Assembly: GCA_965222605.1 (NCBI GenBank)
Contig: OZ244960.1
Coordinates: 4,000,001 to 4,064,000, forward strand
Length of the DNA stretch: 64,000 bases
From: Candidatus Latescibacterota bacterium
GTDB taxonomy: Bacteria; Latescibacterota; UBA2968
Direction: 5' to 3'
Part shown: positions 1 to 64,000 of the stretch, in pieces
Numbering within the stretch: the stretch's first letter is position 1
How the letters are laid out: every line of letters begins with the position of its first letter
Program-made: the position numbers and the translations under genes
The notes under the pieces: model-generated
Seen by the model: the letters and a program-made list of their open reading frames with translations, nothing else
Told to the model about the DNA's origin: nothing
The model's database searches: none

Positions 1-543
1 AGAGCATTGGCCACAATTAAACAACAAGCATTGGATTTTAATTGTATAATGGTCGGTGATGGACCTTTGCAGGAGCAGTTGATAGATCAGCTAAAAGAAA
101 AGAAATTGGAAGATCGAGTCGAATTTGTAGGGAAGTTTTCTCAAGTCCAGGTGAAGGATATTTTGGAACAAGCAGATATATTTTGTCTTCCGTGTATTCA
201 TGCAAGCAGTGGTGATAGAGACGGCATACCTGTTGTTCTTATGGAAGCGATGGCAAAACGCCTCCCCGTGATTTCAACTCATATGAAAGGAATCACCGAG
301 TTGATCAGGTCTGGAGATAACGGGTTGCTGGTGCCAGAGAGAGACGAGCAAGCACTTGCAGATGCGTTAATGACTCTACTAAAAAGTGCTAATTTGAGAT
401 CGCGTTTGGCTGAAGCAGGTTATAATACGATTCATGAATATTTCAACTCAAAAAAAGAAACGACAAAATTGTATCAAATATTTCTTAAGCAACTAAAAGA
501 AAAAAATACTAAGGATGATGATACGAAACGAATATGGACTTGA
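1..543 (+). CDS. GT4-family glycosyltransferase, C-terminal part (5'-truncated by window)
   Basis: GDGP motif, ADIFCLP and DGIPVVLMEAMA (Ex7E-type) motif, GITELI..GDNGLLVP. Confidence 0.9.
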   Translation, partial: RALATIKQQALDFNCIMVGDGPLQEQLIDQLKEKKLEDRVEFVGKFSQVQVKDILEQADIFCLPCIHASSGDRDGIPVVLMEAMAKRLPVISTHMKGITELIRSGDNGLLVPERDEQALADALMTLLKSANLRSRLAEAGYNTIHEYFNSKKETTKLYQIFLKQLKEKNTKDDDTKRIWT

Positions 544-713
544 CCCTGAATATCGTAAAATGTCGCCATTATGGGCTTATTTATACAAATCCTCGGTTGG
601 ATAATAATCAACTGGTCGGTTATTATGGTTCAGATTATTTCACGCAAGGCACTTATAACAAAGACGACCAGCACAGGGCTTACTACTATGGAGTTGTCTT
701 TGGAGGGTTAAGT
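534..713 (+). pseudogene. Remnant resembling the N-terminal Zn-ribbon-like segment of class I SAM methyltransferases
   Basis: IVKCRHYGLIYTNPRL..L..YY..DY resembles the C..CGlvy.nPr....l..yY..dY N-terminus; the second Cys is lost and no SAM-binding domain follows. Confidence 0.45.
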
Positions 714-1616
714 ATGAAAGTTGTATTTCTCGGCGGTGGTCAATGGGGACTTTTCCCGTTAAAAATGCTTCTCCAAAAAGAGCACGTTACTGGCATTGTA
801 GTGCCCGTTAAAGATCCTTTGATCGTCCGTGAAGGTCTGAAAAATCGGATTCCAACCTGTAAAATCGTCGATAGGCACGAGCCACAGTTTGAAGCTTTTC
901 TGAGGGCCTGTGAGCCTGATCTCATTATTGTAGCTGGCTTTCCTTTTATTCTTCCTCCAAAAATTCTCGATATTCCCTTTAAAGGAATCATCAACCTTCA
1001 TGGCTCTTTGCTACCCGCCTACCGGGGTCCCCAGCCGCTGGAATGGCAAATTATCAATGGCGAGAAAATCTCGGGGGTCACAGTACATTTCATAGACGAA
1101 GATATCGATTCAGGGGATATTGTGATGCAAGCAGAAGTACCCATATTGGAAACCGATACACTTAAAACTATGGCATTGAAGCTGGGCAATAAGGGGTGGA
1201 GACTCCTTGAAGACACATTAGCGAGATTCAAAAAAGGGTCTGTTCAAGGTATCCCTCAGAAACACCATCTCGCATCTTATTATGGAAAAATAACGGAAGC
1301 AGACCGCAAGATTGATTGGACATCTGGTCGAATGGCTATTTTTAATCTTGTACGTGCGTTGCCTCCATATGCACCGGCTTTTTCGGATTTGGAAAATGTA
1401 AGATGCCATATTTACCGTTTGCGCTCCGTGACAAGCAAACCTTCAGGTATGCCCGGGCAAATTCTATGTCAACCATCGGTTTCGCATCCTATGATCATCA
1501 GCACGTTAGATGGAGATGTCGCTGTATTTAAATATACTTTATCCGGACGTAACGGTAGAAAACTTTCCCGAGAAACGGCTAATGACATTCTAAGCCCCGG
1601 AAGTTTTTTCTTATAA
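714..1616 (+). CDS. Formyltransferase (Fmt/ArnA-like, probably sugar N-formyltransferase)
   Basis: INLHGSLLPAYRGPQP and GVTVHFIDEDIDSGDI motifs; GGAGGG RBS before ATG 714; glycosyltransferase context. Confidence 0.85.
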   Translation: MKVVFLGGGQWGLFPLKMLLQKEHVTGIVVPVKDPLIVREGLKNRIPTCKIVDRHEPQFEAFLRACEPDLIIVAGFPFILPPKILDIPFKGIINLHGSLLPAYRGPQPLEWQIINGEKISGVTVHFIDEDIDSGDIVMQAEVPILETDTLKTMALKLGNKGWRLLEDTLARFKKGSVQGIPQKHHLASYYGKITEADRKIDWTSGRMAIFNLVRALPPYAPAFSDLENVRCHIYRLRSVTSKPSGMPGQILCQPSVSHPMIISTLDGDVAVFKYTLSGRNGRKLSRETANDILSPGSFFL

Positions 1617-1695
1617 GCCATCAAATCTTGTTTGGCCCGAGTGAGGCAACAGCATCGTTTTAGCGGATTATACCACTCTTCAAGGTATCCTAATT

Positions 1696-2568
1696 TTGAT
1701 GATTTGTGTTTACAGAAAATTGCTTACGACTCTTTGTTTTTTTTCTTACGCTTTAGGAGCTTCTTGGGCTAGCGAGATAGTATTTTGCGAGATGTTTATC
1801 TTTGATTTTAGATCAAACAATAGGGTGTACGAAGAATGGCTCAGCGGGTTCGTATTCTGCGTCCTGGTATTAATTCTCCCTATCCTTTCATTTGTTATGC
1901 CCAACATTTGTCTATCATCAATGCGGTGGTTGGTGCTGACATCGGGAATGATTTTTCCCTGCTGCTTCATATTGCTAATATCATTCTCCAATGTGTGTTT
2001 TATTCTCGATTATCCTATCCGTATTGCTTCCACGCCAAGATCCGCGGATGTGATCGATATCGGTGGACAGGGAAGTTTTCCCCTGAGTTTTGATTTGGGT
2101 GCCGATCTTTTTCATGCAGGCTTAGCCTCAAAAATAGTGACATTCGTCCCTAATAGAAAACCCTATTCTTCGTATTTACACCAGACCCTTTCAATACCAC
2201 CTGATGCCATTATATGGGCGAGGGGTAAGTCTAATAACACATTAATAGAAGCATCCTCACTCGCCAAATTGTGTAGGGACAATTCCTGGGATAGCGTAAT
2301 CCTGGTCGCAGACTCCCATCGTATGTTTCGGAAATCCAGGGCTTTTATTAAAGCAGGTGTTCCGATAGTTTATCCTGCAAATGTTACTGGAGATCAACAG
2401 TGGATGGCTCCTGCGAAGTTTATCGGTGTGAGTCAACAAGCCTATTGGGATTTAAATGGTTTCGAATGTGACTGGTTTATTCTTCAGCAATTTCGGCACA
2501 AGATGGTGATCCGGACACTGCACGAATATTTGGGAATTATTTTTTACGCGGTCATTGGATACATTTAG
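1696..2568 (+). CDS. YdcF/ElyC/SanA (DUF218) family membrane protein; start uncertain
   Basis: N-terminal hydrophobic helices, SNNTLIEA, VILVADSHRMFR..RAF, C-terminal HEYLG. Confidence 0.7.
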   Translation: MMICVYRKLLTTLCFFSYALGASWASEIVFCEMFIFDFRSNNRVYEEWLSGFVFCVLVLILPILSFVMPNICLSSMRWLVLTSGMIFPCCFILLISFSNVCFILDYPIRIASTPRSADVIDIGGQGSFPLSFDLGADLFHAGLASKIVTFVPNRKPYSSYLHQTLSIPPDAIIWARGKSNNTLIEASSLAKLCRDNSWDSVILVADSHRMFRKSRAFIKAGVPIVYPANVTGDQQWMAPAKFIGVSQQAYWDLNGFECDWFILQQFRHKMVIRTLHEYLGIIFYAVIGYI

Positions 2569-2681
2569 TAATGCCTTCAAAAGGCTTGTCTTTAGACTTA
2601 TCTCCAGGTAGCATCACTATTTTGCAATTTCGATTGCTTTTATCACATTTCGCAGGTTTCACAATAGATAAGGAGGAAAAC

Positions 2682-5162
2682 ATGAAAGCAGGATTAGCAA
2701 TTTATACGGGTTTTACACTGTTGTTTTGCATCTTTGGTGCTGGCTTGTCCAAAGGAGAAACCACAATAGACGCGCTGTTTCAGAATGCAATGGAGCAAGT
2801 TGATCAGGTGAGTCGTGCGGAAAGCATTGTGGCTTTGGAGGAGATTATTTCCAAAGATAGAAATTATGCGCCTGCATACAACGAATTGGCCAAACTACAT
2901 CTGTTGGACCACACCGTAAATGGCCGACAGCGCGCAATGCAGATGATACAGCAGGCAATCGAAATTGATCCCGACAATATTGAGTATCAGCTAACGCGAG
3001 GAAAGATTTTGTGGCATCAAGGCTTTCGGTCACGGGCATTGAACCAATTCAAAGACATGACCCAAAAGCATCCTGAAAATACGGATGTCCTCAATAGTAT
3101 AGGTATGTTCTTGGTGTATGATTTCCTATCACAGAAAGATAGAAGAGCGCCATTGAAAGAGATGGACATGGGGTCCAGGGTACCACATTACAAGACAATG
3201 GCAATGAAGCCCAGGATAAAAGATTTCAAGACCTTTGCCCAGGAATCCAAACAAGAAGCAGTGCAAGTCCTGCGAAAAAGCATCGAATTGGATGGAACCA
3301 ACCAACAACCTTATTATTTTTTGGGCATACTCTACTTTGAAGATGAGGACTGGAATGCGTTTCAAACCTTGATGCAAGACTTGTACGCGCAATATCCAGA
3401 TGACAAAAATGCGCTGCTATTTTGCGGCTTTGCCGCTTATCAGATTGGTGAGTTCAATGACTCACATGAATACTATCAACGCGCGCTTGACTTGATGAGT
3501 GTTGAAGAGCGCGAGTTGCTCGAATCTATTGATTTGCTTGTATCCGAAGAAGATCATGCATCCCGCGATACGACGCAGGCAATGGATGAATTATTAGAAC
3601 GCGAGATGTTTTGGAAGCGTCAGGACCCGCTCTATTTGTCTGATTTTAACGAAAGAAAAATGGAACACTTTGGTCGCATAGCGTATGCGAATTTGCGGTT
3701 CAGGAGATTTTCAGATGATGTTGAAGGCTGGCAGACGGATATGGGGAAGACCTATATCAAATTTGGAAGATATAGACGGCGCGTGACAACCAATAAAGGG
3801 ACATGGGATTCTGAAGAGGTCCTGGATGCCGCAATGATGGAGTTCTGGTATTACGAAAACTTTCAGTTCAAATTTTGTGGCACGACGGATGATATCTGGT
3901 ATTTTTGCGGCGGTTCATGGTATGGTGTCAGCGACCGCCTACCTATAGGAGCAAGTGTCTTCCGTGAATACTACTTCGGGGATAAGCTTCCTCTATTGGC
4001 GATGATCAGGGAAAAGTATCCTAAAGAAGGGATGAGACAAGCCTTTGCTCCTGTGCCTCGTACACTTCGGGAAGCCTCACATCATATATTCAAAAAAACA
4101 GAGCAACGGTTTGTCGATCCTTACCTCGACCGAAAATACACCCTTCCCCATCAGATCGCTGCCTTTGAAGAACGAGACAGCGTGCGGGTCGAACTCAGCT
4201 ATATGATTCCCAAAGACCGATTAACAGAAAATTTTGAAACGGGCAAGGTGAGTTTTTGGGATGGCGTGTTCTTCTTCGATCAGCAGTGGAATGATATGTA
4301 TAATGATCGCGAGTCCAAGACCTTCACATTACCGCCGCAGAAACCTGCACAAAACGCCGCTGCACAACATCGTAACGATCACCTGTTGGTCTCGCGCACA
4401 TTGTCTGTACCCCAGGGACGCTATCATTTTTCAGTAGAATTTATGGATCAAACATCTGGTCTAATTGGTATAGCACGCGATGAGAAGCAGTATGTCTATG
4501 ACGATGAGACCTTTCATCTGAGCGATCTGCTCGTCGGCAACGATATTCAAACGAAGAAAGCATTGCCAGAAAGCCGCGGCGACCTGCTCATCACACCCAA
4601 CCCTGTCCGAACATTTTCACAGTCTGAACCGGTCTTTATCTATCTGGAACTGTATGATCTCCAACGCGATGACTTTGGCAATACCCAGTATGAGATCTCC
4701 TACACCATCGGCAAGCCAGAGGTAGATACGCTATCGCCCACATTATTCGCCTCTCAAGATCTGATTGAGACGATGGGTAAAACAGAGATTGATCTGAGGA
4801 GTGAACAAGCAGACCAAATTGCTGCCGAGAATTTGCAGACCGGGCAATCACAGGATGACGATGTGCTCGATAGCGTATTTCCCGATAGCGATATATGGGG
4901 AGAGACGAGGGTTTATACGAGTGGTGGACAGGTTCATCATATCGCTGCTGAGGACTTGAAGGTCAAGCGATCAAAAGATGGCGATTTGACCCGTACAGTG
5001 ACAGCTAATTACGAGGGCAATCGCGAAGATGATTTCACGTATTTGCAGATTGATGTGAACCAGGTGCCTGAAGGAATTTATCAATTAACTGTATTGGCAA
5101 AAGACAAGCAGACTGATCAGACGGATAGGAAATACGTCTATTTTCGGATTGTAGATAAATGA
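2682..5162 (+). CDS. GWxTD domain protein with N-terminal TPRs, exported
   Basis: AGGAGG RBS before ATG 2682, signal peptide, TPR-like helices, FW..QDP...ER..EH..RIAYAN..F....GWQTDMGKTYIKFG. Confidence 0.88.
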   Translation: MKAGLAIYTGFTLLFCIFGAGLSKGETTIDALFQNAMEQVDQVSRAESIVALEEIISKDRNYAPAYNELAKLHLLDHTVNGRQRAMQMIQQAIEIDPDNIEYQLTRGKILWHQGFRSRALNQFKDMTQKHPENTDVLNSIGMFLVYDFLSQKDRRAPLKEMDMGSRVPHYKTMAMKPRIKDFKTFAQESKQEAVQVLRKSIELDGTNQQPYYFLGILYFEDEDWNAFQTLMQDLYAQYPDDKNALLFCGFAAYQIGEFNDSHEYYQRALDLMSVEERELLESIDLLVSEEDHASRDTTQAMDELLEREMFWKRQDPLYLSDFNERKMEHFGRIAYANLRFRRFSDDVEGWQTDMGKTYIKFGRYRRRVTTNKGTWDSEEVLDAAMMEFWYYENFQFKFCGTTDDIWYFCGGSWYGVSDRLPIGASVFREYYFGDKLPLLAMIREKYPKEGMRQAFAPVPRTLREASHHIFKKTEQRFVDPYLDRKYTLPHQIAAFEERDSVRVELSYMIPKDRLTENFETGKVSFWDGVFFFDQQWNDMYNDRESKTFTLPPQKPAQNAAAQHRNDHLLVSRTLSVPQGRYHFSVEFMDQTSGLIGIARDEKQYVYDDETFHLSDLLVGNDIQTKKALPESRGDLLITPNPVRTFSQSEPVFIYLELYDLQRDDFGNTQYEISYTIGKPEVDTLSPTLFASQDLIETMGKTEIDLRSEQADQIAAENLQTGQSQDDDVLDSVFPDSDIWGETRVYTSGGQVHHIAAEDLKVKRSKDGDLTRTVTANYEGNREDDFTYLQIDVNQVPEGIYQLTVLAKDKQTDQTDRKYVYFRIVDK

Positions 5163-5233
5163 CCTCCCCGACTTTTGTCTCGGCCAGTGGATTTAATTCT
5201 GTTATCGACTAAAACGGGTCAGGTCTATCAAGT

Positions 5234-5264
5234 AAAAAACCACGTCCTTTGGGCGTGGTTTTTT
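5234..5264 (+). terminator. Intrinsic (possibly bidirectional) terminator
   Basis: AAAAAA-CCACGTCC-TTT-GGGCGTGG-TTTTTT downstream of the GWxTD gene. Confidence 0.8.
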
Positions 5265-5511
5265 GGTTTTTACTGCTAATGTTTTCGACAGGGATTAAAA
5301 CCGCGATTGTTTGCTCTCCATGCTGGTATGCACATCGATCAATACGGTTTTGCCATCAGCCTGTGCATCTGACAGACAGGTCGGCATTTAAATATATTTG
5401 ACCTTACGCAGCAACTCTATATCTTGTCATGCATTTGAAAAGGGAATGACAGGCGCATCTATGCGTAACGTCAGTTAAGGAGTCATCAGAGAACCTTATG
5501 TGAGGAGAAAG

Positions 5512-8025
5512 ATGATGAATCCAGAACGCGATAAACAAGCACCATTGACCGGGATCCGCGTTGTCGATTTCGGTCATTATATTGCCGGGCCTTTGACAGG
5601 GATGTTGCTCGCAGATCAGGGTGCCGAGGTGATTAAGGTGGATCGGCCGGGCAAACCGGATTACGATACGCCGGCAAATGGCGTTTTTAATCGGGGCAAA
5701 CAGCGCATTACTCTCGATCTGAAAAGTGCTGACGATCTGGTAACGACGGTGAAGTTGATCCGTTCGGCGGATGTGGTTATTGAAAATTTTCGCCCCGGTG
5801 TTATGCAGCGATTGGGTTTGGGGGCAGAAGAGATGACTGCGTTGAATCCGGGGCTGGTTTATCTCTCTTTGCCGGGTTTTGCCTCGACGGATGAAAGAGC
5901 GTCGATTCGCGCTTATGAAGGTATTATCAGTGCGGCAATAGGTCAATATACAGATCTTCAAAGCAGAAGGGCTGACCTGCCGCCTGTTTACACGCCGATG
6001 CCATTGGGTTCGACTTATGGGGCGATTCACGGTGCTATTGCTGTTACGCTTGCGCTGTATGCGCGTGAAGAGAGCGGGTGTGGCGATGTGATTGAGGTTT
6101 CGCTGGTCGGTGCGGCGATGTCTGCTATGGCGGTTATTATGCTGGATGTGGCGGATAAGCCCGCGCGATATGGCTCGCCGACCAATGCTGGTCGTCAGAG
6201 ACAACACAGTAGCGCGGGGTCTCCGTTTAGTGGCACGTTTCGCGCGGGAGATGGGCAATGGCTTTATATTATTGCGGCTGGGCATTCCCGAAATAGCCGG
6301 TCACTGGTTAAAGCGCTGGAAGTGTACGATGATTTGATTGCCGAGGGTATGGTCGATGTGCCCGTGTATGAGAATCTCCATTTGACGAAAAATATTCCCG
6401 ATTCATCCCATTTGTCCAGAGAATGGAATCTCAAAGCACGAGAGAAAATTGAAAGTGTGCTGGCGAGTGAACCCGCACAACACTGGGTTGATGTTTTGAC
6501 GGCTGCCGGGGTGCCGTGTACGATTCAGCGCACGGCACAGGAGTGGTTGCACAAATCCGAGACCGAAGAAGCGGCTTTGACTGTTGTGGTTGATGATCCC
6601 GATTACGGCTCGATGCGGCAACTCGGCGTGCAGACATGGCTTTCCAAAACGCCCGATGAATGCGCGATTCCCAGGCCGTCGAGACCGTTAGAAGCGTATC
6701 CGCAGATGACGCAGCACAGGCGAAGCCTACAACGCAGCGAAGCAAGTATCAACGCAGATGAATCTTTTGCAGGTGGCGGTGAATCCAAATCCATAGAATC
6801 TGCAAAACCGATTCTGGAAGGTGTTCGCGTTCTGGATTTGTCCAATGTACTCGCCGGGCCAGCCAGTGCGCGCACGCTGGCGGAATACGGCGCGGAGGTT
6901 ATTAAGATCGATCCGCCAGATCCCTATTTTGGTCCGCGCATTTCCAGTTGGTTTCCCCTGGAAGTTAGCCCCGGCAAGCGCAGCGTGATTTTGAACTTGA
7001 AAGACGAGGCTGGCAGGGCAGCTTTTATGAAGTTGGTTGAAACAGCCGATGTTATTGTTCACAATTTCCGGCCCGGCGTTGCTCAAAATTTGGGTATTGA
7101 TTACGATGCTGTTAAGAGGCGCAAACCCGATATTGTGTATCTCAATTTGACGGCTTTTAATGGTCCGCGCCCGGGTCCGTGGATGAATCGCCCGGGTTTT
7201 GATCCCTTGCTTCAGGGATCGACCGGGATACAAATGCGCTATGCTGGTGAGGGCAATAAACCGATCTTGCACGGCTGGGCGTCGTGTATCGATTATATTA
7301 CGGGATATTCGGCAACTTATGGCGCGGTGCTGGCGTTGCTGAAGCGCAGGCGCAGTGGCGTTCCCGACGGCGGCGATTTTGTGACGACTTCGCTCGCGCA
7401 GGGGGGGCAACTCGTGCAGGCGCCTTTTATGTTTGCTTGCGAAGCCGAGTGCTCGGGTGATGAGCCGTCGGGGCAGGATGCTGTTGGAGAACACGCGCTT
7501 CACCGCATGTATCGCGCGCGCGATGGCTGGGTTTTCCTGGGTGGGTTGGCGCATGAGATGGATAAATTGAGATGTATTACGGGGTTGGAGCAGGTCCCCG
7601 ATGAAGATGCTGGCGAATTTTTAGAAGGGGAGATCAAAAAACGCGATGTCGCACATTGGGTCAAAGCATTTAACGCAGTGGGGCTGGCCGGGCATCGCAT
7701 TGATTCGCTGGAAGATATTCGCGAGATGTTTTTGCACGAGGTGTGTGACGATCTGTTGGACGCCTGGGACGATGGGCGATCTATTTCTATTGTTCGCTTT
7801 ACAGATCATCCGGTTGGCAGTGCTGTCGATCTCGCACCACCCGCTTATGTGCGTCTGAAAAACGCGCCTATTCAATTGCTCTACGCTTGCCCCAAACAGG
7901 GGACGCATACGAGGGAGATACTCGAGGAACTGGGTTATGATGACGACTATGTTGACGATCTGATCGCACAGGGCATAGCGAAAGAGCAACTTCACAAGTA
8001 TTATTTGCCATACGGTGACGATTAG
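5512..8025 (+). CDS. Class III CoA-transferase (CaiB/BaiF), two fused domains
   Basis: Two copies of L.G.RV.D....AGP.....LA..GAEVIK.D and ADVV..NFRPGV. Confidence 0.92.
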   Translation: MMNPERDKQAPLTGIRVVDFGHYIAGPLTGMLLADQGAEVIKVDRPGKPDYDTPANGVFNRGKQRITLDLKSADDLVTTVKLIRSADVVIENFRPGVMQRLGLGAEEMTALNPGLVYLSLPGFASTDERASIRAYEGIISAAIGQYTDLQSRRADLPPVYTPMPLGSTYGAIHGAIAVTLALYAREESGCGDVIEVSLVGAAMSAMAVIMLDVADKPARYGSPTNAGRQRQHSSAGSPFSGTFRAGDGQWLYIIAAGHSRNSRSLVKALEVYDDLIAEGMVDVPVYENLHLTKNIPDSSHLSREWNLKAREKIESVLASEPAQHWVDVLTAAGVPCTIQRTAQEWLHKSETEEAALTVVVDDPDYGSMRQLGVQTWLSKTPDECAIPRPSRPLEAYPQMTQHRRSLQRSEASINADESFAGGGESKSIESAKPILEGVRVLDLSNVLAGPASARTLAEYGAEVIKIDPPDPYFGPRISSWFPLEVSPGKRSVILNLKDEAGRAAFMKLVETADVIVHNFRPGVAQNLGIDYDAVKRRKPDIVYLNLTAFNGPRPGPWMNRPGFDPLLQGSTGIQMRYAGEGNKPILHGWASCIDYITGYSATYGAVLALLKRRRSGVPDGGDFVTTSLAQGGQLVQAPFMFACEAECSGDEPSGQDAVGEHALHRMYRARDGWVFLGGLAHEMDKLRCITGLEQVPDEDAGEFLEGEIKKRDVAHWVKAFNAVGLAGHRIDSLEDIREMFLHEVCDDLLDAWDDGRSISIVRFTDHPVGSAVDLAPPAYVRLKNAPIQLLYACPKQGTHTREILEELGYDDDYVDDLIAQGIAKEQLHKYYLPYGDD

Positions 8026-8137
8026 GAATTGGAGAGCTTATGCCATCAGAAGAAGCGGTTGCACAGGCAAGAGAACGGGCGATTCCCGTGCTGGATGCGT
8101 GGATGGCTGGTTTTAATGCGGCGGAAGGGGTGCAACT

Positions 8138-9175
8138 ATGAGTTACCAGCGGGAGTTCGAAAGCCGGCTGAATGTCGGCGTTGTCGGCGTCGGGTCACAT
8201 TGTTACAGGAATATTCTGCCTGCGATGCATTATCTTCCGGTCAGGCTTCAGGCTTTTTGCGATTTGAGATTGGATCTTGCGAGAGCGACTGCGGAGGAAT
8301 ACGGCGTGGGTGCTTGTTATGCCCGCGCTGCGGATATGTATGCAGGTGAAGATCTGGATTGCGTTTTTATGTGTGTTTCTCCCGAAACACATCCAGAGTT
8401 GGCGTGCGAGGCGTTGGATGCCGGGCTGCATGTGTGGATGGAGAAGCCGCCTGCTACGCTGGCATCTGAAGTTGAGACAATGATAGGGCATCGTGGGGAG
8501 CGCGTCGTTGTTGTTGGGTTCAAGAAGGCATTTATGCCGGCGACTCGGAAGGTGATTGAGTTGATGGCTACTGAGGATTGCGGCCCGCTCAGCGGGCTTT
8601 CTGCAGAATATCCGATGACTATTCCCGAAGATGGGGAGAAGGTGCTCAGATCGCGCGAGGCACCCAACTGGCTGAAGAATGGCTGTCATCCGCTTTCGCT
8701 GCTTCTCGCTGTTGGAGGAGATGTTTCGGCTGTGACTATGCACAGAAGCGATCAGGGTGGTGGTGTGTGTGTTCTCGAATTTGCGAGTGGTGCTGTAGGG
8801 TCTTTCAATCTGGTTTCTGCGCGTCGTGGATGCGAGCGGTATGCATTTTGGGGGAAGCAGCATGTCGCGATTGATAAAGATCTTCGTGTGACTCTGGAAC
8901 GAGGTATTCCTTTTAATTATTCACGTACGAGAAGTTATATTCCCCCGGGTTTGGAGTCCGGTGCGATCTCATGGGAACCCCAGGATACGCTGGGGACTCT
9001 TGAGAACAAGGCTCTTTTCACGCAGGGCTTTTACGATGAGATGCGCTATTTCTGCGATTGTATTCTAAAAGATAGGATGGCAGAGGTCGGGTCCCTGGAG
9101 TTCGCGCTGTCTGTTATGAAAGTTTATGAGGCGGCACTGCTGTCGGGAGGGCGCAGGGTCGCGATCTCTAATTGA
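8138..9175 (+). CDS. Gfo/Idh/MocA family oxidoreductase
   Basis: VGVVGVG Rossmann motif, H...[16 protein letters not shown]. Confidence 0.9.
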
Positions 9176-9194
9176 CGATTTTCGAGGAGTTTTT

Positions 9195-10007
9195 ATGGAT
9201 CGTTTGAAAGATAAAGTTGCCATTGTCACGGGTGCGGGTACGCGCGAGATGGAGGATAGGAAATTGAGAGGTGTAGGGAGTGCGACTGCTGTACTTTTTG
9301 CGCGCGAAGGTGCAAAGGTAATTCTGGCGGATATTGACGAGGAAAATGCGAAGAGGACCCAGGCGGAGATTCGAGCGGAGGGTGGAGAGGCAGAGATCGT
9401 TTTGGCCGATGTTTCAAAGACGGATCAATGTCGGGCGATTGTGGAAGCGGCAGTTGAACACTATGGGAAATTGGATATTTTGTTTAATAATGTGGGGATT
9501 CACGGGTCTGGCAGGGTGACAGAAATCGATGAGGAGAACTGGCACCGCGTGATGGATGTGGGGCTTAAGAGTATGGTTTTTTTGTGCAAGTACGCCATTC
9601 CCGAGATGGCGGCGTCTGGCGGCGGTTCTGTTATTAATATTTCGTCTATTGACGGTATGCGCGCTGGCAGTTCGCGCAATGTTCCCTATGGTATTACCAA
9701 GGGGGGTATTATTACGCTGACGCGACTGGCTGCGGTTCACCACGGGCGCGAAAATGTGCGTGTGAATAGCATTGCACCCGGGCATCTTCACACGACTTTT
9801 GTCGGTCAGATTCCCCAGGAATTGCGAGAGCGCCGCCGAAAGATCGCGCCGCTCGGCACAGAGGGCAATGCATGGGATATTGCCTGGGCAGCGGTGTTTT
9901 TGGGTAGCGATGAGTCGCGCTGGATATCGGGCGTGGTCTTGCCTGTGGATGCCGGGCTTTTTGCAGGGTCGCCGCTGTCTATGTACGATAATTTGAATGA
10001 GGAATAG
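9195..10007 (+). CDS. Short-chain dehydrogenase/reductase
   Basis: TGAG, NNVG, SS, YGITK catalytic motif; GAGGAG RBS before ATG 9195. Confidence 0.92.
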   Translation: MDRLKDKVAIVTGAGTREMEDRKLRGVGSATAVLFAREGAKVILADIDEENAKRTQAEIRAEGGEAEIVLADVSKTDQCRAIVEAAVEHYGKLDILFNNVGIHGSGRVTEIDEENWHRVMDVGLKSMVFLCKYAIPEMAASGGGSVINISSIDGMRAGSSRNVPYGITKGGIITLTRLAAVHHGRENVRVNSIAPGHLHTTFVGQIPQELRERRRKIAPLGTEGNAWDIAWAAVFLGSDESRWISGVVLPVDAGLFAGSPLSMYDNLNEE

Positions 10008-10032
10008 GTAAAACTAAAAACAAGGAGTTTCT

Positions 10033-10869
10033 ATGGCTTATAAATTTCAACCCGGCAAGATGTATCGCATGCCCACGCATTTCGGCCCGCTTATGGGACC
10101 TCGTCAGGGTCCAGATGGTCGCAAATTTGAATGTAAGGACAATCCCAAAAATACTTCGGTTTCGGTGTCTTTTCTGTCCAATGCGGAGCAGCTCAAAGCG
10201 CTTTTGCCCGATTGTTTTGAACTCGGCGGGAAGCCCGTTGTTACGGTGTATGCCAATTATATGAAGGAAATTGAATGGCTGGCTGGGCGCGGTTACAATA
10301 TTCTCGGTGTTACTTTTCCAGCGGTGTTTAAGGGGCAGAAAGACCATGTTCGCGGGCCTTTTCTGTCCGTGCTCTGGGAAAATCTCTGTGACCCGATTAT
10401 TACCGGGCGCGAGGAACTCGGGTTTTCAAAAATCTATTGCGAGATGCCCGAGCCGCGTATTACGAGCAGCGAAGCGCAGGCTGTTGCGGGTTGGTTGGGG
10501 TTCAATTTTCTGGATATTTCGGTGACAAATCTGAGGCCAAAATCCGAAGATCCGACACCTGCGAAGGGCGGTGGCGCGAAGGTTGATGGTACGCTTCACT
10601 ACAAATATATGCCCCGAACGGGTGTATGGGGTACAGAGGATATTGCCTATCCGGTTATTACGCCTGCGACGGGGGGGCATCGAAAGGTTGAAGAGCATTT
10701 AATCGGCGATGGATGTGTTACGTGGAATCGCGCGCGTTGGGAAGACCTGCCTACGATGTATAATATTGTCAATGCGTTGGCCGATTTGGAGGTTGTCGAG
10801 TATTTGGGCGGGTCGCTTACGCGCACGGTTGGCGGCAAGGATTTGAGCGATCAACGCATTTTGTGTTAG
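10033..10869 (+). CDS. Acetoacetate decarboxylase-like family protein
   Basis: YRMPTHFGP start, PIITGREELGFSK (Schiff-base Lys motif). Confidence 0.8.
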   Translation: MAYKFQPGKMYRMPTHFGPLMGPRQGPDGRKFECKDNPKNTSVSVSFLSNAEQLKALLPDCFELGGKPVVTVYANYMKEIEWLAGRGYNILGVTFPAVFKGQKDHVRGPFLSVLWENLCDPIITGREELGFSKIYCEMPEPRITSSEAQAVAGWLGFNFLDISVTNLRPKSEDPTPAKGGGAKVDGTLHYKYMPRTGVWGTEDIAYPVITPATGGHRKVEEHLIGDGCVTWNRARWEDLPTMYNIVNALADLEVVEYLGGSLTRTVGGKDLSDQRILC

Positions 10870-11693
10870 TGAACCATAGTTGCTCCGCCCGATACGCTGA
10901 TTGCCTGTCCGGTCATGTAATCGCCATCGGATGAAGCCAAAAATGCAGCGACGTTTGCCACATCTTCTGGCTGTCCAATGCGACCGAGTGGGTTGTTCTG
11001 AGAGGAGCGTTCGACCATTCGCGCTTGAAATTCCTCGGTCGATGTTCCTCTGGGTTTTAATCCGCTGGCTATGCCGTGCAGGCGTTCGGTTTCAATGAGG
11101 CCGGGGCAAATTGCGTTGACGTGGATGCCATAGGGACCCATTTCCTGGGCGAGGCATTGCGTGAACCCGATGACGGCAAATTTTGAGGTGCAATAGGCCG
11201 CGAATCTGGCGACTCCGCGCAGTCCCGAGGTTGATGAGATGTTGATAATTTTGCCCCCATTGTTTCGCTGGATGAGGTGGCGGACAACGGCGCGGGAACA
11301 CAAGAAGGTGCCTTTGACGTTTACGCGCTGAACGTGGTCGAAGACGTCTTCTTCTAATTCGGCAACGGGTACGCGGTCTGGCCCGGCGGGGGCACCCGCG
11401 TTGTTGACGAGAATGTCGATTTTGCCAAAGCGCGCGAGTGCAGTGTTCACCATTTGTTCGACTTGCTCTGCGCTGGTTACATCGACTTCTGTTGCGAGAA
11501 CCTGTCGTCCTATTGCTTCGATTTCTTCGGCAACCGCGGGCAATCCAGCCCAATCGCCGCGGGCATTTGCATCTATATCACAGATAACGATATCGGCGCC
11601 TTCTCGTGCAAAACGCAGCGCAATTGCACGCCCAATGCCGTGTTCACCACCGGCACCGGTTATCAGGGCGACTTTGTTTTTGAGATTGGACAT
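10866..11693 (-). CDS. Short-chain dehydrogenase/reductase
   Basis: TGAGG..GIG, NNAG, YCTSK. Confidence 0.92.
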   Translation of the reverse strand: MSNLKNKVALITGAGGEHGIGRAIALRFAREGADIVICDIDANARGDWAGLPAVAEEIEAIGRQVLATEVDVTSAEQVEQMVNTALARFGKIDILVNNAGAPAGPDRVPVAELEEDVFDHVQRVNVKGTFLCSRAVVRHLIQRNNGGKIINISSTSGLRGVARFAAYCTSKFAVIGFTQCLAQEMGPYGIHVNAICPGLIETERLHGIASGLKPRGTSTEEFQARMVERSSQNNPLGRIGQPEDVANVAAFLASSDGDYMTGQAISVSGGATMVH

Positions 11694-11774
11694 TTCTTCC
11701 CTTTCGCATGAAGTTGATGATGTCTATTATAGTGGGTCGTGAGAAAGAACGCAACAAGACCGAGAGGATGTGTT

Positions 11775-14579
11775 ATGGAATACACTGTTTTGTCAAAAAC
11801 AGGCTCGACGCGTGGCACGGCTTATGGGATGAGCAATAAAATTATTACGCACGAAGGCAAGACGCATGTGGTGTGGCTGGATCAGATTCACAAGACGTAT
11901 GTGGCAACATATTGTCACGAGGCGAAAACGTGGAGCGATCCAGTTTTTGTGGCAGATGGGGATGATAATCACGCGGGTGCAGCGATGACAATGGATTCCA
12001 GAGGGTATCTCTATCTCGCGTTTGGGCCGCATCACAATCCGATGCAACACGCGGTGAGTGTGAATCCCAATGATACGTCCGAGTGGAGACTGCTTACCCC
12101 TTTTGGCGGTGTGAATGCGACGTATCCCAGTCTGGTGTGTGATGCGCGCGATGTGTTGCACGCGTGTTATCGGGGGGCGTATGAGCGCGAGCGGCCCTGG
12201 GGTCTGTTTTATCAGAAGCGGTCTGTGGATGGGGATTGGGCAGTGCCGGTGAAGTTGGTCGATCCTCTGGGACCGCCAGCTTATGTACATGTTGAGAATT
12301 GTATCCATATTGAGGGCGATGTACTGTATTTGTCTTTTCACCTGGCGCGGAGCAACGAGGATAATCCGGGAGATACAAAGGGTCGCGGATTTGGCATTAT
12401 GCGGTCACGCGATTGGGGTGAGACATGGGAGACTGTGGCGGGGGAGAGACTCGACTTACCCGTGACACCAGATTCTCCGTGTGTGATTGAATACAGCGAT
12501 GGGTTCGATATTCGTATTGGCAATGTGGTGACCTGTGCGGGCGATGTGGTACTTTTTACGTTGAACCGGCGAGAGTGCGAGGCCGACGAGACGTTTTTGT
12601 ATCGCTGGCAAAAGGGGAAATGGGAGCGCAAGTCTTTTTTGCCTTTGGCTGAGAAAGTTTTTGGGCTGTGTGCGATGTCAGATCGGTGTGTGTTGAGTGT
12701 GTCAAAGGATGGGGTGCTGTACGCGGCGGGTGTGGTGTGTAAGCGCGGCGGGCATTGGGCCGATCCGACAAATGCGATTGTGTTGTTTGTATCGCGGGAT
12801 GTGGGTGAGACCTGGCGGGCATACCGGGTTTCGCCGGAAGACGAGACGGTATCAGACTGGTTGCCGAGTTTGGAACGTTGTGCTACGCCCGCGAATAAGA
12901 TTGGGGTTCCCCAGCTTTTGTACACGCACGGTGAAATAGGTGAAGGGTGTAGCCCGGATATTGATACGGAGATTCGGCATGTGTTTTTGGACGAGGTTGC
13001 CGAGCGCGAAAATGCACTGGTGGATCGCGCTGTATCGGGGTTGGCAGATATTGCCCGGTTGCCATTTCCCAGGGCGCAATGGCAAAAGGTACGGGGACAA
13101 ATTGAAAAACAGGGACGGCAATATGTTGCTTTGCGCAATGTGCCGGTGGGGTATGATGTTGAGCCACCTCTGGTGTTTTTGCCTGGGGATGTGCCCGAGG
13201 GCGAACAGCAGCCGTTTGTGCTGAGTGACGCAAATATTGCGCGGCCAGATGACGACGATGAGTTGGCTTTTTTGCCTGCGAGTTCTCTTGCGCGTTTGGT
13301 TGAGCAGAGGGAGATTTCTCCGGTTGAGTTGACGCGGTTGTATCTGGATCGTCTTACGCGTTATGGCGAGAAACTGAAGTGTGTGGTAACGCTGACAGAA
13401 GATCTGGCGATGGAACAGGCAAAAGCCGCTGAGGCGGAGATCGCAAAAGGCAATTATAGAGGTCCTTTACACGGCATTCCCTGGGGGGCGAAAGATTTGC
13501 TGAGCACAAAGGGTGTTCGCACAACGTGGGGTGCCACGCCGTTTAGAGATCGGGTGCCGGATGAGGATGCGAGTGTGGTGAAAAAATTGAGACAGGCGGG
13601 TGCTGTTCTGGTCGCCAAGTTGTCACTCGGTGCGCTGGCGTCGGGACCGACGTGGTTTAAGGGTATGACGCGCAATCCGTGGGATACCGAGACGGGATCG
13701 AGTGGGTCGTCGGCTGGCTCTGGCGCGGCAACCGCGGCGGGATTGGTGGGGTTCAGTATCGGGTCTGAAACACACGGTTCTATTGTATCGCCGAGCCACA
13801 CATGCGGTGTGGTGGGGTTGCGCCCGACTTATGGGCGCGTGAGTCGTTATGGGGCGATGGCGCTGAGCTGGACAATGGATAAATTGGGGCCTATGTGCCG
13901 CAGCGTGGAGGATTGTGCTGCGGTGTTTCACGCGATTTGTGGATCAGATGGGAGGGATCGCTCGGTGGTGGATGCGCCGTTTAACTGGTGTCCCGATGTG
14001 GATTTGTCTGCGTTGCGGATTGGGTATCTGACTTCTGAGTTTCAGGAGGAAGCAGATGGCGATGATCCCACTGGTGTTTATGCCGATGCGCTGGATGTGA
14101 TGCGCGGTTTGGGTGCTGATTTACAACCCGTTTTGTTGCCGGATTATCCGACGGATGCGATTACGATGGTGCTTCGGGTTGAAGCTTCCGCGATGTTTGA
14201 CGATGCAATGCTGCGCGGCGAGTTGGATGTGATGACGGAATCGGATAAGAGTGTGTGGCCCGATAATTTTCGGGCGGCGCGCGCGGTGACGGCTGTGGAG
14301 TATTTGCGGGCGCAGCGTTTGAGGGCTTTGCTGATGCGCGATGTGGCACAGGTGATGCAAAACTGGGATGCGGTGCTGGTGCCGCGTGGTGGCAGAACGA
14401 GTTTGGCTGTGACTAATTTGACGGGACATCCCGCGGTTATTTTGCCGTGTGGGTTTGCCGAGGGTACGCCGAGAGGGTTGACTTTTTTGGGGAACCTGTA
14501 CGATGAAACGACGATTCTAACTGTTGCACGGGCTTATGAACAGGCTACTGATTGGCACGCGATGCATCCGATAGTATGA
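11775..14579 (+). CDS. BNR-repeat beta-propeller fused to amidase-signature domain
   Basis: Asp-box-like SRDWGETW and SRDVGETW; amidase GIPWGAKD, SSGSSAGS, GSETHGSI. Confidence 0.85.
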   Translation: MEYTVLSKTGSTRGTAYGMSNKIITHEGKTHVVWLDQIHKTYVATYCHEAKTWSDPVFVADGDDNHAGAAMTMDSRGYLYLAFGPHHNPMQHAVSVNPNDTSEWRLLTPFGGVNATYPSLVCDARDVLHACYRGAYERERPWGLFYQKRSVDGDWAVPVKLVDPLGPPAYVHVENCIHIEGDVLYLSFHLARSNEDNPGDTKGRGFGIMRSRDWGETWETVAGERLDLPVTPDSPCVIEYSDGFDIRIGNVVTCAGDVVLFTLNRRECEADETFLYRWQKGKWERKSFLPLAEKVFGLCAMSDRCVLSVSKDGVLYAAGVVCKRGGHWADPTNAIVLFVSRDVGETWRAYRVSPEDETVSDWLPSLERCATPANKIGVPQLLYTHGEIGEGCSPDIDTEIRHVFLDEVAERENALVDRAVSGLADIARLPFPRAQWQKVRGQIEKQGRQYVALRNVPVGYDVEPPLVFLPGDVPEGEQQPFVLSDANIARPDDDDELAFLPASSLARLVEQREISPVELTRLYLDRLTRYGEKLKCVVTLTEDLAMEQAKAAEAEIAKGNYRGPLHGIPWGAKDLLSTKGVRTTWGATPFRDRVPDEDASVVKKLRQAGAVLVAKLSLGALASGPTWFKGMTRNPWDTETGSSGSSAGSGAATAAGLVGFSIGSETHGSIVSPSHTCGVVGLRPTYGRVSRYGAMALSWTMDKLGPMCRSVEDCAAVFHAICGSDGRDRSVVDAPFNWCPDVDLSALRIGYLTSEFQEEADGDDPTGVYADALDVMRGLGADLQPVLLPDYPTDAITMVLRVEASAMFDDAMLRGELDVMTESDKSVWPDNFRAARAVTAVEYLRAQRLRALLMRDVAQVMQNWDAVLVPRGGRTSLAVTNLTGHPAVILPCGFAEGTPRGLTFLGNLYDETTILTVARAYEQATDWHAMHPIV

Positions 14580-14585
14580 GGGGTG

Positions 14586-15452
14586 TTACTCATTTAGTAC
14601 AGATAAGAGGAATTCGCCGTAGCTGTTTTGCGCCATTGTTTGCGCTATTTGTTCGAGTTGTGCGGCGTCGATGTATCCCCGACGATAGGCGATTTCTTCG
14701 ATGCACGCAATTTTGAGGCCCTGACGTTCTTGAATTGCCTGGACAAAACCCGATGCCTGGTGAAGCGATTCAAATGTGCCGGTGTCGAGCCAGCAATACC
14801 CGCGGCCGAGCAATTCGACTGCGAGTTGTTTGCGTTTGAGATATTCTTCGTTCACATCGGTGATTTCGTATTCTCCACGGGCCGAGGGCGTGAGGTTGCG
14901 GGCAATGTCAACGACCTGGTTGTCATAAAAATACAGACCGGGAACGGCGTAGCGCGATTTGGGGTGTTCGGGTTTTTCTTCTATGCCGATGACGCGGCCT
15001 TTGCTGTCAAATTCGATGACGCCATATCGCTCGGGGTCGGTTACTGCATATCCAAAGATGAGACCGCCTTCGGTGAGTTGTCCCGCCCGGTGTAATATTT
15101 CGCCGAGTCCATGGCCGTAGAAGATGTTGTCACCGAAGATTAAGCAGGCGGGATCGTTGCCTATAAAATCGCTTCCGATCACAAATGACTGGGCAACGCC
15201 TTCGGGACGCGGTTGTTCGGCATAGGTGATGTTGAGGCCGAGATAGGAGCCGTCATCGAATAATCGCCGATAGAGGGGCAGGTCGTGGGGTGTGGAGATG
15301 ATCAAGATATCGCGGATGCCAGCCAGCATGAGGACGGAGAGGGGATAGTAGATCATGGGTTTGTCGTAAACGGGCTGGAGTTGTTTGCTGACCACGCGCG
15401 TGATGGGATAGAGGCGGGTGCCAGCCCCGCCTGCGAGTAAGATGCCTTTCAT
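14586..15452 (-). CDS. rfbA: Glucose-1-phosphate thymidylyltransferase
   Basis: [36 protein letters not shown]; RGEYEITD; WLDTGT. Confidence 0.96.
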
Positions 15453-15558
15453 ATATGTCTCCTGAAGGTTAGGCGTTAAATATGGACACTGGTATGCGAT
15501 ATTGTCAAGCAGTAGAACACATGATCTGGTATTTGGTTCGGTTTTTAAGGAGGTGATT

Positions 15559-16389
15559 ATGAGCGATAAAGGGTATGCGAATCCCGAGTTGTTGATCTCG
15601 CCGCGGGATTTGTACGAGAGCGATGCCGATGTCTGCATTGTGGATACGCGGCCGACGCATGCTTATGTCGCCGGGCATATTCCGGGTGCGCTTCATCTGG
15701 ATCTTTACGGGATCAGTTTGAACGATACGCGCGAAGAGGCATTTGATGCGTTTATGTGGATGCTCGGTTATTTGCTGGGCAATCGGGGTATTGGTACGGA
15801 TAAACCGGTGGTTTGGTACGAAGACGATTCCGGGGTACGCGCGGCGCGCGGTCTGTGGATTTGTGAATATCTGGGACATCGCGATGTGCGTGTGCTGGAT
15901 GGGGGGTGCAATGCCTGGAAGGCCATGGGTTATGAGTTGACGACGGATTGCGAGGAGGCCGCGTCCGCGGAGTTTGTCGCAGATGCGGTGCCGGGGCGTC
16001 ACATGGGGGCCGATGTCTTAAATGGTCTTTTGGGACGCGAGGATGTTGTGCCTCTGGATACGCGCGGTGACGATGAGTATTTCGGGCGCAATGTGCGGGC
16101 TGCGCGAGGGGGTGCTATTCCGGGTGCTGTGCATGTTGAGTATTTGAACAATCTGGATGAGACGGGGGCGTTTAAGCCAGCAGATGAATTGCGGGCGATG
16201 TACGAGGCAGTGGGTATTTCGCCCGATAAGGAGATTGTGCCTTACTGACAGGGTGGGTACCGCTCTTCCCACACGTACCTGGCATTGCGGTTGCTGGGTT
16301 ATGAGAAGGTTCGAAATTATATCGGGTCGTGGAAAGAGTGGGGTGACCGGCTGGATTTGCCGGTTGAGATGCCTGAGGAAGGGGAATAG
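15559..16389 (+). CDS. Two-domain rhodanese/sulfurtransferase, probable selenoprotein (Sec at TGA 16246-16248)
   Basis: AAGGAGG RBS; [20 protein letters not shown]; frame continues past TGA as [33 protein letters not shown] (rhodanese C-terminal signature) to TAG 16387-16389. Confidence 0.9.
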
Positions 16390-16393
16390 TAAA

Positions 16394-18739
16394 ATGGTAG
16401 ATCGAAAAACTATTTTGATGCAGGCGATGCGCGGCGATATAACTGTTGATGAGGCAGCCGATCAATTGGGTATTTCGCGCGGAGCGTTTCGGGATTTTCA
16501 ACGGCGGTTTTTGCGTCAAAAATTGCCCAAAACGCAGGAGATGGTCAAAGCACCGGTGGATCAGCCGGTGACGGTGTTGCGCGATCGATGGGGTGTGGCG
16601 CATATCGAAGCGGCTTCGATGGCGGATTGTTTTACTGCGCTGGGATATGCTATGGCGCAGGATCGGCTGTGGCAGATGGATTATATGCGGCGGTTGGCAC
16701 ACGGGCAATTGTCGGAGATTTTGGGGGCAGATTGTCTGGCGCAGGATCGCTTGCATCGAACGATTGGTTTGACGCGCGCGGCACAGGGTGCGGCTTCGGC
16801 GATGTCGGATGAGGTGAAGATGGTGTTGCAGTCTCTGGGCGGCGGTATTAATGCGTGGATGGAAGAGATGGGTGATCGGCGTTGTGTTGAGTTTGATTTG
16901 CTGGATTACGATCCCGCGCCGTGGACGGTGGTGGATTCGATTGCGATATGGAAATGGCGGTGGTGGATGCTGACGGGGCGGCTGAGTGGGGTTGCGGTAA
17001 ATGAGGCGGCCAAACGCCATTTGCCTCCCGATTTGTTCGATCTGTTTTTGACTACAGAGGCATCGGAAGAGACCATTGTTCCGTCTGATGAACCGGCTGG
17101 TGTGGGGGGATACGATACGGGGATTGGTAGCAATAATTGGGTGATTGGGGGCGAGCGGACGGCGAATGGCAAACCCGTGCTGGCAACGGATCCGCACAAT
17201 GATGTGAGTTTGTGCAGGCAGTGGTATCAGGCGCAGGTGCGTGCGCCGGGTATGGATGCAGTGGGTGCGTTTTTTTTGGGGACGCCGGGCATTTATCTGG
17301 GGCATACGCGCGATACGGCGTGGGGTGTGACCAATCACGCGGCTTCGGTGCGCGATGTGTACGTTGAAGAGGTGTCGTCAGAGGATGAGAATTTGTATCG
17401 GGATGGCGATACATGGTGTTCGTTTGAGGTGGATGAACAGGCGATTCCCGTGCGCGATGCCTCAGCGGATGAGCTGGTGATTCGTCGAACTCGTCGCGGC
17501 CCGGTTGTCAATGAGTTTGTGCCTGCCGTAGATGATGGCGAGCAACCCGTGCTGTCTATGCGCTGGGTGGGGTCTGAAGCGACTACGGGATTTGAGGCGA
17601 TGCTGGGGCTGATGCGGTCGAAAGATGTCGCACAGGTTTTGGATGCGCTCGCTAGATGGCCGATGCCCATTTTGAATTTTGTGTTTGCCGATTCCGATGG
17701 ACGGCTTGGATATCACGCGGTTGGGCATGTGCCAACGCGCAAGGCGGGAGACTTTGGGTTCCGAGCAGCAAATGATCCGGATCACGAATGGGGGGCACCG
17801 CATGCTTTTGACGAATTGCCGCATCTGGTGGATCCCGAACGCAATTGGGTGGCGACGGCAAATAATCCACCGTGGGGTGGCCGAGGTTCTTATCTGTCGC
17901 TGGGTTCGTGGTCGGAGGGATATCGATTTCGGCGGATTAAGGCGCGTATTGAGGAATTGGAGACACATACGCAGGAGAGTACGGGTGCCATTCATGCCGA
18001 TTTCGTACACGGTCGCGGGCAAGACCTGGCGCCGGTTGTCGCAGAGATCGCACTGAGAGCGAAAAATAAACGCTTGCGCGATCTGGGTGAGTTATTGCGC
18101 GGCTGGAATGGCGCGTATTCGGTTGATTCGGTTGCCGCTACGGTGTTTACGGCATTTTGGGAGCATTGGGTGCGCCGGGTGGTGCGGGTTCGGTTTCCCG
18201 ACGATGTGGTTCAATTGGTGGTGGGGCGAGGTGGCAGTGTGGCGCGGCGTGTGTTGACGGGCCAGGCGTTGGACTGGACGCCGGACGATTGGGATCTCGA
18301 TCGGGAGGTGCATGCGGCATTGGGCGATGCACTCGATTGGTTGCGCCGACGCGTGGGTCCGCGCAAATCGCAGTGGCGCTGGGGGCGTTTGCACACTGTA
18401 ACTTTTCGGCATCCACTGAGTGATGGCGGGGCGTTGTCAAAGATGTTTGATGTGGGGCCTTTTGAGTCGTCGGGGAGTACGGGAACTGTGCGCGCGACGG
18501 GGTATAATTTTGGCAAGCTGTTTGAGGTTGGGTCGCTTTCAACCTATCGGATGGTGGTGGATATGAGCAATCCTGCTCAGAGTATGGCGACGGCGGCAGG
18601 CGGACAGTCGGGGCATCCGCTCAGTCCAAATTATCGCACGCAGTCCGAATTGTGGGCCGCCGATGAGTACCACCCTCTGCTGATGGATTGGGAAGATATA
18701 GTGGGAAATTTACAAAGCAGGTTGGAGCTGAATCCGTAG
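16394..18739 (+). CDS. Penicillin acylase-family Ntn hydrolase with N-terminal HTH-like segment
   Basis: RDRWGVAHIEA, GYAMAQDRLWQMD..RR, GSNNW nucleophile, DPH, W.WG..H, GQSGHP.SPNY; ATG 4 nt after the sulfurtransferase stop. Confidence 0.9.
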   Translation: MVDRKTILMQAMRGDITVDEAADQLGISRGAFRDFQRRFLRQKLPKTQEMVKAPVDQPVTVLRDRWGVAHIEAASMADCFTALGYAMAQDRLWQMDYMRRLAHGQLSEILGADCLAQDRLHRTIGLTRAAQGAASAMSDEVKMVLQSLGGGINAWMEEMGDRRCVEFDLLDYDPAPWTVVDSIAIWKWRWWMLTGRLSGVAVNEAAKRHLPPDLFDLFLTTEASEETIVPSDEPAGVGGYDTGIGSNNWVIGGERTANGKPVLATDPHNDVSLCRQWYQAQVRAPGMDAVGAFFLGTPGIYLGHTRDTAWGVTNHAASVRDVYVEEVSSEDENLYRDGDTWCSFEVDEQAIPVRDASADELVIRRTRRGPVVNEFVPAVDDGEQPVLSMRWVGSEATTGFEAMLGLMRSKDVAQVLDALARWPMPILNFVFADSDGRLGYHAVGHVPTRKAGDFGFRAANDPDHEWGAPHAFDELPHLVDPERNWVATANNPPWGGRGSYLSLGSWSEGYRFRRIKARIEELETHTQESTGAIHADFVHGRGQDLAPVVAEIALRAKNKRLRDLGELLRGWNGAYSVDSVAATVFTAFWEHWVRRVVRVRFPDDVVQLVVGRGGSVARRVLTGQALDWTPDDWDLDREVHAALGDALDWLRRRVGPRKSQWRWGRLHTVTFRHPLSDGGALSKMFDVGPFESSGSTGTVRATGYNFGKLFEVGSLSTYRMVVDMSNPAQSMATAAGGQSGHPLSPNYRTQSELWAADEYHPLLMDWEDIVGNLQSRLELNP

Positions 18740-18857
18740 TCTGGCACGGTGTTTGCACAACTGATATGGTACCAGATTTTGGTCGTTTTTTGGTCGTTTT
18801 TTTCAATAGCAGGACAATTTTTTCATTTTGTTACCACACTGTGAGGAGTTTTGGCAT

Positions 18858-19946
18858 ATGAAATTGACGCTTTCGATACCGCGTTCTCGTCCGGCGCATC
18901 TGGCGAGCTTTTCCGCCCCAGATGGATGTGAAGCACCGTTGTTGCAGTTAAAGGGTAGAGGTGAGGTACTGATTGCCGAGCGCGATCCGTCTGCACCTGT
19001 GTATCACGTCAATCTGCCCGCGCTGGGCGGGGGTGAGGAAGCGAGTTTTGAGGTTTTGGCATTGGATAGTGCAGATGCGGCTGCGGGGATTGTGTCGCAT
19101 GATGCCGATGGCGAGCTAAGTGTTTCTCTGTCGGGTTCGCCATTTATGACGTTTCACCATACGACGGATTATCCCAAGCCGGTTATCAATCCGATTTTAA
19201 CGCCGAATGGGACCAATATGTTGCGCGAGCCGATGGCGGCATGGGGGGAGGGTGAACATCCCTGGCAGCGGGGTTTGACCTTGATGCAGGGTGCTATAAA
19301 TGGGGTGGATTGCTGGAACGAGCGGCCCAACCAACCGGGATATGGGCGCACGGCGCAGGACGATGTTTCTATTTCGCACAATCCATTGTCTCTTGTGATC
19401 GCTTCGGAAAATACGTGGTATGAAGGCGACCGCGCGTTGATGACCGATAGTCGTTCTTATCGGCTATACGATTCGGGTCGAGATGTCGCGGTTCTGGATA
19501 TTGCGCTTACTCTCAAGGCTTCTCACGGTGCTGTGACGATTGGGGATACCAAAGAAGGCGGCTTTTTGTGCATTCGCGTGAATCCGTCGATGAATGCCAA
19601 TGCCGGTGGGCAGATGCGCAATGCCTATGGCGCGACCGATGAGACGGGGTGCTGGTCGTTGCCCTCACATTGGATGGATTACTACGGTCCTGTGGGCGAT
19701 GAGGTGGCCGGGTTTGCCATTTTTGATCATCCGCAGAATTTCCGATATCCAACGACATGGCATGTGCGCGGTTATGGGTTGTTTGCGCCCAATTGCTGGA
19801 TGTTCAAGCCCGATCACCTTTTGGCCGAAGGCGCGTCTATGACGTTTTGCTGGCGCGTGATTGTTCACACAGGGGATACGGCGCAGGCCGATATTGCGAA
19901 TCGCTTTTTGGATTATGTGGATGGGCCGCGTGTGGCGTGGGCGTAG
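18858..19946 (+). CDS. DUF6807/'PmoA'-family (PF14100-like) protein
   Basis: HPWQRGL, EGGF..IRV, FDHPQNFRYPTTWHVRGYGLFAPN. Confidence 0.75.
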   Translation: MKLTLSIPRSRPAHLASFSAPDGCEAPLLQLKGRGEVLIAERDPSAPVYHVNLPALGGGEEASFEVLALDSADAAAGIVSHDADGELSVSLSGSPFMTFHHTTDYPKPVINPILTPNGTNMLREPMAAWGEGEHPWQRGLTLMQGAINGVDCWNERPNQPGYGRTAQDDVSISHNPLSLVIASENTWYEGDRALMTDSRSYRLYDSGRDVAVLDIALTLKASHGAVTIGDTKEGGFLCIRVNPSMNANAGGQMRNAYGATDETGCWSLPSHWMDYYGPVGDEVAGFAIFDHPQNFRYPTTWHVRGYGLFAPNCWMFKPDHLLAEGASMTFCWRVIVHTGDTAQADIANRFLDYVDGPRVAWA

Positions 19947-20070
19947 ATTGCATAATTTGTCCTGAAGGCGTAGTGGAATAACAAAAAATTGCCTTTGGGT
20001 CAAGAGGTCTTTATGCTATATTGCCAGATAGTTACACTCCACATTTACTAACGCGAGAGGAATTCAGGAT

Positions 20071-20358
20071 ATGGCTGTCACAGACCGATCACAAGAAACT
20101 GATAGGCACATCGGGCGGCTTGAAGGCATCATAGAGCAAATGGTTAAAGACCAGGCCGAGTATAGACAAGACATGCGTGCCATATCAAAAGGCACCATAG
20201 ATCAAATGGTTAAAGACCAGGCCGAGTATAGACAAGACATGCGTGCCATATCAAATCGTATAGATAACGTGACAAACCGTATAGATAAATTATTATATTG
20301 GCAATTGGGACTCTTGTCTGTGATTATCGGCGGTATAATCGGTATCTATTTCAAGTGA
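20071..20358 (+). CDS. Small coiled-coil protein with C-terminal TM helix
   Basis: RLEG..EQM, RID heptads, hydrophobic C-terminus; GAGAGG RBS. Confidence 0.75.
   Translation: MAVTDRSQETDRHIGRLEGIIEQMVKDQAEYRQDMRAISKGTIDQMVKDQAEYRQDMRAISNRIDNVTNRIDKLLYWQLGLLSVIIGGIIGIYFK
20122..20253 (+). repeat. 66-bp in-frame tandem duplication
   Basis: EGIIEQMVKDQAEYRQDMRAIS / KGTIDQMVKDQAEYRQDMRAIS; DNA identical from CAAATGGTT to ATATCA. Confidence 0.95.
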
Positions 20359-20474
20359 TGATAAAGAGTCCTCCGACACAGAAATTTCAATTTATTTTTC
20401 AAGCCTCGAGTTATCTCGAGGCTTTTCTTTTTCAATCTTAGTATAGCTTTCAGGAATTGAGTGGCTGATTACTT

Positions 20475-21188
20475 TTAACAACAACCTTTGACATCGGTGC
20501 CGGGTTCGGAATGGCAGCGGATAAATTCGTAAAAAAACGCGCCTGTAGTTGCGCCGAGAATGGGGCCGAATACGTAAGCGGAGAAATGGGTCCAATCACC
20601 GGCGGCCAGAGCGGGACCGAGGCTGCGTGCTGGGTTCATGGAGGCACCACAGAGCGGACCGGCAAACATGGCTTCAAACCATACGGTTCCGCCAATGGCC
20701 AGGCCGGCTGCCTGACCTGTGGCGCGGTAGTCTGTGGCAACGGCCATAATGACGAGCATTAAAAAAAAAGTGAGCAAGAATTCCCAGATGAAAGCTGTGG
20801 CAAATAGGTTATCCATCGGTTGTGTAACACCCAGGTTGAGGGTCTGCTGTGGGTGTTTTGCTTTCAGGATGGGTGTGAGAGACCAGAGGTGAATGCCGCT
20901 GGCGGCGATGGCACCGAGGCATTGCGCTGCGATGTAGGGGAGAATTTCGCGTTTGGGAAAGTGACGGGTGAAGGCAAAGGCAGTGGTGACGGCGGGGTTA
21001 AAGTGCGCGCCTGATATGTGCCCGGTGGCGTAAACCATTGTCATGATGATGAGGCCAAAGGATGTTGCAATGCCCACATGGGTGATGGTGCCTTCGGATA
21101 GCTGGTTGATGGCGATGGCTCCGCATCCGCCAAAGACGATGGCAAATGCGCCGATAAATTCAGCACCACATTTTTTGAGCAGGTTCAT
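20475..21188 (-). CDS. MIP-family aquaporin/aquaglyceroporin (NIP/AqpS-like)
   Basis: SGAHFNPAVT and GASMNPARS; ends ...RCHSEPGTDVKGCC. Confidence 0.92.
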   Translation of the reverse strand: MNLLKKCGAEFIGAFAIVFGGCGAIAINQLSEGTITHVGIATSFGLIIMTMVYATGHISGAHFNPAVTTAFAFTRHFPKREILPYIAAQCLGAIAASGIHLWSLTPILKAKHPQQTLNLGVTQPMDNLFATAFIWEFLLTFFLMLVIMAVATDYRATGQAAGLAIGGTVWFEAMFAGPLCGASMNPARSLGPALAAGDWTHFSAYVFGPILGATTGAFFYEFIRCHSEPGTDVKGCC

Positions 21189-22780
21189 GGCGTCCATTTT
21201 TGGATATCGGCGAGGATTTTTTCGGCATCGGGGTGGTCGGGTTGCAGGCGCAGCGCGGTTTGCAATTGTTGGACGGCGAGGTCAAAGCGCTGTTGTTCGG
21301 CATGGAGATAGCCCAGATGGATGTGTGACGGCACGTGAACTGGGCTGATGGCGATTGCGCGCATATAACCATCTATTGCGCGTTCATATTCTCCTTTTTG
21401 GCGGGCGATCTCGGCCATTTGGAAATGCGGGCGGTGGTCGTCAGAGGTGAGGTCGGCGTATTTCTGAAAGGCCTCATAAGCGCTGTCTATCTGTTCGGTT
21501 GCGAGATAGCTCAGGCCGAGGTGATAGCGCGGGATGACGTAATTGGGTTCGACTTCGATGGCTTTTGAAAAGGCTTTGATCGCTGCGTCATGACGCTCGA
21601 TAAGGTGGAAAATGGTGCCGAGGCGAAAATGGACGCGGGTGAATTGGGTGTTGTGCGCTGCGGCTTTTTGAAGGTGGTCAACGGCTTTTTCGTGCTCCCC
21701 TTTGCGGTGTGCAATCAGGCCGAGTTTGAAATGTGCATCTGCGAGTGTGGAATCGCGTTGTAGGGCTTGATGGTAGTAATCTGTGGCTTCGTCGATGCGG
21801 TCGAGTTCGTTATAAGCATTGGCCAATTCATAACAGGCAATGGGATCATCCGGGTTGGCCTGGATGGCCTGGCGCAGTTGGGAAGTGATTGTTTCAAAGG
21901 TTTGGGCATATTGATTAAAAAACATGCCGGATAAGGCTGCCTGAATATCGGGGTTTATGGGCGACTGCTGGATGGCCTGTTCGAGTTCGCTCATGGCTTC
22001 GTCTATTCGTCCACGCCTTTTGAGGAGAAGGGCCAGGCGATAGCGCGCGACAACGTGTTCAAAGTCGATTTTGAGGGCGTTGCGATAGGTATTTTCCGCT
22101 TCTGTTATTTTGTTGCGCGTTTCGTAGATGCGCCCGAGATAATAGTGGGGCATCGCGCTTTTGGCATCGCGTTGGACGGCGCGTTTTAGGCCGCCTTCGG
22201 CCTGTGTAAGCAGAGCGTCGTCAATGGGAGATTGCCGCAGTGCCCGATGCAGTGCCATCATGCTTTCGGTTGCCAGGCGAAGCGCTTCTGCATCGTGAAA
22301 CATGGGCATTTGCAGACGGGTTTTTTCATGGGGTGTCAGGGTTACGTTTAACTGATCTGTAATGGCGTAGAGCACGGGCAAGATGGCGTCGAGCGGTGCA
22401 GAGGTGGATGCCTGACCCGTAAAGGTTTCGATGACTTCGCCTGTGGATGCCTGGAGCATGTCGGTTTCGATTTGGATGCGCGATCCCGCAATGTGATAGC
22501 GCCCGCTTAAAATCAGGTGGATGTCCAATTTTTTTGCGAGGTCAGAGGAGCTTACCGGCGTGTCTCCGAGTTTGTGGCGCAGATATTCTTCGTCAACGGC
22601 ATGTATTTTGGGCACATGGTAATAGGCGTTGACATACCCTTCGACAATGGCTGCGGAGAGCCAATTCCACTGCGGGTCGCCCAGTGTGTTTTCATGTGGC
22701 AATACGGCGATGTTCCACTGAGCGTAGATGGGCGCGTGGATCAGGGTGATGAGGATGCTGAGTTTGAGGAGTTTTTTCAT
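21185..22780 (-). CDS. Exported TPR protein with TolB-N/FlgO-like N-terminal domain
   Basis: Signal peptide, IAVLPHEN..W.S..I.E, many TPR repeats. Confidence 0.85.
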   Translation of the reverse strand: MKKLLKLSILITLIHAPIYAQWNIAVLPHENTLGDPQWNWLSAAIVEGYVNAYYHVPKIHAVDEEYLRHKLGDTPVSSSDLAKKLDIHLILSGRYHIAGSRIQIETDMLQASTGEVIETFTGQASTSAPLDAILPVLYAITDQLNVTLTPHEKTRLQMPMFHDAEALRLATESMMALHRALRQSPIDDALLTQAEGGLKRAVQRDAKSAMPHYYLGRIYETRNKITEAENTYRNALKIDFEHVVARYRLALLLKRRGRIDEAMSELEQAIQQSPINPDIQAALSGMFFNQYAQTFETITSQLRQAIQANPDDPIACYELANAYNELDRIDEATDYYHQALQRDSTLADAHFKLGLIAHRKGEHEKAVDHLQKAAAHNTQFTRVHFRLGTIFHLIERHDAAIKAFSKAIEVEPNYVIPRYHLGLSYLATEQIDSAYEAFQKYADLTSDDHRPHFQMAEIARQKGEYERAIDGYMRAIAISPVHVPSHIHLGYLHAEQQRFDLAVQQLQTALRLQPDHPDAEKILADIQKWTP

Positions 22781-22781
22781 G

Positions 22782-24569
22782 TCACTTCTTACCTGTCTTT
22801 AAGTTTTCATCATTATATGTGACATAGAGAAATGCGGTACACATTTCATCGGTTGATTTTTCACCCCATCGCACCAGCCGGGGCGGATTGTTGGGGTTTC
22901 GGGGGTTGTCGGCAGAGTTGTCGTAAAAAGCTTCGAGCGCGATGCGGGTGCCGCGCGGGAGTGCAATGGGTGTTTTGTACACGTAGGTTTCTTGCCAGTT
23001 GAAGTCCCAGGGTTTGACCCATATTAAGGGTTTGTGCGTGCCGTCGGGATAGGTCGCGGTTATTTTCATTTCTGTGCCGAGCAGGTGCATGTGGGGCAAG
23101 ATGCCGAGCAGGTGCTGGTCGCGGGTGATGGTGATTGAGCCGGTTACTCTGTGTTGTTTGATGTTGGGCGGGATGAAAAGCAAACGGCTGTTGATGACTT
23201 CTTCTCTGAGCTGTTTTTGAACGGGTTTTTTTGCAAAGTAGATTCCCAGTCGAGAATGATCTTTTACGGCGCGACCAATTTTGTGGTAGTGGATCTGAAG
23301 AATGATGTCGCTGTTGGGCGGTAAATCGCGGCCTATGCCATCTGGAAGGACAAAGGGGGTGTTGCCGGGTGCCCAACCGCCCAGAGATTCGTAGATGGGT
23401 ACGCCAATGCCGCCAAAGCAAGGATATCCAGGCGAGGGTGCGTTTTCCTGTTGCAGACGCGCTTTGCCAGAGATATCGATGTACACGCTGACGTGGTGGA
23501 CGACTTCGCGTTCTCCAGGCAGTACTTCAATGGCCGATACGTAGTTGCCTGTGTCCTGTTTTGTGGGCAAGACAAAGCAGCGGTATTCGTCGCGGCCCGT
23601 GGCTTCGAGTGGATAGGGTGCTTCGGGTTCAAGGGTCAGGTCGGGCGTGCCCAGGGTCCAGCTTTTGGAAAATGCGATGGGTTCGGGGCGGTCTGCGGGA
23701 TTGCCCTGGGGCATGCCGCCGTTGACCCATTGCGCGAAGGTGTGGATTTCGGCGTCTGTGAGGCTGCGGGAATTTTTGAAGTCGCCGTATTCGGGACGCG
23801 CTTTCCAGGGTGGCATGATGCGAGCTTCAATGGAGTCGCGCATCTGATAGGCCCATGCGAGTACTTCTGTGTAGTCGAAAAAGGGCACGCGACCGATGCC
23901 GCCGGGGCGATGACAATTCTGGCAGCGGTTTTGCAGAAGGGGCAGGATATCGCGATAAAATGTTGGGGTCGAAGTGCCCGCCGCGGTTGTTGGCCGGGGT
24001 GTGCGTCTGATTTCACAGCCAAAACTGGGCAGGTTGGTGTTGTCGATTTCGCGGTTGGCGAGCAGTGCATCGAGGGCGTCCCACAAACCGCGCGAGGTCG
24101 TATCTTCGGGTATGCCCCAGCCGTTGTCGATTTCGCCCTTGTAGCGCAGGCGGCGTTGGGCGTCAAAGAGAAAGGCATGGGGGGTGTGTGTCGCGCCGAG
24201 GTGATCGGCGAGTTTGTTGTGCGGGTCGCGCAGGACAGCGAAGGGTACGGGGTTTTGGACGTAGTGTTTTTTGATGTCTTTGTCGGTTTCGTTAAAATTG
24301 GCATTTACAGATATCAGGTGTACGCCTCTGGGGGCATACTGATCGTGTATTTGTGTGCGGTGGATATCGTATTTTAGCGAGGCGGGGCAGACGACGGAGC
24401 TGAAGATGATGACGAGTGCGCGGTTCTGAGATAAATCACTGAGGGCAACGGGCGAGCCGTTGAGGTCGGCAAGGGTAAAATCATTGAGGGTATCGCCGAT
24501 CTGGAGGGGGGCTGCCCAGGGGTGAAGCGGGAGGGCGAGAAAGAGTGCGATGAAGAGAGGGCATTTCAT
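22782..24569 (-). CDS. Redoxin + c-type heme + copper type II monooxygenase-like fusion, exported
   Basis: AhpC/TSA fold with CPAS, ATHTP.AF, RY.G.ID; CQNCH; VVHH, QIHYH, HMH and DEMC motifs. Confidence 0.85.
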   Translation of the reverse strand: MKCPLFIALFLALPLHPWAAPLQIGDTLNDFTLADLNGSPVALSDLSQNRALVIIFSSVVCPASLKYDIHRTQIHDQYAPRGVHLISVNANFNETDKDIKKHYVQNPVPFAVLRDPHNKLADHLGATHTPHAFLFDAQRRLRYKGEIDNGWGIPEDTTSRGLWDALDALLANREIDNTNLPSFGCEIRRTPRPTTAAGTSTPTFYRDILPLLQNRCQNCHRPGGIGRVPFFDYTEVLAWAYQMRDSIEARIMPPWKARPEYGDFKNSRSLTDAEIHTFAQWVNGGMPQGNPADRPEPIAFSKSWTLGTPDLTLEPEAPYPLEATGRDEYRCFVLPTKQDTGNYVSAIEVLPGEREVVHHVSVYIDISGKARLQQENAPSPGYPCFGGIGVPIYESLGGWAPGNTPFVLPDGIGRDLPPNSDIILQIHYHKIGRAVKDHSRLGIYFAKKPVQKQLREEVINSRLLFIPPNIKQHRVTGSITITRDQHLLGILPHMHLLGTEMKITATYPDGTHKPLIWVKPWDFNWQETYVYKTPIALPRGTRIALEAFYDNSADNPRNPNNPPRLVRWGEKSTDEMCTAFLYVTYNDENLKTGKK

Positions 24570-24574
24570 GGTGA

Positions 24575-25294
24575 TCAGGTATTGCGTTTACGCAAGTAGT
24601 CGATGAGGAAGATGACGGTGATTAGTCCAAAAAATCCGGCGATTGATAGGGCGATATAGTGGCTTTCGTGTGGGAGCCGCCAGTATTGTATTATAGTAAA
24701 TATAAGGGTGGGGACAAAGAAGATAAGCGCGCCCATCAAGGCATATCCCGACTGTGTGGCGGGTTCGGGCTGAGGGGGCGTGCTTGGGGCGTGAGTCGTG
24801 GGCTGTTGCGGGGGTTGGGTCGGCTGAATGGTCGGGGGTGCCGCTTCGGGTGGTTTGACGCGGGCGAGCATTTCTATGACGCTTTTGCGATAGCTGTTGT
24901 CGGCAGAGGCATATACGCTCCAAAATGCCGCGATTTCTTCGGCACCCGTGCGGGTAAATTTCTTTTCGAGTGCGCGTTTTAGCTCAAGAGAAAGTTCGGC
25001 GGGTGCTTTTTTTTGATGTTTTCGAAGGTCGTCGAGAATATGCGTGAGGCTGGCGTCGTACCCGTGAATCCAGGGATAGGTGGCGTGTTGGAGCAATTTT
25101 TCATCGGAGTTTGCGCCGCCAAATTCACGGAGATATGCATCAATGAGTTTTTTTCGCCCGATTTTAGACCCTGCGCCGGGGAAGTGTTTTGCCCGCAATT
25201 TGCTGTCGCGTTGAAAGGGCAAATAGAGATGGTCGTGATCCGCTATTTCGAGGATGCGTTTGAATGCGTTGAGGAGTGTTTGGCGGTGGGACAT
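24575..25294 (-). CDS. Hypothetical protein, Pro/Gln linker and two C-terminal TM helices
   Basis: Open frame within a same-strand gene run; hydrophobic C-terminus. Confidence 0.7.
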   Translation of the reverse strand: MSHRQTLLNAFKRILEIADHDHLYLPFQRDSKLRAKHFPGAGSKIGRKKLIDAYLREFGGANSDEKLLQHATYPWIHGYDASLTHILDDLRKHQKKAPAELSLELKRALEKKFTRTGAEEIAAFWSVYASADNSYRKSVIEMLARVKPPEAAPPTIQPTQPPQQPTTHAPSTPPQPEPATQSGYALMGALIFFVPTLIFTIIQYWRLPHESHYIALSIAGFFGLITVIFLIDYLRKRNT

Positions 25295-25376
25295 GAAAAG
25301 CAACCACAGATGGACACGGATGAACACCGATGATCCCGCATGGGATTATATATGAAAGGAATGTATCCTGGGGTAT

Positions 25377-25456
25377 GTAGGGGCGATGCCCCTGTGCCCG
25401 CCCGTGTTGAAATAGGCTCCTCAGGAATAGGGACAACCACAGGGGGTTGTCCCTAC
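25377..25456. repeat. Inverted pair of GTAG-type REP-like palindromes (REPIN/BIME-like)
   Basis: GTAGGGGCGATGCCCCTGTGCCCGCCC on + and GTAGGGACAACCCCCTGTGGTTGTCCC on -. Confidence 0.75.
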
Positions 25457-25460
25457 TTTT

Positions 25461-26762
25461 TTAGTTGATTGTTTTTCCAAAGTTCGAGACAAACATGAGA
25501 AAGTCGGGGAAATCTACTGTGCCGGATCCGTCGAGATCAAAGGTCGTATTGGCCGTGCCAAAGGCGCCTACGAACAAGAGGAAGTCCTGAAAGTCAATGG
25601 TACTCGAGCCATCGAAGTCGGTGCGTGGATCAGCGGGGATGAAGATGGCTGATCCGGTGATGGTCAGACTGATTGAGGCTTTTTCTGGGTCGTCTGAGAT
25701 TATGTCGATGGTACCGGTAATTGGTCCTTCGGCTGGTGGATTGAAAGTCACTGTGATATTCTGGGATTGGCCGGGTGGCACTGTAAGCGAGGTTTCTGAA
25801 AATGCAATGCCCGCGATGTTGGATTGGATGTCTGTGATGGTGAGCGGACCTGAGCCGCTATTTGTGATAGTGAATGTTGTTGTGACTTCCCGGCCCACTT
25901 GGATTTCACCGAGGCTCAAGTTTTCCTGAATTAGTGAAATGACCGGGAGTTGGGGTGCTTCAATGGTGAGATTGATAAAGGGGATTTCCAGGGTGCCAAC
26001 ACTTTGTTCGCCGTGTTGGAGGGTGATTTTACCCGAGAATGTGCCGGCCTGTGTTGGTGTCAGAGTGATTTGTACGGTTTTGCTTTCGCCGGGAGCTATG
26101 GTCAGTGTGGATGGCTCCATTGTGATGCCTTCGGGAGCCGAGTATCCGGTGATTTCGAGGGGTCCTGCGCCGGTGTTTTCGATCTTAAATTCTACGGTTT
26201 TGGACTGCCCTACTTCAAGGGTTCTGCCAAAGTAAAGCTCTCGTGGAAATAGGGCAATAACGGGCGTTTTGTTGAGAAGTGCGTCGATTTGCACGTTGAT
26301 CTGGGTATGAGAGCCGGGGGCGATTGCAGTGGTTTTAAGGCGCAGGATGCCTCCCTGGTCAATGACGAGGATATCTTCGTTACGGGTGCCGAGGTTTCTG
26401 GAGACGCCAGAGGCATTTGTGAGCATGGGCGTCGTTACCGTGGATCGTGTTATATAGGATTGGACTTGTGCGCGGTTGCCATCGTATCTGTCGAGTGTGA
26501 GGATCTGTACGCCGGCTTTGTCTTTGTTGGGTTGGTAAATATCTTTTTCGAAGTCGGGCCCTGCCCCTATGCAAGTTCCTCAGTTGTAGCCGACAAAAAA
26601 GAGGACGGAGACCGTGTTGTTCGAATGGCTGACGCCGTAAAACCTGCCATCGGTGGCCTGGAGTTGAAATTCGTTTATTTTTTCCCCAAGGTTGGACTGG
26701 GCAAAAGCGGTTGTGCATAAGCACAAAAATAGGGCGAGAGAGAAAAATCGCAGGTGTTTCAT
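25461..26762 (-). CDS. Exported UxxC redoxin + two Ig-like (ASH/choice-of-anchor D-like) domains + dockerin-like EF-hand pair; probable selenoprotein (TGA at 26582-26580)
   Basis: GGAGG RBS, signal peptide, VLFFVGYN-U-GTC, frame stays open and joins the 321-aa ORF 26426-25461; C-terminal DFDGSSTIDFQDFL..F / DLDGSGTVDFPDFL..F. Confidence 0.88.
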
Positions 26763-26914
26763 GGTGTTCCTCCATAAGGTGATTGCTGATTGCCGATAGC
26801 TAATATACTAAATCGCGTTCAAAATGTCACGGGGTTTGCGCTTGATTTTGGGGTTTGGTTTATCTACATTGTGGAAACGTTTCGGCTATTTCGGGGTTCC
26901 CATTTTTTTCTTTT

Positions 26915-28048
26915 ATGTCTTTATCTCTAAATGACTTTGAATCTGTGGTTCAGCGTGCGATCGCGCACCGCGATGGTGGCGATTTAGAAGCGGCAGTTGC
27001 GGGTTTTGATGCGGCGATTGCGGTGTGTGATAGCGATCCCGTTGTGTTTGTTCATCGCGGGATTACTTATGGACAACTGGGGCAGTTTGATGCGGCGATT
27101 GCGGATTTTGACCGCGCAATCGCTCTGGCGCCGAATGATCCATGGGTGTGGAGTAATCGCGCGATTGCCTGCGGGTTGATGGGGCAGTTTGATGCGGCGA
27201 TAGATAGTTTTGGAAAGGCTGTTGCGCTCGATCCAGAAGATACGCAGACACTTGCGAGTCGGGGAGAAACCCTGCGCGAGATGGGGCGGTTTGAGGAGGC
27301 ACTGGGGGATCTCAACCGGGTTTTGGCGTTGGATGCAGATTATTTTGGCGCGTTGATCAGCCGCGGGCATGTGTTGATGCAATTGGGGCAATTCGATGCG
27401 GCTGCGGCCGATTTTGACCGGGCGATTGCAGTGGGCAATGGGCATCCGGATGCGTTTGCCGGACGGGCGGAGGTCTATCGACAAATGGGTGAAGCTGAGG
27501 CTGCGATGGAGATGTTTGGGCAGGCACTCGAGGCGATGCCCGATCATCTGGGTGCATTGATTGGGCGGGGCGAGGTGCTGCGAGAGTGCGATCAATTGGA
27601 GGACGCGTTTTTGGATTTCGATCGCGCACTCATTATCGCACCTGATGACCCGGATTTGTTGTCCGCGCGGGGTGATATGTTGCGGCAATTGGGGCGAAGT
27701 GCCGAAGCAATACGCGATTTTACACGGGCGCTGGAGATTTTTCCCGATCATCTGTGGGCGCTTATGGGGCGAGGCGTTGCGTTGCGAATGGACAATGATC
27801 CCGAGGCGTCACTGGTCGATTTTGATCGGGCGGTGATGCTGCAGAACGGAGATGCGTGGATTTGGGCAAATCGCGGGGAGTCCCGAAGGATGCTGGGGCA
27901 GTATGAGGCAGCGGTTTCAGATTTTACGCGGGCGTTGGATATTGATCCGGAAAATGGATGGGCACGAGAACTTCGCGCGGAGACGTTTCGGCAAATGGGG
28001 CGATTTGCCGAGGCGGTTGAAGATATGAATCGGGCACGGGCGCAATGA
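26915..28048 (+). CDS. Cytoplasmic all-TPR protein (about 11 repeats)
   Basis: Regular 34-aa RG....LG....A..DF.RAI.L.P units. Confidence 0.9.
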   Translation: MSLSLNDFESVVQRAIAHRDGGDLEAAVAGFDAAIAVCDSDPVVFVHRGITYGQLGQFDAAIADFDRAIALAPNDPWVWSNRAIACGLMGQFDAAIDSFGKAVALDPEDTQTLASRGETLREMGRFEEALGDLNRVLALDADYFGALISRGHVLMQLGQFDAAAADFDRAIAVGNGHPDAFAGRAEVYRQMGEAEAAMEMFGQALEAMPDHLGALIGRGEVLRECDQLEDAFLDFDRALIIAPDDPDLLSARGDMLRQLGRSAEAIRDFTRALEIFPDHLWALMGRGVALRMDNDPEASLVDFDRAVMLQNGDAWIWANRGESRRMLGQYEAAVSDFTRALDIDPENGWARELRAETFRQMGRFAEAVEDMNRARAQ

Positions 28049-29055
28049 GCGAGTCTCATCATATTGTTATTGCAGATCGCACGGTTCCGTTTGAGGAGAC
28101 CATTGCACAGTTTGGAGAAGCACTGTCCAAAAAGTGTCGGTTTCAAACGCGCGCACGGCGATTTTACGATACGGTGTGGATCGCCGATTGTTATACGGAT
28201 TACGTGCAGTCGGCGCTGTTTCGCAAATACGAAGGGCCGTTGATGGAGGGTATTGCGCTTCGCACGATGGGCAAAGGGCTTTCCAAACAGCAGGTGCTGG
28301 CTGGGGCGATGGCAGAGGCGGTCGAGCGCATTTCGTTTTTTGACGCGCTGGCAAGCGGGCGGGAGACTCCGATTTATGAGTTGACTTCCGGTGTCGAGCT
28401 CGTGCTGACCGATATGAAGGCGTCGGATGTGCCACATTTGAATGATTCGGCAAATGGCGTCTCGGCGGGCAATACCGTGCTGGAGTGCGTGTTTCACGGT
28501 TTGCTGGAGATGCACGAGCACCTGGATGTGGGGAGGCATTTTTACTGGCCGGGATTGGAACATCGGCAATTTATCGATCCAAATTTGACGGGTTTTTTCC
28601 CTCGTGTCGCAGAGAAGATGCTGGCTGTGGCAGTGCCGGGGGAAAATGAGAAGGTGACGACGGTTCACGCGGTGGTGTGTCCCAAAGATTTGGGATCTCT
28701 GGTGCGTACGTGTACGCATTTGGATGGTCGCGTGGCGTTGCAGCGGGCGTTTAATGAGACTGTTCAGAGTCACAAAACGCGGTTTGTATCTGATTTGCAG
28801 ACTTTTGGTGCCGAGATTGCGCTGTGGGATTTGCCCAATCATTTTACGGATGATTTGATAACCGATATTCAGGTGGTGTTGAGCGGTATGAAATCTTCGG
28901 TTTATGTGCAAGATTGGACAGATCCAGAGATGCAAATTCCGGTGTTGCGACCATTTAGTTTAAAGACTGCAGAACACGAGCGGAACCACGCGATGATCGA
29001 GACGTATGTGCATCGCATTATGGTGGATTCGGGCAATTATATTGTGTGGACGTGA
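28045..29055 (+). CDS. Compact YcaO-like protein
   Basis: GKG.S....AGAMAEAVER, SANGVSAGN......HGLLEMHE, H.D..VALQRAFNETVQ, D.TDP...IPV.R. Confidence 0.8.
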   Translation: MSESHHIVIADRTVPFEETIAQFGEALSKKCRFQTRARRFYDTVWIADCYTDYVQSALFRKYEGPLMEGIALRTMGKGLSKQQVLAGAMAEAVERISFFDALASGRETPIYELTSGVELVLTDMKASDVPHLNDSANGVSAGNTVLECVFHGLLEMHEHLDVGRHFYWPGLEHRQFIDPNLTGFFPRVAEKMLAVAVPGENEKVTTVHAVVCPKDLGSLVRTCTHLDGRVALQRAFNETVQSHKTRFVSDLQTFGAEIALWDLPNHFTDDLITDIQVVLSGMKSSVYVQDWTDPEMQIPVLRPFSLKTAEHERNHAMIETYVHRIMVDSGNYIVWT

Positions 29056-29912
29056 TGGAGAATGCAATGATACCAAAAACGGTTTATCGATTCGGCATTT
29101 TGGGACTTGTATTGACCATGGCTTGTAGCAAGGCGGCGGATCCAGAATATGTGGTTGAAGAATCCATTGTGGCGACGCCTGCGGGCACCGAGCATGTACA
29201 GGTTTTTGTTCCGGTCAGCACTTTTACGATGGGGTCGAGCGAGGGTCCTTCGAATGAGCGTCCGCCACACGAGGTGATGCTCGATGCATTTTATATCGAT
29301 AAATACGAGGTGACCAACGCACAGTATTTGGCTTATGTAGAGGCCACGGGAAGTGAACTTCCGCAGTACTTTCGAGTAGAGGGGTTTGACCAGCCCGATC
29401 AGCCAGCGGTGGGGGTTTTGTGGTCTCAGGCGCGGGATTATTGCCAGTGGGCAGGTTTGCAATTGCCGAGTGAAGCGCAGTGGGAGTTGGCCGCTGCGGG
29501 CATAGATGGGCGCGTGTTTCCCTGGGGTAATGAGCCTGCGAATGAATCGCTGTGCAATTTCAATTTTAGTACTGGTCCCATGCCTGTGGGCAGCTATCCA
29601 GATGGTGCAAGTCCTTATGGCGCGATGGATATGGCGGGCAATGTGTGGGAGTGGACGCTGGATGAATACCAGCATACGTATTACGCAAATAGCCCCAGGC
29701 ACAATCCGGTGAATTTAAAAAATTCAGGTATGGAAGATGGACCAGATCGCACGTTGCGCGGTGGGAGCTGGTTTTCGGCACAACCCAGTATCCGCGTGTT
29801 TGTGCGGAGTACGGTTTTGATTATGGAAGAGCAGGCTCTGTCGCGCGACGATTTTGATACCTATGAAATATTTGCCCATATTGGATTTCGGTGTGCGAGG
29901 GGAGAGCCTTAA
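29055..29912 (+). CDS. FGE-sulfatase/SUMF1-domain lipoprotein
   Basis: Lipobox-like TMAC; FTMGS, E.P.HEV, KYEVTN..Y, LPSEAQWE.AA, DMAGNVWEW, RGGSW, IGFRC. Confidence 0.9.
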   Translation: MENAMIPKTVYRFGILGLVLTMACSKAADPEYVVEESIVATPAGTEHVQVFVPVSTFTMGSSEGPSNERPPHEVMLDAFYIDKYEVTNAQYLAYVEATGSELPQYFRVEGFDQPDQPAVGVLWSQARDYCQWAGLQLPSEAQWELAAAGIDGRVFPWGNEPANESLCNFNFSTGPMPVGSYPDGASPYGAMDMAGNVWEWTLDEYQHTYYANSPRHNPVNLKNSGMEDGPDRTLRGGSWFSAQPSIRVFVRSTVLIMEEQALSRDDFDTYEIFAHIGFRCARGEP

Positions 29913-30044
29913 TCGCGATACTGCTATCGCCGATAGTTGAGGATTGTATTAAAAAAGCCAATTTCCATTGTCATCGCATTGGTGGCCGTTGCTCTTGTGG
30001 GGGGACGGTTTACATTTTTTATTGGCGCATCAACAGGACAGGTT

Positions 30045-32810
30045 ATGCGGTTTGGGAAATTTCACATTTTATGGGTGATTCTGGTGTTCGCGTCGTGCAA
30101 TCGAGAACGCGAGGTGCCCAATTTGGTGCGTGCTTCTGAGCCGGGGTTTACGGGGCTGGAACGGTGCGCGATTTGCCATACCGACAAGTATGCCGAGTGG
30201 CGGCAGAGTTTGCACAGTGTCGCTATGACTGTGCCGAGTGATTCGACGATTGTGGGCGATTTTGGCAATGTGTCCCATGTATATGGTGGTGTGCGTTCGC
30301 GCATGTTTCGCAGGGGCGATGCATATGATATGGAGACTGAGGGCGAGGATGGGCGCGTTGAGACTTATCGCGTGGATTACGCGATTGGCTGGCGGCAGCA
30401 TCAGGCTTATTTGACGGCTTTTCCCAATGGCCGGTGGCAGGTGTTGCCCCTGTACCACGATGGGGCGACAGATGATTGGGTCGATGCACAAGAAGGGGGT
30501 GTGGTGGAACAGTCGCGGCCTCTGGCAAATGAGGATTATTATTATTGGACGAATGCGGGACGCACGTGGAATTTTCACTGTTTTGATTGCCATGCCAGCC
30601 GGGTGCAAAAACATTACGATGTGGCGACCCATACTTATCGCACGACAGTGGGCAGTCTGAGTATTGATTGCGAGGCGTGCCATGGTCCGTCGGGCAAACA
30701 CGATGAGACGCGCGGGCAGGTCGATGCCCCGCTGCATTTGCTGTTATTGCGGTCGCTGGATAAGGAACGGTCTGTTGAGGTGTGTGCACAGTGTCATGCC
30801 GCCAAGGAAATTGTGGCAACCGGGTATTTGCCGGGTGAAAATTTTTACGATTATTATTCTCTGGTATTGCCAGATGATGAGGCGATCTTCTATCCCGATG
30901 GACAGCCCCGGGTTTATTTGTATCCCGCGGCATTGCATTTGATGAGTGCGTGTTATATTCAGGGCGAGTTGACGTGTGCGACATGCCACGACGCGCACGG
31001 AACAGCGCGCGATGTCGATCTGGTGGCGGATCGGAATGGCGTGGGGTTGTGCGAGACGTGTCATGGTGATATCGCAGCCGATCCGGTCGCGCATGGGCAT
31101 CACCGCGCGGGTAGTGTGGGCAATCAATGCGTGCAATGTCATATGCCGTATCACTATGTGACGGGCGAAAATTTGACGGATCACCGCATTGCCTCTCCTG
31201 CACCGGAAAATACGGTGGTCAATGGCGTGCCCAATGCGTGCAATCAGTGTCACGGCGACAAGTCCCCGCAATGGGCTTCTTCGTGGGCAAAGCAGTGGTA
31301 TGGCGATTATCAGCGCGAAATTGTGGCGCGTACAACGGCGATTGCCAATGCGCAACAGGGCAATGGTGCGGCGCCGTTGATGCAGTTGATAAATGACGGT
31401 ACTGAGAGTGCGGTGTGGCGCGCAACGGCTGCGTCTTTGCTGGGCGGATTGGGGGATGCGCGTGCGGTGCCAAGACTTGTTGAGGCGATGGATGACCCGC
31501 ACGCGATGGTGCGGATGAAAACCGCGATTTCGCTGGGGCGTTTGGGCGATGTGCGCGGTCTGCCCGCGCTTTTGGAGGCGTTGTCCGATTCGGCGCGCAT
31601 TGTGCGGGTGCAAGCGCCGTTCGCGCTGATGGATATTGGCTATTTGCCGGATGGTTCTGCTATGGGCGATGCGTTTCGCCGGGCACTTGAAGAGCATCGC
31701 GATGTGGTATATGGCGTGCAGGGCGACGATCCGGGTTTTCACGAGAGTTTGGGACAGGTCTATGAAGCGCAGGGGCGTTTTGAAGATGCAAGGCGGGAAT
31801 TTGAGATTGTTGCGAGACTCGATCCGCGGCATCCGGAGACTGCGGTAGATCTGGCGCGATTGGCGCGAAAACAGAAGCGTTTTGAACAGATGAGGGGGCG
31901 ACTGAAGGGGAAGGGCGATTTGATTTCTCGGTTGCGCGCAGGTGCATTGCTGTTGCATCATGGGCACTATGCAGATGCTGCGGCTGTTTTTGATGATGTG
32001 CGCGATGGTTCGCCCGTGTTGCATACCGCTGTGGGCAATGCGCGGTGGGGCAGTGGGGATCGCGCGGGTGCTATTGAAGCCTATCGCCGCGCGCTTGCTA
32101 TTGCGCCGGGATACAAGCCGGCGATTCGACAACTCGCGTTATTGGCGTTTTCGGCTGGGGATGGCGAGGTGCGCGATGATTATGAGTGGGACGAGATGCC
32201 GGTAGGCGATTGGGTAAAAAAAGGAATAGAGCACGCGCTATCGGGCGATTGGGCCTTGGCACGCGCGGCTTATGGCAGGGCGTTGGAAATGGAGGATGTG
32301 GGTACGGGATTATTTGGGTTGGGCAGGCGGGCGAGAGATGTGGGGATTGTAAAGTCGGATTCGGCTTTTGCTGTTGGGCACCGCGTCTATGTCCAGGGTG
32401 CGCTCGCAGATGCGTTGCCCCATTTTGAAGTTGCGAAAAAATACTTGGCCAACCGCGCTGATGTGTATGCGATGCAGGGGTTGATTCGCGCTGATTTGGG
32501 CGATTTGGAGATTGCGGAATTCCTTATGCTGGATGCGCTGATTGTCGATCCTTTTTATGTGCCCGCGCTTACTGTGTTGGGTACGGTTTTACAGGAGCGC
32601 GGCGATATCGAAGGTGCGCTGTCTGTGTATCGGCAAGCGTGGGTGTTGGATCCAGAAGCGCAGGGATTGGAGTTGTTTATGGGGCAGGCTTATGCCATAA
32701 GCGGGCAGCGAGATAGTGCGGTTGCGGTTTTGCGGCGCGTGATTGCGCGCGAGCCGGGCAATGCGCAGGTGCGCGATTTGTTGCGAGAATTGGAAGGGCG
32801 TGAATTGTGA
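30045..32810 (+). CDS. Octaheme cytochrome c + HEAT + TPR lipoprotein
   Basis: Eight CxxCH (CAICH, CFDCH, CEACH, CAQCH, CATCH, CETCH, CVQCH, CNQCH), HEAT-like DARAVP.L.EA..D..VR repeats, C-terminal TPRs. Confidence 0.88.
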   Translation: MRFGKFHILWVILVFASCNREREVPNLVRASEPGFTGLERCAICHTDKYAEWRQSLHSVAMTVPSDSTIVGDFGNVSHVYGGVRSRMFRRGDAYDMETEGEDGRVETYRVDYAIGWRQHQAYLTAFPNGRWQVLPLYHDGATDDWVDAQEGGVVEQSRPLANEDYYYWTNAGRTWNFHCFDCHASRVQKHYDVATHTYRTTVGSLSIDCEACHGPSGKHDETRGQVDAPLHLLLLRSLDKERSVEVCAQCHAAKEIVATGYLPGENFYDYYSLVLPDDEAIFYPDGQPRVYLYPAALHLMSACYIQGELTCATCHDAHGTARDVDLVADRNGVGLCETCHGDIAADPVAHGHHRAGSVGNQCVQCHMPYHYVTGENLTDHRIASPAPENTVVNGVPNACNQCHGDKSPQWASSWAKQWYGDYQREIVARTTAIANAQQGNGAAPLMQLINDGTESAVWRATAASLLGGLGDARAVPRLVEAMDDPHAMVRMKTAISLGRLGDVRGLPALLEALSDSARIVRVQAPFALMDIGYLPDGSAMGDAFRRALEEHRDVVYGVQGDDPGFHESLGQVYEAQGRFEDARREFEIVARLDPRHPETAVDLARLARKQKRFEQMRGRLKGKGDLISRLRAGALLLHHGHYADAAAVFDDVRDGSPVLHTAVGNARWGSGDRAGAIEAYRRALAIAPGYKPAIRQLALLAFSAGDGEVRDDYEWDEMPVGDWVKKGIEHALSGDWALARAAYGRALEMEDVGTGLFGLGRRARDVGIVKSDSAFAVGHRVYVQGALADALPHFEVAKKYLANRADVYAMQGLIRADLGDLEIAEFLMLDALIVDPFYVPALTVLGTVLQERGDIEGALSVYRQAWVLDPEAQGLELFMGQAYAISGQRDSAVAVLRRVIAREPGNAQVRDLLRELEGREL

Positions 32811-34018
32811 AGGTCTGGATGAAAATTGTTGGTATTGGCGTGCTGGTATTGGGTTGTGTCTGGGGTGTGTTTTATATGTTGCAGCCGGAAGAGGCAGTTC
32901 GGTTTGTTGCACATCCGGGTTTTTTGTGGCGCATCCAGAGTGACCAGTCGTGCGAAGGATGTCATCGGAATATCGATCCGGGCATGGACAAACAGTGGCG
33001 CGAGAGTGCCCATTTTCAGGCCAATGTGGGGTGTGCGGATTGTCACGGTGATAATCACGAGACGGTTTTTGCGGTTCGGGGACAGGTGTCGGCAGGTATG
33101 TGTGGCAAATGCCACGAAAAAGAGGTTGCGGCATTTGCAGAGAGCGGGCATGCCGATGCGGAATTGGCCGCGTTGTCGGATGCGCGTTTTTTGGCACAGT
33201 CGCGCGCGATGCAAGAAGAGGGGTGTATGGGGTGTCACAGTATTGGTGCCCGGTTTGCCGATGGCAGTGTGGGGGGGTGCAACACCTGTCATCCGAGTCA
33301 TGAATTTAGTGTTGCGTTTGCGCGAGAACCCGAGGCCTGTGAAGTTTGTCACGGGGGTCCGGACCATCCCGTGATGGAGGCGTATAAAACGAGTGTTCAC
33401 GGGGTATTGTACTATATGGATAGAGATGCCGAGAAATCGCCGAGTTGCGTGACGTGTCACATGCCCAATGGCGATCACGGGCATGTGGCAAATATCGGGT
33501 TGGGTGCGGTGTTTACGGGTGCGGTGCTCGAGGAGGATTTTTTGCCGCATCTGGCGATGAAGCGGCTGACAAAAGAGGCGTTTGAGGCGAATCGCAAAGC
33601 GATGTTGCAGGTGTGCGCGCCGTGTCATTCCAATCGGTTTTCTCGAGAGAGTCTCGAGCGCGCAGATGCGATTAAGCGCGAGGCAGACGCGCTGGTTGCA
33701 GAGTCTTATGCGTTGATTAAGGCATTGTACGATGAGGATGCGCTGGATCCCATGCCCGAGGACCGTCCGGCCAATCCGGTGGTTGGACACGCTTTTGAGC
33801 TGGGCGGACAGCAGTTGTACGAAAACACATCGGAGATTGAACAGGCGTTTTTCAGGTTGTTCAAGTTTTATCACGCGACCACGTTTAAGGCGGCGTATCA
33901 CCATTCGCCAGATTATACGCATTGGGAGGGTATTGTGCGGATGAAGATGGAGATGGATAAAATCCGCACGGAGGCAAGGCGGTTGCAAGCAGAGGCGAAA
34001 AAAGAAGACAGCGAATAA
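32807..34018 (+). CDS. Octaheme cytochrome c, hydroxylamine oxidoreductase-like
   Basis: Eight CxxCH; CNTCH.SHEFS..AREPEACEVCH.GPDHP; C-terminal HHSPDYTHWEG; N-terminal membrane anchor. Confidence 0.82.
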   Translation: MKVWMKIVGIGVLVLGCVWGVFYMLQPEEAVRFVAHPGFLWRIQSDQSCEGCHRNIDPGMDKQWRESAHFQANVGCADCHGDNHETVFAVRGQVSAGMCGKCHEKEVAAFAESGHADAELAALSDARFLAQSRAMQEEGCMGCHSIGARFADGSVGGCNTCHPSHEFSVAFAREPEACEVCHGGPDHPVMEAYKTSVHGVLYYMDRDAEKSPSCVTCHMPNGDHGHVANIGLGAVFTGAVLEEDFLPHLAMKRLTKEAFEANRKAMLQVCAPCHSNRFSRESLERADAIKREADALVAESYALIKALYDEDALDPMPEDRPANPVVGHAFELGGQQLYENTSEIEQAFFRLFKFYHATTFKAAYHHSPDYTHWEGIVRMKMEMDKIRTEARRLQAEAKKEDSE

Positions 34019-34020
34019 GC

Positions 34021-34088
34021 GGTGTACAACTGGTCGATGAACGGGTCTGGGGAACGACCCGTTGTACACCATTTCCAGACCAGTTCAT
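34021..34088. repeat. 34-bp hairpin element with an inverted copy nested in its loop
   Basis: Outer GGTGTAC-AACTGGTC-G[..]ATTTCCA-GACCAGTT-CAT; inner 34037-34070 is the reverse complement of GGTGTAC-AACGGGTC-GTTCCCCA-GACCCGTT-CAT. Confidence 0.85.
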
Positions 34089-34215
34089 TTGAGCTGCCTC
34101 ACGGATTAACACAGCACAGGCGCAGCCTACAATGGAGCGATTTTGACAGTGATAGAGGCGACCCAGGATTAGGTGTGTTCAGGGTCAATTTTGAGAAAGG
34201 CGATGAGGTTAGCCA

Positions 34216-35244
34216 ATGAAAAAAAAGCAAGTTACCATCAAGGACATTGCAAGAAAGTTGGGGATTTCGTTTTCAACAGTTTCACGGGCATTGTCTCCAC
34301 ATGCTTCGATAGTGGTGAAGACGCAGACCCGAGATCTGGTGCGACAAACAGCCGCCGCGATGGACTACAGTCCCAATTTGATAGCGCGGGGGATGGTGAT
34401 GGGGAAGACGGGTACCCTGGGTCTGCTGACCTACCAGATTTCCCGGGAGACGTCTGGACGTCAGATCGACCAGATCCTGAGGATGGCTGACAAGCAGAAT
34501 TATCAGATTTTGTTGAGAATGGCCGCTCATCGAACGCCTCTATCTCCGATGGACGACCAGGTCATACAGATCAAGCAGTTGATTTCAAGGGGCATAGACG
34601 GACTCTTGATTAACACACGGGGCGATGGAGAAGAGTCAGAGCGCATTTTGAACATCGTGAGGGGACAAGTGCCAGTGGTGACCTTTCACTACCCGACTCA
34701 CAACCTGAGCGGGGTTGTGCTGGACCTGGTAGCAGATTTTTACGCGGCCACAGAGCATTTGATCGAGTTGGGTCACGAGCGGATCGGGTTTATCGGACCG
34801 GACTGGGATGAGACCAGTCCGGTTTCAGCCAAGGGTAAGGGGTATTTTCTGGCGATGCAAAAGCACGGCCTGACGCCTGAATTCTTACCTGCCCTGGGCA
34901 TCTATGCAGAAGGGGGGTATATCCAGAGCAAAAGGCTCGGTGACCGGTTTACGGCCCTTTTGTGCCGGGACGATTATACAGCGATAGGCGTTTGTAGAGG
35001 GCTACGGGAATTGGGTCTTCGCGTACCCGAGGATGTAGCCGTGGTGGGTCACGGGGATATTGACGTATCGGCTTATGTGACGCCATCACTGACCACACTG
35101 GTAACGCCTTACGAGGCGATTGCCCAGGCTGCGATGGATCTGATGCTGGAACAACTTCAGGGGCAAGATGAGCCTCGGCAAGTGACCTTGAGATCGCATC
35201 TAATCGTGCGGGAATCCTGTGGAACGAACAAAAGTGAAGAATGA
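34216..35244 (+). CDS. LacI-family transcriptional regulator (copy 1)
   Basis: VTIKDIARKLGISFSTVSRAL HTH, YSPN..AR hinge, VPEDVAVVG, PSLTT. Confidence 0.95.
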   Translation: MKKKQVTIKDIARKLGISFSTVSRALSPHASIVVKTQTRDLVRQTAAAMDYSPNLIARGMVMGKTGTLGLLTYQISRETSGRQIDQILRMADKQNYQILLRMAAHRTPLSPMDDQVIQIKQLISRGIDGLLINTRGDGEESERILNIVRGQVPVVTFHYPTHNLSGVVLDLVADFYAATEHLIELGHERIGFIGPDWDETSPVSAKGKGYFLAMQKHGLTPEFLPALGIYAEGGYIQSKRLGDRFTALLCRDDYTAIGVCRGLRELGLRVPEDVAVVGHGDIDVSAYVTPSLTTLVTPYEAIAQAAMDLMLEQLQGQDEPRQVTLRSHLIVRESCGTNKSEE

Positions 35245-35292
35245 TTAATGCTTGACATTGGGAGAAATTTTATGGAAAAGTTCAAATAATAC

Positions 35293-35344
35293 TTGACATT
35301 TGAAGTGTGACTAATTATTTTAAGTATTGATACAATCGTATGCA
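35293..35344 (+). promoter_or_regulatory. Sigma70-type promoter with overlapping LacI-type operator candidate
   Basis: TTGACA-17 nt-TATTTT, followed by imperfect palindrome TGATACAATCGTATGCA; conserved in the 47.9-kb copy and partly at 36.6 kb. Confidence 0.6.
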
Positions 35345-35353
35345 TTAATGTAG

Positions 35354-35437
35354 AAAAAAATAAAAGTCGAACGAGGACAGGTCCTGCCAGACAAACCCCG
35401 TTCGACCCAAATGCACAACGTAAACCACATCGTGCTG
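35354..35437 (-). ncRNA. Putative antisense small RNA (two hairpins + U-tail)
   Basis: Minus-strand TTGCTT-17-TATATT promoter (35471-35443); hairpins pair better on the minus strand through G-U pairs; ends in a U-rich tract. Confidence 0.55.
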
Positions 35438-35533
35438 TTTATAATATAGTTTAAGGGAGAGCATTAAGCAACAGGAAAAATCAAAACCGATCAGGCAGCC
35501 TTTATGTCACTTACCTGGCGAAAGGATTAGCAA

Positions 35534-36562
35534 ATGAAAAAGAGGCAAGTTACCATCAAGGACATTGCAAGGAAGTTGGGGATTTCGTATTCAACAGTCT
35601 CAAGGGCATTGTCTCCGCATGCGTCGATAGTGGTGAAGACGCAGACCCGAGATCTGGTGCGACAAACAGCCGCCGATATGGACTACAGTCCCAATTTGAT
35701 GGCGCGGGGGGTTGTGACAGGGAAGGCGGGCACACTGGGTCTGCTGACCTACCATATTGCTTTGGAGACGTTTGGACATCAGACCGACCAGATTCTGCGA
35801 GCGGCTGACAAGTGGGATTATCAGATTATGCTGAGAATGGCCGCTAACCGGCTTCCTCAGGATCTACTTGACGACCAAACCTTGCAGATCAGGCAGTTGA
35901 TTTCTCGTGGCATAGATGGACTCTTGATTCACACGCGGGGCGATGAAGAAGAATCAGAGCGCATTTTGAACATCGTGAGAGGACAAGTGCCAGTGGTGAC
36001 CTTTCACTACCCGACTCACAACCTGAGCGGGGTTGTGCTGGACCTGGTAGCAGATTTTTACGAGGCTACAGAGCATTTGATCAAGTTGGGTCACGAGCAG
36101 ATCGGGTTTATCGGAAAGGACTGGAATCAGACCAGCCCGGTTTCATCCAAGGGTAAGGGGTATCTTTTAGCGATGCAAAAGCATAGCCTGACGCCCAAAC
36201 ACATACCTGACTCCACCATCTATGCAGAGGGAGGGTATCTCCTGGGCAAAGAACTCGGTGACCGGTTTACAGCCTTTGTGTGCCGGGACGATTATACAGC
36301 CATAGGCGTTTGTAGAGGGCTACAAGAATTGGGTCTGCGCGTACCCGATGATGTGGCTGTAGTGGGTCACGGAGATATTGACGTGGCGGCTTATATGATG
36401 CCAGCGTTGACGACACTGGTAACTCCTTACGAGGCGATTGCCCAAGCTGCGATGGATTTGATGCTGGAACAGCTCGACGGACAGAATACGTCTCGGCAAG
36501 TGACCTTGAGATCGCATCTAATCGTGCGGGAATCCTGTGGGGCGAACAAAGGTGAAAAATGA
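35534..36562 (+). CDS. LacI-family transcriptional regulator (copy 2)
   Basis: Same motifs as copy 1, close paralogue. Confidence 0.95.
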   Translation: MKKRQVTIKDIARKLGISYSTVSRALSPHASIVVKTQTRDLVRQTAADMDYSPNLMARGVVTGKAGTLGLLTYHIALETFGHQTDQILRAADKWDYQIMLRMAANRLPQDLLDDQTLQIRQLISRGIDGLLIHTRGDEEESERILNIVRGQVPVVTFHYPTHNLSGVVLDLVADFYEATEHLIKLGHEQIGFIGKDWNQTSPVSSKGKGYLLAMQKHSLTPKHIPDSTIYAEGGYLLGKELGDRFTAFVCRDDYTAIGVCRGLQELGLRVPDDVAVVGHGDIDVAAYMMPALTTLVTPYEAIAQAAMDLMLEQLDGQNTSRQVTLRSHLIVRESCGANKGEK

Positions 36563-36569
36563 TCGAAGA

Positions 36570-36735
36570 AATGCTTGACATTGGGAGAAATTTTATGGAA
36601 GTGTGACTAATTATTTCGAGTATTGATACAAACGTATGTATAAATATGTATGGAAAAATGAAAAATAAAAGTCGAAACGAGGACAGGTCCCGCCAGACAA
36701 ACCTCGTTCGACCCAAATGCACAATGTAAATCATG
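36570..36735 (+). repeat. Internally deleted third copy of the lacI leader, upstream of the giant gene
   Basis: Shares ATGCTTGACATTGGGAGAAATTTTATGGAA, operator-like TGATACAAACGTATG and the GTCGAA..GTTCGACCC hairpin. Confidence 0.85.
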
Positions 36736-36775
36736 TCGTTCATGTCGTGCTCATTACAAGTGTGAGGAATTCAAC

Positions 36776-39700
36776 ATGCAGAAATTACTACTTCGCAGAC
36801 GATCTGCCTATGCCTCGATTTTTGCAGTTACACTCGCCGTCCTATTGATTCAATCGTTTTCTCCTTCCTCACAGACCAGTAGTTTTTCTCTTTCTCTGGA
36901 TTTGGATGAGGCTGTGGGCGGTCAGGCCATGCACTCTCTCAATGTATCTCCCGATCAGGATGTTTCCATTCAGATTTTTGGTACAGATATCCAAAATGCG
37001 AGCGATCTTTCTGTTCGTATTGAATACGATGCCACTCAGGTTGTTTACGAAGGGTTTGATACAGGTGATGTGTTGCCCAATGTCCGGGTCCAGAAAGGGG
37101 ATTCAACTGCCGTTTCACGCACGCCGGGACAAGCGAGCTTTGTCCAGATCAACCTGGCGTCTTTGGGTGGCTCTGCAACAGTCAACAGCGGTCTGATGGG
37201 TACACTGCGTTTTTTGACCACGGATGCGTTTTTGGGCACAGAGATTCGGTTGGTGCGTGCTGAGCTTGGCCGGGGGGAACAATCTGAGGCAGTGCCTCTA
37301 TCCCTCAGTGTTGCCCTACGGGTCGCTGCAGCCTCTTCCCCAGACTTTGACGGGAGTGGGACTGTAGATTTTCCCGACTTTTTGTTTTTAGTAAGTGTTT
37401 TTGGATCTCGACTTAACGATGGAAAGTACGAGACAAAGTACGATCTGGATGGCAATGGCGAAATTGCATTTGATGACTTCTTGATCTTTGTCAGTAGCTT
37501 TGGCAAGTCTGTTGACACCATTGACCAACCTTACGCTACTAAGCGTGTTGCTACCTCTTCTGATTTTCTCAGCGTCTGTGATCGCACCCCGCAAGTGCGC
37601 GACGCGATAGTAACGGCTCTCGGTGCAACAGATTGTGGGAGTGTCACAGAACAAGACTTGTCTAATCTAACGAATCGATTAGCGATATATGGCAGTTCGG
37701 AGAGTTCTATTTCGGCTTTGAAAGTTGGAGATTTTTCGGGACTGTCAGAGTTAAGACGTCTGAGGTTAATAAACAACAGTTTAACAACGCTTGACAACAA
37801 TGTTTTTGTGGGAATGTCGAAGTTAAAGACTTTGGAGGTTAGTGGAGGCGATATTTCAGATATTCATGCAGGGGCGTTTGGAGGATTGGATAGTCTTTCG
37901 GCCTTGTCATTAGAGGATAATAATATAACGAGTCTTCAGGACAATACTTTTGAGCCTTTGACAAAACTTAGGATTTTGAGGTTGAATAGCAACGATATTA
38001 CAAGTGTTTCATCTTTGCCTTTGGATGATTTGTCGGGGGTGCTAGTTCTTGATTTGTATCTTGCGTCCAATAAGATTGCGAGTCTCAGTTCAAGAGATTT
38101 TGCCGACGTTTCATCAAATTTGATTTTTTTAGATTTGCAAGGGAATAAGCTTTCCGCGTTACCAGACAGTCTTTTTTATAATATGGTAAATCTGCTAAAA
38201 TTGGATTTTCGGAGTAATAGTGTTGATCCTCTGAATATGCGAGTAAGCCTTGAGAGAATCCAAAATTCAGATAGGACTTCTGATAAGTTTTTTGCGAAGG
38301 TTCATACAGGCGCACCTTTCGATCTTAATGTTCCCGTTACAGTTTCTGGCGGAACGCTGGACGTTGATAATAATGTTGTGACGATTTCTGCCGGGTCTAT
38401 GAGCAGTTCTGTCGTGACCGCGACCAGGATTGATGCGACAGCGGATAACGATATTACTGTAACACTCGGAGACGTTCAAATTTCAATGGGAGACATTCAA
38501 AATACAAGTGATAGAAGAAGAGGTCTTGCGTTTGAAAAGGTCTCCAATTCAATAACATTGTCGCCGGAAGTTGTCGCAGTTTTTGTATTTGAGCCGAGTG
38601 TTACCTGGGGTAATGAACAGGTTTCTTTTGTGAGTGCAGATGCGTTTGGTGTGGAGGAAAACAGTTCTAATGTTGGCACTGTGTCTGCAAGGATTTATCG
38701 GAGGCCGTCGGAGTTCAAAGATTTGGGGGATATAACGGGTTTAACGTCGGGTAAGGGGTATTTTGAGAATAATGAGTCTCTCGGAGATGGGAATCATGAG
38801 AAGTATTATCGTTTTGTTTTGACCCAACCGAAGGTGCTAAATATTGGCTTGAGGCAGTTGGATGTTGACACTGATTTGATATTGGAGGATGCAGACGGTA
38901 GTGAGTTGCCTCTCGGAACGTCGAACGATCCTTCCGATCCTTCCAAGAAAAGGATAATAGTTTCTTTATGTGAAGGGACGTACTACGCTCATGTGAAGGT
39001 TAAGGATTTAGGGGAGAATGTATTTAATTTCCGTTATGGGATAGTGCCGGGCAGTCCGGATGCTTCTGAAGTTTCTCGGTTAAGGGGTCGGTCTATCGGT
39101 GGTGCAGTATCTGGTTATACTGTGTCTGGCGGTTCAGATGGGGATAAATTTTCTATCTCTGAGAGTGGTTTATTGACGTTTAATGATGTACCGAATTATG
39201 AGGATCCGCTGGATGTGGCGAGTACTTCTCCGTTAAATGATGCGGGTAATAATGAATATGTTGTGGTAGTGACGGGGCGCGGTGAAAGTAGTTCAGGAAC
39301 GCAGTCTATTGTTGTGACTGTTTCGGATAAGGATGACGAGGCACCGGGTCAACCTGCTGTGCCGACCGTAGCAGAGGCGACGTTGACGACGCTGAAAGTG
39401 ACGTGGGAAGTTCCTGCGAATACGGGACCTGAGATCACGGACTACGATGTGCAGTATAAGGCGAGTGGTGAGAGCGAATTTACCGATGCGGAATACGATG
39501 GCACGGATTTGACTTTGACGCTTACGGGCTTGAAACCGGGTACGAGTTATGAGGTGCAGGTGCGTGCAGAGAATGATGAAGGCTCAGGTGCGTGGTCTGA
39601 TTCGGGTAGTGGGATGACCATTGAGAATCAGGCTCCGGTGTTCACGAGCAATGCGACATTCGAGGTGAAAGAAAATAACACAACGGTTGGCGCAGTGTCC

Positions 39701-42700
39701 GCCAATGACGAGGATAGTGACGACAGCATCACGGGTTATGCCATTACCGGTGGAGCGGATCAAGAGCAGTTCGAGATCACGGACGAGGGTGCGTTGCGCT
39801 TCAAGGCCGCACCGAACTATGAGGTGCCAGCAGATGTTGAAAGCGCCGACCCTGCCAATGTAGCAAATAATAATGAATACATCGTGGAGGTCACGGCGAC
39901 GAGCGGTAAGAATGAACGTGTATTGACAGCAGCACAGATGATTACTGTGACTGTTTCGGACAAGGATGACGAGGCACCGGGTCAGGTTGAAACGCCTGTG
40001 GTTTCGGAAGCGACGTTGAATAGTTTGAAAGTGACGTGGGAAGTTCCTGCGAATACGGGACCTGAGATCACCGATTACGATGTGCAGTATAAGGCAAGTG
40101 ACGATGACGGTTTCACCGATGCGGAATACGATGGCACGGATTTGACTTTGACGCTTACGAACTTGAAACCGGGTACGAGTTATGAGGTGCAGGTGCGTGC
40201 GACGAGCGATGAAGGCACAGGTGTGTGGTCTGATTCAGGTGAAGGGATGACCATTGAGAATCAGGCTCCGGTGTTCACGAGCAATGCGACATTCGAGGTG
40301 AAAGAAAATAACACAACGGTTGGCGCAGTGTCCGCCAATGACGAGGATAGTGACGACAGCATCACGGGCTACGCCATTACCGGTGGAACCGATCAGGATC
40401 AGTTCGAGATCACGGACGAGGGTGCGTTGCGCTTCAAGGCCGCACCGAACTATGAGGTGCCAGCAGATGTTGAAAGCACGGACTCTGCCAATGCAGCAAA
40501 TAATAATGAATACATCGTGGAGGTCACGGCGACGAGCGGTCAGAATGAACGTGTATTGACAGCAGCGCAGACGATCACTGTGACTGTTTCGGACAAGGAT
40601 GACGAGGCACCGGGTCAACCTGCTGCGCCGACCATAGCAGAGGCGACGATGAATAGTTTGAAAGTGACGTGGGCAGTTCCTGCGAATGCGGGACCAGAGA
40701 TCACGGATTACGATGTGCAGTATAAGGCAAGTGACGATGACGGTTTCACCGATGCGGAATACGATGGCACGGATTTGACTTTGACGCTTACGAACTTGAA
40801 ATCGGGTACGAGTTATGAGGTGCAGGTGCGTGCGAAGAACGATGAAGGCACAGGTGCGTGGTCTGATTCAGGTAGTGGGATGACCATTGAGAATCAGGCT
40901 CCGGTCTTCACGAGCAATGCGACATTCGAGGTGAAAGAAAATAACACAACGGTTGGCACAGTGTCCGCCAATGACGAGGATAGTGATGACAGCATCACGG
41001 GTTATGCCATTACCGGCGGGGTTGATCAGGAGCAGTTCGAGATCACGGAGGAGGGTGGGTTGCGCTTCAAGGCTTCACCGAACTATGAGGTGCCAGCAGA
41101 TGTTGAAAGTGCCGACCCTGCCAATGCAGCAAATAATAATGAATACATCGTGGAGGTCACGGCGACTGGCGGTGCGAGTGAACGGGTATTGACAGCGAAA
41201 CAGACGCTTACTGTGACTGTTTCGGACAAGGATGACGAGGCACCGGGTCAGGTTGAAACGCCTGTGGTTTCGGAAGCGACGATGAATAGTTTGAAAGTGA
41301 CGTGGGCAGTTCCTGCGAATGCGGGACCCGAGATCACGGATTACGATGTGCAGTATAAGGCAAGTGACGATGACGGTTTCACCGCTGCGGAATACGATGG
41401 CACGGATTTGACTTTGACGCTTACGGGCTTGAAATCGGGTACGAGTTATGAGGTGCAGGTGCGTGCGACGAGTGATGAAGGCACAGGTGTGTGGTCTGAT
41501 TCAGGTGAAGGGAAGATGAAGGTTAATGTTGCGCCGGTCTTCACGAGCAATGCGACATTCAATGTGCTGGAAAATGTGACAGGTGTCGGCATAGTGGTTG
41601 CCAATGACGCCGATAGCGACGACAGCGTCACCAGTTATGCCATTACTGGCGGGGCAGATCAAACCCAGTTCTCCATTTTTTCAGAAACAGGTGTGTTGAT
41701 CTTCAAAGCCGCACCAGATTTTGAGGCTCCATTGGATGTGAATATCGACAACGCATATATCGTAGAGGTCACAGCGACGAGTGGTGAGAATGGTCGAGCC
41801 TTGACTGCAACACAGACAATAACTGTTATAGTGACCGACATAGGTCCCCCGGAGATAGATGCGCCGACAGTGACGCAGGCAACCGCGACTACCCTGACCA
41901 TTACCTGGGAGAACACCTCAGTAGTATTGAATACAGATAATGTTTCTATTTTTGATCCAATTGACGTTGCGTTGGACATCGCAGGGAACAAGCTATACTG
42001 GACGGACTCTGGTAGCATTCGGCGTGCTGATCTCGACGGAACAAATGTCGAAGACGTCATTCGGGATGCAGTGCAATTTCCTGTGGGTATTGCGTTGGAT
42101 ATCGCGGGGAACAAGATGTACTGGGTAGATCTCTATTCGAATAAAGTCCAGCGTGCTGATCTCAATGGTGAAAATATCGAGGACCTCGTCACCACGGGAC
42201 AGGATAAACCTGGGGGTATTGCATTGGACATCGCAAGGAACAAGATGTACTGGATGGACTCTGGTAGCATTCGGCGTGCTGATCTCGATGGTGAAAATGT
42301 CGAAGACCTTATCGCCACGGGATTGCCGGATAAATTTGGGGGTATTGCGTTGGACATCGTGGGGAACAAGATGTACTGGGCAATCGGTGATAGAATTCGG
42401 CGTGCTGATCTCGACGGAACAAATGTCGAAGACCTCGTCACTACGGGATTGGTGGATCCATTTGACATTGCGCTGGACATCGCAGGGAACAAGCTATACT
42501 GGGCGGACCGTGGTACGGATAAAGTCCAGCGTGCTGATCTCAATGGTAGAAATGTCGAAGACCTCGTCACCACGGGATTGGATGACCCATTTGGCATTGC
42601 GTTGGACATCGCAAGGAACAAGCTATACTGGACAGAAACGGGCATTCGATCGAAAAAAATAGGGCGTATTGATCTTGACCTCAACTACGACATACAATAC

Positions 42701-45490
42701 CGAATCATCGACACTACCGGATTTATCAGCGCGAATTACACCGGAGAGGATTTGACTACGACTCTCACGGACTTGGCAGGTACCTGTGAGGTGCAGGTGC
42801 GTGCGACCAACGCCGAAGGCACGGGCGACTGGTCACCTTCTATTCAGGTGTTGATGAATCAGTATCCTGAGTTTCCTTTTGGAAATGTCCGATGGACTGT
42901 GAGAAATCATTCTACGCGCTCTTCCGATTTCGATACCGATGTCTCCGCACATGACAATGACCCGCTTACTTATACTCTTATAGGTGAAGGTGCAGACGAT
43001 TTCATCTTTGCCCCCTCAACTGGTCGTATTCAACTAAAATCAGGTTTATCTTTCGATAGAGATGTCAAGGAACATTACGAATTTTTTCTTGTAGCTACTG
43101 ATGGTAAGGGAGGGCACGATACGTTAATTGTGCGGATTCATGTTTCCGAGTATCCTAATGATCCGCCCTATTACGACACATATCTTCAGCCTTTGCCCAT
43201 TGTTCTTCGCCTCTATAATCAAAGATTTAGGACTAATACCGATCTTTCTACCGTATTCAAAGATGATAACGATGATAGTGATAGCTTTAGATATAGTCTT
43301 AGCGGTAGAGATCACCATATGTTTCGAGTTGATCAGGAGACAGGTCAATTATCAATAGCACCCTCGTATGATAACTACTTCTCAGGCGATTTCGGTAATG
43401 AGGGGGCTGTTCATCCATTCAAGCTCCATGTCTCCGATGGGCATGGTGGTACTGCCGAAGTCCCTGTTCATGTTTATGTATCTCGTAATAAGACCACTGA
43501 AAGTTTTCGGACATTTGTAAATTGGCGAGCCTGGAATGGCGGTTCAAGACAAGCGGAACCAGACTACAGCATGGTACCAGACTTCTCGTATGCGGGGTAT
43601 CACTACTTTGAAAAACCAATTCCTGAACTCACTGAGCGTAATCATCCGATATTTGATGTTACTACCTACGGGGCTATTGCCAATGATGTCTATTCTGATC
43701 AGCCTGCGATAGAGCGCGCCATTGAAGCAGCAGAAGCAGCAGGAGGTGGAACGATTTTCTTTCCCGAAGGGGAGTATCTTGTGGCCACGCAGACGGATCT
43801 GATAGATGGAGAACCTCAGCCGATTAAGATTCAGGGTAGTAATATCGTTTTCAAGGGGGTAGGAGCAGACACTAACATCCGTTATTCAGATAGAGATAAT
43901 GGTTTAGTTTGGTCGTCGGATGTACCGGAAACAATTGAATGGGGATCTATTATACGGCAAGTCTATAATTTGGAATCTGTGGATGGCTCAAATGACGGTA
44001 CCCCTGCTTTGTTTCAGTTTATTCCATCAGATACAACCTCGCATGAGATTACAACAATCGTAGAGAAAGCTAGAACAGAAGATTTTTGGATTACTGTTGC
44101 AGACGCGTCCCAATTGCGTGTGGAGCAAAGAGTTGTGTTGTGTATGTTTGAACGCGATTGGGATGATTTTATTGACAATCTCACAACCGCAAAATCGAGT
44201 AAGGATTGGACAAGTGGAATGAAAGTTTATGAACGCCATCAGATAGCTGAGATTAGAGGAAATAGGGTCAGGTTTAAAGAACCTTTGCATTTCTTTCTAA
44301 TTGAGCCTGAACACGGTTGGAGTGTTAGGACTTATCCTCATATCGAAGAAGTTGGTGTTGAAGATTTAAGTATCCAGGGTACGTGGAGACACTCGTTCGT
44401 GCATCACGCGAGTCCTAAGCACGATAGCGGATATACTCCCTTAAAGTTTGAGAAATGTGTTAATTCCTGGGTTAGACGTGTTAATTTCGTCAATGTTAAT
44501 ATAGGGATGCTTATTTACAGGTGTATGGCGGTGTCTGTCTATCAGGTTAGACTCGCAGGGAGTCGGGGGCATTTTTTCATTAAAAATAAAAAAAATTATG
44601 GGGTGTTTATTGGTTTAACAGAGGACAGAGGAGGTAGTAAGTATGGGTCCCCCGATAGAAAGGGTCAGGAGCACGGTTCAAATGTGCAGTCTTCAACTAC
44701 AGGAACTGTTCATTGGCGAAATGACATGCATGGCAATCAAAAGATCGACCCTCATGCGTCTTGCCCGTATGCCAATCTCTTCGACAGCAACAATGGCGGA
44801 CAAATTTCGGGTGCTGGTAATATAAAGTCTATGCCGAATCATCTCTTTTCTTTTGTCTGTTGGAATCACGCTCATCAGCGAAGTGCTCATAGGGATTACC
44901 ATTTTTGGTCTAGTGACGACCGGAGCTGGATTTTAAGACCAATTTTTGTCGGGTATCATAGAGGTGAGTATGGCGGGACTTTTGAGATGCAATACGCGCA
45001 TATAAATGAGTCTGAAGGAACCAAAGTTAATCCCAGTTCTCTTTTTCAAGAGCAACTTAAATTGCGTTTGGGAAGAAGAGCTCCTAGTTGGTTGAATGAT
45101 CTCGCAGGAGAGTGGGAAGATATTAAAGCGCGAGATATATGGGTTCCTCCTATCTTAATCAAAAAGAGCCTCAAACTTAATTTTGAAAAACAGGAGTTTG
45201 ACGATGGGGTTAAAATATTGGATTTGTCTAGCTTTTTCCGCAAAATGTATAATGTTTCACATAGTGAATACACCGCAACTTCTTCTAATCCCGATATTGC
45301 GACAGTGCAAATCTTCGACATCGGAGCTGGTAACGACGGTGATTTGAAACTCAGGAGGCGCAGCAGCGGTAGTGTCACAATTACAGTAGAGGCAAGGGCT
45401 GTATTGTATACTAATAATGATGGTTATATTTTTAGTCCGCATACTTGCCCCATTCCTGCTCGTCAGACGTTTATTCTTGATATTGATTGA
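36776..45490 (+). CDS. Giant exported surface protein: cohesin-like, dockerin-like EF-hand pair, LRR, PPC-like, cadherin/FN3 repeats, YWTD propeller, beta-helix/DUF4955-like domain
   Basis: Signal peptide; DFDGSGTVDFPDFL; LxxLxLxxN repeats; NQAPVF..F.V.EN cadherin-like; W..P...ITDYDVQYK..YEVQVRA FN3; six DIAGNK.YW.D; PDFSYAGYH..FDVTTYGA..ND..IFFPEGEY. Confidence 0.88.
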   Translation: MQKLLLRRRSAYASIFAVTLAVLLIQSFSPSSQTSSFSLSLDLDEAVGGQAMHSLNVSPDQDVSIQIFGTDIQNASDLSVRIEYDATQVVYEGFDTGDVLPNVRVQKGDSTAVSRTPGQASFVQINLASLGGSATVNSGLMGTLRFLTTDAFLGTEIRLVRAELGRGEQSEAVPLSLSVALRVAAASSPDFDGSGTVDFPDFLFLVSVFGSRLNDGKYETKYDLDGNGEIAFDDFLIFVSSFGKSVDTIDQPYATKRVATSSDFLSVCDRTPQVRDAIVTALGATDCGSVTEQDLSNLTNRLAIYGSSESSISALKVGDFSGLSELRRLRLINNSLTTLDNNVFVGMSKLKTLEVSGGDISDIHAGAFGGLDSLSALSLEDNNITSLQDNTFEPLTKLRILRLNSNDITSVSSLPLDDLSGVLVLDLYLASNKIASLSSRDFADVSSNLIFLDLQGNKLSALPDSLFYNMVNLLKLDFRSNSVDPLNMRVSLERIQNSDRTSDKFFAKVHTGAPFDLNVPVTVSGGTLDVDNNVVTISAGSMSSSVVTATRIDATADNDITVTLGDVQISMGDIQNTSDRRRGLAFEKVSNSITLSPEVVAVFVFEPSVTWGNEQVSFVSADAFGVEENSSNVGTVSARIYRRPSEFKDLGDITGLTSGKGYFENNESLGDGNHEKYYRFVLTQPKVLNIGLRQLDVDTDLILEDADGSELPLGTSNDPSDPSKKRIIVSLCEGTYYAHVKVKDLGENVFNFRYGIVPGSPDASEVSRLRGRSIGGAVSGYTVSGGSDGDKFSISESGLLTFNDVPNYEDPLDVASTSPLNDAGNNEYVVVVTGRGESSSGTQSIVVTVSDKDDEAPGQPAVPTVAEATLTTLKVTWEVPANTGPEITDYDVQYKASGESEFTDAEYDGTDLTLTLTGLKPGTSYEVQVRAENDEGSGAWSDSGSGMTIENQAPVFTSNATFEVKENNTTVGAVSANDEDSDDSITGYAITGGADQEQFEITDEGALRFKAAPNYEVPADVESADPANVANNNEYIVEVTATSGKNERVLTAAQMITVTVSDKDDEAPGQVETPVVSEATLNSLKVTWEVPANTGPEITDYDVQYKASDDDGFTDAEYDGTDLTLTLTNLKPGTSYEVQVRATSDEGTGVWSDSGEGMTIENQAPVFTSNATFEVKENNTTVGAVSANDEDSDDSITGYAITGGTDQDQFEITDEGALRFKAAPNYEVPADVESTDSANAANNNEYIVEVTATSGQNERVLTAAQTITVTVSDKDDEAPGQPAAPTIAEATMNSLKVTWAVPANAGPEITDYDVQYKASDDDGFTDAEYDGTDLTLTLTNLKSGTSYEVQVRAKNDEGTGAWSDSGSGMTIENQAPVFTSNATFEVKENNTTVGTVSANDEDSDDSITGYAITGGVDQEQFEITEEGGLRFKASPNYEVPADVESADPANAANNNEYIVEVTATGGASERVLTAKQTLTVTVSDKDDEAPGQVETPVVSEATMNSLKVTWAVPANAGPEITDYDVQYKASDDDGFTAAEYDGTDLTLTLTGLKSGTSYEVQVRATSDEGTGVWSDSGEGKMKVNVAPVFTSNATFNVLENVTGVGIVVANDADSDDSVTSYAITGGADQTQFSIFSETGVLIFKAAPDFEAPLDVNIDNAYIVEVTATSGENGRALTATQTITVIVTDIGPPEIDAPTVTQATATTLTITWENTSVVLNTDNVSIFDPIDVALDIAGNKLYWTDSGSIRRADLDGTNVEDVIRDAVQFPVGIALDIAGNKMYWVDLYSNKVQRADLNGENIEDLVTTGQDKPGGIALDIARNKMYWMDSGSIRRADLDGENVEDLIATGLPDKFGGIALDIVGNKMYWAIGDRIRRADLDGTNVEDLVTTGLVDPFDIALDIAGNKLYWADRGTDKVQRADLNGRNVEDLVTTGLDDPFGIALDIARNKLYWTETGIRSKKIGRIDLDLNYDIQYRIIDTTGFISANYTGEDLTTTLTDLAGTCEVQVRATNAEGTGDWSPSIQVLMNQYPEFPFGNVRWTVRNHSTRSSDFDTDVSAHDNDPLTYTLIGEGADDFIFAPSTGRIQLKSGLSFDRDVKEHYEFFLVATDGKGGHDTLIVRIHVSEYPNDPPYYDTYLQPLPIVLRLYNQRFRTNTDLSTVFKDDNDDSDSFRYSLSGRDHHMFRVDQETGQLSIAPSYDNYFSGDFGNEGAVHPFKLHVSDGHGGTAEVPVHVYVSRNKTTESFRTFVNWRAWNGGSRQAEPDYSMVPDFSYAGYHYFEKPIPELTERNHPIFDVTTYGAIANDVYSDQPAIERAIEAAEAAGGGTIFFPEGEYLVATQTDLIDGEPQPIKIQGSNIVFKGVGADTNIRYSDRDNGLVWSSDVPETIEWGSIIRQVYNLESVDGSNDGTPALFQFIPSDTTSHEITTIVEKARTEDFWITVADASQLRVEQRVVLCMFERDWDDFIDNLTTAKSSKDWTSGMKVYERHQIAEIRGNRVRFKEPLHFFLIEPEHGWSVRTYPHIEEVGVEDLSIQGTWRHSFVHHASPKHDSGYTPLKFEKCVNSWVRRVNFVNVNIGMLIYRCMAVSVYQVRLAGSRGHFFIKNKKNYGVFIGLTEDRGGSKYGSPDRKGQEHGSNVQSSTTGTVHWRNDMHGNQKIDPHASCPYANLFDSNNGGQISGAGNIKSMPNHLFSFVCWNHAHQRSAHRDYHFWSSDDRSWILRPIFVGYHRGEYGGTFEMQYAHINESEGTKVNPSSLFQEQLKLRLGRRAPSWLNDLAGEWEDIKARDIWVPPILIKKSLKLNFEKQEFDDGVKILDLSSFFRKMYNVSHSEYTATSSNPDIATVQIFDIGAGNDGDLKLRRRSSGSVTITVEARAVLYTNNDGYIFSPHTCPIPARQTFILDID
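39310..41840 (+). repeat. 633-bp intragenic tandem repeat (FN3 + cadherin-like), about 4 units
   Basis: GACGAGGCACCGGGTCA recurs at 39335, 39968, 40601 and 41234. Confidence 0.95.
41960..42640 (+). repeat. Six LDL-receptor class B (YWTD)-like repeats
   Basis: ALDIAGNK(L/M)YW..  ..RADL(D/N)G.NVEDLV units of 41-43 aa. Confidence 0.9.
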
Positions 45491-45757
45491 TCTGTAACTG
45501 TCTGTTAGAAGAACCAGGCAACGGACTCGGCACAGTATATCAGGAGGTTTTTGCTGACTGCTGCTAACAATCAGCATAAATCAAGATATTGGTGTCCAGC
45601 CAATAACGCCAGGTCCTCGGAATTATGGTTCATAGGCCGCTGCCCGATCATATCCGCTAATCAGGAGCGAGCGTTTTTGCGCCGGGGTGTGGCGAGCAGA
45701 TTGTCGATGCAGCTTTGGGATTGCAGGAGCAATTGTGATGACTGAGAGCGTTGGGAT

Positions 45758-47725
45758 ATGAGCCTTGCTACCGATGAAAAGCAGGTGGTGGAAGAACGGG
45801 CCGGGGCACTCCGTGAACGGGTGACGGCGCGCGCGCTGGTGATCGGTGTGTTCACGATTGTGGGGATGGCGCTTTTCATGTCCTATTTCGGGCAGAATCT
45901 GGTGAAGAATTATATGCCCGTAGCGGTGGCTCTGCCGTTTGTGGCGTGGCTGGGGATCAATACGGTGTTGAAGCTGTTTGCGCGGCGGTGGGCACTGTCC
46001 CGGATGGAGATGTTGACGGTGTTTTTCATGGTGTGGCTGGTGGGGAATTTGCCGGGTATCGGGTGGGCGATGTATATGGTGACCGATATTGCGGCTCCGG
46101 CTCACTACGCTTCTCCTGAGAACCGGATGCGAGAGGTGGTAATACCCTATTTTCCGGACTGGCTGTTTCCAGAGGAATCGGAGGCGGTGATCGGGCAGTT
46201 GTTTACCGGGGTGCAGGTGGATGGGGCTATCCCGTGGCTGGCCTGGGTGCGGCCGCTGTTCTGGTGGTTGATGGCGTGTTTGTCGCTGGTTGGGGCGGGT
46301 TTTTTTTCGAGTGTGATTTTTTATAAACAGTGGCACGAGAAGGAGCGGCTGGTTTTTCCGATGGCGACATTCCCGATGGATATGCTCAGGCAGTCCGCGG
46401 GCAGCCGCGTGCCGGATGTGTTTAAGAATAAGGTGTTCTGGATGGGATTTGGGTTTGTGGCGGGGATTATTGGCTGGAATATCATTGGGTATTTCGCCCT
46501 CAGCCTGCCGCCTATTACCCTGTTTTATTCGACCACGTACAAAGCCGTGCCTCTGGGACATCATTTTCCGGATTATTTTTTGCGGGTGCAGCCGATGATT
46601 ATGGGGCTGGCGTATTTGTGCCCGCTGGATATTTTGTTCAGTTTCTGGTTTTACGATTTTGTGAATATTTTGAAAAAGGGGTTGCTGAACCGCACGGGGT
46701 TTACGGTGGGTTTGCCCGGGCAGCCGGCGATGGGCGGCGAGATCGCGATGCTGGAATCGCACGGGGCGCTGGTTTTTCTGGTGGGCTGGTCGGTATGGGT
46801 TGCCAGAGGGCATTTGCGTGAGACGCTGCAAAAGGCGTTTGAAAGGGGGCGCGAGGACGATGACGGAATGCCGGTTTCTTACCGCACGGCGTGGCTGGGG
46901 TTGTTGGCTACGGCGGTGTTTTTGGGGGGATGGATGGTGTCTGCCGGGATGCGGGTTCCCGTGATGCTGGTGCAGTTGCTATTGTTATTTATCTGCTTTT
47001 TTGGGATTACCAAATACGCGGCGACTACTGGATTTATTTTTTTGTCTCCTGCGGGTGGAAAAGGAGCCGATGTGCTTCTGGCGCTGGGCGGAACGTCGAA
47101 TCTACCACCTGCGACACAGACGTCTATCTGGCTGGTGAATAGCAACGCGCTTTGCGGGGTGCCGATTCGGATTACGTGTATCCCCTCGGTGACGCATTTT
47201 TTTCGGATGCTGGGAGACCATTTGCGGCGACATCCGCTGATCTGGGGGTGTATCCCGGTGGCGTTTTTGACGGGTTTTGTGGCTTCTGTGGGCGCGCAGC
47301 TTTACCGGTGTTATACCGAGGGCGGTCTGAACGGGCATATGGCGCTGTGGGACTGGGGTGTGCTGATGGGCAGGGTGTCGCTGATTGAGGGGAGCAAGCT
47401 GACGGTGTTCGATCCGCAGAAGTTAGGGGTGTGGTTTTTTGGGTTTGTAGAGGCAGGGGTGCTGACTTATTTGAAGGCGCGGGTGTCCTGGTGGCCGTTT
47501 CATCCGGCGGCGATTGCTTTGCCCGTGGGGCGATACGGGTTTTGTCTGCTGATCGTGTGGTTGATGAAGACGATTGTGATCCGGCTTGGGGGCGTGAGTC
47601 TTTACCGGCGGTCGTTGCCGTTTTGGTACGGGGCGATTGTGGGGTATTTGTTTGGGATTGGGGTTTCGAAGGTGGTGGATATAATCTGGTTTCCAGATGC
47701 GGGACATGGGGTGCATGGGTGGTGA
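45758..47725 (+). CDS. Polytopic membrane protein, DUF6785/DUF6784-like (putative transporter)
   Basis: Many TM segments, W..W..PL..W, KQW...ERL.FP, WWPFHP, K....RLGG..LYRR..PF..G...G. Confidence 0.75.
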   Translation: MSLATDEKQVVEERAGALRERVTARALVIGVFTIVGMALFMSYFGQNLVKNYMPVAVALPFVAWLGINTVLKLFARRWALSRMEMLTVFFMVWLVGNLPGIGWAMYMVTDIAAPAHYASPENRMREVVIPYFPDWLFPEESEAVIGQLFTGVQVDGAIPWLAWVRPLFWWLMACLSLVGAGFFSSVIFYKQWHEKERLVFPMATFPMDMLRQSAGSRVPDVFKNKVFWMGFGFVAGIIGWNIIGYFALSLPPITLFYSTTYKAVPLGHHFPDYFLRVQPMIMGLAYLCPLDILFSFWFYDFVNILKKGLLNRTGFTVGLPGQPAMGGEIAMLESHGALVFLVGWSVWVARGHLRETLQKAFERGREDDDGMPVSYRTAWLGLLATAVFLGGWMVSAGMRVPVMLVQLLLLFICFFGITKYAATTGFIFLSPAGGKGADVLLALGGTSNLPPATQTSIWLVNSNALCGVPIRITCIPSVTHFFRMLGDHLRRHPLIWGCIPVAFLTGFVASVGAQLYRCYTEGGLNGHMALWDWGVLMGRVSLIEGSKLTVFDPQKLGVWFFGFVEAGVLTYLKARVSWWPFHPAAIALPVGRYGFCLLIVWLMKTIVIRLGGVSLYRRSLPFWYGAIVGYLFGIGVSKVVDIIWFPDAGHGVHGW

Positions 47726-47745
47726 GGGTAACGAATCGACGGATC

Positions 47746-47779
47746 GGTGTACAACTGGCCGCCTCTCAGGCCAGTTCAT
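47746..47779 (+). repeat. Solo copy of the 34-bp hairpin element
   Basis: GGTGTAC-AACTGGCC-GCCTCTCA-GGCCAGTT-CAT. Confidence 0.8.
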
Positions 47780-47844
47780 CAACCGCGGGAAAGACGTGCT
47801 GGCAACCGCAGTTTGCAGGGCTGTTGAATCTGGGCGAGCGATGA

Positions 47845-49147
47845 AATGCTTGACATTGGGAGAAATTTTATGGAAAAGTTCAAATTTAATACTTGACATC
47901 TGAAGTGAGACTAATTATTTTAAGCATTGATACAATCGTATGCATTAATGTAGAAAAAAATAAAAGTCGAACAAGGACAGGTCCTGCCAGACAAAGCCCG
48001 TTCGACCCAAATGCACAACGTAAACCACATCGTGTTGTTTATAATATAGTTTAAGGGAGAGCAATTAAGCAACAGGAAAAATCAAAACCGATCAGGCAGC
48101 ATTTATGTCGCTTACCTAGCAAAAGGATTAGCCAATAAAAAAAAAGCAAGTTACCATCAAGGACATTGCAAGAAAGTTGGGGATTTCGTATTCAACAGTC
48201 TCAAGGGCATTGTCTCCGCATGCGTCGATAACGGTGAAGACGCAGACCCGAGATCTGGTGCGACAAACAGCCGCCGAGATGGACTACAGTCCCAATTTGA
48301 TGGCGCGGGGGGTTGTGACAGGGAAGGCGGGCACACTGGGTCTGCTGATCTACCATATTGCTTTGGAGACGTTTGGATGTCTGACCGACCAGATTCTGCG
48401 AGTGGCTGCCAAGCAGGATTATCAGATTCTGCTGAGAATGGCCGCTAACCGGCTTCCTCAGGATCTACTTGACGACCAGACCTTGCAGATCAGGCAGTTG
48501 ATTTCTCGTGGCATAGATGGACTCTTGATTCACACGCGGGGCGATGGAGAAGAATCAGAGCGTATTTTGAACATCGTGAGGGGACGAGTGCCAGTGGTTA
48601 CATTTCACTATCCGACTCAAAATCTGAGCGGGGTCGTTCTGGATGATGCAGCGGATTATTACGAGGCTACAGAGCATTTGATCAAGTTGGGTCACGAGCA
48701 GATCGGGTTTATCGGAAAGGACTGGAATCAGACCAGCCCGGTTTCATCCAAGGGTAAGGGGTATCTTTTAGCGATGCAAAAGCATAGCCTGACGCCCAAA
48801 CACATACCTGACTCCACCATCTATACAGAGGGAGGGTATCTCCTGGGCAAAGAACTCGGTGACCGGTTTACAGCCTTTGTGTGCCGGGACGATTATACGG
48901 CGATAGGCGTTTGTAGAGGGCTACAAGAATTGGGTCTGCGCGTACCTGAGGATATGGCTGTAGTAGGTAGCGGGGATATTGACGTGGCGGCTTATATGAC
49001 GCCAGCGCTGACGACACTGGTAACCCCCTACGAGGCGATTGCCCAAGCTGCGATGGATCTGATGCTGGAACAGCTCGAGGGGCAGAATACGCCTCGACAA
49101 ATAACCTTGAAATCGCATCTAATCGTGCGGGAATCCTGCGGGGCGAA
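47845..49147 (+). repeat. ~1.3-kb direct repeat (leader + lacI), copy B
   Basis: Near-identical to 35247-36546. Confidence 0.93.
47954..48037 (-). ncRNA. Putative antisense small RNA, second full copy
   Basis: Same promoter (18-nt spacer here), hairpins and U-tail as 35354-35437. Confidence 0.5.
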
Positions 49148-49166
49148 TTTAGAAATCGGTATTTAA
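48135..49166 (+). CDS. LacI-family regulator (copy 3), start codon changed ATG to ATA; possibly pseudogenised
   Basis: GCCA-ATA-AAA-AAA-AAG-CAA-GTT versus copy 1 GCCA-ATG-AAA-AAA-AAG-CAA-GTT; the rest of the frame is intact. Confidence 0.85.
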   Translation: MKKKQVTIKDIARKLGISYSTVSRALSPHASITVKTQTRDLVRQTAAEMDYSPNLMARGVVTGKAGTLGLLIYHIALETFGCLTDQILRVAAKQDYQILLRMAANRLPQDLLDDQTLQIRQLISRGIDGLLIHTRGDGEESERILNIVRGRVPVVTFHYPTQNLSGVVLDDAADYYEATEHLIKLGHEQIGFIGKDWNQTSPVSSKGKGYLLAMQKHSLTPKHIPDSTIYTEGGYLLGKELGDRFTAFVCRDDYTAIGVCRGLQELGLRVPEDMAVVGSGDIDVAAYMTPALTTLVTPYEAIAQAAMDLMLEQLEGQNTPRQITLKSHLIVRESCGANLEIGI

Positions 49167-49304
49167 TTACTTATTAGTTTAATTGAATTTCTTGTAGAAT
49201 GAAAATAAGTTTTGTAAATACATTAAGCCGGAGAAAGGAGGGGTATTTGAATTGAGTACGATACCGTAGTTGTATTTTTTTCCATCTCAAAGGAGGGCCA
49301 GCTT

Positions 49305-50003
49305 ATGCGGATGTTGAGAACGATGTTTAGAACACTATGCCTCGTTGGGGCGGTTCTAATTTCGGTTTCCACGGCTGAAGCCTTAGAAGAAGGCCAGTCG
49401 GGGATCGGGTTTTTCGGGAGTGCAAACGTACCGTTGTTCAAATTTGGCGAGTGGTACTCTGCGTCTCCCAAATTGGGGCTTAGCTACAACTATATAGCCT
49501 CGTCGAGAGTTGTCGCCGAGATTGAGTATCACTATTCTTCGATGCTGGGCGGCGATCTGGATACGCGAGAGTTCACCTGGCCGATTGATAGCCAGAACTA
49601 CCGCAGCCCAAATGTCGATCAAGGCGTGACGTTCAATAGCCTGGTCGCCAGCGCCCTGCTCCATTTCAAGGAAGTGGGCAAAGGCACATCGCCTTATATA
49701 ATGGGCGGCGTCGGGTTTTTCGGATTTTCGAACAAGGTGTCGGGGTTGGTTTTTCCCGGGCAGTCGGGAACGTCCCTGGATACCAGCGTTCTAAATCCCG
49801 CCTTTCACGACAAGGTGGCAGCACTGACGTTCTCATTTGGCGGTGGGATCAGCATCGTGGGGTCCGAGCAATTTGTGATCGATCTCCGCTTGCGGTATAA
49901 TGTGATTATGGGCGAACTCCGTCCCCTGGAGGACTGGGGGCTTGAAAAAGTCTTCCCAATGCAGGCGATAGATCTGGTGGGCGGGATTAAATATTACTGG
50001 TAG
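49305..50003 (+). CDS. Small outer-membrane beta-barrel protein
   Basis: Signal peptide, SPYIMGGVG, alternating beta strands, C-terminal GIKYYW. Confidence 0.85.
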   Translation: MRMLRTMFRTLCLVGAVLISVSTAEALEEGQSGIGFFGSANVPLFKFGEWYSASPKLGLSYNYIASSRVVAEIEYHYSSMLGGDLDTREFTWPIDSQNYRSPNVDQGVTFNSLVASALLHFKEVGKGTSPYIMGGVGFFGFSNKVSGLVFPGQSGTSLDTSVLNPAFHDKVAALTFSFGGGISIVGSEQFVIDLRLRYNVIMGELRPLEDWGLEKVFPMQAIDLVGGIKYYW

Positions 50004-50025
50004 TTCTCACTAAGGAGGTTTTTCG

Positions 50026-53000
50026 ATGTACAGAAAATGTCTGGGTTTTGTTCTCGTTATGATTTTTGCCCTCGGTTTTGTCAGCCTGGCCGAGGCGGCA
50101 ACAACGGGAAAAATTACTGGCCGTATAGTCGATAAGGCTGGAGAGGCTCTGCCGGGTGCCAACGTGTTGGTGGAGGGGACGACCCGTGGGGCAACAACTG
50201 ATGGGGAGGGGTATTATTTTGTCCTGTCTGTCGATCCGGGGACCTACACGGTGAAGGCGTCGATGGTTGGGTACACGGGTGCAACCAAGTCCGATGTGCG
50301 GGTTGCGTCAGATCTGACGACGACTGTGAATTTCTCGCTCAATGAAGCAACTCTGGAACTGGGTGAGTTGACCGTGATTGCAGAGCGGCCCCCGGTAGAG
50401 GCAGATGTGACGGGAAGCCGTTATGTGGTGACCGCCGAGGATATTGCGGTGCTGCCCATTGTCCGCGATCTGGATTCATTTATTGAACTGGAGGCGGGTG
50501 TCAATACCGATGGCACAAATCGGATCCGCAATGCCTTTCTGGGCGGTAATGGCGGCGAATTGGCCGAGTATGTGGTAGATGGTGTGCGCCTGACGCACTC
50601 GGACGGGCGGCGTGGAACAGGCAACCGTGGAGGTACGCGGAACTGGAGCGGCGATGTCAATACGTCGGCGATTTCAGAGATCACGGTGTTGGCCGGCGGG
50701 TTGAATGCCGAATACGGCAATACCGGTTCCATCCAGATTATAACCAAAGATGGTGGTCGGGACTACCACGGACAGTTTCACTATCGGTACTCGCCAGCGC
50801 AACAGAAGCACTGGGGCAACAATGCTTACGATAGCTTCGTACATCAGGGTCGGCTGCAATATGGCGATTCTGAGTGGGCCAATGAAACAGCCAATGGTCG
50901 GAAGGTGCATCAGCGGCCTTCGAGCGATTATACAGATGTGCAAGGGCATTTTTTAGAGACATCTCTTTCGGGGCCTATTAACCGTGATCTGTCGTTCTTT
51001 GCCACCACAAAGCACGATATTCAGGCGCGGAACCTGCCCCAGCCGACTGAGCGCGAGCCATTTAACGCGGATGTGAGCTACAAAGTGACCTATAGCGCCA
51101 CGCCCGATATCAAGCTCCGTGTGGGTGGGCTGTATTCCAGCCGCCAAGGTCGCTATGCAGACAGCTTTAATTCCAGGGCAATTTTCCTTGAAGAACGCGG
51201 ACGCTATGGGGGTGAGTGGCAAGTGACGGACAACATGTTCTATGTGTCCAGCATCCACACCCTATCGGCAAAGACGTTTTACGAGGTGCGGCTGTCGTAT
51301 ATTGCCAGCAAGCAGGATACTCTTGACATCCCCAGTACGACGGTGAATCCATCCTTAGACAACGAAGGGTGGTACTACACCGATTCCGGGCAGGTGCGGG
51401 ATCTGCGCGTCGGGCAGCAAAACAAGCTGGCAGCGCGGTTCGATCTGGCCAGCCAGGTGACCCGCACGCACTTTCTGAAGGGCGGTTTTACATTTTATCG
51501 CTACGACAACTGGAAGACCGAGACCTACGAAGATGTGGATGAGCGGAATCGATGGCTGATTTACTGGGGCAAGCGCTATGAACCCGGTGTGGGGATTACG
51601 CCCACCGAGCTCCACGCTTATGTGCAGGACAAGATGGAGTTTGAAGGACTGATCATCAATGCGGGCTTCCGCTACGAGCGGTATAGCGGCGGAGTGGTTC
51701 CCCTCCATCCCTATCAGGGCGCGCCGATGGGCTACAACTACACGCGCTTCCGGAACCATACGATGTATGGCGATATGCAGCCGATGAACTGGTTTATGCC
51801 CCGGGTTGGGATATCGCATCCGATTACGGCCAAGTCGAAGATTCACTTCTTCTACGGGAAGTTCCACACCCGTCCGGACTTCCAGCGGATATACCAGCAG
51901 AACTGGCGGGCGACGGGGCCGCACTCGATCGATCGCAACAACGATGGAAACATCAGTGCTGAAGAGTACAACAACAACCTGGTCCGCAACGACTCGTTTG
52001 GCTCGGGATTTGTGATTGATCAGTTCTTCTCCTTGCAGCATTCGCAGGTCTCTACGGCTTTTGAACTGGGCACGGAGTGGAATTTCATCAGCGACTATTC
52101 CTTCCAGGGTACTGCCTATTACCGCATCACCAATGGATTTTTGAGTGTTAATACTGCTCGCTTCCAGGACCCACAGATTGGTAGCAAGGCCAAGACTCGT
52201 TCGCAGGGTCCGAGAGGCCACACCACGACCCGTGGTATCGAACTGGCATTGAAGAAGGGGTTGAAGCACAACTTCTCGTTCAAAGCCGCACTCAATTTCG
52301 GCTGGGGCGAGCGCCTGACCATTGGCGGCACCAAGCGGGGCAATATGGGCGGCAATATTTATCCGGATGCATCGTATATTGCCGATCCCAACCGGTACTG
52401 GGTACAGCACACGATTGACCCGAATACGGGTGCAGAGATCCCCGCTCCGCCGACCGGCGCCAAGTTGGAGGAATTGAAGGCAAAGGCGCAGGAGGTAGTA
52501 GATAAGGGTCTGGCTGGCGAGTTCGGCGTGGGTGCGATGTATGCGACCAACGATGGGAAATTTTATCCCCTGTGGGAGCAGAGCGGGCTGTCCAGTGAGG
52601 AGCGAGCAGCGCTGCAAGGGCTTTACGCCTTTTCGACGACGGGCTGGAGTGTGGAAGGCGGGCGCAGCGATGCCACGCGGACAAATGGGAGCCTGGTGCT
52701 GGTCTATGCCAGCCCACCCGATTTTGGTCCCGGCGAGATGTTCTGGGGCAGCAAGCTGTTCGGCGATGTTCGGGTGAACATGATCTACCGCATCTTCACG
52801 GGGCGAATCTTCGATTTCCAGGATCCGAAAACCAGTCTGAACCTGAAGAAAGAGGGTCCCACGATCTCGTCGGTAGATTTCAGCTTCCAGAAAGGGTTCA
52901 ACATCAGGGGCATCCGCCCGTTGCTTTATGTGGAGATCGAAAATTTGTTCAATTTCAAAGGCTCGCCATCCACGAGCGCAGACTACGTGCGGTGGGGATT

Positions 53001-53121
53001 GCTTGAATCACAGCCTACCAATCCGTTGTTCGTGCAGTTCGGCGGCGATGCCAGTGAGTTGAGCAGATATACGAGGACCGATCCGCGTTTGGTATTTGCA
53101 GGGTTGCGGTTGACCTGGTAA
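50026..53121 (+). CDS. TonB-dependent receptor with N-terminal carboxypeptidase-regulatory-like domain
   Basis: TGKITGRIVD..GEALPGANV, YVVDGV, GG.NAEYGN plug motif, QDKMEFEGLIINAG.R, PRVGISHPIT, C-terminal W. Confidence 0.92.
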   Translation: MYRKCLGFVLVMIFALGFVSLAEAATTGKITGRIVDKAGEALPGANVLVEGTTRGATTDGEGYYFVLSVDPGTYTVKASMVGYTGATKSDVRVASDLTTTVNFSLNEATLELGELTVIAERPPVEADVTGSRYVVTAEDIAVLPIVRDLDSFIELEAGVNTDGTNRIRNAFLGGNGGELAEYVVDGVRLTHSDGRRGTGNRGGTRNWSGDVNTSAISEITVLAGGLNAEYGNTGSIQIITKDGGRDYHGQFHYRYSPAQQKHWGNNAYDSFVHQGRLQYGDSEWANETANGRKVHQRPSSDYTDVQGHFLETSLSGPINRDLSFFATTKHDIQARNLPQPTEREPFNADVSYKVTYSATPDIKLRVGGLYSSRQGRYADSFNSRAIFLEERGRYGGEWQVTDNMFYVSSIHTLSAKTFYEVRLSYIASKQDTLDIPSTTVNPSLDNEGWYYTDSGQVRDLRVGQQNKLAARFDLASQVTRTHFLKGGFTFYRYDNWKTETYEDVDERNRWLIYWGKRYEPGVGITPTELHAYVQDKMEFEGLIINAGFRYERYSGGVVPLHPYQGAPMGYNYTRFRNHTMYGDMQPMNWFMPRVGISHPITAKSKIHFFYGKFHTRPDFQRIYQQNWRATGPHSIDRNNDGNISAEEYNNNLVRNDSFGSGFVIDQFFSLQHSQVSTAFELGTEWNFISDYSFQGTAYYRITNGFLSVNTARFQDPQIGSKAKTRSQGPRGHTTTRGIELALKKGLKHNFSFKAALNFGWGERLTIGGTKRGNMGGNIYPDASYIADPNRYWVQHTIDPNTGAEIPAPPTGAKLEELKAKAQEVVDKGLAGEFGVGAMYATNDGKFYPLWEQSGLSSEERAALQGLYAFSTTGWSVEGGRSDATRTNGSLVLVYASPPDFGPGEMFWGSKLFGDVRVNMIYRIFTGRIFDFQDPKTSLNLKKEGPTISSVDFSFQKGFNIRGIRPLLYVEIENLFNFKGSPSTSADYVRWGLLESQPTNPLFVQFGGDASELSRYTRTDPRLVFAGLRLTW

Positions 53122-53133
53122 GCAGGCACAGTG

Positions 53134-53165
53134 CCGCGGTGTGGGCGGAGTGTCCACACCGCGGA
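53134..53165 (+). other. Strong intercistronic hairpin without U-tract
   Basis: CCGCGGTGTGG..CCACACCGCGG. Confidence 0.6.
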
Positions 53166-53188
53166 TCCAACTTAATAGAGGATATGAC

Positions 53189-55693
53189 ATGAAAATGTAT
53201 GCGAAATTTTCTCGCACGGCCGGGGCAATCCTTGTGGGAATCTTTGTGATGTCGCTGGCCTGCGAGGTAGCCGCTCAGAATATTCCTCGGCTACCGTGGC
53301 GCAACCTGCGGCGCAGCAAGCTCTGGACGGGGCTGATGAACACGGGCATGCACGGTCCGGATCGAGATGGGAGCCGGCGCGCCAGCATGGAGGGCGTGAC
53401 CTACCCGGGTCGCAACCGCTTGCCGGGCAGTTTGTGGGATAGTCGCGGATGGCCGGGGTCCAATCAGTGGGTGCAAAACTATTTGCTGAGAACGGCCACA
53501 GCGCGGAGCCTGGGAACATTTATTATTACCAGGCCCGACCCATCAGAATACACGCCCTCGCGCGGCAAAGAACTCGTGGTATCGTTTACGAGCTTGACCA
53601 CCAGCCCGGATATCACGCCGATGGCGTATCCAGTGAGTACGGAAATCGAAGGGCAAATGGGTGTGGGGATGGACCCACAGCATCCGCTCAAGGGAGTTCC
53701 GATCGCGGAGGCCAAGAACTGGTATCCGGGGCAGCCGCACCCGGGTGTGGACAATATTGTGGAGATCCACAACTGGGATTTCCATACGTATATGAAGCCA
53801 GAGCACAAGCGGTTTGGAGAACTGGTGGCGATTGCCAAGTGGACGACAGAGGCCGGGATCCAGGGCACGAAGAAGATCTACCAGTGGACGTTCCGTGACT
53901 GGGACGACTTCATCATTGTGGAGAATGTGTTTGAGAACACGGGAGACTCCGACGGCGATGGCGTTGCCGACTTGAACGGTGGTGCTGGACTGAACCTGAA
54001 GGATGTTTACTTCGCGTTTTACAACTATTTCTGGCCCACAGAAGGCGGCACGGCCAATCGCGACCGAGTAGATAGAGCGCGCGGGTACTACTACTGGCTG
54101 TTGCGCCGGCAAGAGTCGGAGAACTACAATGTGATCCAGGACGATGTGTACCGCTACACCGAGGCGGCTAACTATGGGACAGCTGACCCGAATCACGCGG
54201 ATGTGGCTGACGCTGTGGGCATGAAGATGAGCTATGCGTTTGACTGGGACTCTCCGCTGACGGCGCACGACGATGCGGGCGACCCCCACCAGCCAGAAAG
54301 CCAGTGCTGCTGGGGGCGGCTGAACTTCCAACTGCGCGGAGAACTCCTGGCCGGGCAGTACGTGGGGGCGATTCCGATTGACTACACGCCGCCTTTTGTG
54401 AACGACGACTATGCAAATTACATAGCTCCAAAGGTGGCAGAGCAGCCCTTTGCTGCGCCGTGGTTCACCCACAAAGAAGAACCGGACATCAACCGGCACA
54501 GCACCGACGAGATCGGTATTGCGCTGGTGTCGGTGGCTAAGCCGGGCGAGCGGGTGAGCATGTACAATATCGCCGGACGCACGGGCTGGCCGGACAATCC
54601 GACTGCACCTCTGCCAGTGCAGGACAACCCCACGCGACGGGGCGAGACTCCCGAGCAACCCATGTCGCCCAACTGGCATGCGTTTTCTCACACTTATGGT
54701 CCCTACGATTTGCAAAAGGGAGACCGCGTGAAGATCGTGACGGCTTTTACAGCATCGATGCCAGTAGAGGAAAATATGTGGGGCTGGCAGCGGAATATCC
54801 CGCAGAATCAGGCCGATTTGCACACGGACAAGGCCATGCGGAATTTGATGAGGCACGCACAGCACGCACAGGCGATGTACGAACTGGGCGGCGATGTGCC
54901 ACTCCCGCCGCCGGATATCCACACCTGGATCGCGAACACACCGGCAGCTACGGCCAAAATTAGCTGGCAGAGCATCGACGATCTGGAAGATCCCGATTAT
55001 GCGGGTACTGCCGAGGCCAAGGATATTGCAGGCTACCGGCTTTACCGCAGCGATTTTTACTTCGACAACTGGCAACTCCTGAAGGATATCAAGGTCGGAG
55101 ACGCAACCCACAAAGAAGGTGATCGGTATTCTTACACCGACGATACATCTCTGGCCGGATTTGCGTACTACTATGCGGTGACGGCTTATGACACCGGGCA
55201 CAGCACCTGGACCAGTAGCGATGGCAGCAAGACGCTGTCCGATTTGCCACCGGCTGCCCAGCAGTCGGTGCAGAGCGGGCTGGAGAGCGGATTATCTGCT
55301 CCCGAGCAGTTCTTCCGGTACTCATGGATACCCACGAGTCCGGCAGTGGCCGCTTATGCAGAGGCCGAACGCCTGGAAGCGAAGGTGTCTGTGGTGCCCA
55401 ATCCCTTTTTGGCCGATGGTTCTCACGCTTATGAAGGGTCGGATAAAATTCGGTTCGTGAATTTGCCGTCCAGGTGCAATGTGAAGATTTTCTCGGTTTC
55501 CGGAGATCTGATGTCGGAGTTTGACCACGATAATCCGACGGTTGGAGAAGCGGAATATATCCAGCTCACCAAGGCGGTGACAGGACAGGTTCCGGCCGGG
55601 GTCTATTTCTTCGTGGTGAAGTCCCTGACGCCAGAAAGCAATGGAAAGATCCAGCGCGGGACATTTGTGGTGGTCGGGGGATCTGTCAGGTAA
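53189..55693 (+). CDS. Large exported protein with FN3-like domain and T9SS-CTD/FlgD-like C-terminus
   Basis: Signal peptide; GYRLYRS..YYYAVTAYD; VVPNPF..IRFVNLP..C.VKIFSVSGDL...VPAGVYFFVV. Confidence 0.78.
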   Translation: MKMYAKFSRTAGAILVGIFVMSLACEVAAQNIPRLPWRNLRRSKLWTGLMNTGMHGPDRDGSRRASMEGVTYPGRNRLPGSLWDSRGWPGSNQWVQNYLLRTATARSLGTFIITRPDPSEYTPSRGKELVVSFTSLTTSPDITPMAYPVSTEIEGQMGVGMDPQHPLKGVPIAEAKNWYPGQPHPGVDNIVEIHNWDFHTYMKPEHKRFGELVAIAKWTTEAGIQGTKKIYQWTFRDWDDFIIVENVFENTGDSDGDGVADLNGGAGLNLKDVYFAFYNYFWPTEGGTANRDRVDRARGYYYWLLRRQESENYNVIQDDVYRYTEAANYGTADPNHADVADAVGMKMSYAFDWDSPLTAHDDAGDPHQPESQCCWGRLNFQLRGELLAGQYVGAIPIDYTPPFVNDDYANYIAPKVAEQPFAAPWFTHKEEPDINRHSTDEIGIALVSVAKPGERVSMYNIAGRTGWPDNPTAPLPVQDNPTRRGETPEQPMSPNWHAFSHTYGPYDLQKGDRVKIVTAFTASMPVEENMWGWQRNIPQNQADLHTDKAMRNLMRHAQHAQAMYELGGDVPLPPPDIHTWIANTPAATAKISWQSIDDLEDPDYAGTAEAKDIAGYRLYRSDFYFDNWQLLKDIKVGDATHKEGDRYSYTDDTSLAGFAYYYAVTAYDTGHSTWTSSDGSKTLSDLPPAAQQSVQSGLESGLSAPEQFFRYSWIPTSPAVAAYAEAERLEAKVSVVPNPFLADGSHAYEGSDKIRFVNLPSRCNVKIFSVSGDLMSEFDHDNPTVGEAEYIQLTKAVTGQVPAGVYFFVVKSLTPESNGKIQRGTFVVVGGSVR

Positions 55694-55745
55694 TCGGCGG
55701 GCGGTAGGTCTGTGCCTATCGCCCCTCTGAATAAGGAGTGCAAGT

Positions 55746-56687
55746 ATGTATAAAAAAGTTTTTGTCATCTGCGTGCTCGCCACGACACTGATGGCCGTTC
55801 CAGCAGATGCAGGTGGGCTTATCAAGCGGCCGGACTTGACAATCTTCTCACCCCTTGCGGTGGCGCAAAGCCCTCGAGCCGTGGCAATGGGGAGTGCTTA
55901 TGCAACTATCGCAGACGATGTCAATGCCGCGTGGTGGAATCCAGCCGGGATGACAGGCGTGGAGAAAGTGGAAGTGTCGCTGAGCCATTCGATGTGGTTC
56001 GTAAATTCTAAATTCAACACCGGGGCTATAGCTTATACAAGCGGTGTGCATACCATCGGGGTCAGTATCCTGACCTTTAAGCCAGAGGATGTAGAGGAGA
56101 CCACGATTTTGCAGCCGGGAGGCACGGGTCGAATCCTCAGCCTGGGCACATCGGCTTTTAGTCTCATTTATAGCCGCAAGTTCACGGACAAGCTGTCCTT
56201 TGGCATCCGATTTATGTTGGCTCGCGAGGATCTGGACCTGACCAACCACACGACTTTCAATGTGGATTTCGGCACCAAGTTCTACACCGGGCTTGGCAGC
56301 CTGAGACTGTCAATGGCACTGCGGAACTTCGGAAAGGACACAGAGGTGTTGCGGCGGCAGTTCCAGCAACCTCTGTCGTTCAATCTGGGAACCGCTGCCG
56401 AGGTCTATGGGCAGCAAGGCGATCCGTTTTATATCACCGGGGCGTTTGAGATGAACTTCCTGATCAACTGGGAAGAGCGCTACCATGTGGGCGGCGAAGC
56501 CTGGGTGGGCAATATGCTGGCGCTGAGGGCGGGGTATATGTTCCGCTACGATTCCTTTGGGGTTACAGCAGGTGCAGGCGTGAAGTTGCCCCTGGTCGGG
56601 ACAAAGATCACGGCGGATGTGGCGTGGCAGCAGTCCAAACACGATCTGAATACACCCTTGCGGTTTGGGGTGGGTTTCGCATTTTAG
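55746..56687 (+). CDS. PorV/PorQ-family outer-membrane protein
   Basis: SPRAVAMGSAY..IADD.NA.WWNPAG; C-terminal F. Confidence 0.85.
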   Translation: MYKKVFVICVLATTLMAVPADAGGLIKRPDLTIFSPLAVAQSPRAVAMGSAYATIADDVNAAWWNPAGMTGVEKVEVSLSHSMWFVNSKFNTGAIAYTSGVHTIGVSILTFKPEDVEETTILQPGGTGRILSLGTSAFSLIYSRKFTDKLSFGIRFMLAREDLDLTNHTTFNVDFGTKFYTGLGSLRLSMALRNFGKDTEVLRRQFQQPLSFNLGTAAEVYGQQGDPFYITGAFEMNFLINWEERYHVGGEAWVGNMLALRAGYMFRYDSFGVTAGAGVKLPLVGTKITADVAWQQSKHDLNTPLRFGVGFAF

Positions 56688-56706
56688 TCCGCTGTGTTGA
56701 GCATGT

Positions 56707-56741
56707 AAAAAGGCGACCGAGTTTTTCGGTCGCCTTTTTTT
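56707..56741 (+). terminator. Bidirectional intrinsic terminator
   Basis: AAAAAGGCGACCGA-GTTTT-TCGGTCGCCTTTTTTT. Confidence 0.88.
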
Positions 56742-56768
56742 GATTTTGCCATCTCTCTATTTTTTATA

Positions 56769-56945
56769 TGGGAAGAACGTTTCAAGCACCACGAAAATGC
56801 TGAACACGATAGCGGATATACTCCCTCAAGGTTTAAGGGATGTGTTAATTCCTGGGTTAGACGTGTTAATTTCGTCAATAACTGTTAGAAGAACCAGGCA
56901 ACGGACTCGGCACAGCATATCAGGAGGTTTTTGCTGGCCGCTGCC
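56769..56945 (+). pseudogene. Relic of a paralogue of the giant gene's C-terminal domain fused to its 3' flank
   Basis: Translates WEERFKHHENAEHDSGYTPSRFKGCVNSWVRRVNFVN (cf. 44383-44494), then matches 45497-45565. Confidence 0.88.
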
Positions 56946-57180
56946 TATAAAAAAAATGATTGCATAGCTGATGTATTTTTTTTACATTACATCGAATTTT
57001 TGGAAACAATTTTGAAACAAACTTTTAATCTGTTATGTCTTGATGGCTATTTTTGCGTTGTATGTTTCAGATATGATAACAAAAAAAAGGAGGTGATGGA
57101 TGGAGATAAATTTGTTTTGCGTTGCATAGTAAAGTTGTTGAGTCGTTCATTTTTCGCAGTTTGCGAAAGGAGGTAGCACT

Positions 57181-57954
57181 TTGAGATGGTTTAAAGTTTT
57201 AAGTTTTGTCGTGGCAGGTGTGTTGGCTTCGGCAAGCATGTCATCGGCACAGGTTGCCGACAAATGGGGTTTGGGCGGGTTTGTCAGCTATACGAATCCC
57301 ATGTTCACATTTGGTGAACGGTTTGGCAGTGGCGTAAATAAATGGGGGCTTACAGCCAGTCGTGTGACCAGCTCTCGCCTGACCATTGAAGCCGAGTATC
57401 ACCACACTCAGATGGATGGTGGCGTCTTGGAAAGCGGTGAGTTTTCCTGGTCCCCAAAGGCTTTGACAGCCAAACAATATAGCAGCAAAGATATCAACCC
57501 GAACAGTTCACACACGAATCGCTTTAATAGTGTGCTATTGTCCGGGTTGTGGTTTTTTAATGCGGACCGTTCAATGGATGAGGGGAGTTTTTCGCCCTAT
57601 ATCGTTGCAGGTGGCGGTTTGTACGATCACAAGACCGTAGCAGAAAATATCGTTTGGCCCGGGCAGAGTCCGACCGATGCCAACGGTGTAGATGCGACGA
57701 ATGTGGATGCCCAGGGCGATATCTTGCCCCAGGTGGTGATGGACCGTCAGGAAGATACGCGTACGGCCGTGACCGCAGTTTTGGGGTTGGGGTTGGAAGC
57801 GCATTTGACGCAGACGATCGCGCTGGATGTGCGTGCGCGGTATCATTTTATTCTCGGCGAATTCCGCCCTCGAGATGCGTGGGGCCTGGACAAGGCATTT
57901 CCGCTTCAGATGTTTGATCTGAGTGCCGGGTTCAAGTTTTATTTTTGGGACTAA
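57181..57954 (+). CDS. Small outer-membrane beta-barrel protein, paralogue of 49305
   Basis: AGGAGG RBS + TTG; shared GE.RP...WGL.K.FP.Q..DL..G.K(Y/F)..W C-terminus. Confidence 0.85.
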   Translation: MRWFKVLSFVVAGVLASASMSSAQVADKWGLGGFVSYTNPMFTFGERFGSGVNKWGLTASRVTSSRLTIEAEYHHTQMDGGVLESGEFSWSPKALTAKQYSSKDINPNSSHTNRFNSVLLSGLWFFNADRSMDEGSFSPYIVAGGGLYDHKTVAENIVWPGQSPTDANGVDATNVDAQGDILPQVVMDRQEDTRTAVTAVLGLGLEAHLTQTIALDVRARYHFILGEFRPRDAWGLDKAFPLQMFDLSAGFKFYFWD

Positions 57955-57969
57955 AGGAGGTAAAAGTTG

Positions 57970-60900
57970 ATGCATAAGTTATTAAAGACACTTTCAATAG
58001 TTGCACTGTCCTTGCTCGTTGGCGCGGGTGTTTCTTATGCCGCGACAACGGGAAAAGTGCAGGGTACAGTGCGCGACGCGCAGACGGATGAGGTCGTGCC
58101 GGGTGCCAATGTGGTGATCGATGGCACACAGCGCGGTGCCGTTACCGATACCGATGGATTTTTTCTTATTTTGCTCGTCGATCCCGGCTCGTATTCAATG
58201 ACGGCCTCGCTGGTGGGTTATGATGCACAGCGTCAGACCGATATCAGGGTTCAAACTGACTTGACGACGACGGTTGAATTCCAGATTCGGGAAGCAACGC
58301 TGGAATTGGGTGAAATCACGGTGATTGCAGAGCGCCCGCCCGTTGAGCCAGATAAGACGACGAGTAGGTATATTATGAGTGCCGAGGATCTGGAAGCCGT
58401 GCCCATCGTGCGCGATATGGGTCAGTTTATCGAGCTTCAGGCTGGTGTTTCAATCGATGCCGATGGTAATGAGATTATGATCCGCGGCGGCGATCCTGAC
58501 CATGTGGCATACATAGTGGATGGCGTTCGCATTGCTGCGAGTGCTCGCACGGGTATTGGGCGGAACCTGAACAAGAGTGCGGTTCAGGAACTCCAGGTGA
58601 TCACAGGCGGTTACAACGCCGAGTATGGCAATGCCCAGGGTGGTGTGGTTTCGATGGTGACGCGCGATGGTGGTTCGTCATACAGCGGTATGCTGGACTA
58701 TCGATTCACACCTTCGGGACAGAAGCACTGGGGTGCGAATGTGTACGATTCGCCTATGCACCGGGGCAATAACAAATGGGATAATCCCGACTGGGTTGCA
58801 GAGCAGATCGAGATCCCCGCAGACCTGGATGGCGATGGTGCCAATGACATCGTGCAGGCGCACAAGCGTCTGGACTACACGGGCAAAATGGGACATCGCA
58901 TCGATGGCAATATTGCGGGTCCTTTGAGCCAGGATCTGACATTTTTTGCCAGTACGGTCTGGCGCAAAGAGCCAGCGGCATTGTTGAGTGCCGATTTGAC
59001 GACGCCCCCGAATACGCGCAATACGGCGAAGCTGACGTTTTCTGCATCTCCCAGCTTGAAGTTGCGAGCAGGAGGGATTTACAATCGCCGCCAGGGTACC
59101 TTTGGCGGCCCAGGCGAAGGCGGCAGGTTGGATTTGCGCAATAGTGGTAAAAATATCTTTTTACACGTCGTAAATCCAACGGGTAAACTCATTTCCACAG
59201 ATGCGTTGTTTTACGGTGCTGTGACGCATTCTCTGTCGCCCAAGACCTTCTACGAAGTGAATCTGGCCTATTCGACTACTGTCCGCGACACAACGGGTTT
59301 TCAGCGCCACTTTAATGTGGGCGAAAATCTGACGTCTTCCAGCACAAAGGATGCGGCAGGGCACTACACGATTTACCGCGAAACGACCAACTGGAGCATA
59401 TGGGATTACAAGCGGTTGAGCTTTAAGGCAGATCTTTCCAGCCAGGTGAACAAGCAAAACTTTGTGAAAGTCGGCGTGGAAGTGATCCGATACAATAACT
59501 GGTATCAGCAGCGGCACTCAAATGGTCCCACGCACCGCAGTATTCGCTGGTTCTCCAAGAACTATACAGATACCGCATTCTGGCCAAATGGGAACAATAT
59601 GGGCCTCAATCCCCTTGATTTTGGCGTTTATATTCAGGACAAGATCGAGTTTGAGGGGATGATTGTGAATGCGGGCATGAGGGGCGAGCTTTTCTTCCCG
59701 AACACCTATATCAAAGACTCCGATGCCTGGTACGGTGCTAAGGCTCCGTGGGCTGGCATGACGCGTTCTGCCTATATTCCCACAGTCAAGGGCCCCTTGA
59801 TCAAAGCATTCCAGCCTCGCGTTGGCGTGTCGCATCCGATTACGGAAAAGAGTCTCGTGCGCTTTTTCTATGGTCGGTTTGTGCAGCGCCCGACTTTGTC
59901 CCAAATGTTCCAGAACCAGTTCACGTCCAATGAGGCCGTGGACAGGGATCTGAATGGCAATAGCGTGATTGATCCCGGCGAACAGTTCAACGAGTTCAAT
60001 GACTCGGGTTCACGGCACGGCACTCCGTACTTGCCTCCCGAAGAAACCACTTCTTTTGAAGTGGGCTTAGACTGGAACTTTGTGGGTGATTATGTGCTCG
60101 GTCTGACGACTTATTACAAAGCGTCGGGCAACGAGATCAGAAGTGCCTCACAGCAGTGGATTGATCCAGGAGGTCACCAGTATGTGACGGGTATTCAAGG
60201 CCATGGGCCGGGCAACTGGCGCGATGTTCGCGGTTTTGAGATCAATTTGCGCAAGAAATTCTCGAACATGTTCGCGTTCAATGTGGGCTACAACCTGCAG
60301 TGGGCAGACGGAGGGCGCAATAGCGCGCACCGCCGCGATGTATGGCCCGACTCTCAGTTCGTAGCCAGTGGGTACTACTGGAACACCTGGGATGTCGATC
60401 CCACGACAGGTGTAGAGAGTCCCGTGTCATTGCAGGAAAAAGCGCGTCGCGAAGGCCTGGCTGAAGATTTCTACGTCACCAAGTATGGTGAACAGGCGAA
60501 TCTTTATTTGAGGTCTCAACATACCAGAATAGTGAATTTCAGAGGCACCGGTGGTGCGTGGTCGTGGATTCCGTGGTATTCTCACTATTCGTCAGAGGGG
60601 GCGCAGTTTATTGCCGATGAAGCCCGCACGAGTTTAGGTCATTACGACGATGGAGACAGGGAATACTGGGAACGCGCTGGCAACCATCCCGGCAATCCGG
60701 GAAGTGGCGAAGGCACGTTGATGGTGGCGCACAACCAGGAATCTGGCGAGCGCGCCCCGCTGACCGCCGACCGCCGCAGTTTTGGTTCGATTACGTTCTT
60801 ATTTGCGACGCCATCGAACTACGGTCCTTTTGGTGGCAGAGCACTGGGCAATATTCGCTCCAATCTGGTGTATTATCTTTACGCGGGTAACAGGTTTACG

Positions 60901-61239
60901 TATAGCACGGGTGGTATTCAGGGATTCCGACAGGGTCCCCTCCATACACGTGCAGACTTCAATGCCGAGAAGGTATTTGGCAATACATCGGGCGTGAGCA
61001 TAACCGTGGCTGTGGAGATCTACAATTTGTTCAATCAGAAGGACTGGCGTCAGAATAGCCTTGGTGGGGTTCCGGAAGATTGGAATTCTGATCGCTATCA
61101 GCAGTATGGGATCATGGGCTTAGAGCCTACCAATCTCGATATTGTTGCGCTGGGTCTGAAGGCACCAGAAATCAACGATATCGGCAACTATTGGGATTCT
61201 CCGCGCGAGCTGAATTTCAGCTTGCGCATTAAGTGGTAG
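57970..61239 (+). CDS. TonB-dependent receptor, paralogue of 50026
   Basis: Same N-terminal domain, GGYNAEYGNA, QDKIEFEGMIVNAG.R, C-terminal W. Confidence 0.92.
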   Translation: MHKLLKTLSIVALSLLVGAGVSYAATTGKVQGTVRDAQTDEVVPGANVVIDGTQRGAVTDTDGFFLILLVDPGSYSMTASLVGYDAQRQTDIRVQTDLTTTVEFQIREATLELGEITVIAERPPVEPDKTTSRYIMSAEDLEAVPIVRDMGQFIELQAGVSIDADGNEIMIRGGDPDHVAYIVDGVRIAASARTGIGRNLNKSAVQELQVITGGYNAEYGNAQGGVVSMVTRDGGSSYSGMLDYRFTPSGQKHWGANVYDSPMHRGNNKWDNPDWVAEQIEIPADLDGDGANDIVQAHKRLDYTGKMGHRIDGNIAGPLSQDLTFFASTVWRKEPAALLSADLTTPPNTRNTAKLTFSASPSLKLRAGGIYNRRQGTFGGPGEGGRLDLRNSGKNIFLHVVNPTGKLISTDALFYGAVTHSLSPKTFYEVNLAYSTTVRDTTGFQRHFNVGENLTSSSTKDAAGHYTIYRETTNWSIWDYKRLSFKADLSSQVNKQNFVKVGVEVIRYNNWYQQRHSNGPTHRSIRWFSKNYTDTAFWPNGNNMGLNPLDFGVYIQDKIEFEGMIVNAGMRGELFFPNTYIKDSDAWYGAKAPWAGMTRSAYIPTVKGPLIKAFQPRVGVSHPITEKSLVRFFYGRFVQRPTLSQMFQNQFTSNEAVDRDLNGNSVIDPGEQFNEFNDSGSRHGTPYLPPEETTSFEVGLDWNFVGDYVLGLTTYYKASGNEIRSASQQWIDPGGHQYVTGIQGHGPGNWRDVRGFEINLRKKFSNMFAFNVGYNLQWADGGRNSAHRRDVWPDSQFVASGYYWNTWDVDPTTGVESPVSLQEKARREGLAEDFYVTKYGEQANLYLRSQHTRIVNFRGTGGAWSWIPWYSHYSSEGAQFIADEARTSLGHYDDGDREYWERAGNHPGNPGSGEGTLMVAHNQESGERAPLTADRRSFGSITFLFATPSNYGPFGGRALGNIRSNLVYYLYAGNRFTYSTGGIQGFRQGPLHTRADFNAEKVFGNTSGVSITVAVEIYNLFNQKDWRQNSLGGVPEDWNSDRYQQYGIMGLEPTNLDIVALGLKAPEINDIGNYWDSPRELNFSLRIKW

Positions 61240-61245
61240 ATCGCG

Positions 61246-61272
61246 GAAGGGCGCGGTTTTGCGCGCCCTTTC
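61246..61272 (+). terminator. Putative intrinsic terminator
   Basis: GAAGGGCGCG-GTTTTG-CGCGCCCTTT. Confidence 0.6.
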
Positions 61273-61484
61273 TAAAAAACTGGGAACTTTTGATTCCAAA
61301 TGTTAGTTTATATTATAATATAGATTAATGAGAACCTTAGAGTAGTGTGCAGGGGCGCCTGCACACTACCGGCTTCACGCAGAAAGGGGGGACGGTCGAT
61401 ATTTTCGCTTGAAGTCGCCGGGGAAACGCAGTAGCTCGCAAGTAGTAAAGATGTCATCAATCACTCCATAGAGGAGCAGTATCC

Positions 61485-64000
61485 ATGTCCAAAAAGCTAT
61501 GGTTCTACGCTTCCGGATTTTTCGCCGGAGTTGGCATGTGCCTGGCGGGTCTGGTCACACAGGCTCAGGCTCAATGGCCCGGCAATGCCAGAATCTCGAT
61601 GTCCCGGGGTCAGATCGCTCACACGCTTCACAACCCGGGCATGACGGGAAAGAAAGACAACCAGACAAAGCTGGCACAGTCTTCGTTTTCGTATCCTCAG
61701 GCCCGCAATATCAAGGTGTATTCGGGCGGTTCTGAGCGCGAAGGCTGGAATGCCAAGTCGAATACAGGTGGTGAAGGCTTCTGGGTGCTTTCCAATACAG
61801 GTGGCAGCCCACACGGTACGTATGCTGGCCCGCGTATTACGTCTTCAGACCTGGTAGGTCGCCCCCACGATATGACGAAGATGCCCGAAGCCTATGTAGG
61901 CGTTATAGAAAAAGAGACCTGGGCGATGGCCATTCGCAGAGATAGTGGTGCCGATGCGCCCAATATCGCGGGATCAACAGTTGCAGATCGCCGAACCAAC
62001 TGGTGGCCCGAAGCCCACGGCATTGCCAGCACATCACCTGGGACGAATAGGGCTGTTGTGGTCTGGAACTTCCGTTTTGGTCGCTACAACAGCAATGTGC
62101 CTTTTGCCAACCGCATTGGTTCTGGGGATCTTCCGCAATACAGCGCGCCTTCCTGGGTAGAATCGCTGTCCGAAGATGATTTTCCCGAGTTGATCGGTAT
62201 TCAAGAAGGCGGTTCTTCCGCCACGGGTCTGGAATGGACGCGCAAGTGGTTTTCTACGGCGCATCCGGATCACGATGAGTATTTTGTCGTTGACAACGAA
62301 GTGGTGAATACTTCGGGTTCGACGGTTGAAGGTGTTTATATCACCTTTGCCAACCGTTTCCACGCGGGTCAGGCATCAGGCTGGCGGTCAACATCGTGGA
62401 ATCACTCGCGCGATTACACGCGCGATGATTATTATCGCAACACATTGGCAGCCAATTACCTCAATGGCGTCAGCCGTGGGGATTACACCTCTGCGCTTGG
62501 CAGGTCTGCTGGTTTGCAGCGCGGTGTCGATTTGGCCAATGACGGTCATTTTATGACCTATTACCACGATGGGGACTCCGATCACATTTCCAATCTGATC
62601 AATGACCTCGGTGACCCCTATCGCTATGCTATCGCCCGCGAGCGCTATACCCGCGAGCAGACCTGGGTGCGCGAGGGCATGATTCAGCACGGTCAGTATT
62701 TTGGTCTGGGCACGGTAGATGCCTTCCCGCCGTTTATGCGCTATGGCGGCGTGGATGATGAGATGTATGTGGCACCGCAGGACAATCCGGCCACAGGGCA
62801 CGATGAGAGCATGCAACAGCCCGCTTCGGTGCTCTTCCACGGCTATCGCTCAAAGAATGACTTTGATCATCCCTCGCCAGACCGTGCGGGCGATGCTCAG
62901 ATTTACGACGCGATTGCCAATGGGGGCTATACCGCTGAAAATGAAGTACCCGGGCATTATACGACGCTGGTTTCTTATGGTCCTTACACGCTGGCACCGG
63001 GTGAAAAAGCCAAAGTGGTGGTCGCCTATGTGGTGGGTTTGGCGGCTGATCACGCCAAGTATGACGATTACAAGAAGTATGCCAGGCCCTTCAACATGGG
63101 GTGGATGAATCACTACGGTGGTTTGGGGTCTGAGCCTACGAAGTTAGCGGATCGCCAGCCCGAGATTCCATTAGGTGAAGATGTGATGTTCGATCACTTT
63201 GATAATGCCATTCAGTGGTACAACTGGGGTTACGCTCTCCCCAATCAGCCACCGAATACCAAGGTGGCGTGGGATTCCAACCTTCAGGGCAAGACGCAGA
63301 TTCGGTGGAGTACCTTTGGCGAAGAAGCGATGGATCCAGATTATTCTGGCGCCGAGGCTCAGGATTTGCGCGGGTATCGCATCTATCGCTCGTCTGTAGA
63401 GTTTCAGGGCGAGTGGGAGTATGTGACAGAATTTTCTTTCGAAGATGCGCGTGCGGGCAATTTGCCCACGGGTGTCTCGTATGATCCTTCTCGTACGTGG
63501 ACAACGGTTAAGAGCGGTTCCTGGCCAACGGGTATTCCGCTGCTCACTAATCAGTACGTTGATGCTGGTGAGCATGGTAATCTCAATTCCGCCGCTGGTC
63601 CTGAAATTCCCGGCACGTATCTGTTTGACGATCAAGGCACGAACGCTGGCTTCCCCAACTGGTATAGCGTGCGTATGTATGACTCTGGCCACGGTGATTG
63701 GGCCGGTCACGGCAGCGTGGATGTCCTGGAAGCCTCGCAGAGCACATCTCTGGGTTCTGTGTACGGTTCTCGCGGTGGCATTGTTCCCGTGGTTCCGGGT
63801 GCAGCAGTTTTTGATCGCCTCGAAGAGCAGGTTCGCGTGGTGCCCAATCCCTTCAAGGTAGATAGCGATTTGCATACGTACAACCGGCAGCAGAATATGC
63901 GCTTTACCAATCTGCCGGGTCGCTGTCAGATCGACCTTTACGATGTGACGGGTCAGCGAGTCTGGACATTCTACAACCAGGATCCTCTGAAGGGCGAAGT
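61485..64000 (+). CDS. Paralogue of the 53189 CTD-bearing protein, 3'-truncated by window (absent from ORF track)
   Basis: GAGGAG RBS, MSKKLWFYASGFFAGVGMCLAGLVTQAQAQ signal; DPDYSGAEAQDLRGYRIYRS; ends VRVVPNPF..MRFTNLPGRCQIDLYDVTGQ. Confidence 0.88.
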   Translation, partial: MSKKLWFYASGFFAGVGMCLAGLVTQAQAQWPGNARISMSRGQIAHTLHNPGMTGKKDNQTKLAQSSFSYPQARNIKVYSGGSEREGWNAKSNTGGEGFWVLSNTGGSPHGTYAGPRITSSDLVGRPHDMTKMPEAYVGVIEKETWAMAIRRDSGADAPNIAGSTVADRRTNWWPEAHGIASTSPGTNRAVVVWNFRFGRYNSNVPFANRIGSGDLPQYSAPSWVESLSEDDFPELIGIQEGGSSATGLEWTRKWFSTAHPDHDEYFVVDNEVVNTSGSTVEGVYITFANRFHAGQASGWRSTSWNHSRDYTRDDYYRNTLAANYLNGVSRGDYTSALGRSAGLQRGVDLANDGHFMTYYHDGDSDHISNLINDLGDPYRYAIARERYTREQTWVREGMIQHGQYFGLGTVDAFPPFMRYGGVDDEMYVAPQDNPATGHDESMQQPASVLFHGYRSKNDFDHPSPDRAGDAQIYDAIANGGYTAENEVPGHYTTLVSYGPYTLAPGEKAKVVVAYVVGLAADHAKYDDYKKYARPFNMGWMNHYGGLGSEPTKLADRQPEIPLGEDVMFDHFDNAIQWYNWGYALPNQPPNTKVAWDSNLQGKTQIRWSTFGEEAMDPDYSGAEAQDLRGYRIYRSSVEFQGEWEYVTEFSFEDARAGNLPTGVSYDPSRTWTTVKSGSWPTGIPLLTNQYVDAGEHGNLNSAAGPEIPGTYLFDDQGTNAGFPNWYSVRMYDSGHGDWAGHGSVDVLEASQSTSLGSVYGSRGGIVPVVPGAAVFDRLEEQVRVVPNPFKVDSDLHTYNRQQNMRFTNLPGRCQIDLYDVTGQRVWTFYNQDPLKGE

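Follow-up and report, generated by a model that had tools for sequence, protein, structure and literature searches.

A predicted exported UxxC selenoprotein with two Ig-like domains and a dockerin-fold tail in Candidatus Latescibacterota

On the minus strand of the window (the whole stretch of 64,000 nucleotides that was analysed), a 60-aa ORF (26580..26762) and a 321-aa ORF (25461..26426) share one frame. This raises the question of whether the TGA between them ends a short gene or is read as selenocysteine (Sec) within a longer one, as proposed in an earlier note on this DNA. The single stop found between the ATG at 26762 and the TAA at 25463-25461 is the TGA at 26582-26580 (codon 61), as that note had described, and read-through of it gives a coding sequence of 433 codons (25461..26762) with the context VLFFVGYN-U-GTC (residues around U61: ...FFVGYN-U-GTCIGAGPDFEK). 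Orthologues were found to match the 433-aa product in both length and architecture (orthologue loci, alignment A1). The product of 26762..25461 is almost certainly a real selenoprotein, a judgement made from sequence comparison on account of the Sec machinery of the genome, the conservation of the TGA, the existence of Cys homologues, purifying selection and the presence of the TGA in contigs of other studies. The explanation considered best, with a probability of roughly 0.8, is that of one exported 433-residue UxxC selenoprotein with a spaced-hairpin SECIS, acting as a thiol-disulfide oxidoreductase with an Ig stalk and a dockerin-fold tether.

Conservation and decoding of the in-frame TGA

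The genome was found to encode selA (576 bits), selB (387.7 bits), selD (365 bits) and tRNA-Sec (73.3 bits), all over their cut-offs, so that the full set of genes named in the earlier note as a check is present. The selD gene possesses an in-frame TGA of its own and is thus itself Sec-containing, with the tRNA-Sec gene situated approximately 100 nt downstream of it.

Codon alignment identified one TGA in the same column in 20/20 same-genus orthologues (63-83% identity), while four orthologues of other genera (46-49% identity) keep a single TGA at that column as well. All 30 orthologue loci inspected (20 same-genus and 10 more distant) read G[YHWF]N-U-xxC, and a further 22 paralogues carry U at the codon-61 column. 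Five homologues free of stops possess Cys there (CAPC in two, CKYC in one and CPVC in two), the alternation of TGA and Cys that had been anticipated. In a sample of the phylum, 113 matches were obtained from 77 of 151 genomes, 106 of them having a single TGA as their sole stop (a hand count of rows, in which the sequences counted are relatives and not independent). As TGA is also the terminal stop in several of these genes (L029, L031 and L033 among them), the codon is not reassigned. Decoding of UGA 61 (26580..26582, minus strand) as Sec by the genome's own SelA/SelB/SelD/tRNA-Sec system is strongly supported by these comparisons.

Selection was examined with 20 same-genus genes. Values of dN/dS were 0.17 for codons 1-60, 0.35 for codons 62-112 (the stretch outside the annotated 321-aa ORF), 0.24 for the Ig domains and 0.23 for the C-terminal tail, ratios which indicate that purifying selection acts on either side of the TGA. 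DNA contigs from two other studies cover codon 61 with the TGA unchanged and without indels, where a TGY codon had been named as the result that would speak against Sec; contigs of runs X3, X5 and X16 are identical to the reference at this codon. A contig from an RNA library (26411-26727) also bridges codon 61, its presence in such a library being no proof of transcription. Record 3 of RNA run X15 (26438-26610), reaching 28 nt past the TGA, was left out of the bridging count, and parts of the gene without X15/X16 coverage carry no weight. Variants in the contigs of other studies comprised 10 synonymous against 7 non-synonymous changes in one case and 9 against 7 in the other, with no differences listed for these close strains across 26531-26695.

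These results bear on the possibility that the locus is either a pseudogene with a recent nonsense change or misassembled, with a TGY miscalled as TGA. The 5'-damaged look of the paralogue G000:C1:3769332 speaks for it; against it stand the TGA in every one of the 20 same-genus orthologues and, among the family matches, in 106 of 113, its recurrence without difference or indels in contigs of one RNA library and of DNA from two other studies, and the purifying selection on both flanks. It is the least probable of the explanations considered and is scarcely credible.

Expression signals were read from the sequence. A Shine-Dalgarno sequence, GGAGGA (26768..26773, minus strand), lies 5 nt upstream of the ATG at 26762, while none was seen by the same reading upstream of the ATG at 26426. 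A promoter-like site, GTGACA-17-TATATT (26802..26830, minus strand; 10/12 matches), was also identified, but is weak because such sites are no commoner than in shuffled sequence (two found against 1.3 expected, no excess).

The start sites also weigh on a reading as two genes, the one followed by public annotation, in which the TGA is a genuine stop that terminates a 60-aa peptide and ATG 26426 opens a separate gene for a choice-of-anchor D protein of 321 aa. Its basis lies in the databases: 21 of the 21 homologues found are 321-322 aa in length, truncated where the Sec codon lies, and the name choice-of-anchor D domain-containing protein has been given to two of them; an unremarkable local RNA fold (see below) also agrees with it. 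Such uniform length is, however, the expected output of a gene caller at a conserved TGA. Two genes would moreover split a thioredoxin fold at its active site, would leave the dN/dS of 0.35 in codons 62-112 outside the annotated ORF, would place the Shine-Dalgarno sequence at the ATG that precedes the peptide and none at ATG 26426, and would have Cys replacing the TGA in five fully open homologues. Two separate genes are therefore very improbable, and the single 433-residue selenoprotein is preferred.

Hairpins downstream of the UGA

The bacterial SECIS model, as it appears in the available portion of PMC13188914, calls for a stem of at least 4 bp, a loop of 3-9 nt with G in its first two positions, a spacing of 16-37 nt from the UGA and a minimum free energy of -7.5 kcal/mol or better. 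The same portion of that paper states that these constraints are violated by some genuine bacterial SECIS elements.

The stem pointed out in the earlier note, CUUGC-AUAGGG-GCAGG (26560..26575, minus strand), does exist, forming part of the minimum-energy fold, and it does sit closer to the UGA than usual. It is, on the other hand, probably not a SECIS element, as it misfits the model by lying 9 nt from the UGA (against 16-37) and its loop opens with two nucleotides other than G. A better fit is the hairpin GGGC-AGG-GCCC (26556..26566, minus strand), which overlaps it immediately on the 3' side and is the best SECIS candidate here, albeit a weak one. With 4 bp of stem and an AGG loop that starts 17 nt from the UGA, it agrees with the model in geometry, whereas its energy (-6.2 kcal/mol with RNAfold, -4.6 in the hairpin evaluation) lies above the threshold of -7.5. 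At the same place (footprint 26549-26569 in this copy), 19 same-genus genes were found to possess a hairpin of 6-9 bp with -9.1 to -10.7 kcal/mol, making the present copy the weakest of the 20.

Across the family, most relatives possess a small GC hairpin at 16-19 nt from the UGA that conforms to the model. A perfect-stem hairpin satisfying all criteria (-7.5 or lower, spacing 16-37, loop G) was identified in 32 of 52 Sec genes and in none of the five Cys forms, with a frequency of 3.3% at 20,894 other codon positions in the same genes. The SECIS of the genome's selD has a GGU loop 20 nt after its UGA, and codons 64-72 show the second-lowest synonymous codon diversity among 48 windows. Conservation of the spaced hairpin is partly protein-driven, since the region codes for a conserved G-A-G-P, and the Cys homologue L057 possesses a comparable hairpin (GGGGC-AGG-GCCCU, -6.2). 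Folding of 101 nt around the UGA gave a z of -0.02, with 91 of 200 shuffles at least as stable, and no Rfam match was obtained at gathering thresholds over the whole 64-kb window. The signal that rises above chance at this locus is the conservation of the TGA and not the near stem. In the mechanism proposed, the element that brings in SelB would be a short, GC-rich hairpin with a G-containing loop starting 16-19 nt past the UGA; in the present copy this hairpin is GGGC-AGG-GCCC.

The near stem (26575-26560) may instead be a functional SECIS of an unusually close-set class, either as it stands or in the 9-bp extended form that relatives have. RNAalifold, applied to 25 unique orthologue sequences, chooses this stem over the spaced one as the consensus, in a fixed register, and it is the strongest local hairpin in the present copy (-9.7 kcal/mol, 51-nt fold). 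A near hairpin of -7.5 or lower occurs in 16 of 52 Sec genes against 1.9% of the background, and the existence of bacterial SECIS elements outside the model (PMC13188914, in the portion available) would accommodate it. The 9-nt distance and the loop without an early G argue otherwise. So does the finding that one of the five Cys forms has a near hairpin just as strong (-9.7), since the xxC...GAG codons can thus give rise to one by themselves; the spaced hairpin, by comparison, is commoner among Sec genes and at that strength absent from Cys forms. In addition, a stem directly after the A-site codon must melt in the ribosomal mRNA channel during decoding. A close-set SECIS is thus regarded as rather unlikely here.

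A second alternative accepts Sec decoding in relatives but supposes that the present copy is losing it: its SECIS would have decayed through GCG>GCA, GGU>GGG and GCC>GAC relative to the genus consensus, with inefficient read-through or a course towards loss or a Cys form as the result. In favour of this, its spaced hairpin is the weakest among the 20 same-genus genes and falls short of -7.5. Yet the frame is intact, the close strains of two other studies share an identical hairpin sequence with variants elsewhere mostly synonymous, and the orthologue L051 from another genus likewise has a GGC-AGG-GCC apex, on a longer stem. Failure of the model by some real bacterial SECIS elements (PMC13188914, same portion) also weakens the argument from energy. 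Ongoing loss is judged improbable, and decoding of UGA 61 with the spaced hairpin is retained as the preferred reading.

A predicted exported redoxin with Ig-like domains and a dockerin fold

Residues 1-21 (26700..26762, minus strand) were assigned by eye as a Sec-type signal peptide, with K2, R5, a hydrophobic core and A-F-A followed by Q, in agreement with the earlier note; confidence (pLDDT) of the AF2 model is low in this part, and aligned homologues also have a hydrophobic N-terminus (A1). This putative cleavable signal would export the protein.

A thioredoxin-fold redoxin domain of the AhpC/TSA family, ResA/TlpA-like, follows at approximately residues 23-165 (26268..26696, minus strand). 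The Pfam AhpC-TSA model (PF00578; cut-off 26) gave 27.6 bits with the whole protein, barely over, and 30.5 with the domain alone, while five paralogues tested scored 34.9-51. Sequence search of the PDB matched 2LS5 (E 1.8e-6), with U61 aligned to the first Cys of its WCGVC, and Foldseek identified 2LS5 (TMt 0.79), 3KCM (0.82), ResA 1SU9 (1SU9_B; 0.82, rmsd 2.3) and 3C71 (0.79). In the full-length AF2 model (pLDDT 90.4), U61 immediately precedes helix 62-79, where pLDDT exceeds 90. The U-G-T-C motif occupies residues 61-64 (26571..26582, minus strand), and C61(U) and C64 are invariant across the 31 sequences of alignment A1. The placement of Sec as the leading residue of a UxxC in a thioredoxin fold, as first proposed, is thus backed by AF2, Foldseek and the 2LS5 alignment, and there is strong support from the models for U61 and C64 as the redox pair of this UxxC, where helix 1 of a ResA/TlpA-like fold begins. 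The head is ResA-like, but not a ResA orthologue (NCBIfam ResA model, 17.8 bits against a cut-off of 170).

Within the cell envelope, the selenol of U61 would attack substrate disulfides (or peroxides) and C64 would resolve the U61 intermediate through a selenenylsulfide, so that the protein would work as a thiol-disulfide oxidoreductase. A peroxiredoxin proper was considered and rejected: the PxxxT/SxxC(U) motif is absent, U61 being preceded by L-F-F-V-G-Y-N, with Pro missing from -7 and neither Thr nor Ser at -3. The peroxiredoxin motif is quoted as PxxxTxxC/U in the part of PMC13188914 available.

The selenol of the same protein may nevertheless act in peroxidase chemistry (GPx/Prx-like envelope detoxification) or bind a metal or metalloid. 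Pfam places the domain in AhpC/TSA, and a second AhpC/TSA redoxin, fused to a copper monooxygenase, is situated two genes downstream. Sec is a good peroxidatic residue. The absence of the peroxiredoxin motif before U61 counts against this role, as do the nearest structures, ResA and 2LS5, which are disulfide reductases/isomerases, and the second Cys, invariant at UxxC spacing. Of the alternatives weighed here it is the most probable, although still unlikely, and action as a thiol-disulfide oxidoreductase remains the preferred function.

Two Ig-like domains follow the head, in accordance with the earlier description, at approximately residues 168-262 (25977..26261, minus strand; profile matches and beta-sandwich strands in the AF2 model) and 273-373 (25644..25946, minus strand; HYDIN_VesB_CFA65-like_Ig at 273-370 and DUF1573 at 277-371). 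The HYDIN_VesB_CFA65-like_Ig, DUF1573 and ASH models each matched two stretches of the 433-aa protein, as did choice_anch_D (NF012200; 110.7 bits, cut-off 45), and Foldseek with the second domain returned ciliary ASH/HYDIN-type domains and 2QSV. These choice-of-anchor D domains may serve as a stalk.

The C-terminal dockerin-like pair that had been suggested is supported as a dockerin fold by Foldseek, while sequence models for dockerins stay under their cut-offs. The module (25464..25631, minus strand) consists of two Ca-loop and helix repeats (DFDGSSTIDFQDFLLFVGAF, DLDGSGTVDFPDFLMFVSNF). It scored 30.8 bits with EF-hand_1 (cut-off 25.4), 14.2 against 22.9 with Dockerin_1 (Pfam) and 22.6 against 29 with dockerin_GC (NCBIfam). 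The AF2 model built for the final 62 aa has a pLDDT of 96.1, and each of the first 11 Foldseek matches listed is either a dockerin module or a chain with a dockerin from a cohesin-dockerin entry (best match 2Y3N_B, TMq 0.78, E 4.7e-4). The module is predicted to bind Ca2+ and would tether the enzyme to a cohesin-bearing envelope protein. In this genome, 37 ORFs finish with the same dockerin-like motif, cohesin matches above the Pfam cut-off occur in ORFs bearing a type IX secretion C-terminal domain, and a SprA homologue is present. Cohesin-like modules lie in P0023 and at G000:C1:2633725, 2629740 and 1277270. Surface docking of the selenoprotein is plausible. Complex prediction with the P0023 cohesin module (22-178, A2) and the tail (372-433, A1) gave a score of 0.02 and a mark of 0.32, which is evidence neither way.

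A point against docking is that the protein, with only its predicted N-terminal signal peptide, would have to cross the outer membrane to reach the putatively type-IX-anchored cohesins.

Among the dockerin-tagged ORFs, those with an in-frame upstream TGA and an open frame were also flagged at 784603, 3462685, 3455916 and 6000541. Sec was rejected for the pair that was inspected, G000:C1:784603 and 3462685 (...ATLRF-TGA-GS[CY]), as inspection of the 650-aa read-through led to the judgement that an upstream gene for a membrane protein genuinely terminates at this TGA, with Phe as its last residue.

The family and its relation to known systems

Judged by sequence matches, the family is limited, among the genomes searched, to one bacterial class. 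Sec forms far exceed Cys forms in it, and the same redoxin head was found on differing bodies and anchors. Natural Sec/Cys pairs are numerous, some of them in tandem in one locus, and provide material for asking why Sec persists. The paralogue in the same genome at G000:C1:3769332 appears damaged at its 5' end.

The annotation gap is systematic: with the Sec codon taken as a boundary in every database homologue found, and a name that refers to the Ig-like domain alone, the Sec-dominated family as a whole is invisible in protein databases. If docking and display are real, Sec chemistry would be placed on the bacterial surface. A broader proposal, of lineage-wide cell-surface selenoenzymes with swappable Sec-redoxin heads on Ig stalks, displayed outside the outer membrane directly via a type IX tail or by docking of the dockerin fold onto type-IX-anchored cohesin proteins, is offered tentatively and is on balance doubtful. 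If true, it would represent non-cellulosomal cohesin-dockerin display of redox selenoproteins in a host-associated bacterial class, with extracellular selenium chemistry shaping the dealings of these bacteria with their surroundings.

Neither the Ig-dockerin selenoprotein architecture nor the Sec-dominated family was found in print, though supplements of the papers could list members. Searches on selenoproteins with dockerin or choice-of-anchor domains, on the Gemmatimonadetes selenoproteome and on sponge symbionts returned no relevant literature, the deep-Sep paper contained none of the terms sought in it, and among titles and abstracts on dockerins, cohesins and type IX secretion none concerned selenoproteins.

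UxxC redoxins are a recognised selenoprotein class, as the earlier note had stated: in the available portions of PMC13188914 and PMC9312934, UxxC/UxxU Prx-like thiol:disulfide oxidoreductase selenoproteins (PF00578) are 'predicted with high confidence', and the same tables hold thiol-disulfide isomerase-like/TlpA-family selenoproteins (cd02966; UxxC and UGC forms). With the Prx-like group as described there, the present protein shares an AhpC-TSA match over the cut-off, UxxC with Sec first and Cys homologues. That group is described in those portions by its redoxin domain only, UxxC redoxins being otherwise listed there as single-domain enzymes, whereas here, comparing by description, the protein is a predicted exported one of 433 aa in which two Ig-like domains and a dockerin fold follow the redoxin head. 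This modular dockerin-bearing form extends the UxxC redoxin selenoproteins. With the TlpA-family selenoproteins, as those portions present them, it shares a TlpA/ResA-like fold (TMt 0.79-0.82), a predicted extracytoplasmic location and UxxC, but it differs from this family and ResA in its low score with the NCBIfam ResA model (17.8 against 170) and in the N before its motif, where 2LS5 has W.

The nearest solved folds are ResA (1SU9) and 2LS5, a putative protein disulfide isomerase of Bacteroides thetaiotaomicron that is also the nearest solved sequence. The CxxC of both aligns with the UxxC here; they are single-domain Cys proteins with an N-terminal membrane or lipid anchor, in contrast to the Sec and the long C-terminal stalk and anchor of the present protein. 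Its Ig-like domains match OS_HP2 (NF041425) and DUF1573 (PF07610 with UGC) selenoproteins at 62.6 and 92.9 bits, respectively, although the OS_HP2 score is under the cut-off of 100 and Sec is situated here in the redoxin head and not in an Ig-like domain. With dockerin modules (2Y3N_B, 2OZN_B) it shares the duplicated Ca-loop and helix repeat, in a genome that has cohesin-like modules. Unlike known cohesin-dockerin systems, the cargo would be a redox selenoenzyme and not a glycoside hydrolase, and the candidate cohesin proteins possess type IX secretion tails.

Selenocysteine at codon 61

The 60-aa ORF (26762-26580) and the 321-aa ORF (26426-25461) on the minus strand were found to lie in the same single frame, as the earlier note had claimed, with the sole stop between ATG 26762 and TAA 25463-25461 being a TGA at 26582-26580 (codon 61, context VLFFVGYN-U-GTC). 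Inspection of the sequence identified a Shine-Dalgarno-like GGAGGA 5 nt 5' of ATG 26762 (minus strand) and no such element in front of ATG 26426. A promoter-like site is located at 26830-26802 (minus strand), of a kind not enriched over shuffles.

The selenocysteine (Sec) machinery that such a hidden selenoprotein would call for was found to be complete in the genome, a single 6.34-Mb contig (G000:C1), namely the adjoining genes selA (576 bits) and selB (387.7 bits), selD (365 bits) and, approximately 100 nt 3' and directly downstream of selD, a tRNA-Sec (73.3 bits). The selD gene (G000:C1:3613020-3614142, plus strand) carries an in-frame TGA and itself encodes a selenoprotein (CGG-U-ASK), with a hairpin AUCCAGC-GGU-GCUGGAU whose GGU loop lies 20 nt after the UGA.

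An orthologue search reading through stops, performed on 61 related genomes, identified orthologues with exactly one TGA in 20/20 same-genus genomes (63-83% identity) and in four genomes of other genera (46-49% identity), along with dozens of paralogues with one TGA. The TGA occupied the identical column in all 30 extracted orthologue loci, with the motif G[YHWF]N-U-xxC. A further 27 family members were obtained from 21 more loci, one of them in the own genome and 20 in fetched regions. Of these members, 22 had U at this column, with the other five having no in-frame stop and Cys at the Sec column in each case; the earlier note had expected homologues to show Cys or TGA here. Three of the five Cys forms have a Sec form as tandem neighbour at their locus. 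These pairs (L059, L060 and L061, from genomes G054, G050 and G042) are natural material for comparing Sec with Cys. TGA remains a stop in these organisms, because several genes of the same family terminate at TGA.

Values of dN/dS determined by region for 20 same-genus genes were 0.17 for codons 1-60, 0.35 for codons 62-112 (the segment from the TGA to the first downstream ATG, left out of the annotated ORF), 0.24 for the Ig region and 0.23 for the tail. Two other studies had DNA runs whose contigs covered the site; these showed positions 26580-26582 unchanged and no indels, and thus none of the TGY codons that the earlier note had named as counter-evidence, with synonymous versus non-synonymous variants in the two runs numbering 10 versus 7 and 9 versus 7. 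One contig (26411-26727) of a metatranscriptomic library with the label sponge metagenome also spans the TGA site unchanged, contigs from such runs indicating presence and not expression level. Machinery, conservation, selection and other-strain contigs together exclude a sequencing error at the TGA, a recent nonsense mutation and a reading as two genes (60 aa and 321 aa). It is strongly supported that residue 61 is Sec and that the gene yields one translated product.

Domain architecture and docking context

Residues 1-21, with K2 and R5, a hydrophobic core and AFA before Q, were seen by eye to resemble a signal peptide of the Sec type, which would export the selenoprotein. Residues 26-141 matched Pfam AhpC-TSA (27.6 and 30.5 bits, cut-off 26), and the closest solved sequence was the putative protein disulfide isomerase 2LS5 (E 1.8e-6), whose WCGVC aligns with NUGTC of the selenoprotein. 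An AlphaFold2 model (31-sequence alignment, mean pLDDT 90.4) placed U61 directly before helix 62-79, with Foldseek matching the head to 2LS5, 3KCM and ResA (TMt 0.79-0.82). It is strongly supported that the head has a ResA/TlpA-like fold bearing a UxxC pair. A U61-C64 selenenylsulfide would mediate thiol-disulfide exchange; the chemistry may instead be that of a peroxidase or of metal binding. The peroxiredoxin motif PxxxTxxC is absent from the selenoprotein.

A second exported redoxin fusion, a 595-aa ORF (22782-24569, minus strand), was identified two genes downstream. It has a hydrophobic N-terminal leader and an AhpC/TSA domain (48.2 bits) with the active-site region VVCPAS (CxxS), fused to copper type II ascorbate-dependent monooxygenase domains (C-terminal domain 31.1 bits, cut-off 23; N-terminal domain 25.8 bits, under the cut-off of 30).

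The head of the selenoprotein is followed by two Ig-like domains (Pfam HYDIN/VesB-like, DUF1573 and ASH; NCBIfam choice-of-anchor D, 110.7 bits), with the last approximately 56 residues consisting of two repeats of a Ca-loop and helix. This tail passed the EF-hand_1 profile and not those of Dockerin_1 (14.2 versus 22.9) or dockerin_GC (22.6 versus 29). Modelled alone (pLDDT 96.1), it had dockerins as its best structural matches (2Y3N_B, TMq 0.78, E 4.7e-4), the first 11 listed matches being dockerin modules or dockerin-bearing chains. An Ig-like stalk with a dockerin fold is strongly supported, so that both module types proposed in the earlier note stand, with the tail scoring under the dockerin profile cut-offs.

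A motif scan of the genome identified this dockerin-like repeat at the end of 37 ORFs, several of them in tandem clusters (e.g. G000:C1 3461772-3470029 and 944818-948946), and the motif seems to serve the organism as a general C-terminal address. Cohesin (PF00963) exceeded its cut-off in four ORFs in a whole-genome search. Analysis with hmmscan of three of the four (all but 1277270) and of an adjacent 684-aa ORF revealed a type IX secretion C-terminal domain in two of the three and in the adjacent ORF, and Cohesin with FlgD_ig in the third, a 268-aa ORF (P0023). A SprA homologue is also encoded. Dockerin-tagged ORFs, cohesin ORFs with type IX domains and SprA make a cohesin-dockerin display system plausible from sequence. 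The tail would tether the selenoprotein.

The 268-aa cohesin protein (G000:C1:2787081-2787884, minus strand; copies at 6190360-6191163 and 85727-86530) possesses a signal peptide, a cohesin domain (24.3 bits) and a FlgD_ig/type IX-like tail. With 92-95% identity among its three own-genome copies and 81-96% across all 20 genus genomes, it is conserved to a far greater degree than the selenoprotein (63-83%). At 36947-37213 (plus strand; G000:C1:4036947-4037213), within a 2942-aa open frame approximately 10 kb from the selenoprotein gene, lies a further cohesin-like match, weak and under the cut-off (19.1 bits).

Candidate SECIS elements

The published bacterial SECIS model (PMC13188914, Fig 2 legend) has a stem of 4 bp or more with an apical loop of 3-9 nt, a G at one of loop positions 1-2, a UGA-to-loop distance of 16-37 nt and an MFE no higher than -7.5 kcal/mol. 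The stem put forward in the earlier note (CUUGC / AUAGGG / GCAGG, 26575-26560, minus strand) does form part of the minimum-energy fold; as a SECIS it departs from the model in its 9 nt spacing and in a loop starting AU. The 101-nt fold around the UGA was not better than shuffles (z -0.02).

A stronger, spaced hairpin, which overlaps this near stem immediately 3', was found to be possible in 19/20 same-genus genes as UAGGGGCGG-GUC-CCGCCUUUG or a close variant (spacing 16-19, -9.1 to -10.7 kcal/mol), and more distant orthologues have hairpins at this place too, shifted in register and with GGUC, CGGG, CGGGU or AGG as the loop. Hairpins were counted with a strict perfect-stem test in 52 Sec genes, 5 Cys forms and, as background, 20,894 other codon positions, the sequences compared being kin. 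Model-compliant hairpins at spacing 16-37 were present at -7.5 or better in 32/52 Sec genes (41/52 at -6 or better), 0/5 Cys forms and 3.3% of the background; the figures for near hairpins at spacing 5-12 were 16/52 (20/52), 1/5 and 1.9%. Synonymous codon diversity of codons 64-72 was the second-lowest among 48 nine-codon windows; the hairpin region codes for conserved GAGP, and protein constraint therefore contributes to its conservation. The RNAalifold consensus of 25 unique orthologue sequences was the near stem, which counts against the spaced hairpin and which arises because conserved codons fix the near-stem register. The spaced hairpin is probably the SECIS of the family. The window's own copy forms only GGGC-AGG-GCCC (spacing 17, -4.6 to -6.2 kcal/mol), the weakest in the genus and under the -7.5 threshold, and a small hairpin like it also occurs in a Cys homologue; this copy may be less efficient, or may use the near stem.

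Family distribution and relation to known selenoproteins

In an even phylum sample of 151 genomes (E 1e-10 or better), matches were found in 77, every one in four families of one class, whereas the other ten families, sampled with 36 genomes, had none. Exactly one TGA was present in 106 of the 113 matches, no stop in four and other stop combinations in three. Other bodies under the same redoxin head include a set of five Ig-like domains, domains of cadherin-like or Big_9 type, and an 1118-aa leucine-rich-repeat protein. The latter (L075, G009:C1:4826807-4830160) carries a dockerin-like pair mid-protein after its UxxC head, followed by a long series of leucine-rich repeats (LRR_8, 211 bits) and, in its C-terminal region, a HEIGH motif. 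An FlgD_ig tail replaces the dockerin-like tail in class-level relatives, one of the two so tailed having a sub-threshold match to the type IX sorting domain Por_Secre_tail (21.1 versus 27). The sole own-genome paralogue (L025, G000:C1:3769332-3770576, plus strand) reads GHT-U-PFC and has two Ig-like domains and a dockerin-like tail. Unlike its relatives, it shows one TAA and two additional TGA codons shortly before the redoxin domain and lacks an in-frame signal peptide; it may be a damaged copy.

The gene is flanked upstream by a divergent gene for a 397-aa TPR protein (26855-28048, plus strand) and downstream by one for a 250-aa membrane protein (24575-25327, minus strand) with a Pro-rich linker, a hydrophobic C-terminus and no family match in Pfam or NCBIfam. 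Both neighbours are kept in synteny in most relatives of the genus and in several further genera, with identities of 58-60% for the membrane protein (L049, L050) and about 50% for the TPR protein (L049, L051). A 336-aa ORF (28045-29055, plus strand) matched YcaO-type models weakly and below threshold (36.9 versus 365 and 34.8 versus 75.65 bits).

All 21 homologues found in a database of 5.8 billion protein clusters were 321-322 aa in length and spanned only the post-TGA residues, two being named just for their Ig-like domain and labelled Gemmatimonadetes bacterium. Literature searches, supplements aside, found no report of a UxxC redoxin carrying Ig-like domains together with a dockerin fold, nor of a redoxin family this large and Sec-dominated. 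Part of the family may already stand behind a listed name, listed families having been compared by description only. The earlier note's finding, an exported UxxC redoxin selenoprotein with Ig-like and dockerin-like modules, is essentially right. Predicted families already established in two reports (PMC13188914, PMC9312934) include both the PF00578 UxxC redoxins ('Prx-like thiol:disulfide oxidoreductase') and TlpA-like selenoproteins, and the catalytic module is therefore of a known kind.

Follow-up and report, generated by a model that had tools for sequence, protein, structure and literature searches.

A YcaO-domain protein encoded within a compact five-gene run of a Latescibacterota genome may operate, together with the TPR protein encoded immediately upstream, as a two-protein cytoplasmic enzyme that modifies the backbone of a conserved protein independently of TfuA, most likely by forming a thioamide, a reading to which we assign a probability of about 40%. 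MCR and ribosomal uL16 are the only two proteins known to be YcaO substrates, and the authors of the uL16 study consider that further protein substrates are probably still undiscovered (PMC13063428). The clade described here is a compact candidate for such a further YcaO, combining a conserved enzyme, an obligatory TPR partner in trans, an absence of RiPP machinery in our scans and a handful of co-conserved neighbours as candidate clients. Should the client prove to be an exported protein with heme, selenium or an FGE fold, it would be the first periplasmic redox enzyme whose backbone is modified by a YcaO, and the system would also offer a handle on sulfur delivery without TfuA; if the linkage reflected inherited synteny only, it would be one more uncharacterised standalone YcaO.

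Results

The five-gene run that a sequence-only reading had described is present in the window (the whole 64,000-nucleotide stretch analysed), with all ORFs on the forward strand: TPR377 (26915..28048), YcaO336 (28045..29055), the FGE-like FGE288 (29046..29912), and the octaheme cytochromes cyt957 (29937..32810) and cyt403 (32807..34018). The overlaps claimed for the TPR/YcaO, YcaO/FGE-like and cytochrome/cytochrome junctions can be read directly from the sequence. The ATGA at 28045-28048 is common to TPR377 and YcaO336, and if cyt403 starts at GTG, it overlaps cyt957 by the GTGA at 32807-32810. The YcaO336 stop codon occupies 29053-29055 and FGE288 starts at GTG 29046 or ATG 29055 (TGATG), so the overlap amounts to 1-10 nt depending on the start chosen. 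FGE288 and cyt957 do not overlap: they are separated by 24 nt if cyt957 starts at TTG 29937 and by 132 nt if it starts at ATG 30045, which may be its true start. Promoter and terminator scans of 24400-34400 returned no more sites than shuffled sequence, and an Rfam search of the window gave no match.

YcaO336 is a genuine YcaO. The PF02624 model matched it with 51.7 bits (cut-off 25.7, E 1.1e-13) over residues 130-246 only, while the family profile searched against the PDB found MJ1094 (6pe3) as its best match (E 1.5e-6), with three aligned stretches spanning residues 16-285. An AF2 model of only moderate confidence (pTM 0.75, pLDDT 66.8) was placed by Foldseek closest to 6cib/6ci7 (E 8.2e-9, TM 0.58-0.59), with a probability of 1.00 for both the M. 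kandleri and the M. jannaschii thioamide-forming YcaOs; 39 PDB entries matched at E <= 0.001, and every match listed was a YcaO enzyme. Although the protein had been called miniature at 336 aa, the length holds but the smallness is only relative, because the Pfam YcaO model itself spans 325 positions, there are other YcaO-domain proteins with 312-359 aa, and the nearest solved YcaOs have 361-385 residues. It consists of a bare YcaO domain with a pI of 5.6, mildly acidic like its family (5.0-6.5). The clade is isolated, forming one 50%-identity cluster, nearly all from Latescibacterota, among 1.84 billion representatives; an Atlas search yielded no clusters other than YcaO ones, its own probably among them. 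No fused form of the family occurred among proteins of 656-2000 aa, which is weak evidence.

The ATP-binding motifs had previously been described as recognisable, and all acidic ATP/Mg ligands are invariant across the 22 family members. Down to 57% identity, G76-K-G78, E91, E94, R95, N143 and E147 are unchanged in 22/22 members, as are S140, E155, E158, H159, R234 and E238; GKG, E91, E94, R95, R234 and E238 are also common to distant YcaOs. Four further invariant cysteines (C49, C148, C212, C223; 22/22) are specific to the family, and C148 adjoins the ATP-motif residue E147. The published ATP/Mg motif reads Sx6-7Ex3Qx3ExxER with an additional ExxER upstream (PMC7774982), and its counterpart in YcaO336 is S140-x6-E147-x3-H151-x3-E155-xx-E158-H159 with E91-x2-E94-R95 upstream, so that His replaces both the Gln (H151) and the final Arg (H159). 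The ExxEH noted earlier in motif 2 thus corresponds to E155-M-H-E158-H159, invariant in 22/22 members. Distant YcaOs carry Lys or Gln at the same Arg site, so ExxEH is no unique departure. A Pro-rich C-terminal motif is a trait of azoline-forming TOMM YcaOs. YcaO336, as had been observed, lacks one and ends in SGNYIVWT, the family consensus ending in YIDWE.

The upstream protein, TPR377, is acidic (pI 4.4; 4.4-5.3 in 14 orthologues) and cytoplasmic, carrying no visible signal peptide and about 11 TPR repeats (TPR_1, E 1.8e-68). Its gene lies immediately upstream of the YcaO gene in 24/24 loci, and in 22 of them, judged by ORF calls, its end extends over the start of the YcaO gene. Co-folding of the two proteins scored 0.00 in two runs, a value that counts neither for nor against binding. 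A role for TPR377 as an adaptor in trans is plausible by analogy, because published YcaOs (E. coli YcaO and DVU2210) carry a fused TPR domain.

Neighbourhoods were counted in 25 genome loci belonging to four related groups, with 27 protein clusters outside these loci left out. A lack of conserved linkage among homologues had been named beforehand as grounds for refuting the reading, but linkage is retained for the TPR gene (24/24), the FGE-like gene (23/24) and a multiheme cytochrome (21/24). The last is a cyt957 relative, which is 36% identical in the most distant group, and the HAO-like cyt403 is found in 16/23 assessable loci, among closer relatives only. Cytochromes are missing from L013, L014 and L017, and L014, where TPR-YcaO is kept, lacks the FGE-like gene as well. 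The cytochromes are therefore not obligatory partners. In the most distant group, the same gene families are clustered in a shuffled order, with the cytochrome before the FGE-like gene and the Sec-redoxin inverted. Between that group and the window, YcaO is 59-67% identical while every neighbour is 32-44% identical, making it the most conserved of the locus proteins. Inherited synteny can explain part of this linkage, since the four groups are related, essentially one phylum is represented and 14/25 loci are >=92% identical.

The usual YcaO partners were absent from the scans, in agreement with the earlier reading, which had seen no TfuA, E1-like partner, dehydrogenase or precursor peptide. 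Pfam and NCBIfam scans covered 40 ORF calls of the window, several of them without any match, and some ORFs of L014, L017, L018, L021, L023, L024 and L025; none of these matched TfuA, a ThiF/E1-like protein or a nitroreductase. Among small ORFs (20-120 aa), the sole one conserved across the four groups was the stretch of the Sec-redoxin gene ahead of its TGA, which encodes the N-terminus (16 loci plus the window). Literature searches yielded, among the matches listed, no relevant paper tying YcaO to formylglycine, Latescibacterota, multiheme or octaheme proteins, selenocysteine or hydroxylamine oxidoreductase.

Three neighbouring genes lie on the reverse strand, beginning with a secreted selenoprotein of AhpC/TSA type divergent from the TPR377 gene (25461..26765). 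Reading the TGA at 26582-26580 as Sec yields a single 434-aa frame, bearing out the divergent Sec redoxin claimed earlier; it comprises a signal peptide, a UGTC motif, two Ig-like domains and a dockerin/EF-hand tail, and matches AhpC/TSA with 27.6 bits (cut-off 26). The Ig part is present in 23/23 assessable loci, and the orthologue in the distant locus L021 carries G-H-N-U-G-A-C. A hairpin 3' of the Sec codon was no more stable than in shuffled sequences (z 0.01). The candidate gene orf131 (26380-26775, reverse strand) was rejected as a spurious ORF in another frame of the Sec-redoxin gene. Next lies an orphan membrane protein, hyp250 (24575..25294), in which a Pro-rich linker joins a cytoplasmic helical domain (residues 1-144) to a two-helix membrane hairpin at the C-terminus. 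It has no Pfam or Atlas match and, despite a confident AF2 model (pLDDT 86.2), no fold match in the PDB (best E 1.7). Relatives fall into 87 clusters, the named ones belonging to Latescibacterota, Gemmatimonadota or plain "bacterium", and hyp250 accompanies TPR-YcaO in 21/21 assessable loci. The third gene (22782..24569) encodes an exported protein with AhpC-TSA, Cu2_monoox_C and Cu2_monooxygen (PHM-like copper monooxygenase) matches and a visible CQNCH motif; it occurs at 18 loci, in the closer groups only, and is absent from L021, L023 and L024.

FGE288 is an exported lipoprotein with an FGE/SUMF1 fold (PF03781, 164.9 bits, E 3.5e-48) and a lipobox (LTMAC-S) kept in orthologues. The catalytic cysteine pair of FGE sits after the RGGS motif. 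FGE288 aligns to Streptomyces FGE (2q17) up to RGGSWFS, where Ser replaces the Cys that follows RGGSYL in 2q17, and no Cys pair occurs further on; despite its fold, it is thus probably not a formylglycine-generating enzyme. A count by eye in the translations gave eight CxxCH motifs for each of the cyt957 and cyt403 products, and a script found eight in the L001 orthologue of cyt957. The cyt957 product, which is likely a lipoprotein, combines a heme part showing a weak NrfA-like match with HEAT and TPR repeats. The shorter, membrane-anchored cyt403 belongs to the hydroxylamine-oxidoreductase family (PF13447, 77.3 bits, cut-off 21.9, E 1.6e-21), for which a C-terminal cross-linking Tyr is typical. 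Its best PDB match was anammox HOX (4n4j, E 6.4e-32); the alignment reached residue 440 of the 500-residue chain, so that cyt403 ends about 60 residues short of the HOX chain end; because it stops early, with a 7-residue tail lacking Tyr, the cross-link is probably absent. In its PF13447 match, eight CxxCH motifs and anammox HOX/HAO-like nearest PDB relatives, it resembles the reductive HAO-family octahemes that lack the cross-link, but it differs from them in having 403 aa only, an N-terminal membrane anchor and no conservation in distant loci. An HAO that reduces nitrite and has no such cross-link has been reported (PMC8042395).

Discussion

The closest comparators of YcaO336 are the McrA-thioamidating YcaOs of methanogens (6cib/6ci7 from M. 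kandleri; MJ1094, 6pe3, from M. jannaschii), which provide its best structural, profile and NCBIfam matches. It shares with them a bare domain, a similar size and the absence of an adjacent TfuA, yet identity is only 15-18%, and the McrA-glycine thioamidation model TIGR03266 scores 36.9 bits, under its 365-bit cut-off. It further differs from them in being bacterial and without MCR, in lacking an insert between the two ATP-binding motifs, in carrying His for the ExxER Arg and in having an obligatorily adjacent TPR gene. Like the methanogen enzymes, which act on McrA, YcaO336 would have a protein substrate, as we infer. The second comparison is with E. coli-type YcaOs. EcYcaO, which thioamidates uL16, works without TfuA, contains a TPR domain of 150 residues and matches uL16 electrostatically (PMC13063428); DVU2210 of Desulfovibrio vulgaris is likewise a YcaO-TPR fusion (PMC7774982). 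These enzymes resemble YcaO336 in being paired with TPR repeats and in the absence of TfuA and RiPP context, and EcYcaO targets a folded protein. Their TPR region, however, is a fused C-terminal stretch of about 150 residues rather than a separate upstream protein of 377 aa, and YcaO336 ends after its YcaO domain, scores 16.3 bits against NF040716 (cut-off 700) and has a pI of 5.6, not 4.4.

On the main reading, YcaO336 would bind ATP/Mg through its conserved glutamates and phosphorylate the backbone amide oxygen of its substrate, after which a nucleophile would displace the phosphate. Thioamidation is the likeliest chemistry: the nucleophile would most probably be a sulfide equivalent, and the thioamide would form independently of TfuA, like those made by the methanogen and E. 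coli enzymes. Acting in trans, TPR377 would take the docking or dimerisation role that the fused TPR plays in E. coli-type YcaOs. The substrate would be a conserved protein and not a fast-evolving RiPP precursor. In the uL16 study, protein-modifying YcaOs are argued to diverge slowly (PMC13063428), a pattern that YcaO336 fits because it is so much better conserved than its neighbours. Candidate clients, modified before export, would be hyp250, the Sec-redoxin, the FGE-like lipoprotein and the multiheme cytochromes. We dropped electrostatic complementarity between acidic TPR377 and basic hyp250: the latter has a pI of 9.6 in the window, but the pI of its cytoplasmic domain ranges from 5.5 to 9.6 (median 7.1, 25 orthologues), and a domain that is not consistently basic provides no match of the EcYcaO/uL16 type.

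Several other explanations deserve weighing. The foremost of them, which we regard as doubtful, is that the TPR-YcaO pair modifies a housekeeping cytoplasmic protein encoded elsewhere, for instance a ribosomal one, with neighbours that are unrelated and retained through inherited synteny. The high conservation of YcaO relative to its neighbours, the origin of all loci from related lineages, the retention of TPR-YcaO in L014, L013 and L017 without some or all of those neighbours, and the precedent of EcYcaO, which has no substrate gene close by (PMC13063428), are all compatible with such a target. A universal housekeeping target is nevertheless disfavoured because it would leave the confinement of the family to this lineage unexplained; moreover, the same families still cluster after rearrangement, at 60% YcaO identity, and the pI of 5.0-6.5 departs from the 4.4 of uL16-type YcaOs. 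An improbable extension of the protein-directed idea would make the clade a third such class after those of MCR and uL16. Working with the TPR protein, the enzyme would act on an envelope redox protein ahead of export and install a thioamide or, conceivably given the selenoprotein context, a selenoamide. Candidate targets would be the octaheme cytochromes, the FGE-like lipoprotein, the Sec-redoxin and hyp250, and in place of TfuA/ThiS the four invariant cysteines would form a persulfide relay within the enzyme itself.

That YcaO336 forms azolines or amidines on a short RiPP precursor, encoded elsewhere or missed, seems quite improbable. The majority of characterised YcaOs are RiPP enzymes (PMC13063428), sponge-associated Latescibacterota are reported to be rich in RiPP clusters (PMC9426513), and Foldseek also matched LynD and TruD at E about 1e-7. 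The fold and the ATP-binding residues are indeed common to azoline-forming TOMM cyclodehydratases (LynD, TruD, McbD; TIGR03604), but the window ORF scans revealed no E1-like/RRE partner, dehydrogenase, protease or transporter, a small ORF conserved across the groups and encoding a precursor was not found, the Pro-rich C-terminus is missing, and the slow divergence is the reverse of the RiPP pattern outlined in the uL16 study (PMC13063428). YcaO336 also differs from TfuA-dependent thioamide-forming YcaOs, tfuA having been found in none of the scanned ORFs. The least likely explanation in our view is that a small molecule or an oxyanion, not a peptide backbone, is what YcaO336 acts on with ATP, or that the protein serves as a non-catalytic assembly factor for exported metalloproteins. 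A neighbourhood full of metallo- and seleno-redox proteins and the four family-specific cysteines would suit such a role, as would the hypothesis that DVU2210 activates molybdate in a futile cycle, but that idea is only a hypothesis and small-molecule action has been demonstrated for no YcaO (PMC7774982), and YcaO336 conserves the full set of amide-activating residues.

Sulfur or selenium chemistry at this locus is speculation. ORF scans of the 64-kb window showed no sulfur-donor gene set; the only added hint of such chemistry is a DsrK-like, cysteine-desulfurase-like and DsrC-like set located upstream in the most divergent group alone.

A genuine YcaO enzyme from an isolated subfamily

Five plus-strand genes occupy positions 26915-34018, and their ORFs, junctions and family matches bore out the sequence-only reading of a run of TPR, YcaO, formylglycine-generating enzyme (FGE)-like and two octaheme cytochrome genes beside a divergent selenocysteine (Sec) redoxin gene. 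TPR377 (26915-28048, +), which consists of about 11 TPR repeats and lacks a signal peptide, overlaps YcaO336 (28045-29055, +), whose start lies inside the TPR377 stop codon in a common ATGA. FGE288 (29046 or 29055 to 29912, +), with a lipoprotein signal that is kept in its orthologues, overlaps the YcaO336 stop if it starts at 29046, so whether these two genes overlap, as had been proposed, or abut depends on the start chosen. The cytochrome genes, cyt957 (29937 or 30045 to 32810, +; eight CxxCH motifs, then HEAT and TPR repeats) and cyt403 (32807-34018, +; eight CxxCH motifs, hydroxylamine oxidoreductase (HAO) family), do overlap, with a GTGA common to cyt403 and the cyt957 stop.

YcaO336 is a genuine YcaO that keeps the catalytic acids. 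The Pfam model PF02624 scored 51.7 bits against a cut-off of 25.7, aligned to residues 130-246 only, and a profile of 22 family members matched M. jannaschii MJ1094 (E 1.5e-6) in three stretches spanning residues 16-285, with weaker matches to TruD, LynD, MusD and E. coli YcaO. The AF2 model was of moderate quality (pLDDT 66.8, pTM 0.75); Foldseek searches with it returned solely YcaO enzymes at E <= 0.001, led by thioamide-forming proteins of M. kandleri and M. jannaschii (E ~1e-8, TM 0.58). Residues G76-K-G78, E91, E94, R95, N143, E147, E155, E158, R234 and E238 are invariant in 22/22 members, down to 57% identity, and an alignment with distant YcaOs identified them as the conserved positions of the superfamily. 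The published ATP motif, Sx6-7Ex3Qx3ExxER, as given in excerpts of PMC7774982, is fitted by S140...E147...H151...E155..E158-H159 except that Q is replaced by H and the last R by H. The ExxEH noted from the sequence is therefore real, but it appears to be a variation rather than a disabling change, because K or Q takes the place of this R in other YcaOs. Likewise, the description of a miniature YcaO holds in that the protein has 336 residues, mainly owing to an absent insert between two motifs, but other YcaO-domain proteins span 312-359 residues. We consider YcaO336 likely to be catalytically competent. Additionally, family members all keep C49, C148, C212 and C223, which the distant YcaOs aligned do not have, and C148 adjoins the ATP-motif residue E147; the four cysteines might make up a metal site or act as a persulfide relay. 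Near the 5' end of the YcaO gene, a tandem repeat of 27 nt (locus L011, 1982-2059, with 2.9 copies) lengthens the N-terminal region of some orthologues by 7 to 22 residues, for instance in VFNHYGTS units; it was seen in L002, L006, L008-L012 and L022, and the window copy is without it.

The family makes up a new and isolated subfamily of YcaOs, whose TPR partner is encoded in trans and whose conserved gene context is unusual. When 5.8 billion proteins were searched through a word index, 27 clusters came up, all at least 58% identical, whose named members are Latescibacterota. A profile search run exhaustively against 1.84 billion 50%-identity representatives gave a single full-length sequence and three fragments, with the following match at E 5.8e-14. 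YcaO336 reached 36.9 of the 365 bits needed for the McrA-thioamidation NCBIfam family and 16.3 of the 700 needed for the E. coli-type YcaO family, and no NCBIfam equivalog matched the nearest outsiders either. Among longer proteins, no fused TPR-YcaO form of the family was found, which is weak evidence. Our literature search found no account of the YcaO336 system in print.

A conserved neighborhood of envelope redox genes

Scanning 185,579 species genomes yielded 25 loci with YcaO336 relatives, labelled Latescibacterota (23), "Gemmatimonadetes" (one) and "uncultured bacterium" (one). By YcaO identity to the window they fall into group A (at least 92%, 14 loci), group B (87-89%; L013, L014, L015, L017), group C (80-83%; L016, L018, L019) and group D (55-67%; L021, L024, and L023 and L025 from one MAG). 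Presence was counted by tblastn with the window proteins and checked against ORF listings, with assessable loci as the denominator. TPR377 lies directly upstream of YcaO in 24/24 loci, the gene for the orphan membrane protein hyp250 occurs in 21/21, and the Ig part of the Sec-redoxin in 23/23, so that hyp250, Sec-redoxin, TPR and YcaO make up an inseparable core. The FGE-like gene (23/24, missing in L014) and the cyt957-like multiheme cytochrome (21/24, missing in L013, L014 and L017) are near-constant, and the HAO-like cytochrome is optional. The linkage to TPR, FGE and cytochrome genes that the sequence-only reading had noted in the window held among the homologues for the TPR, FGE-like and cyt957-like families and in part for cyt403-like genes, which were found in 16 of 23 loci, in groups A and C only. 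In L017, a DDE-type transposase gene (12122-13015) 3' of the FGE-like gene occupies the usual place of the cytochromes, which suggests that they were lost through rearrangement in that genome. Group D shows a reshuffled order (hyp250 (-), TPR, YcaO, cytochrome, FGE-like, while Sec-redoxin runs along the opposite strand), but retains the same gene families within ~8 kb. Between the window and group D, identity is 59-67% for YcaO, 40-41% for TPR, 43-44% for the FGE-like protein, 36% for the cytochrome, 32-37% for hyp250 and 38-41% for the Ig protein. The locus is real and conserved, and no artefact.

The divergent redoxin gene was upheld as a single frame (25461-26765, -) when the TGA at 26582-26580, which splits it into two ORFs under table 11, is read as Sec, a codon checked in the window and L021. 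Its product is a secreted selenoprotein that carries a signal peptide, a redoxin of the AhpC/TSA type containing U-G-T-C, a pair of Ig-like (choice-of-anchor D) domains and a tail of the dockerin/EF-hand kind. The hairpin 3' of the UGA did not exceed shuffled sequence in stability, and Rfam gave no match. A 131-aa ORF at 26380-26775 was rejected as an off-frame shadow of this gene. Further upstream on the minus strand are hyp250 (24575-25294, -), an exported protein (22782-24569, -) in which a redoxin is fused to one CxxCH heme motif and a domain resembling copper monooxygenases (PHM/DBH), and which is conserved beside hyp250 in groups A-C, and a second TPR protein. The hyp250 model is confident (pLDDT 86.2) and all-helical with a two-helix C-terminal membrane hairpin, and found no fold match in the PDB. 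The protein is confined to the same narrow lineage as YcaO336, and it has a conserved loop, F38-P-G-A-G42, in which F38 and G40 do not vary among 25 sequences.

FGE288 has the FGE fold but carries Ser at the Cys position after the RGGS of Streptomyces FGE and no Cys pair afterwards. Formylglycine formation by this protein is unlikely; among named families, sulfoxide and selenoxide synthase domains and GldK/PorK lipoproteins are closest to it. The cyt403 protein matches PF13447 and the anammox HAO-family enzyme HOX (4n4j; E 6.4e-32), but stops ~60 residues short of the HOX chain end and its tail lacks Tyr. Unlike oxidative HAOs, cyt403 probably lacks the Tyr cross-link; reductive HAOs devoid of it are known (PMC8042395).

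Comparison with known YcaO systems and a possible mechanism

As had been noted from the sequence, no TfuA, ThiF/E1-like protein or nitroreductase-type dehydrogenase appeared in Pfam and NCBIfam scans of 40 window ORFs and parts of seven loci (L014, L017, L018, L021, L023, L024, L025), nor did a RiPP protease or transporter. Nor did a conserved candidate for a precursor peptide, none of which was visible in the sequence-only reading, turn up: comparing all 20-120 aa ORFs not contained in large genes, across 16 loci and the window, we found none conserved across groups save the N-terminal piece of the Sec-redoxin gene before its TGA. The YcaO336 gene is closely tied to a TPR gene, with no RiPP partners found, amid a conserved set of envelope redox genes.

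According to excerpts of a 2026 study (PMC13063428), the substrate that E. coli YcaO thioamidates is the ribosomal protein uL16, TfuA plays no part in this reaction, and a 150-residue TPR domain of the enzyme mediates dimerisation and may aid substrate binding; the excerpts also contrast the slow divergence of protein-substrate YcaOs with the fast divergence of RiPP YcaOs, and the authors expect more protein substrates. YcaO and TPR are also fused in DVU2210 of D. vulgaris, a protein listed as of unknown function in excerpts of PMC7774982. The present arrangement looks alike, but its TPR protein is separate and much larger, and the YcaO336 domain is closest to the methanogen enzymes in structure and sequence. 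In the mechanism that we propose, YcaO336 would phosphorylate an amide in the backbone of a client protein, TPR377 would dock this client or dimerise the enzyme, and a sulfide equivalent would yield a thioamide. A co-conserved protein might serve as the client and would then be modified while still in the cytoplasm, ahead of Sec export. We regard a functional TPR377-YcaO336 pair as probable, lean slightly toward the substrate being a protein and not a peptide, and propose thioamide chemistry tentatively. The whole reading, a TPR-assisted YcaO336 thioamidating a protein, maybe a co-conserved neighbor, has a probability of roughly 0.4.

Counting against this mechanism are the phylogenetically narrow sampling, the loss of downstream genes in L013, L014 and L017, the altered ExxER arginine and the lack of sulfur-donor genes within the window. 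A hint of sulfur chemistry comes from group D alone, where each of the three loci whose sequence extends far enough encodes, 5-8 kb upstream and in the same orientation, a Fe-S/CCG protein resembling DsrK, a class-V aminotransferase of the cysteine-desulfurase family and a DsrC-like protein (L023 815-3783, L024 106-3920, L021 3-2299), followed by an AhpC-type redoxin and a DUF6029 protein. The L023 DsrC-like protein has two C-terminal cysteines with a ten-residue spacing, and L024 additionally encodes a DsrM-like protein. Because this set is missing from groups A-C and the window, it may be an adjacent but unrelated operon.

Just 3' of the window cytochromes lie tandem LacI-family regulator genes (34216-35244 and 35534-36562, +), 82% identical across all 342 residues. 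They are followed by the gene for a giant secreted protein of 2904 aa (36776-45490, +) in which many internal repeats and a dockerin-like segment can be made out by eye. GC skew is positive in 32/32 windows of 2 kb across 1-64000 (0.07 to 0.32), including the regions of minus-strand genes.
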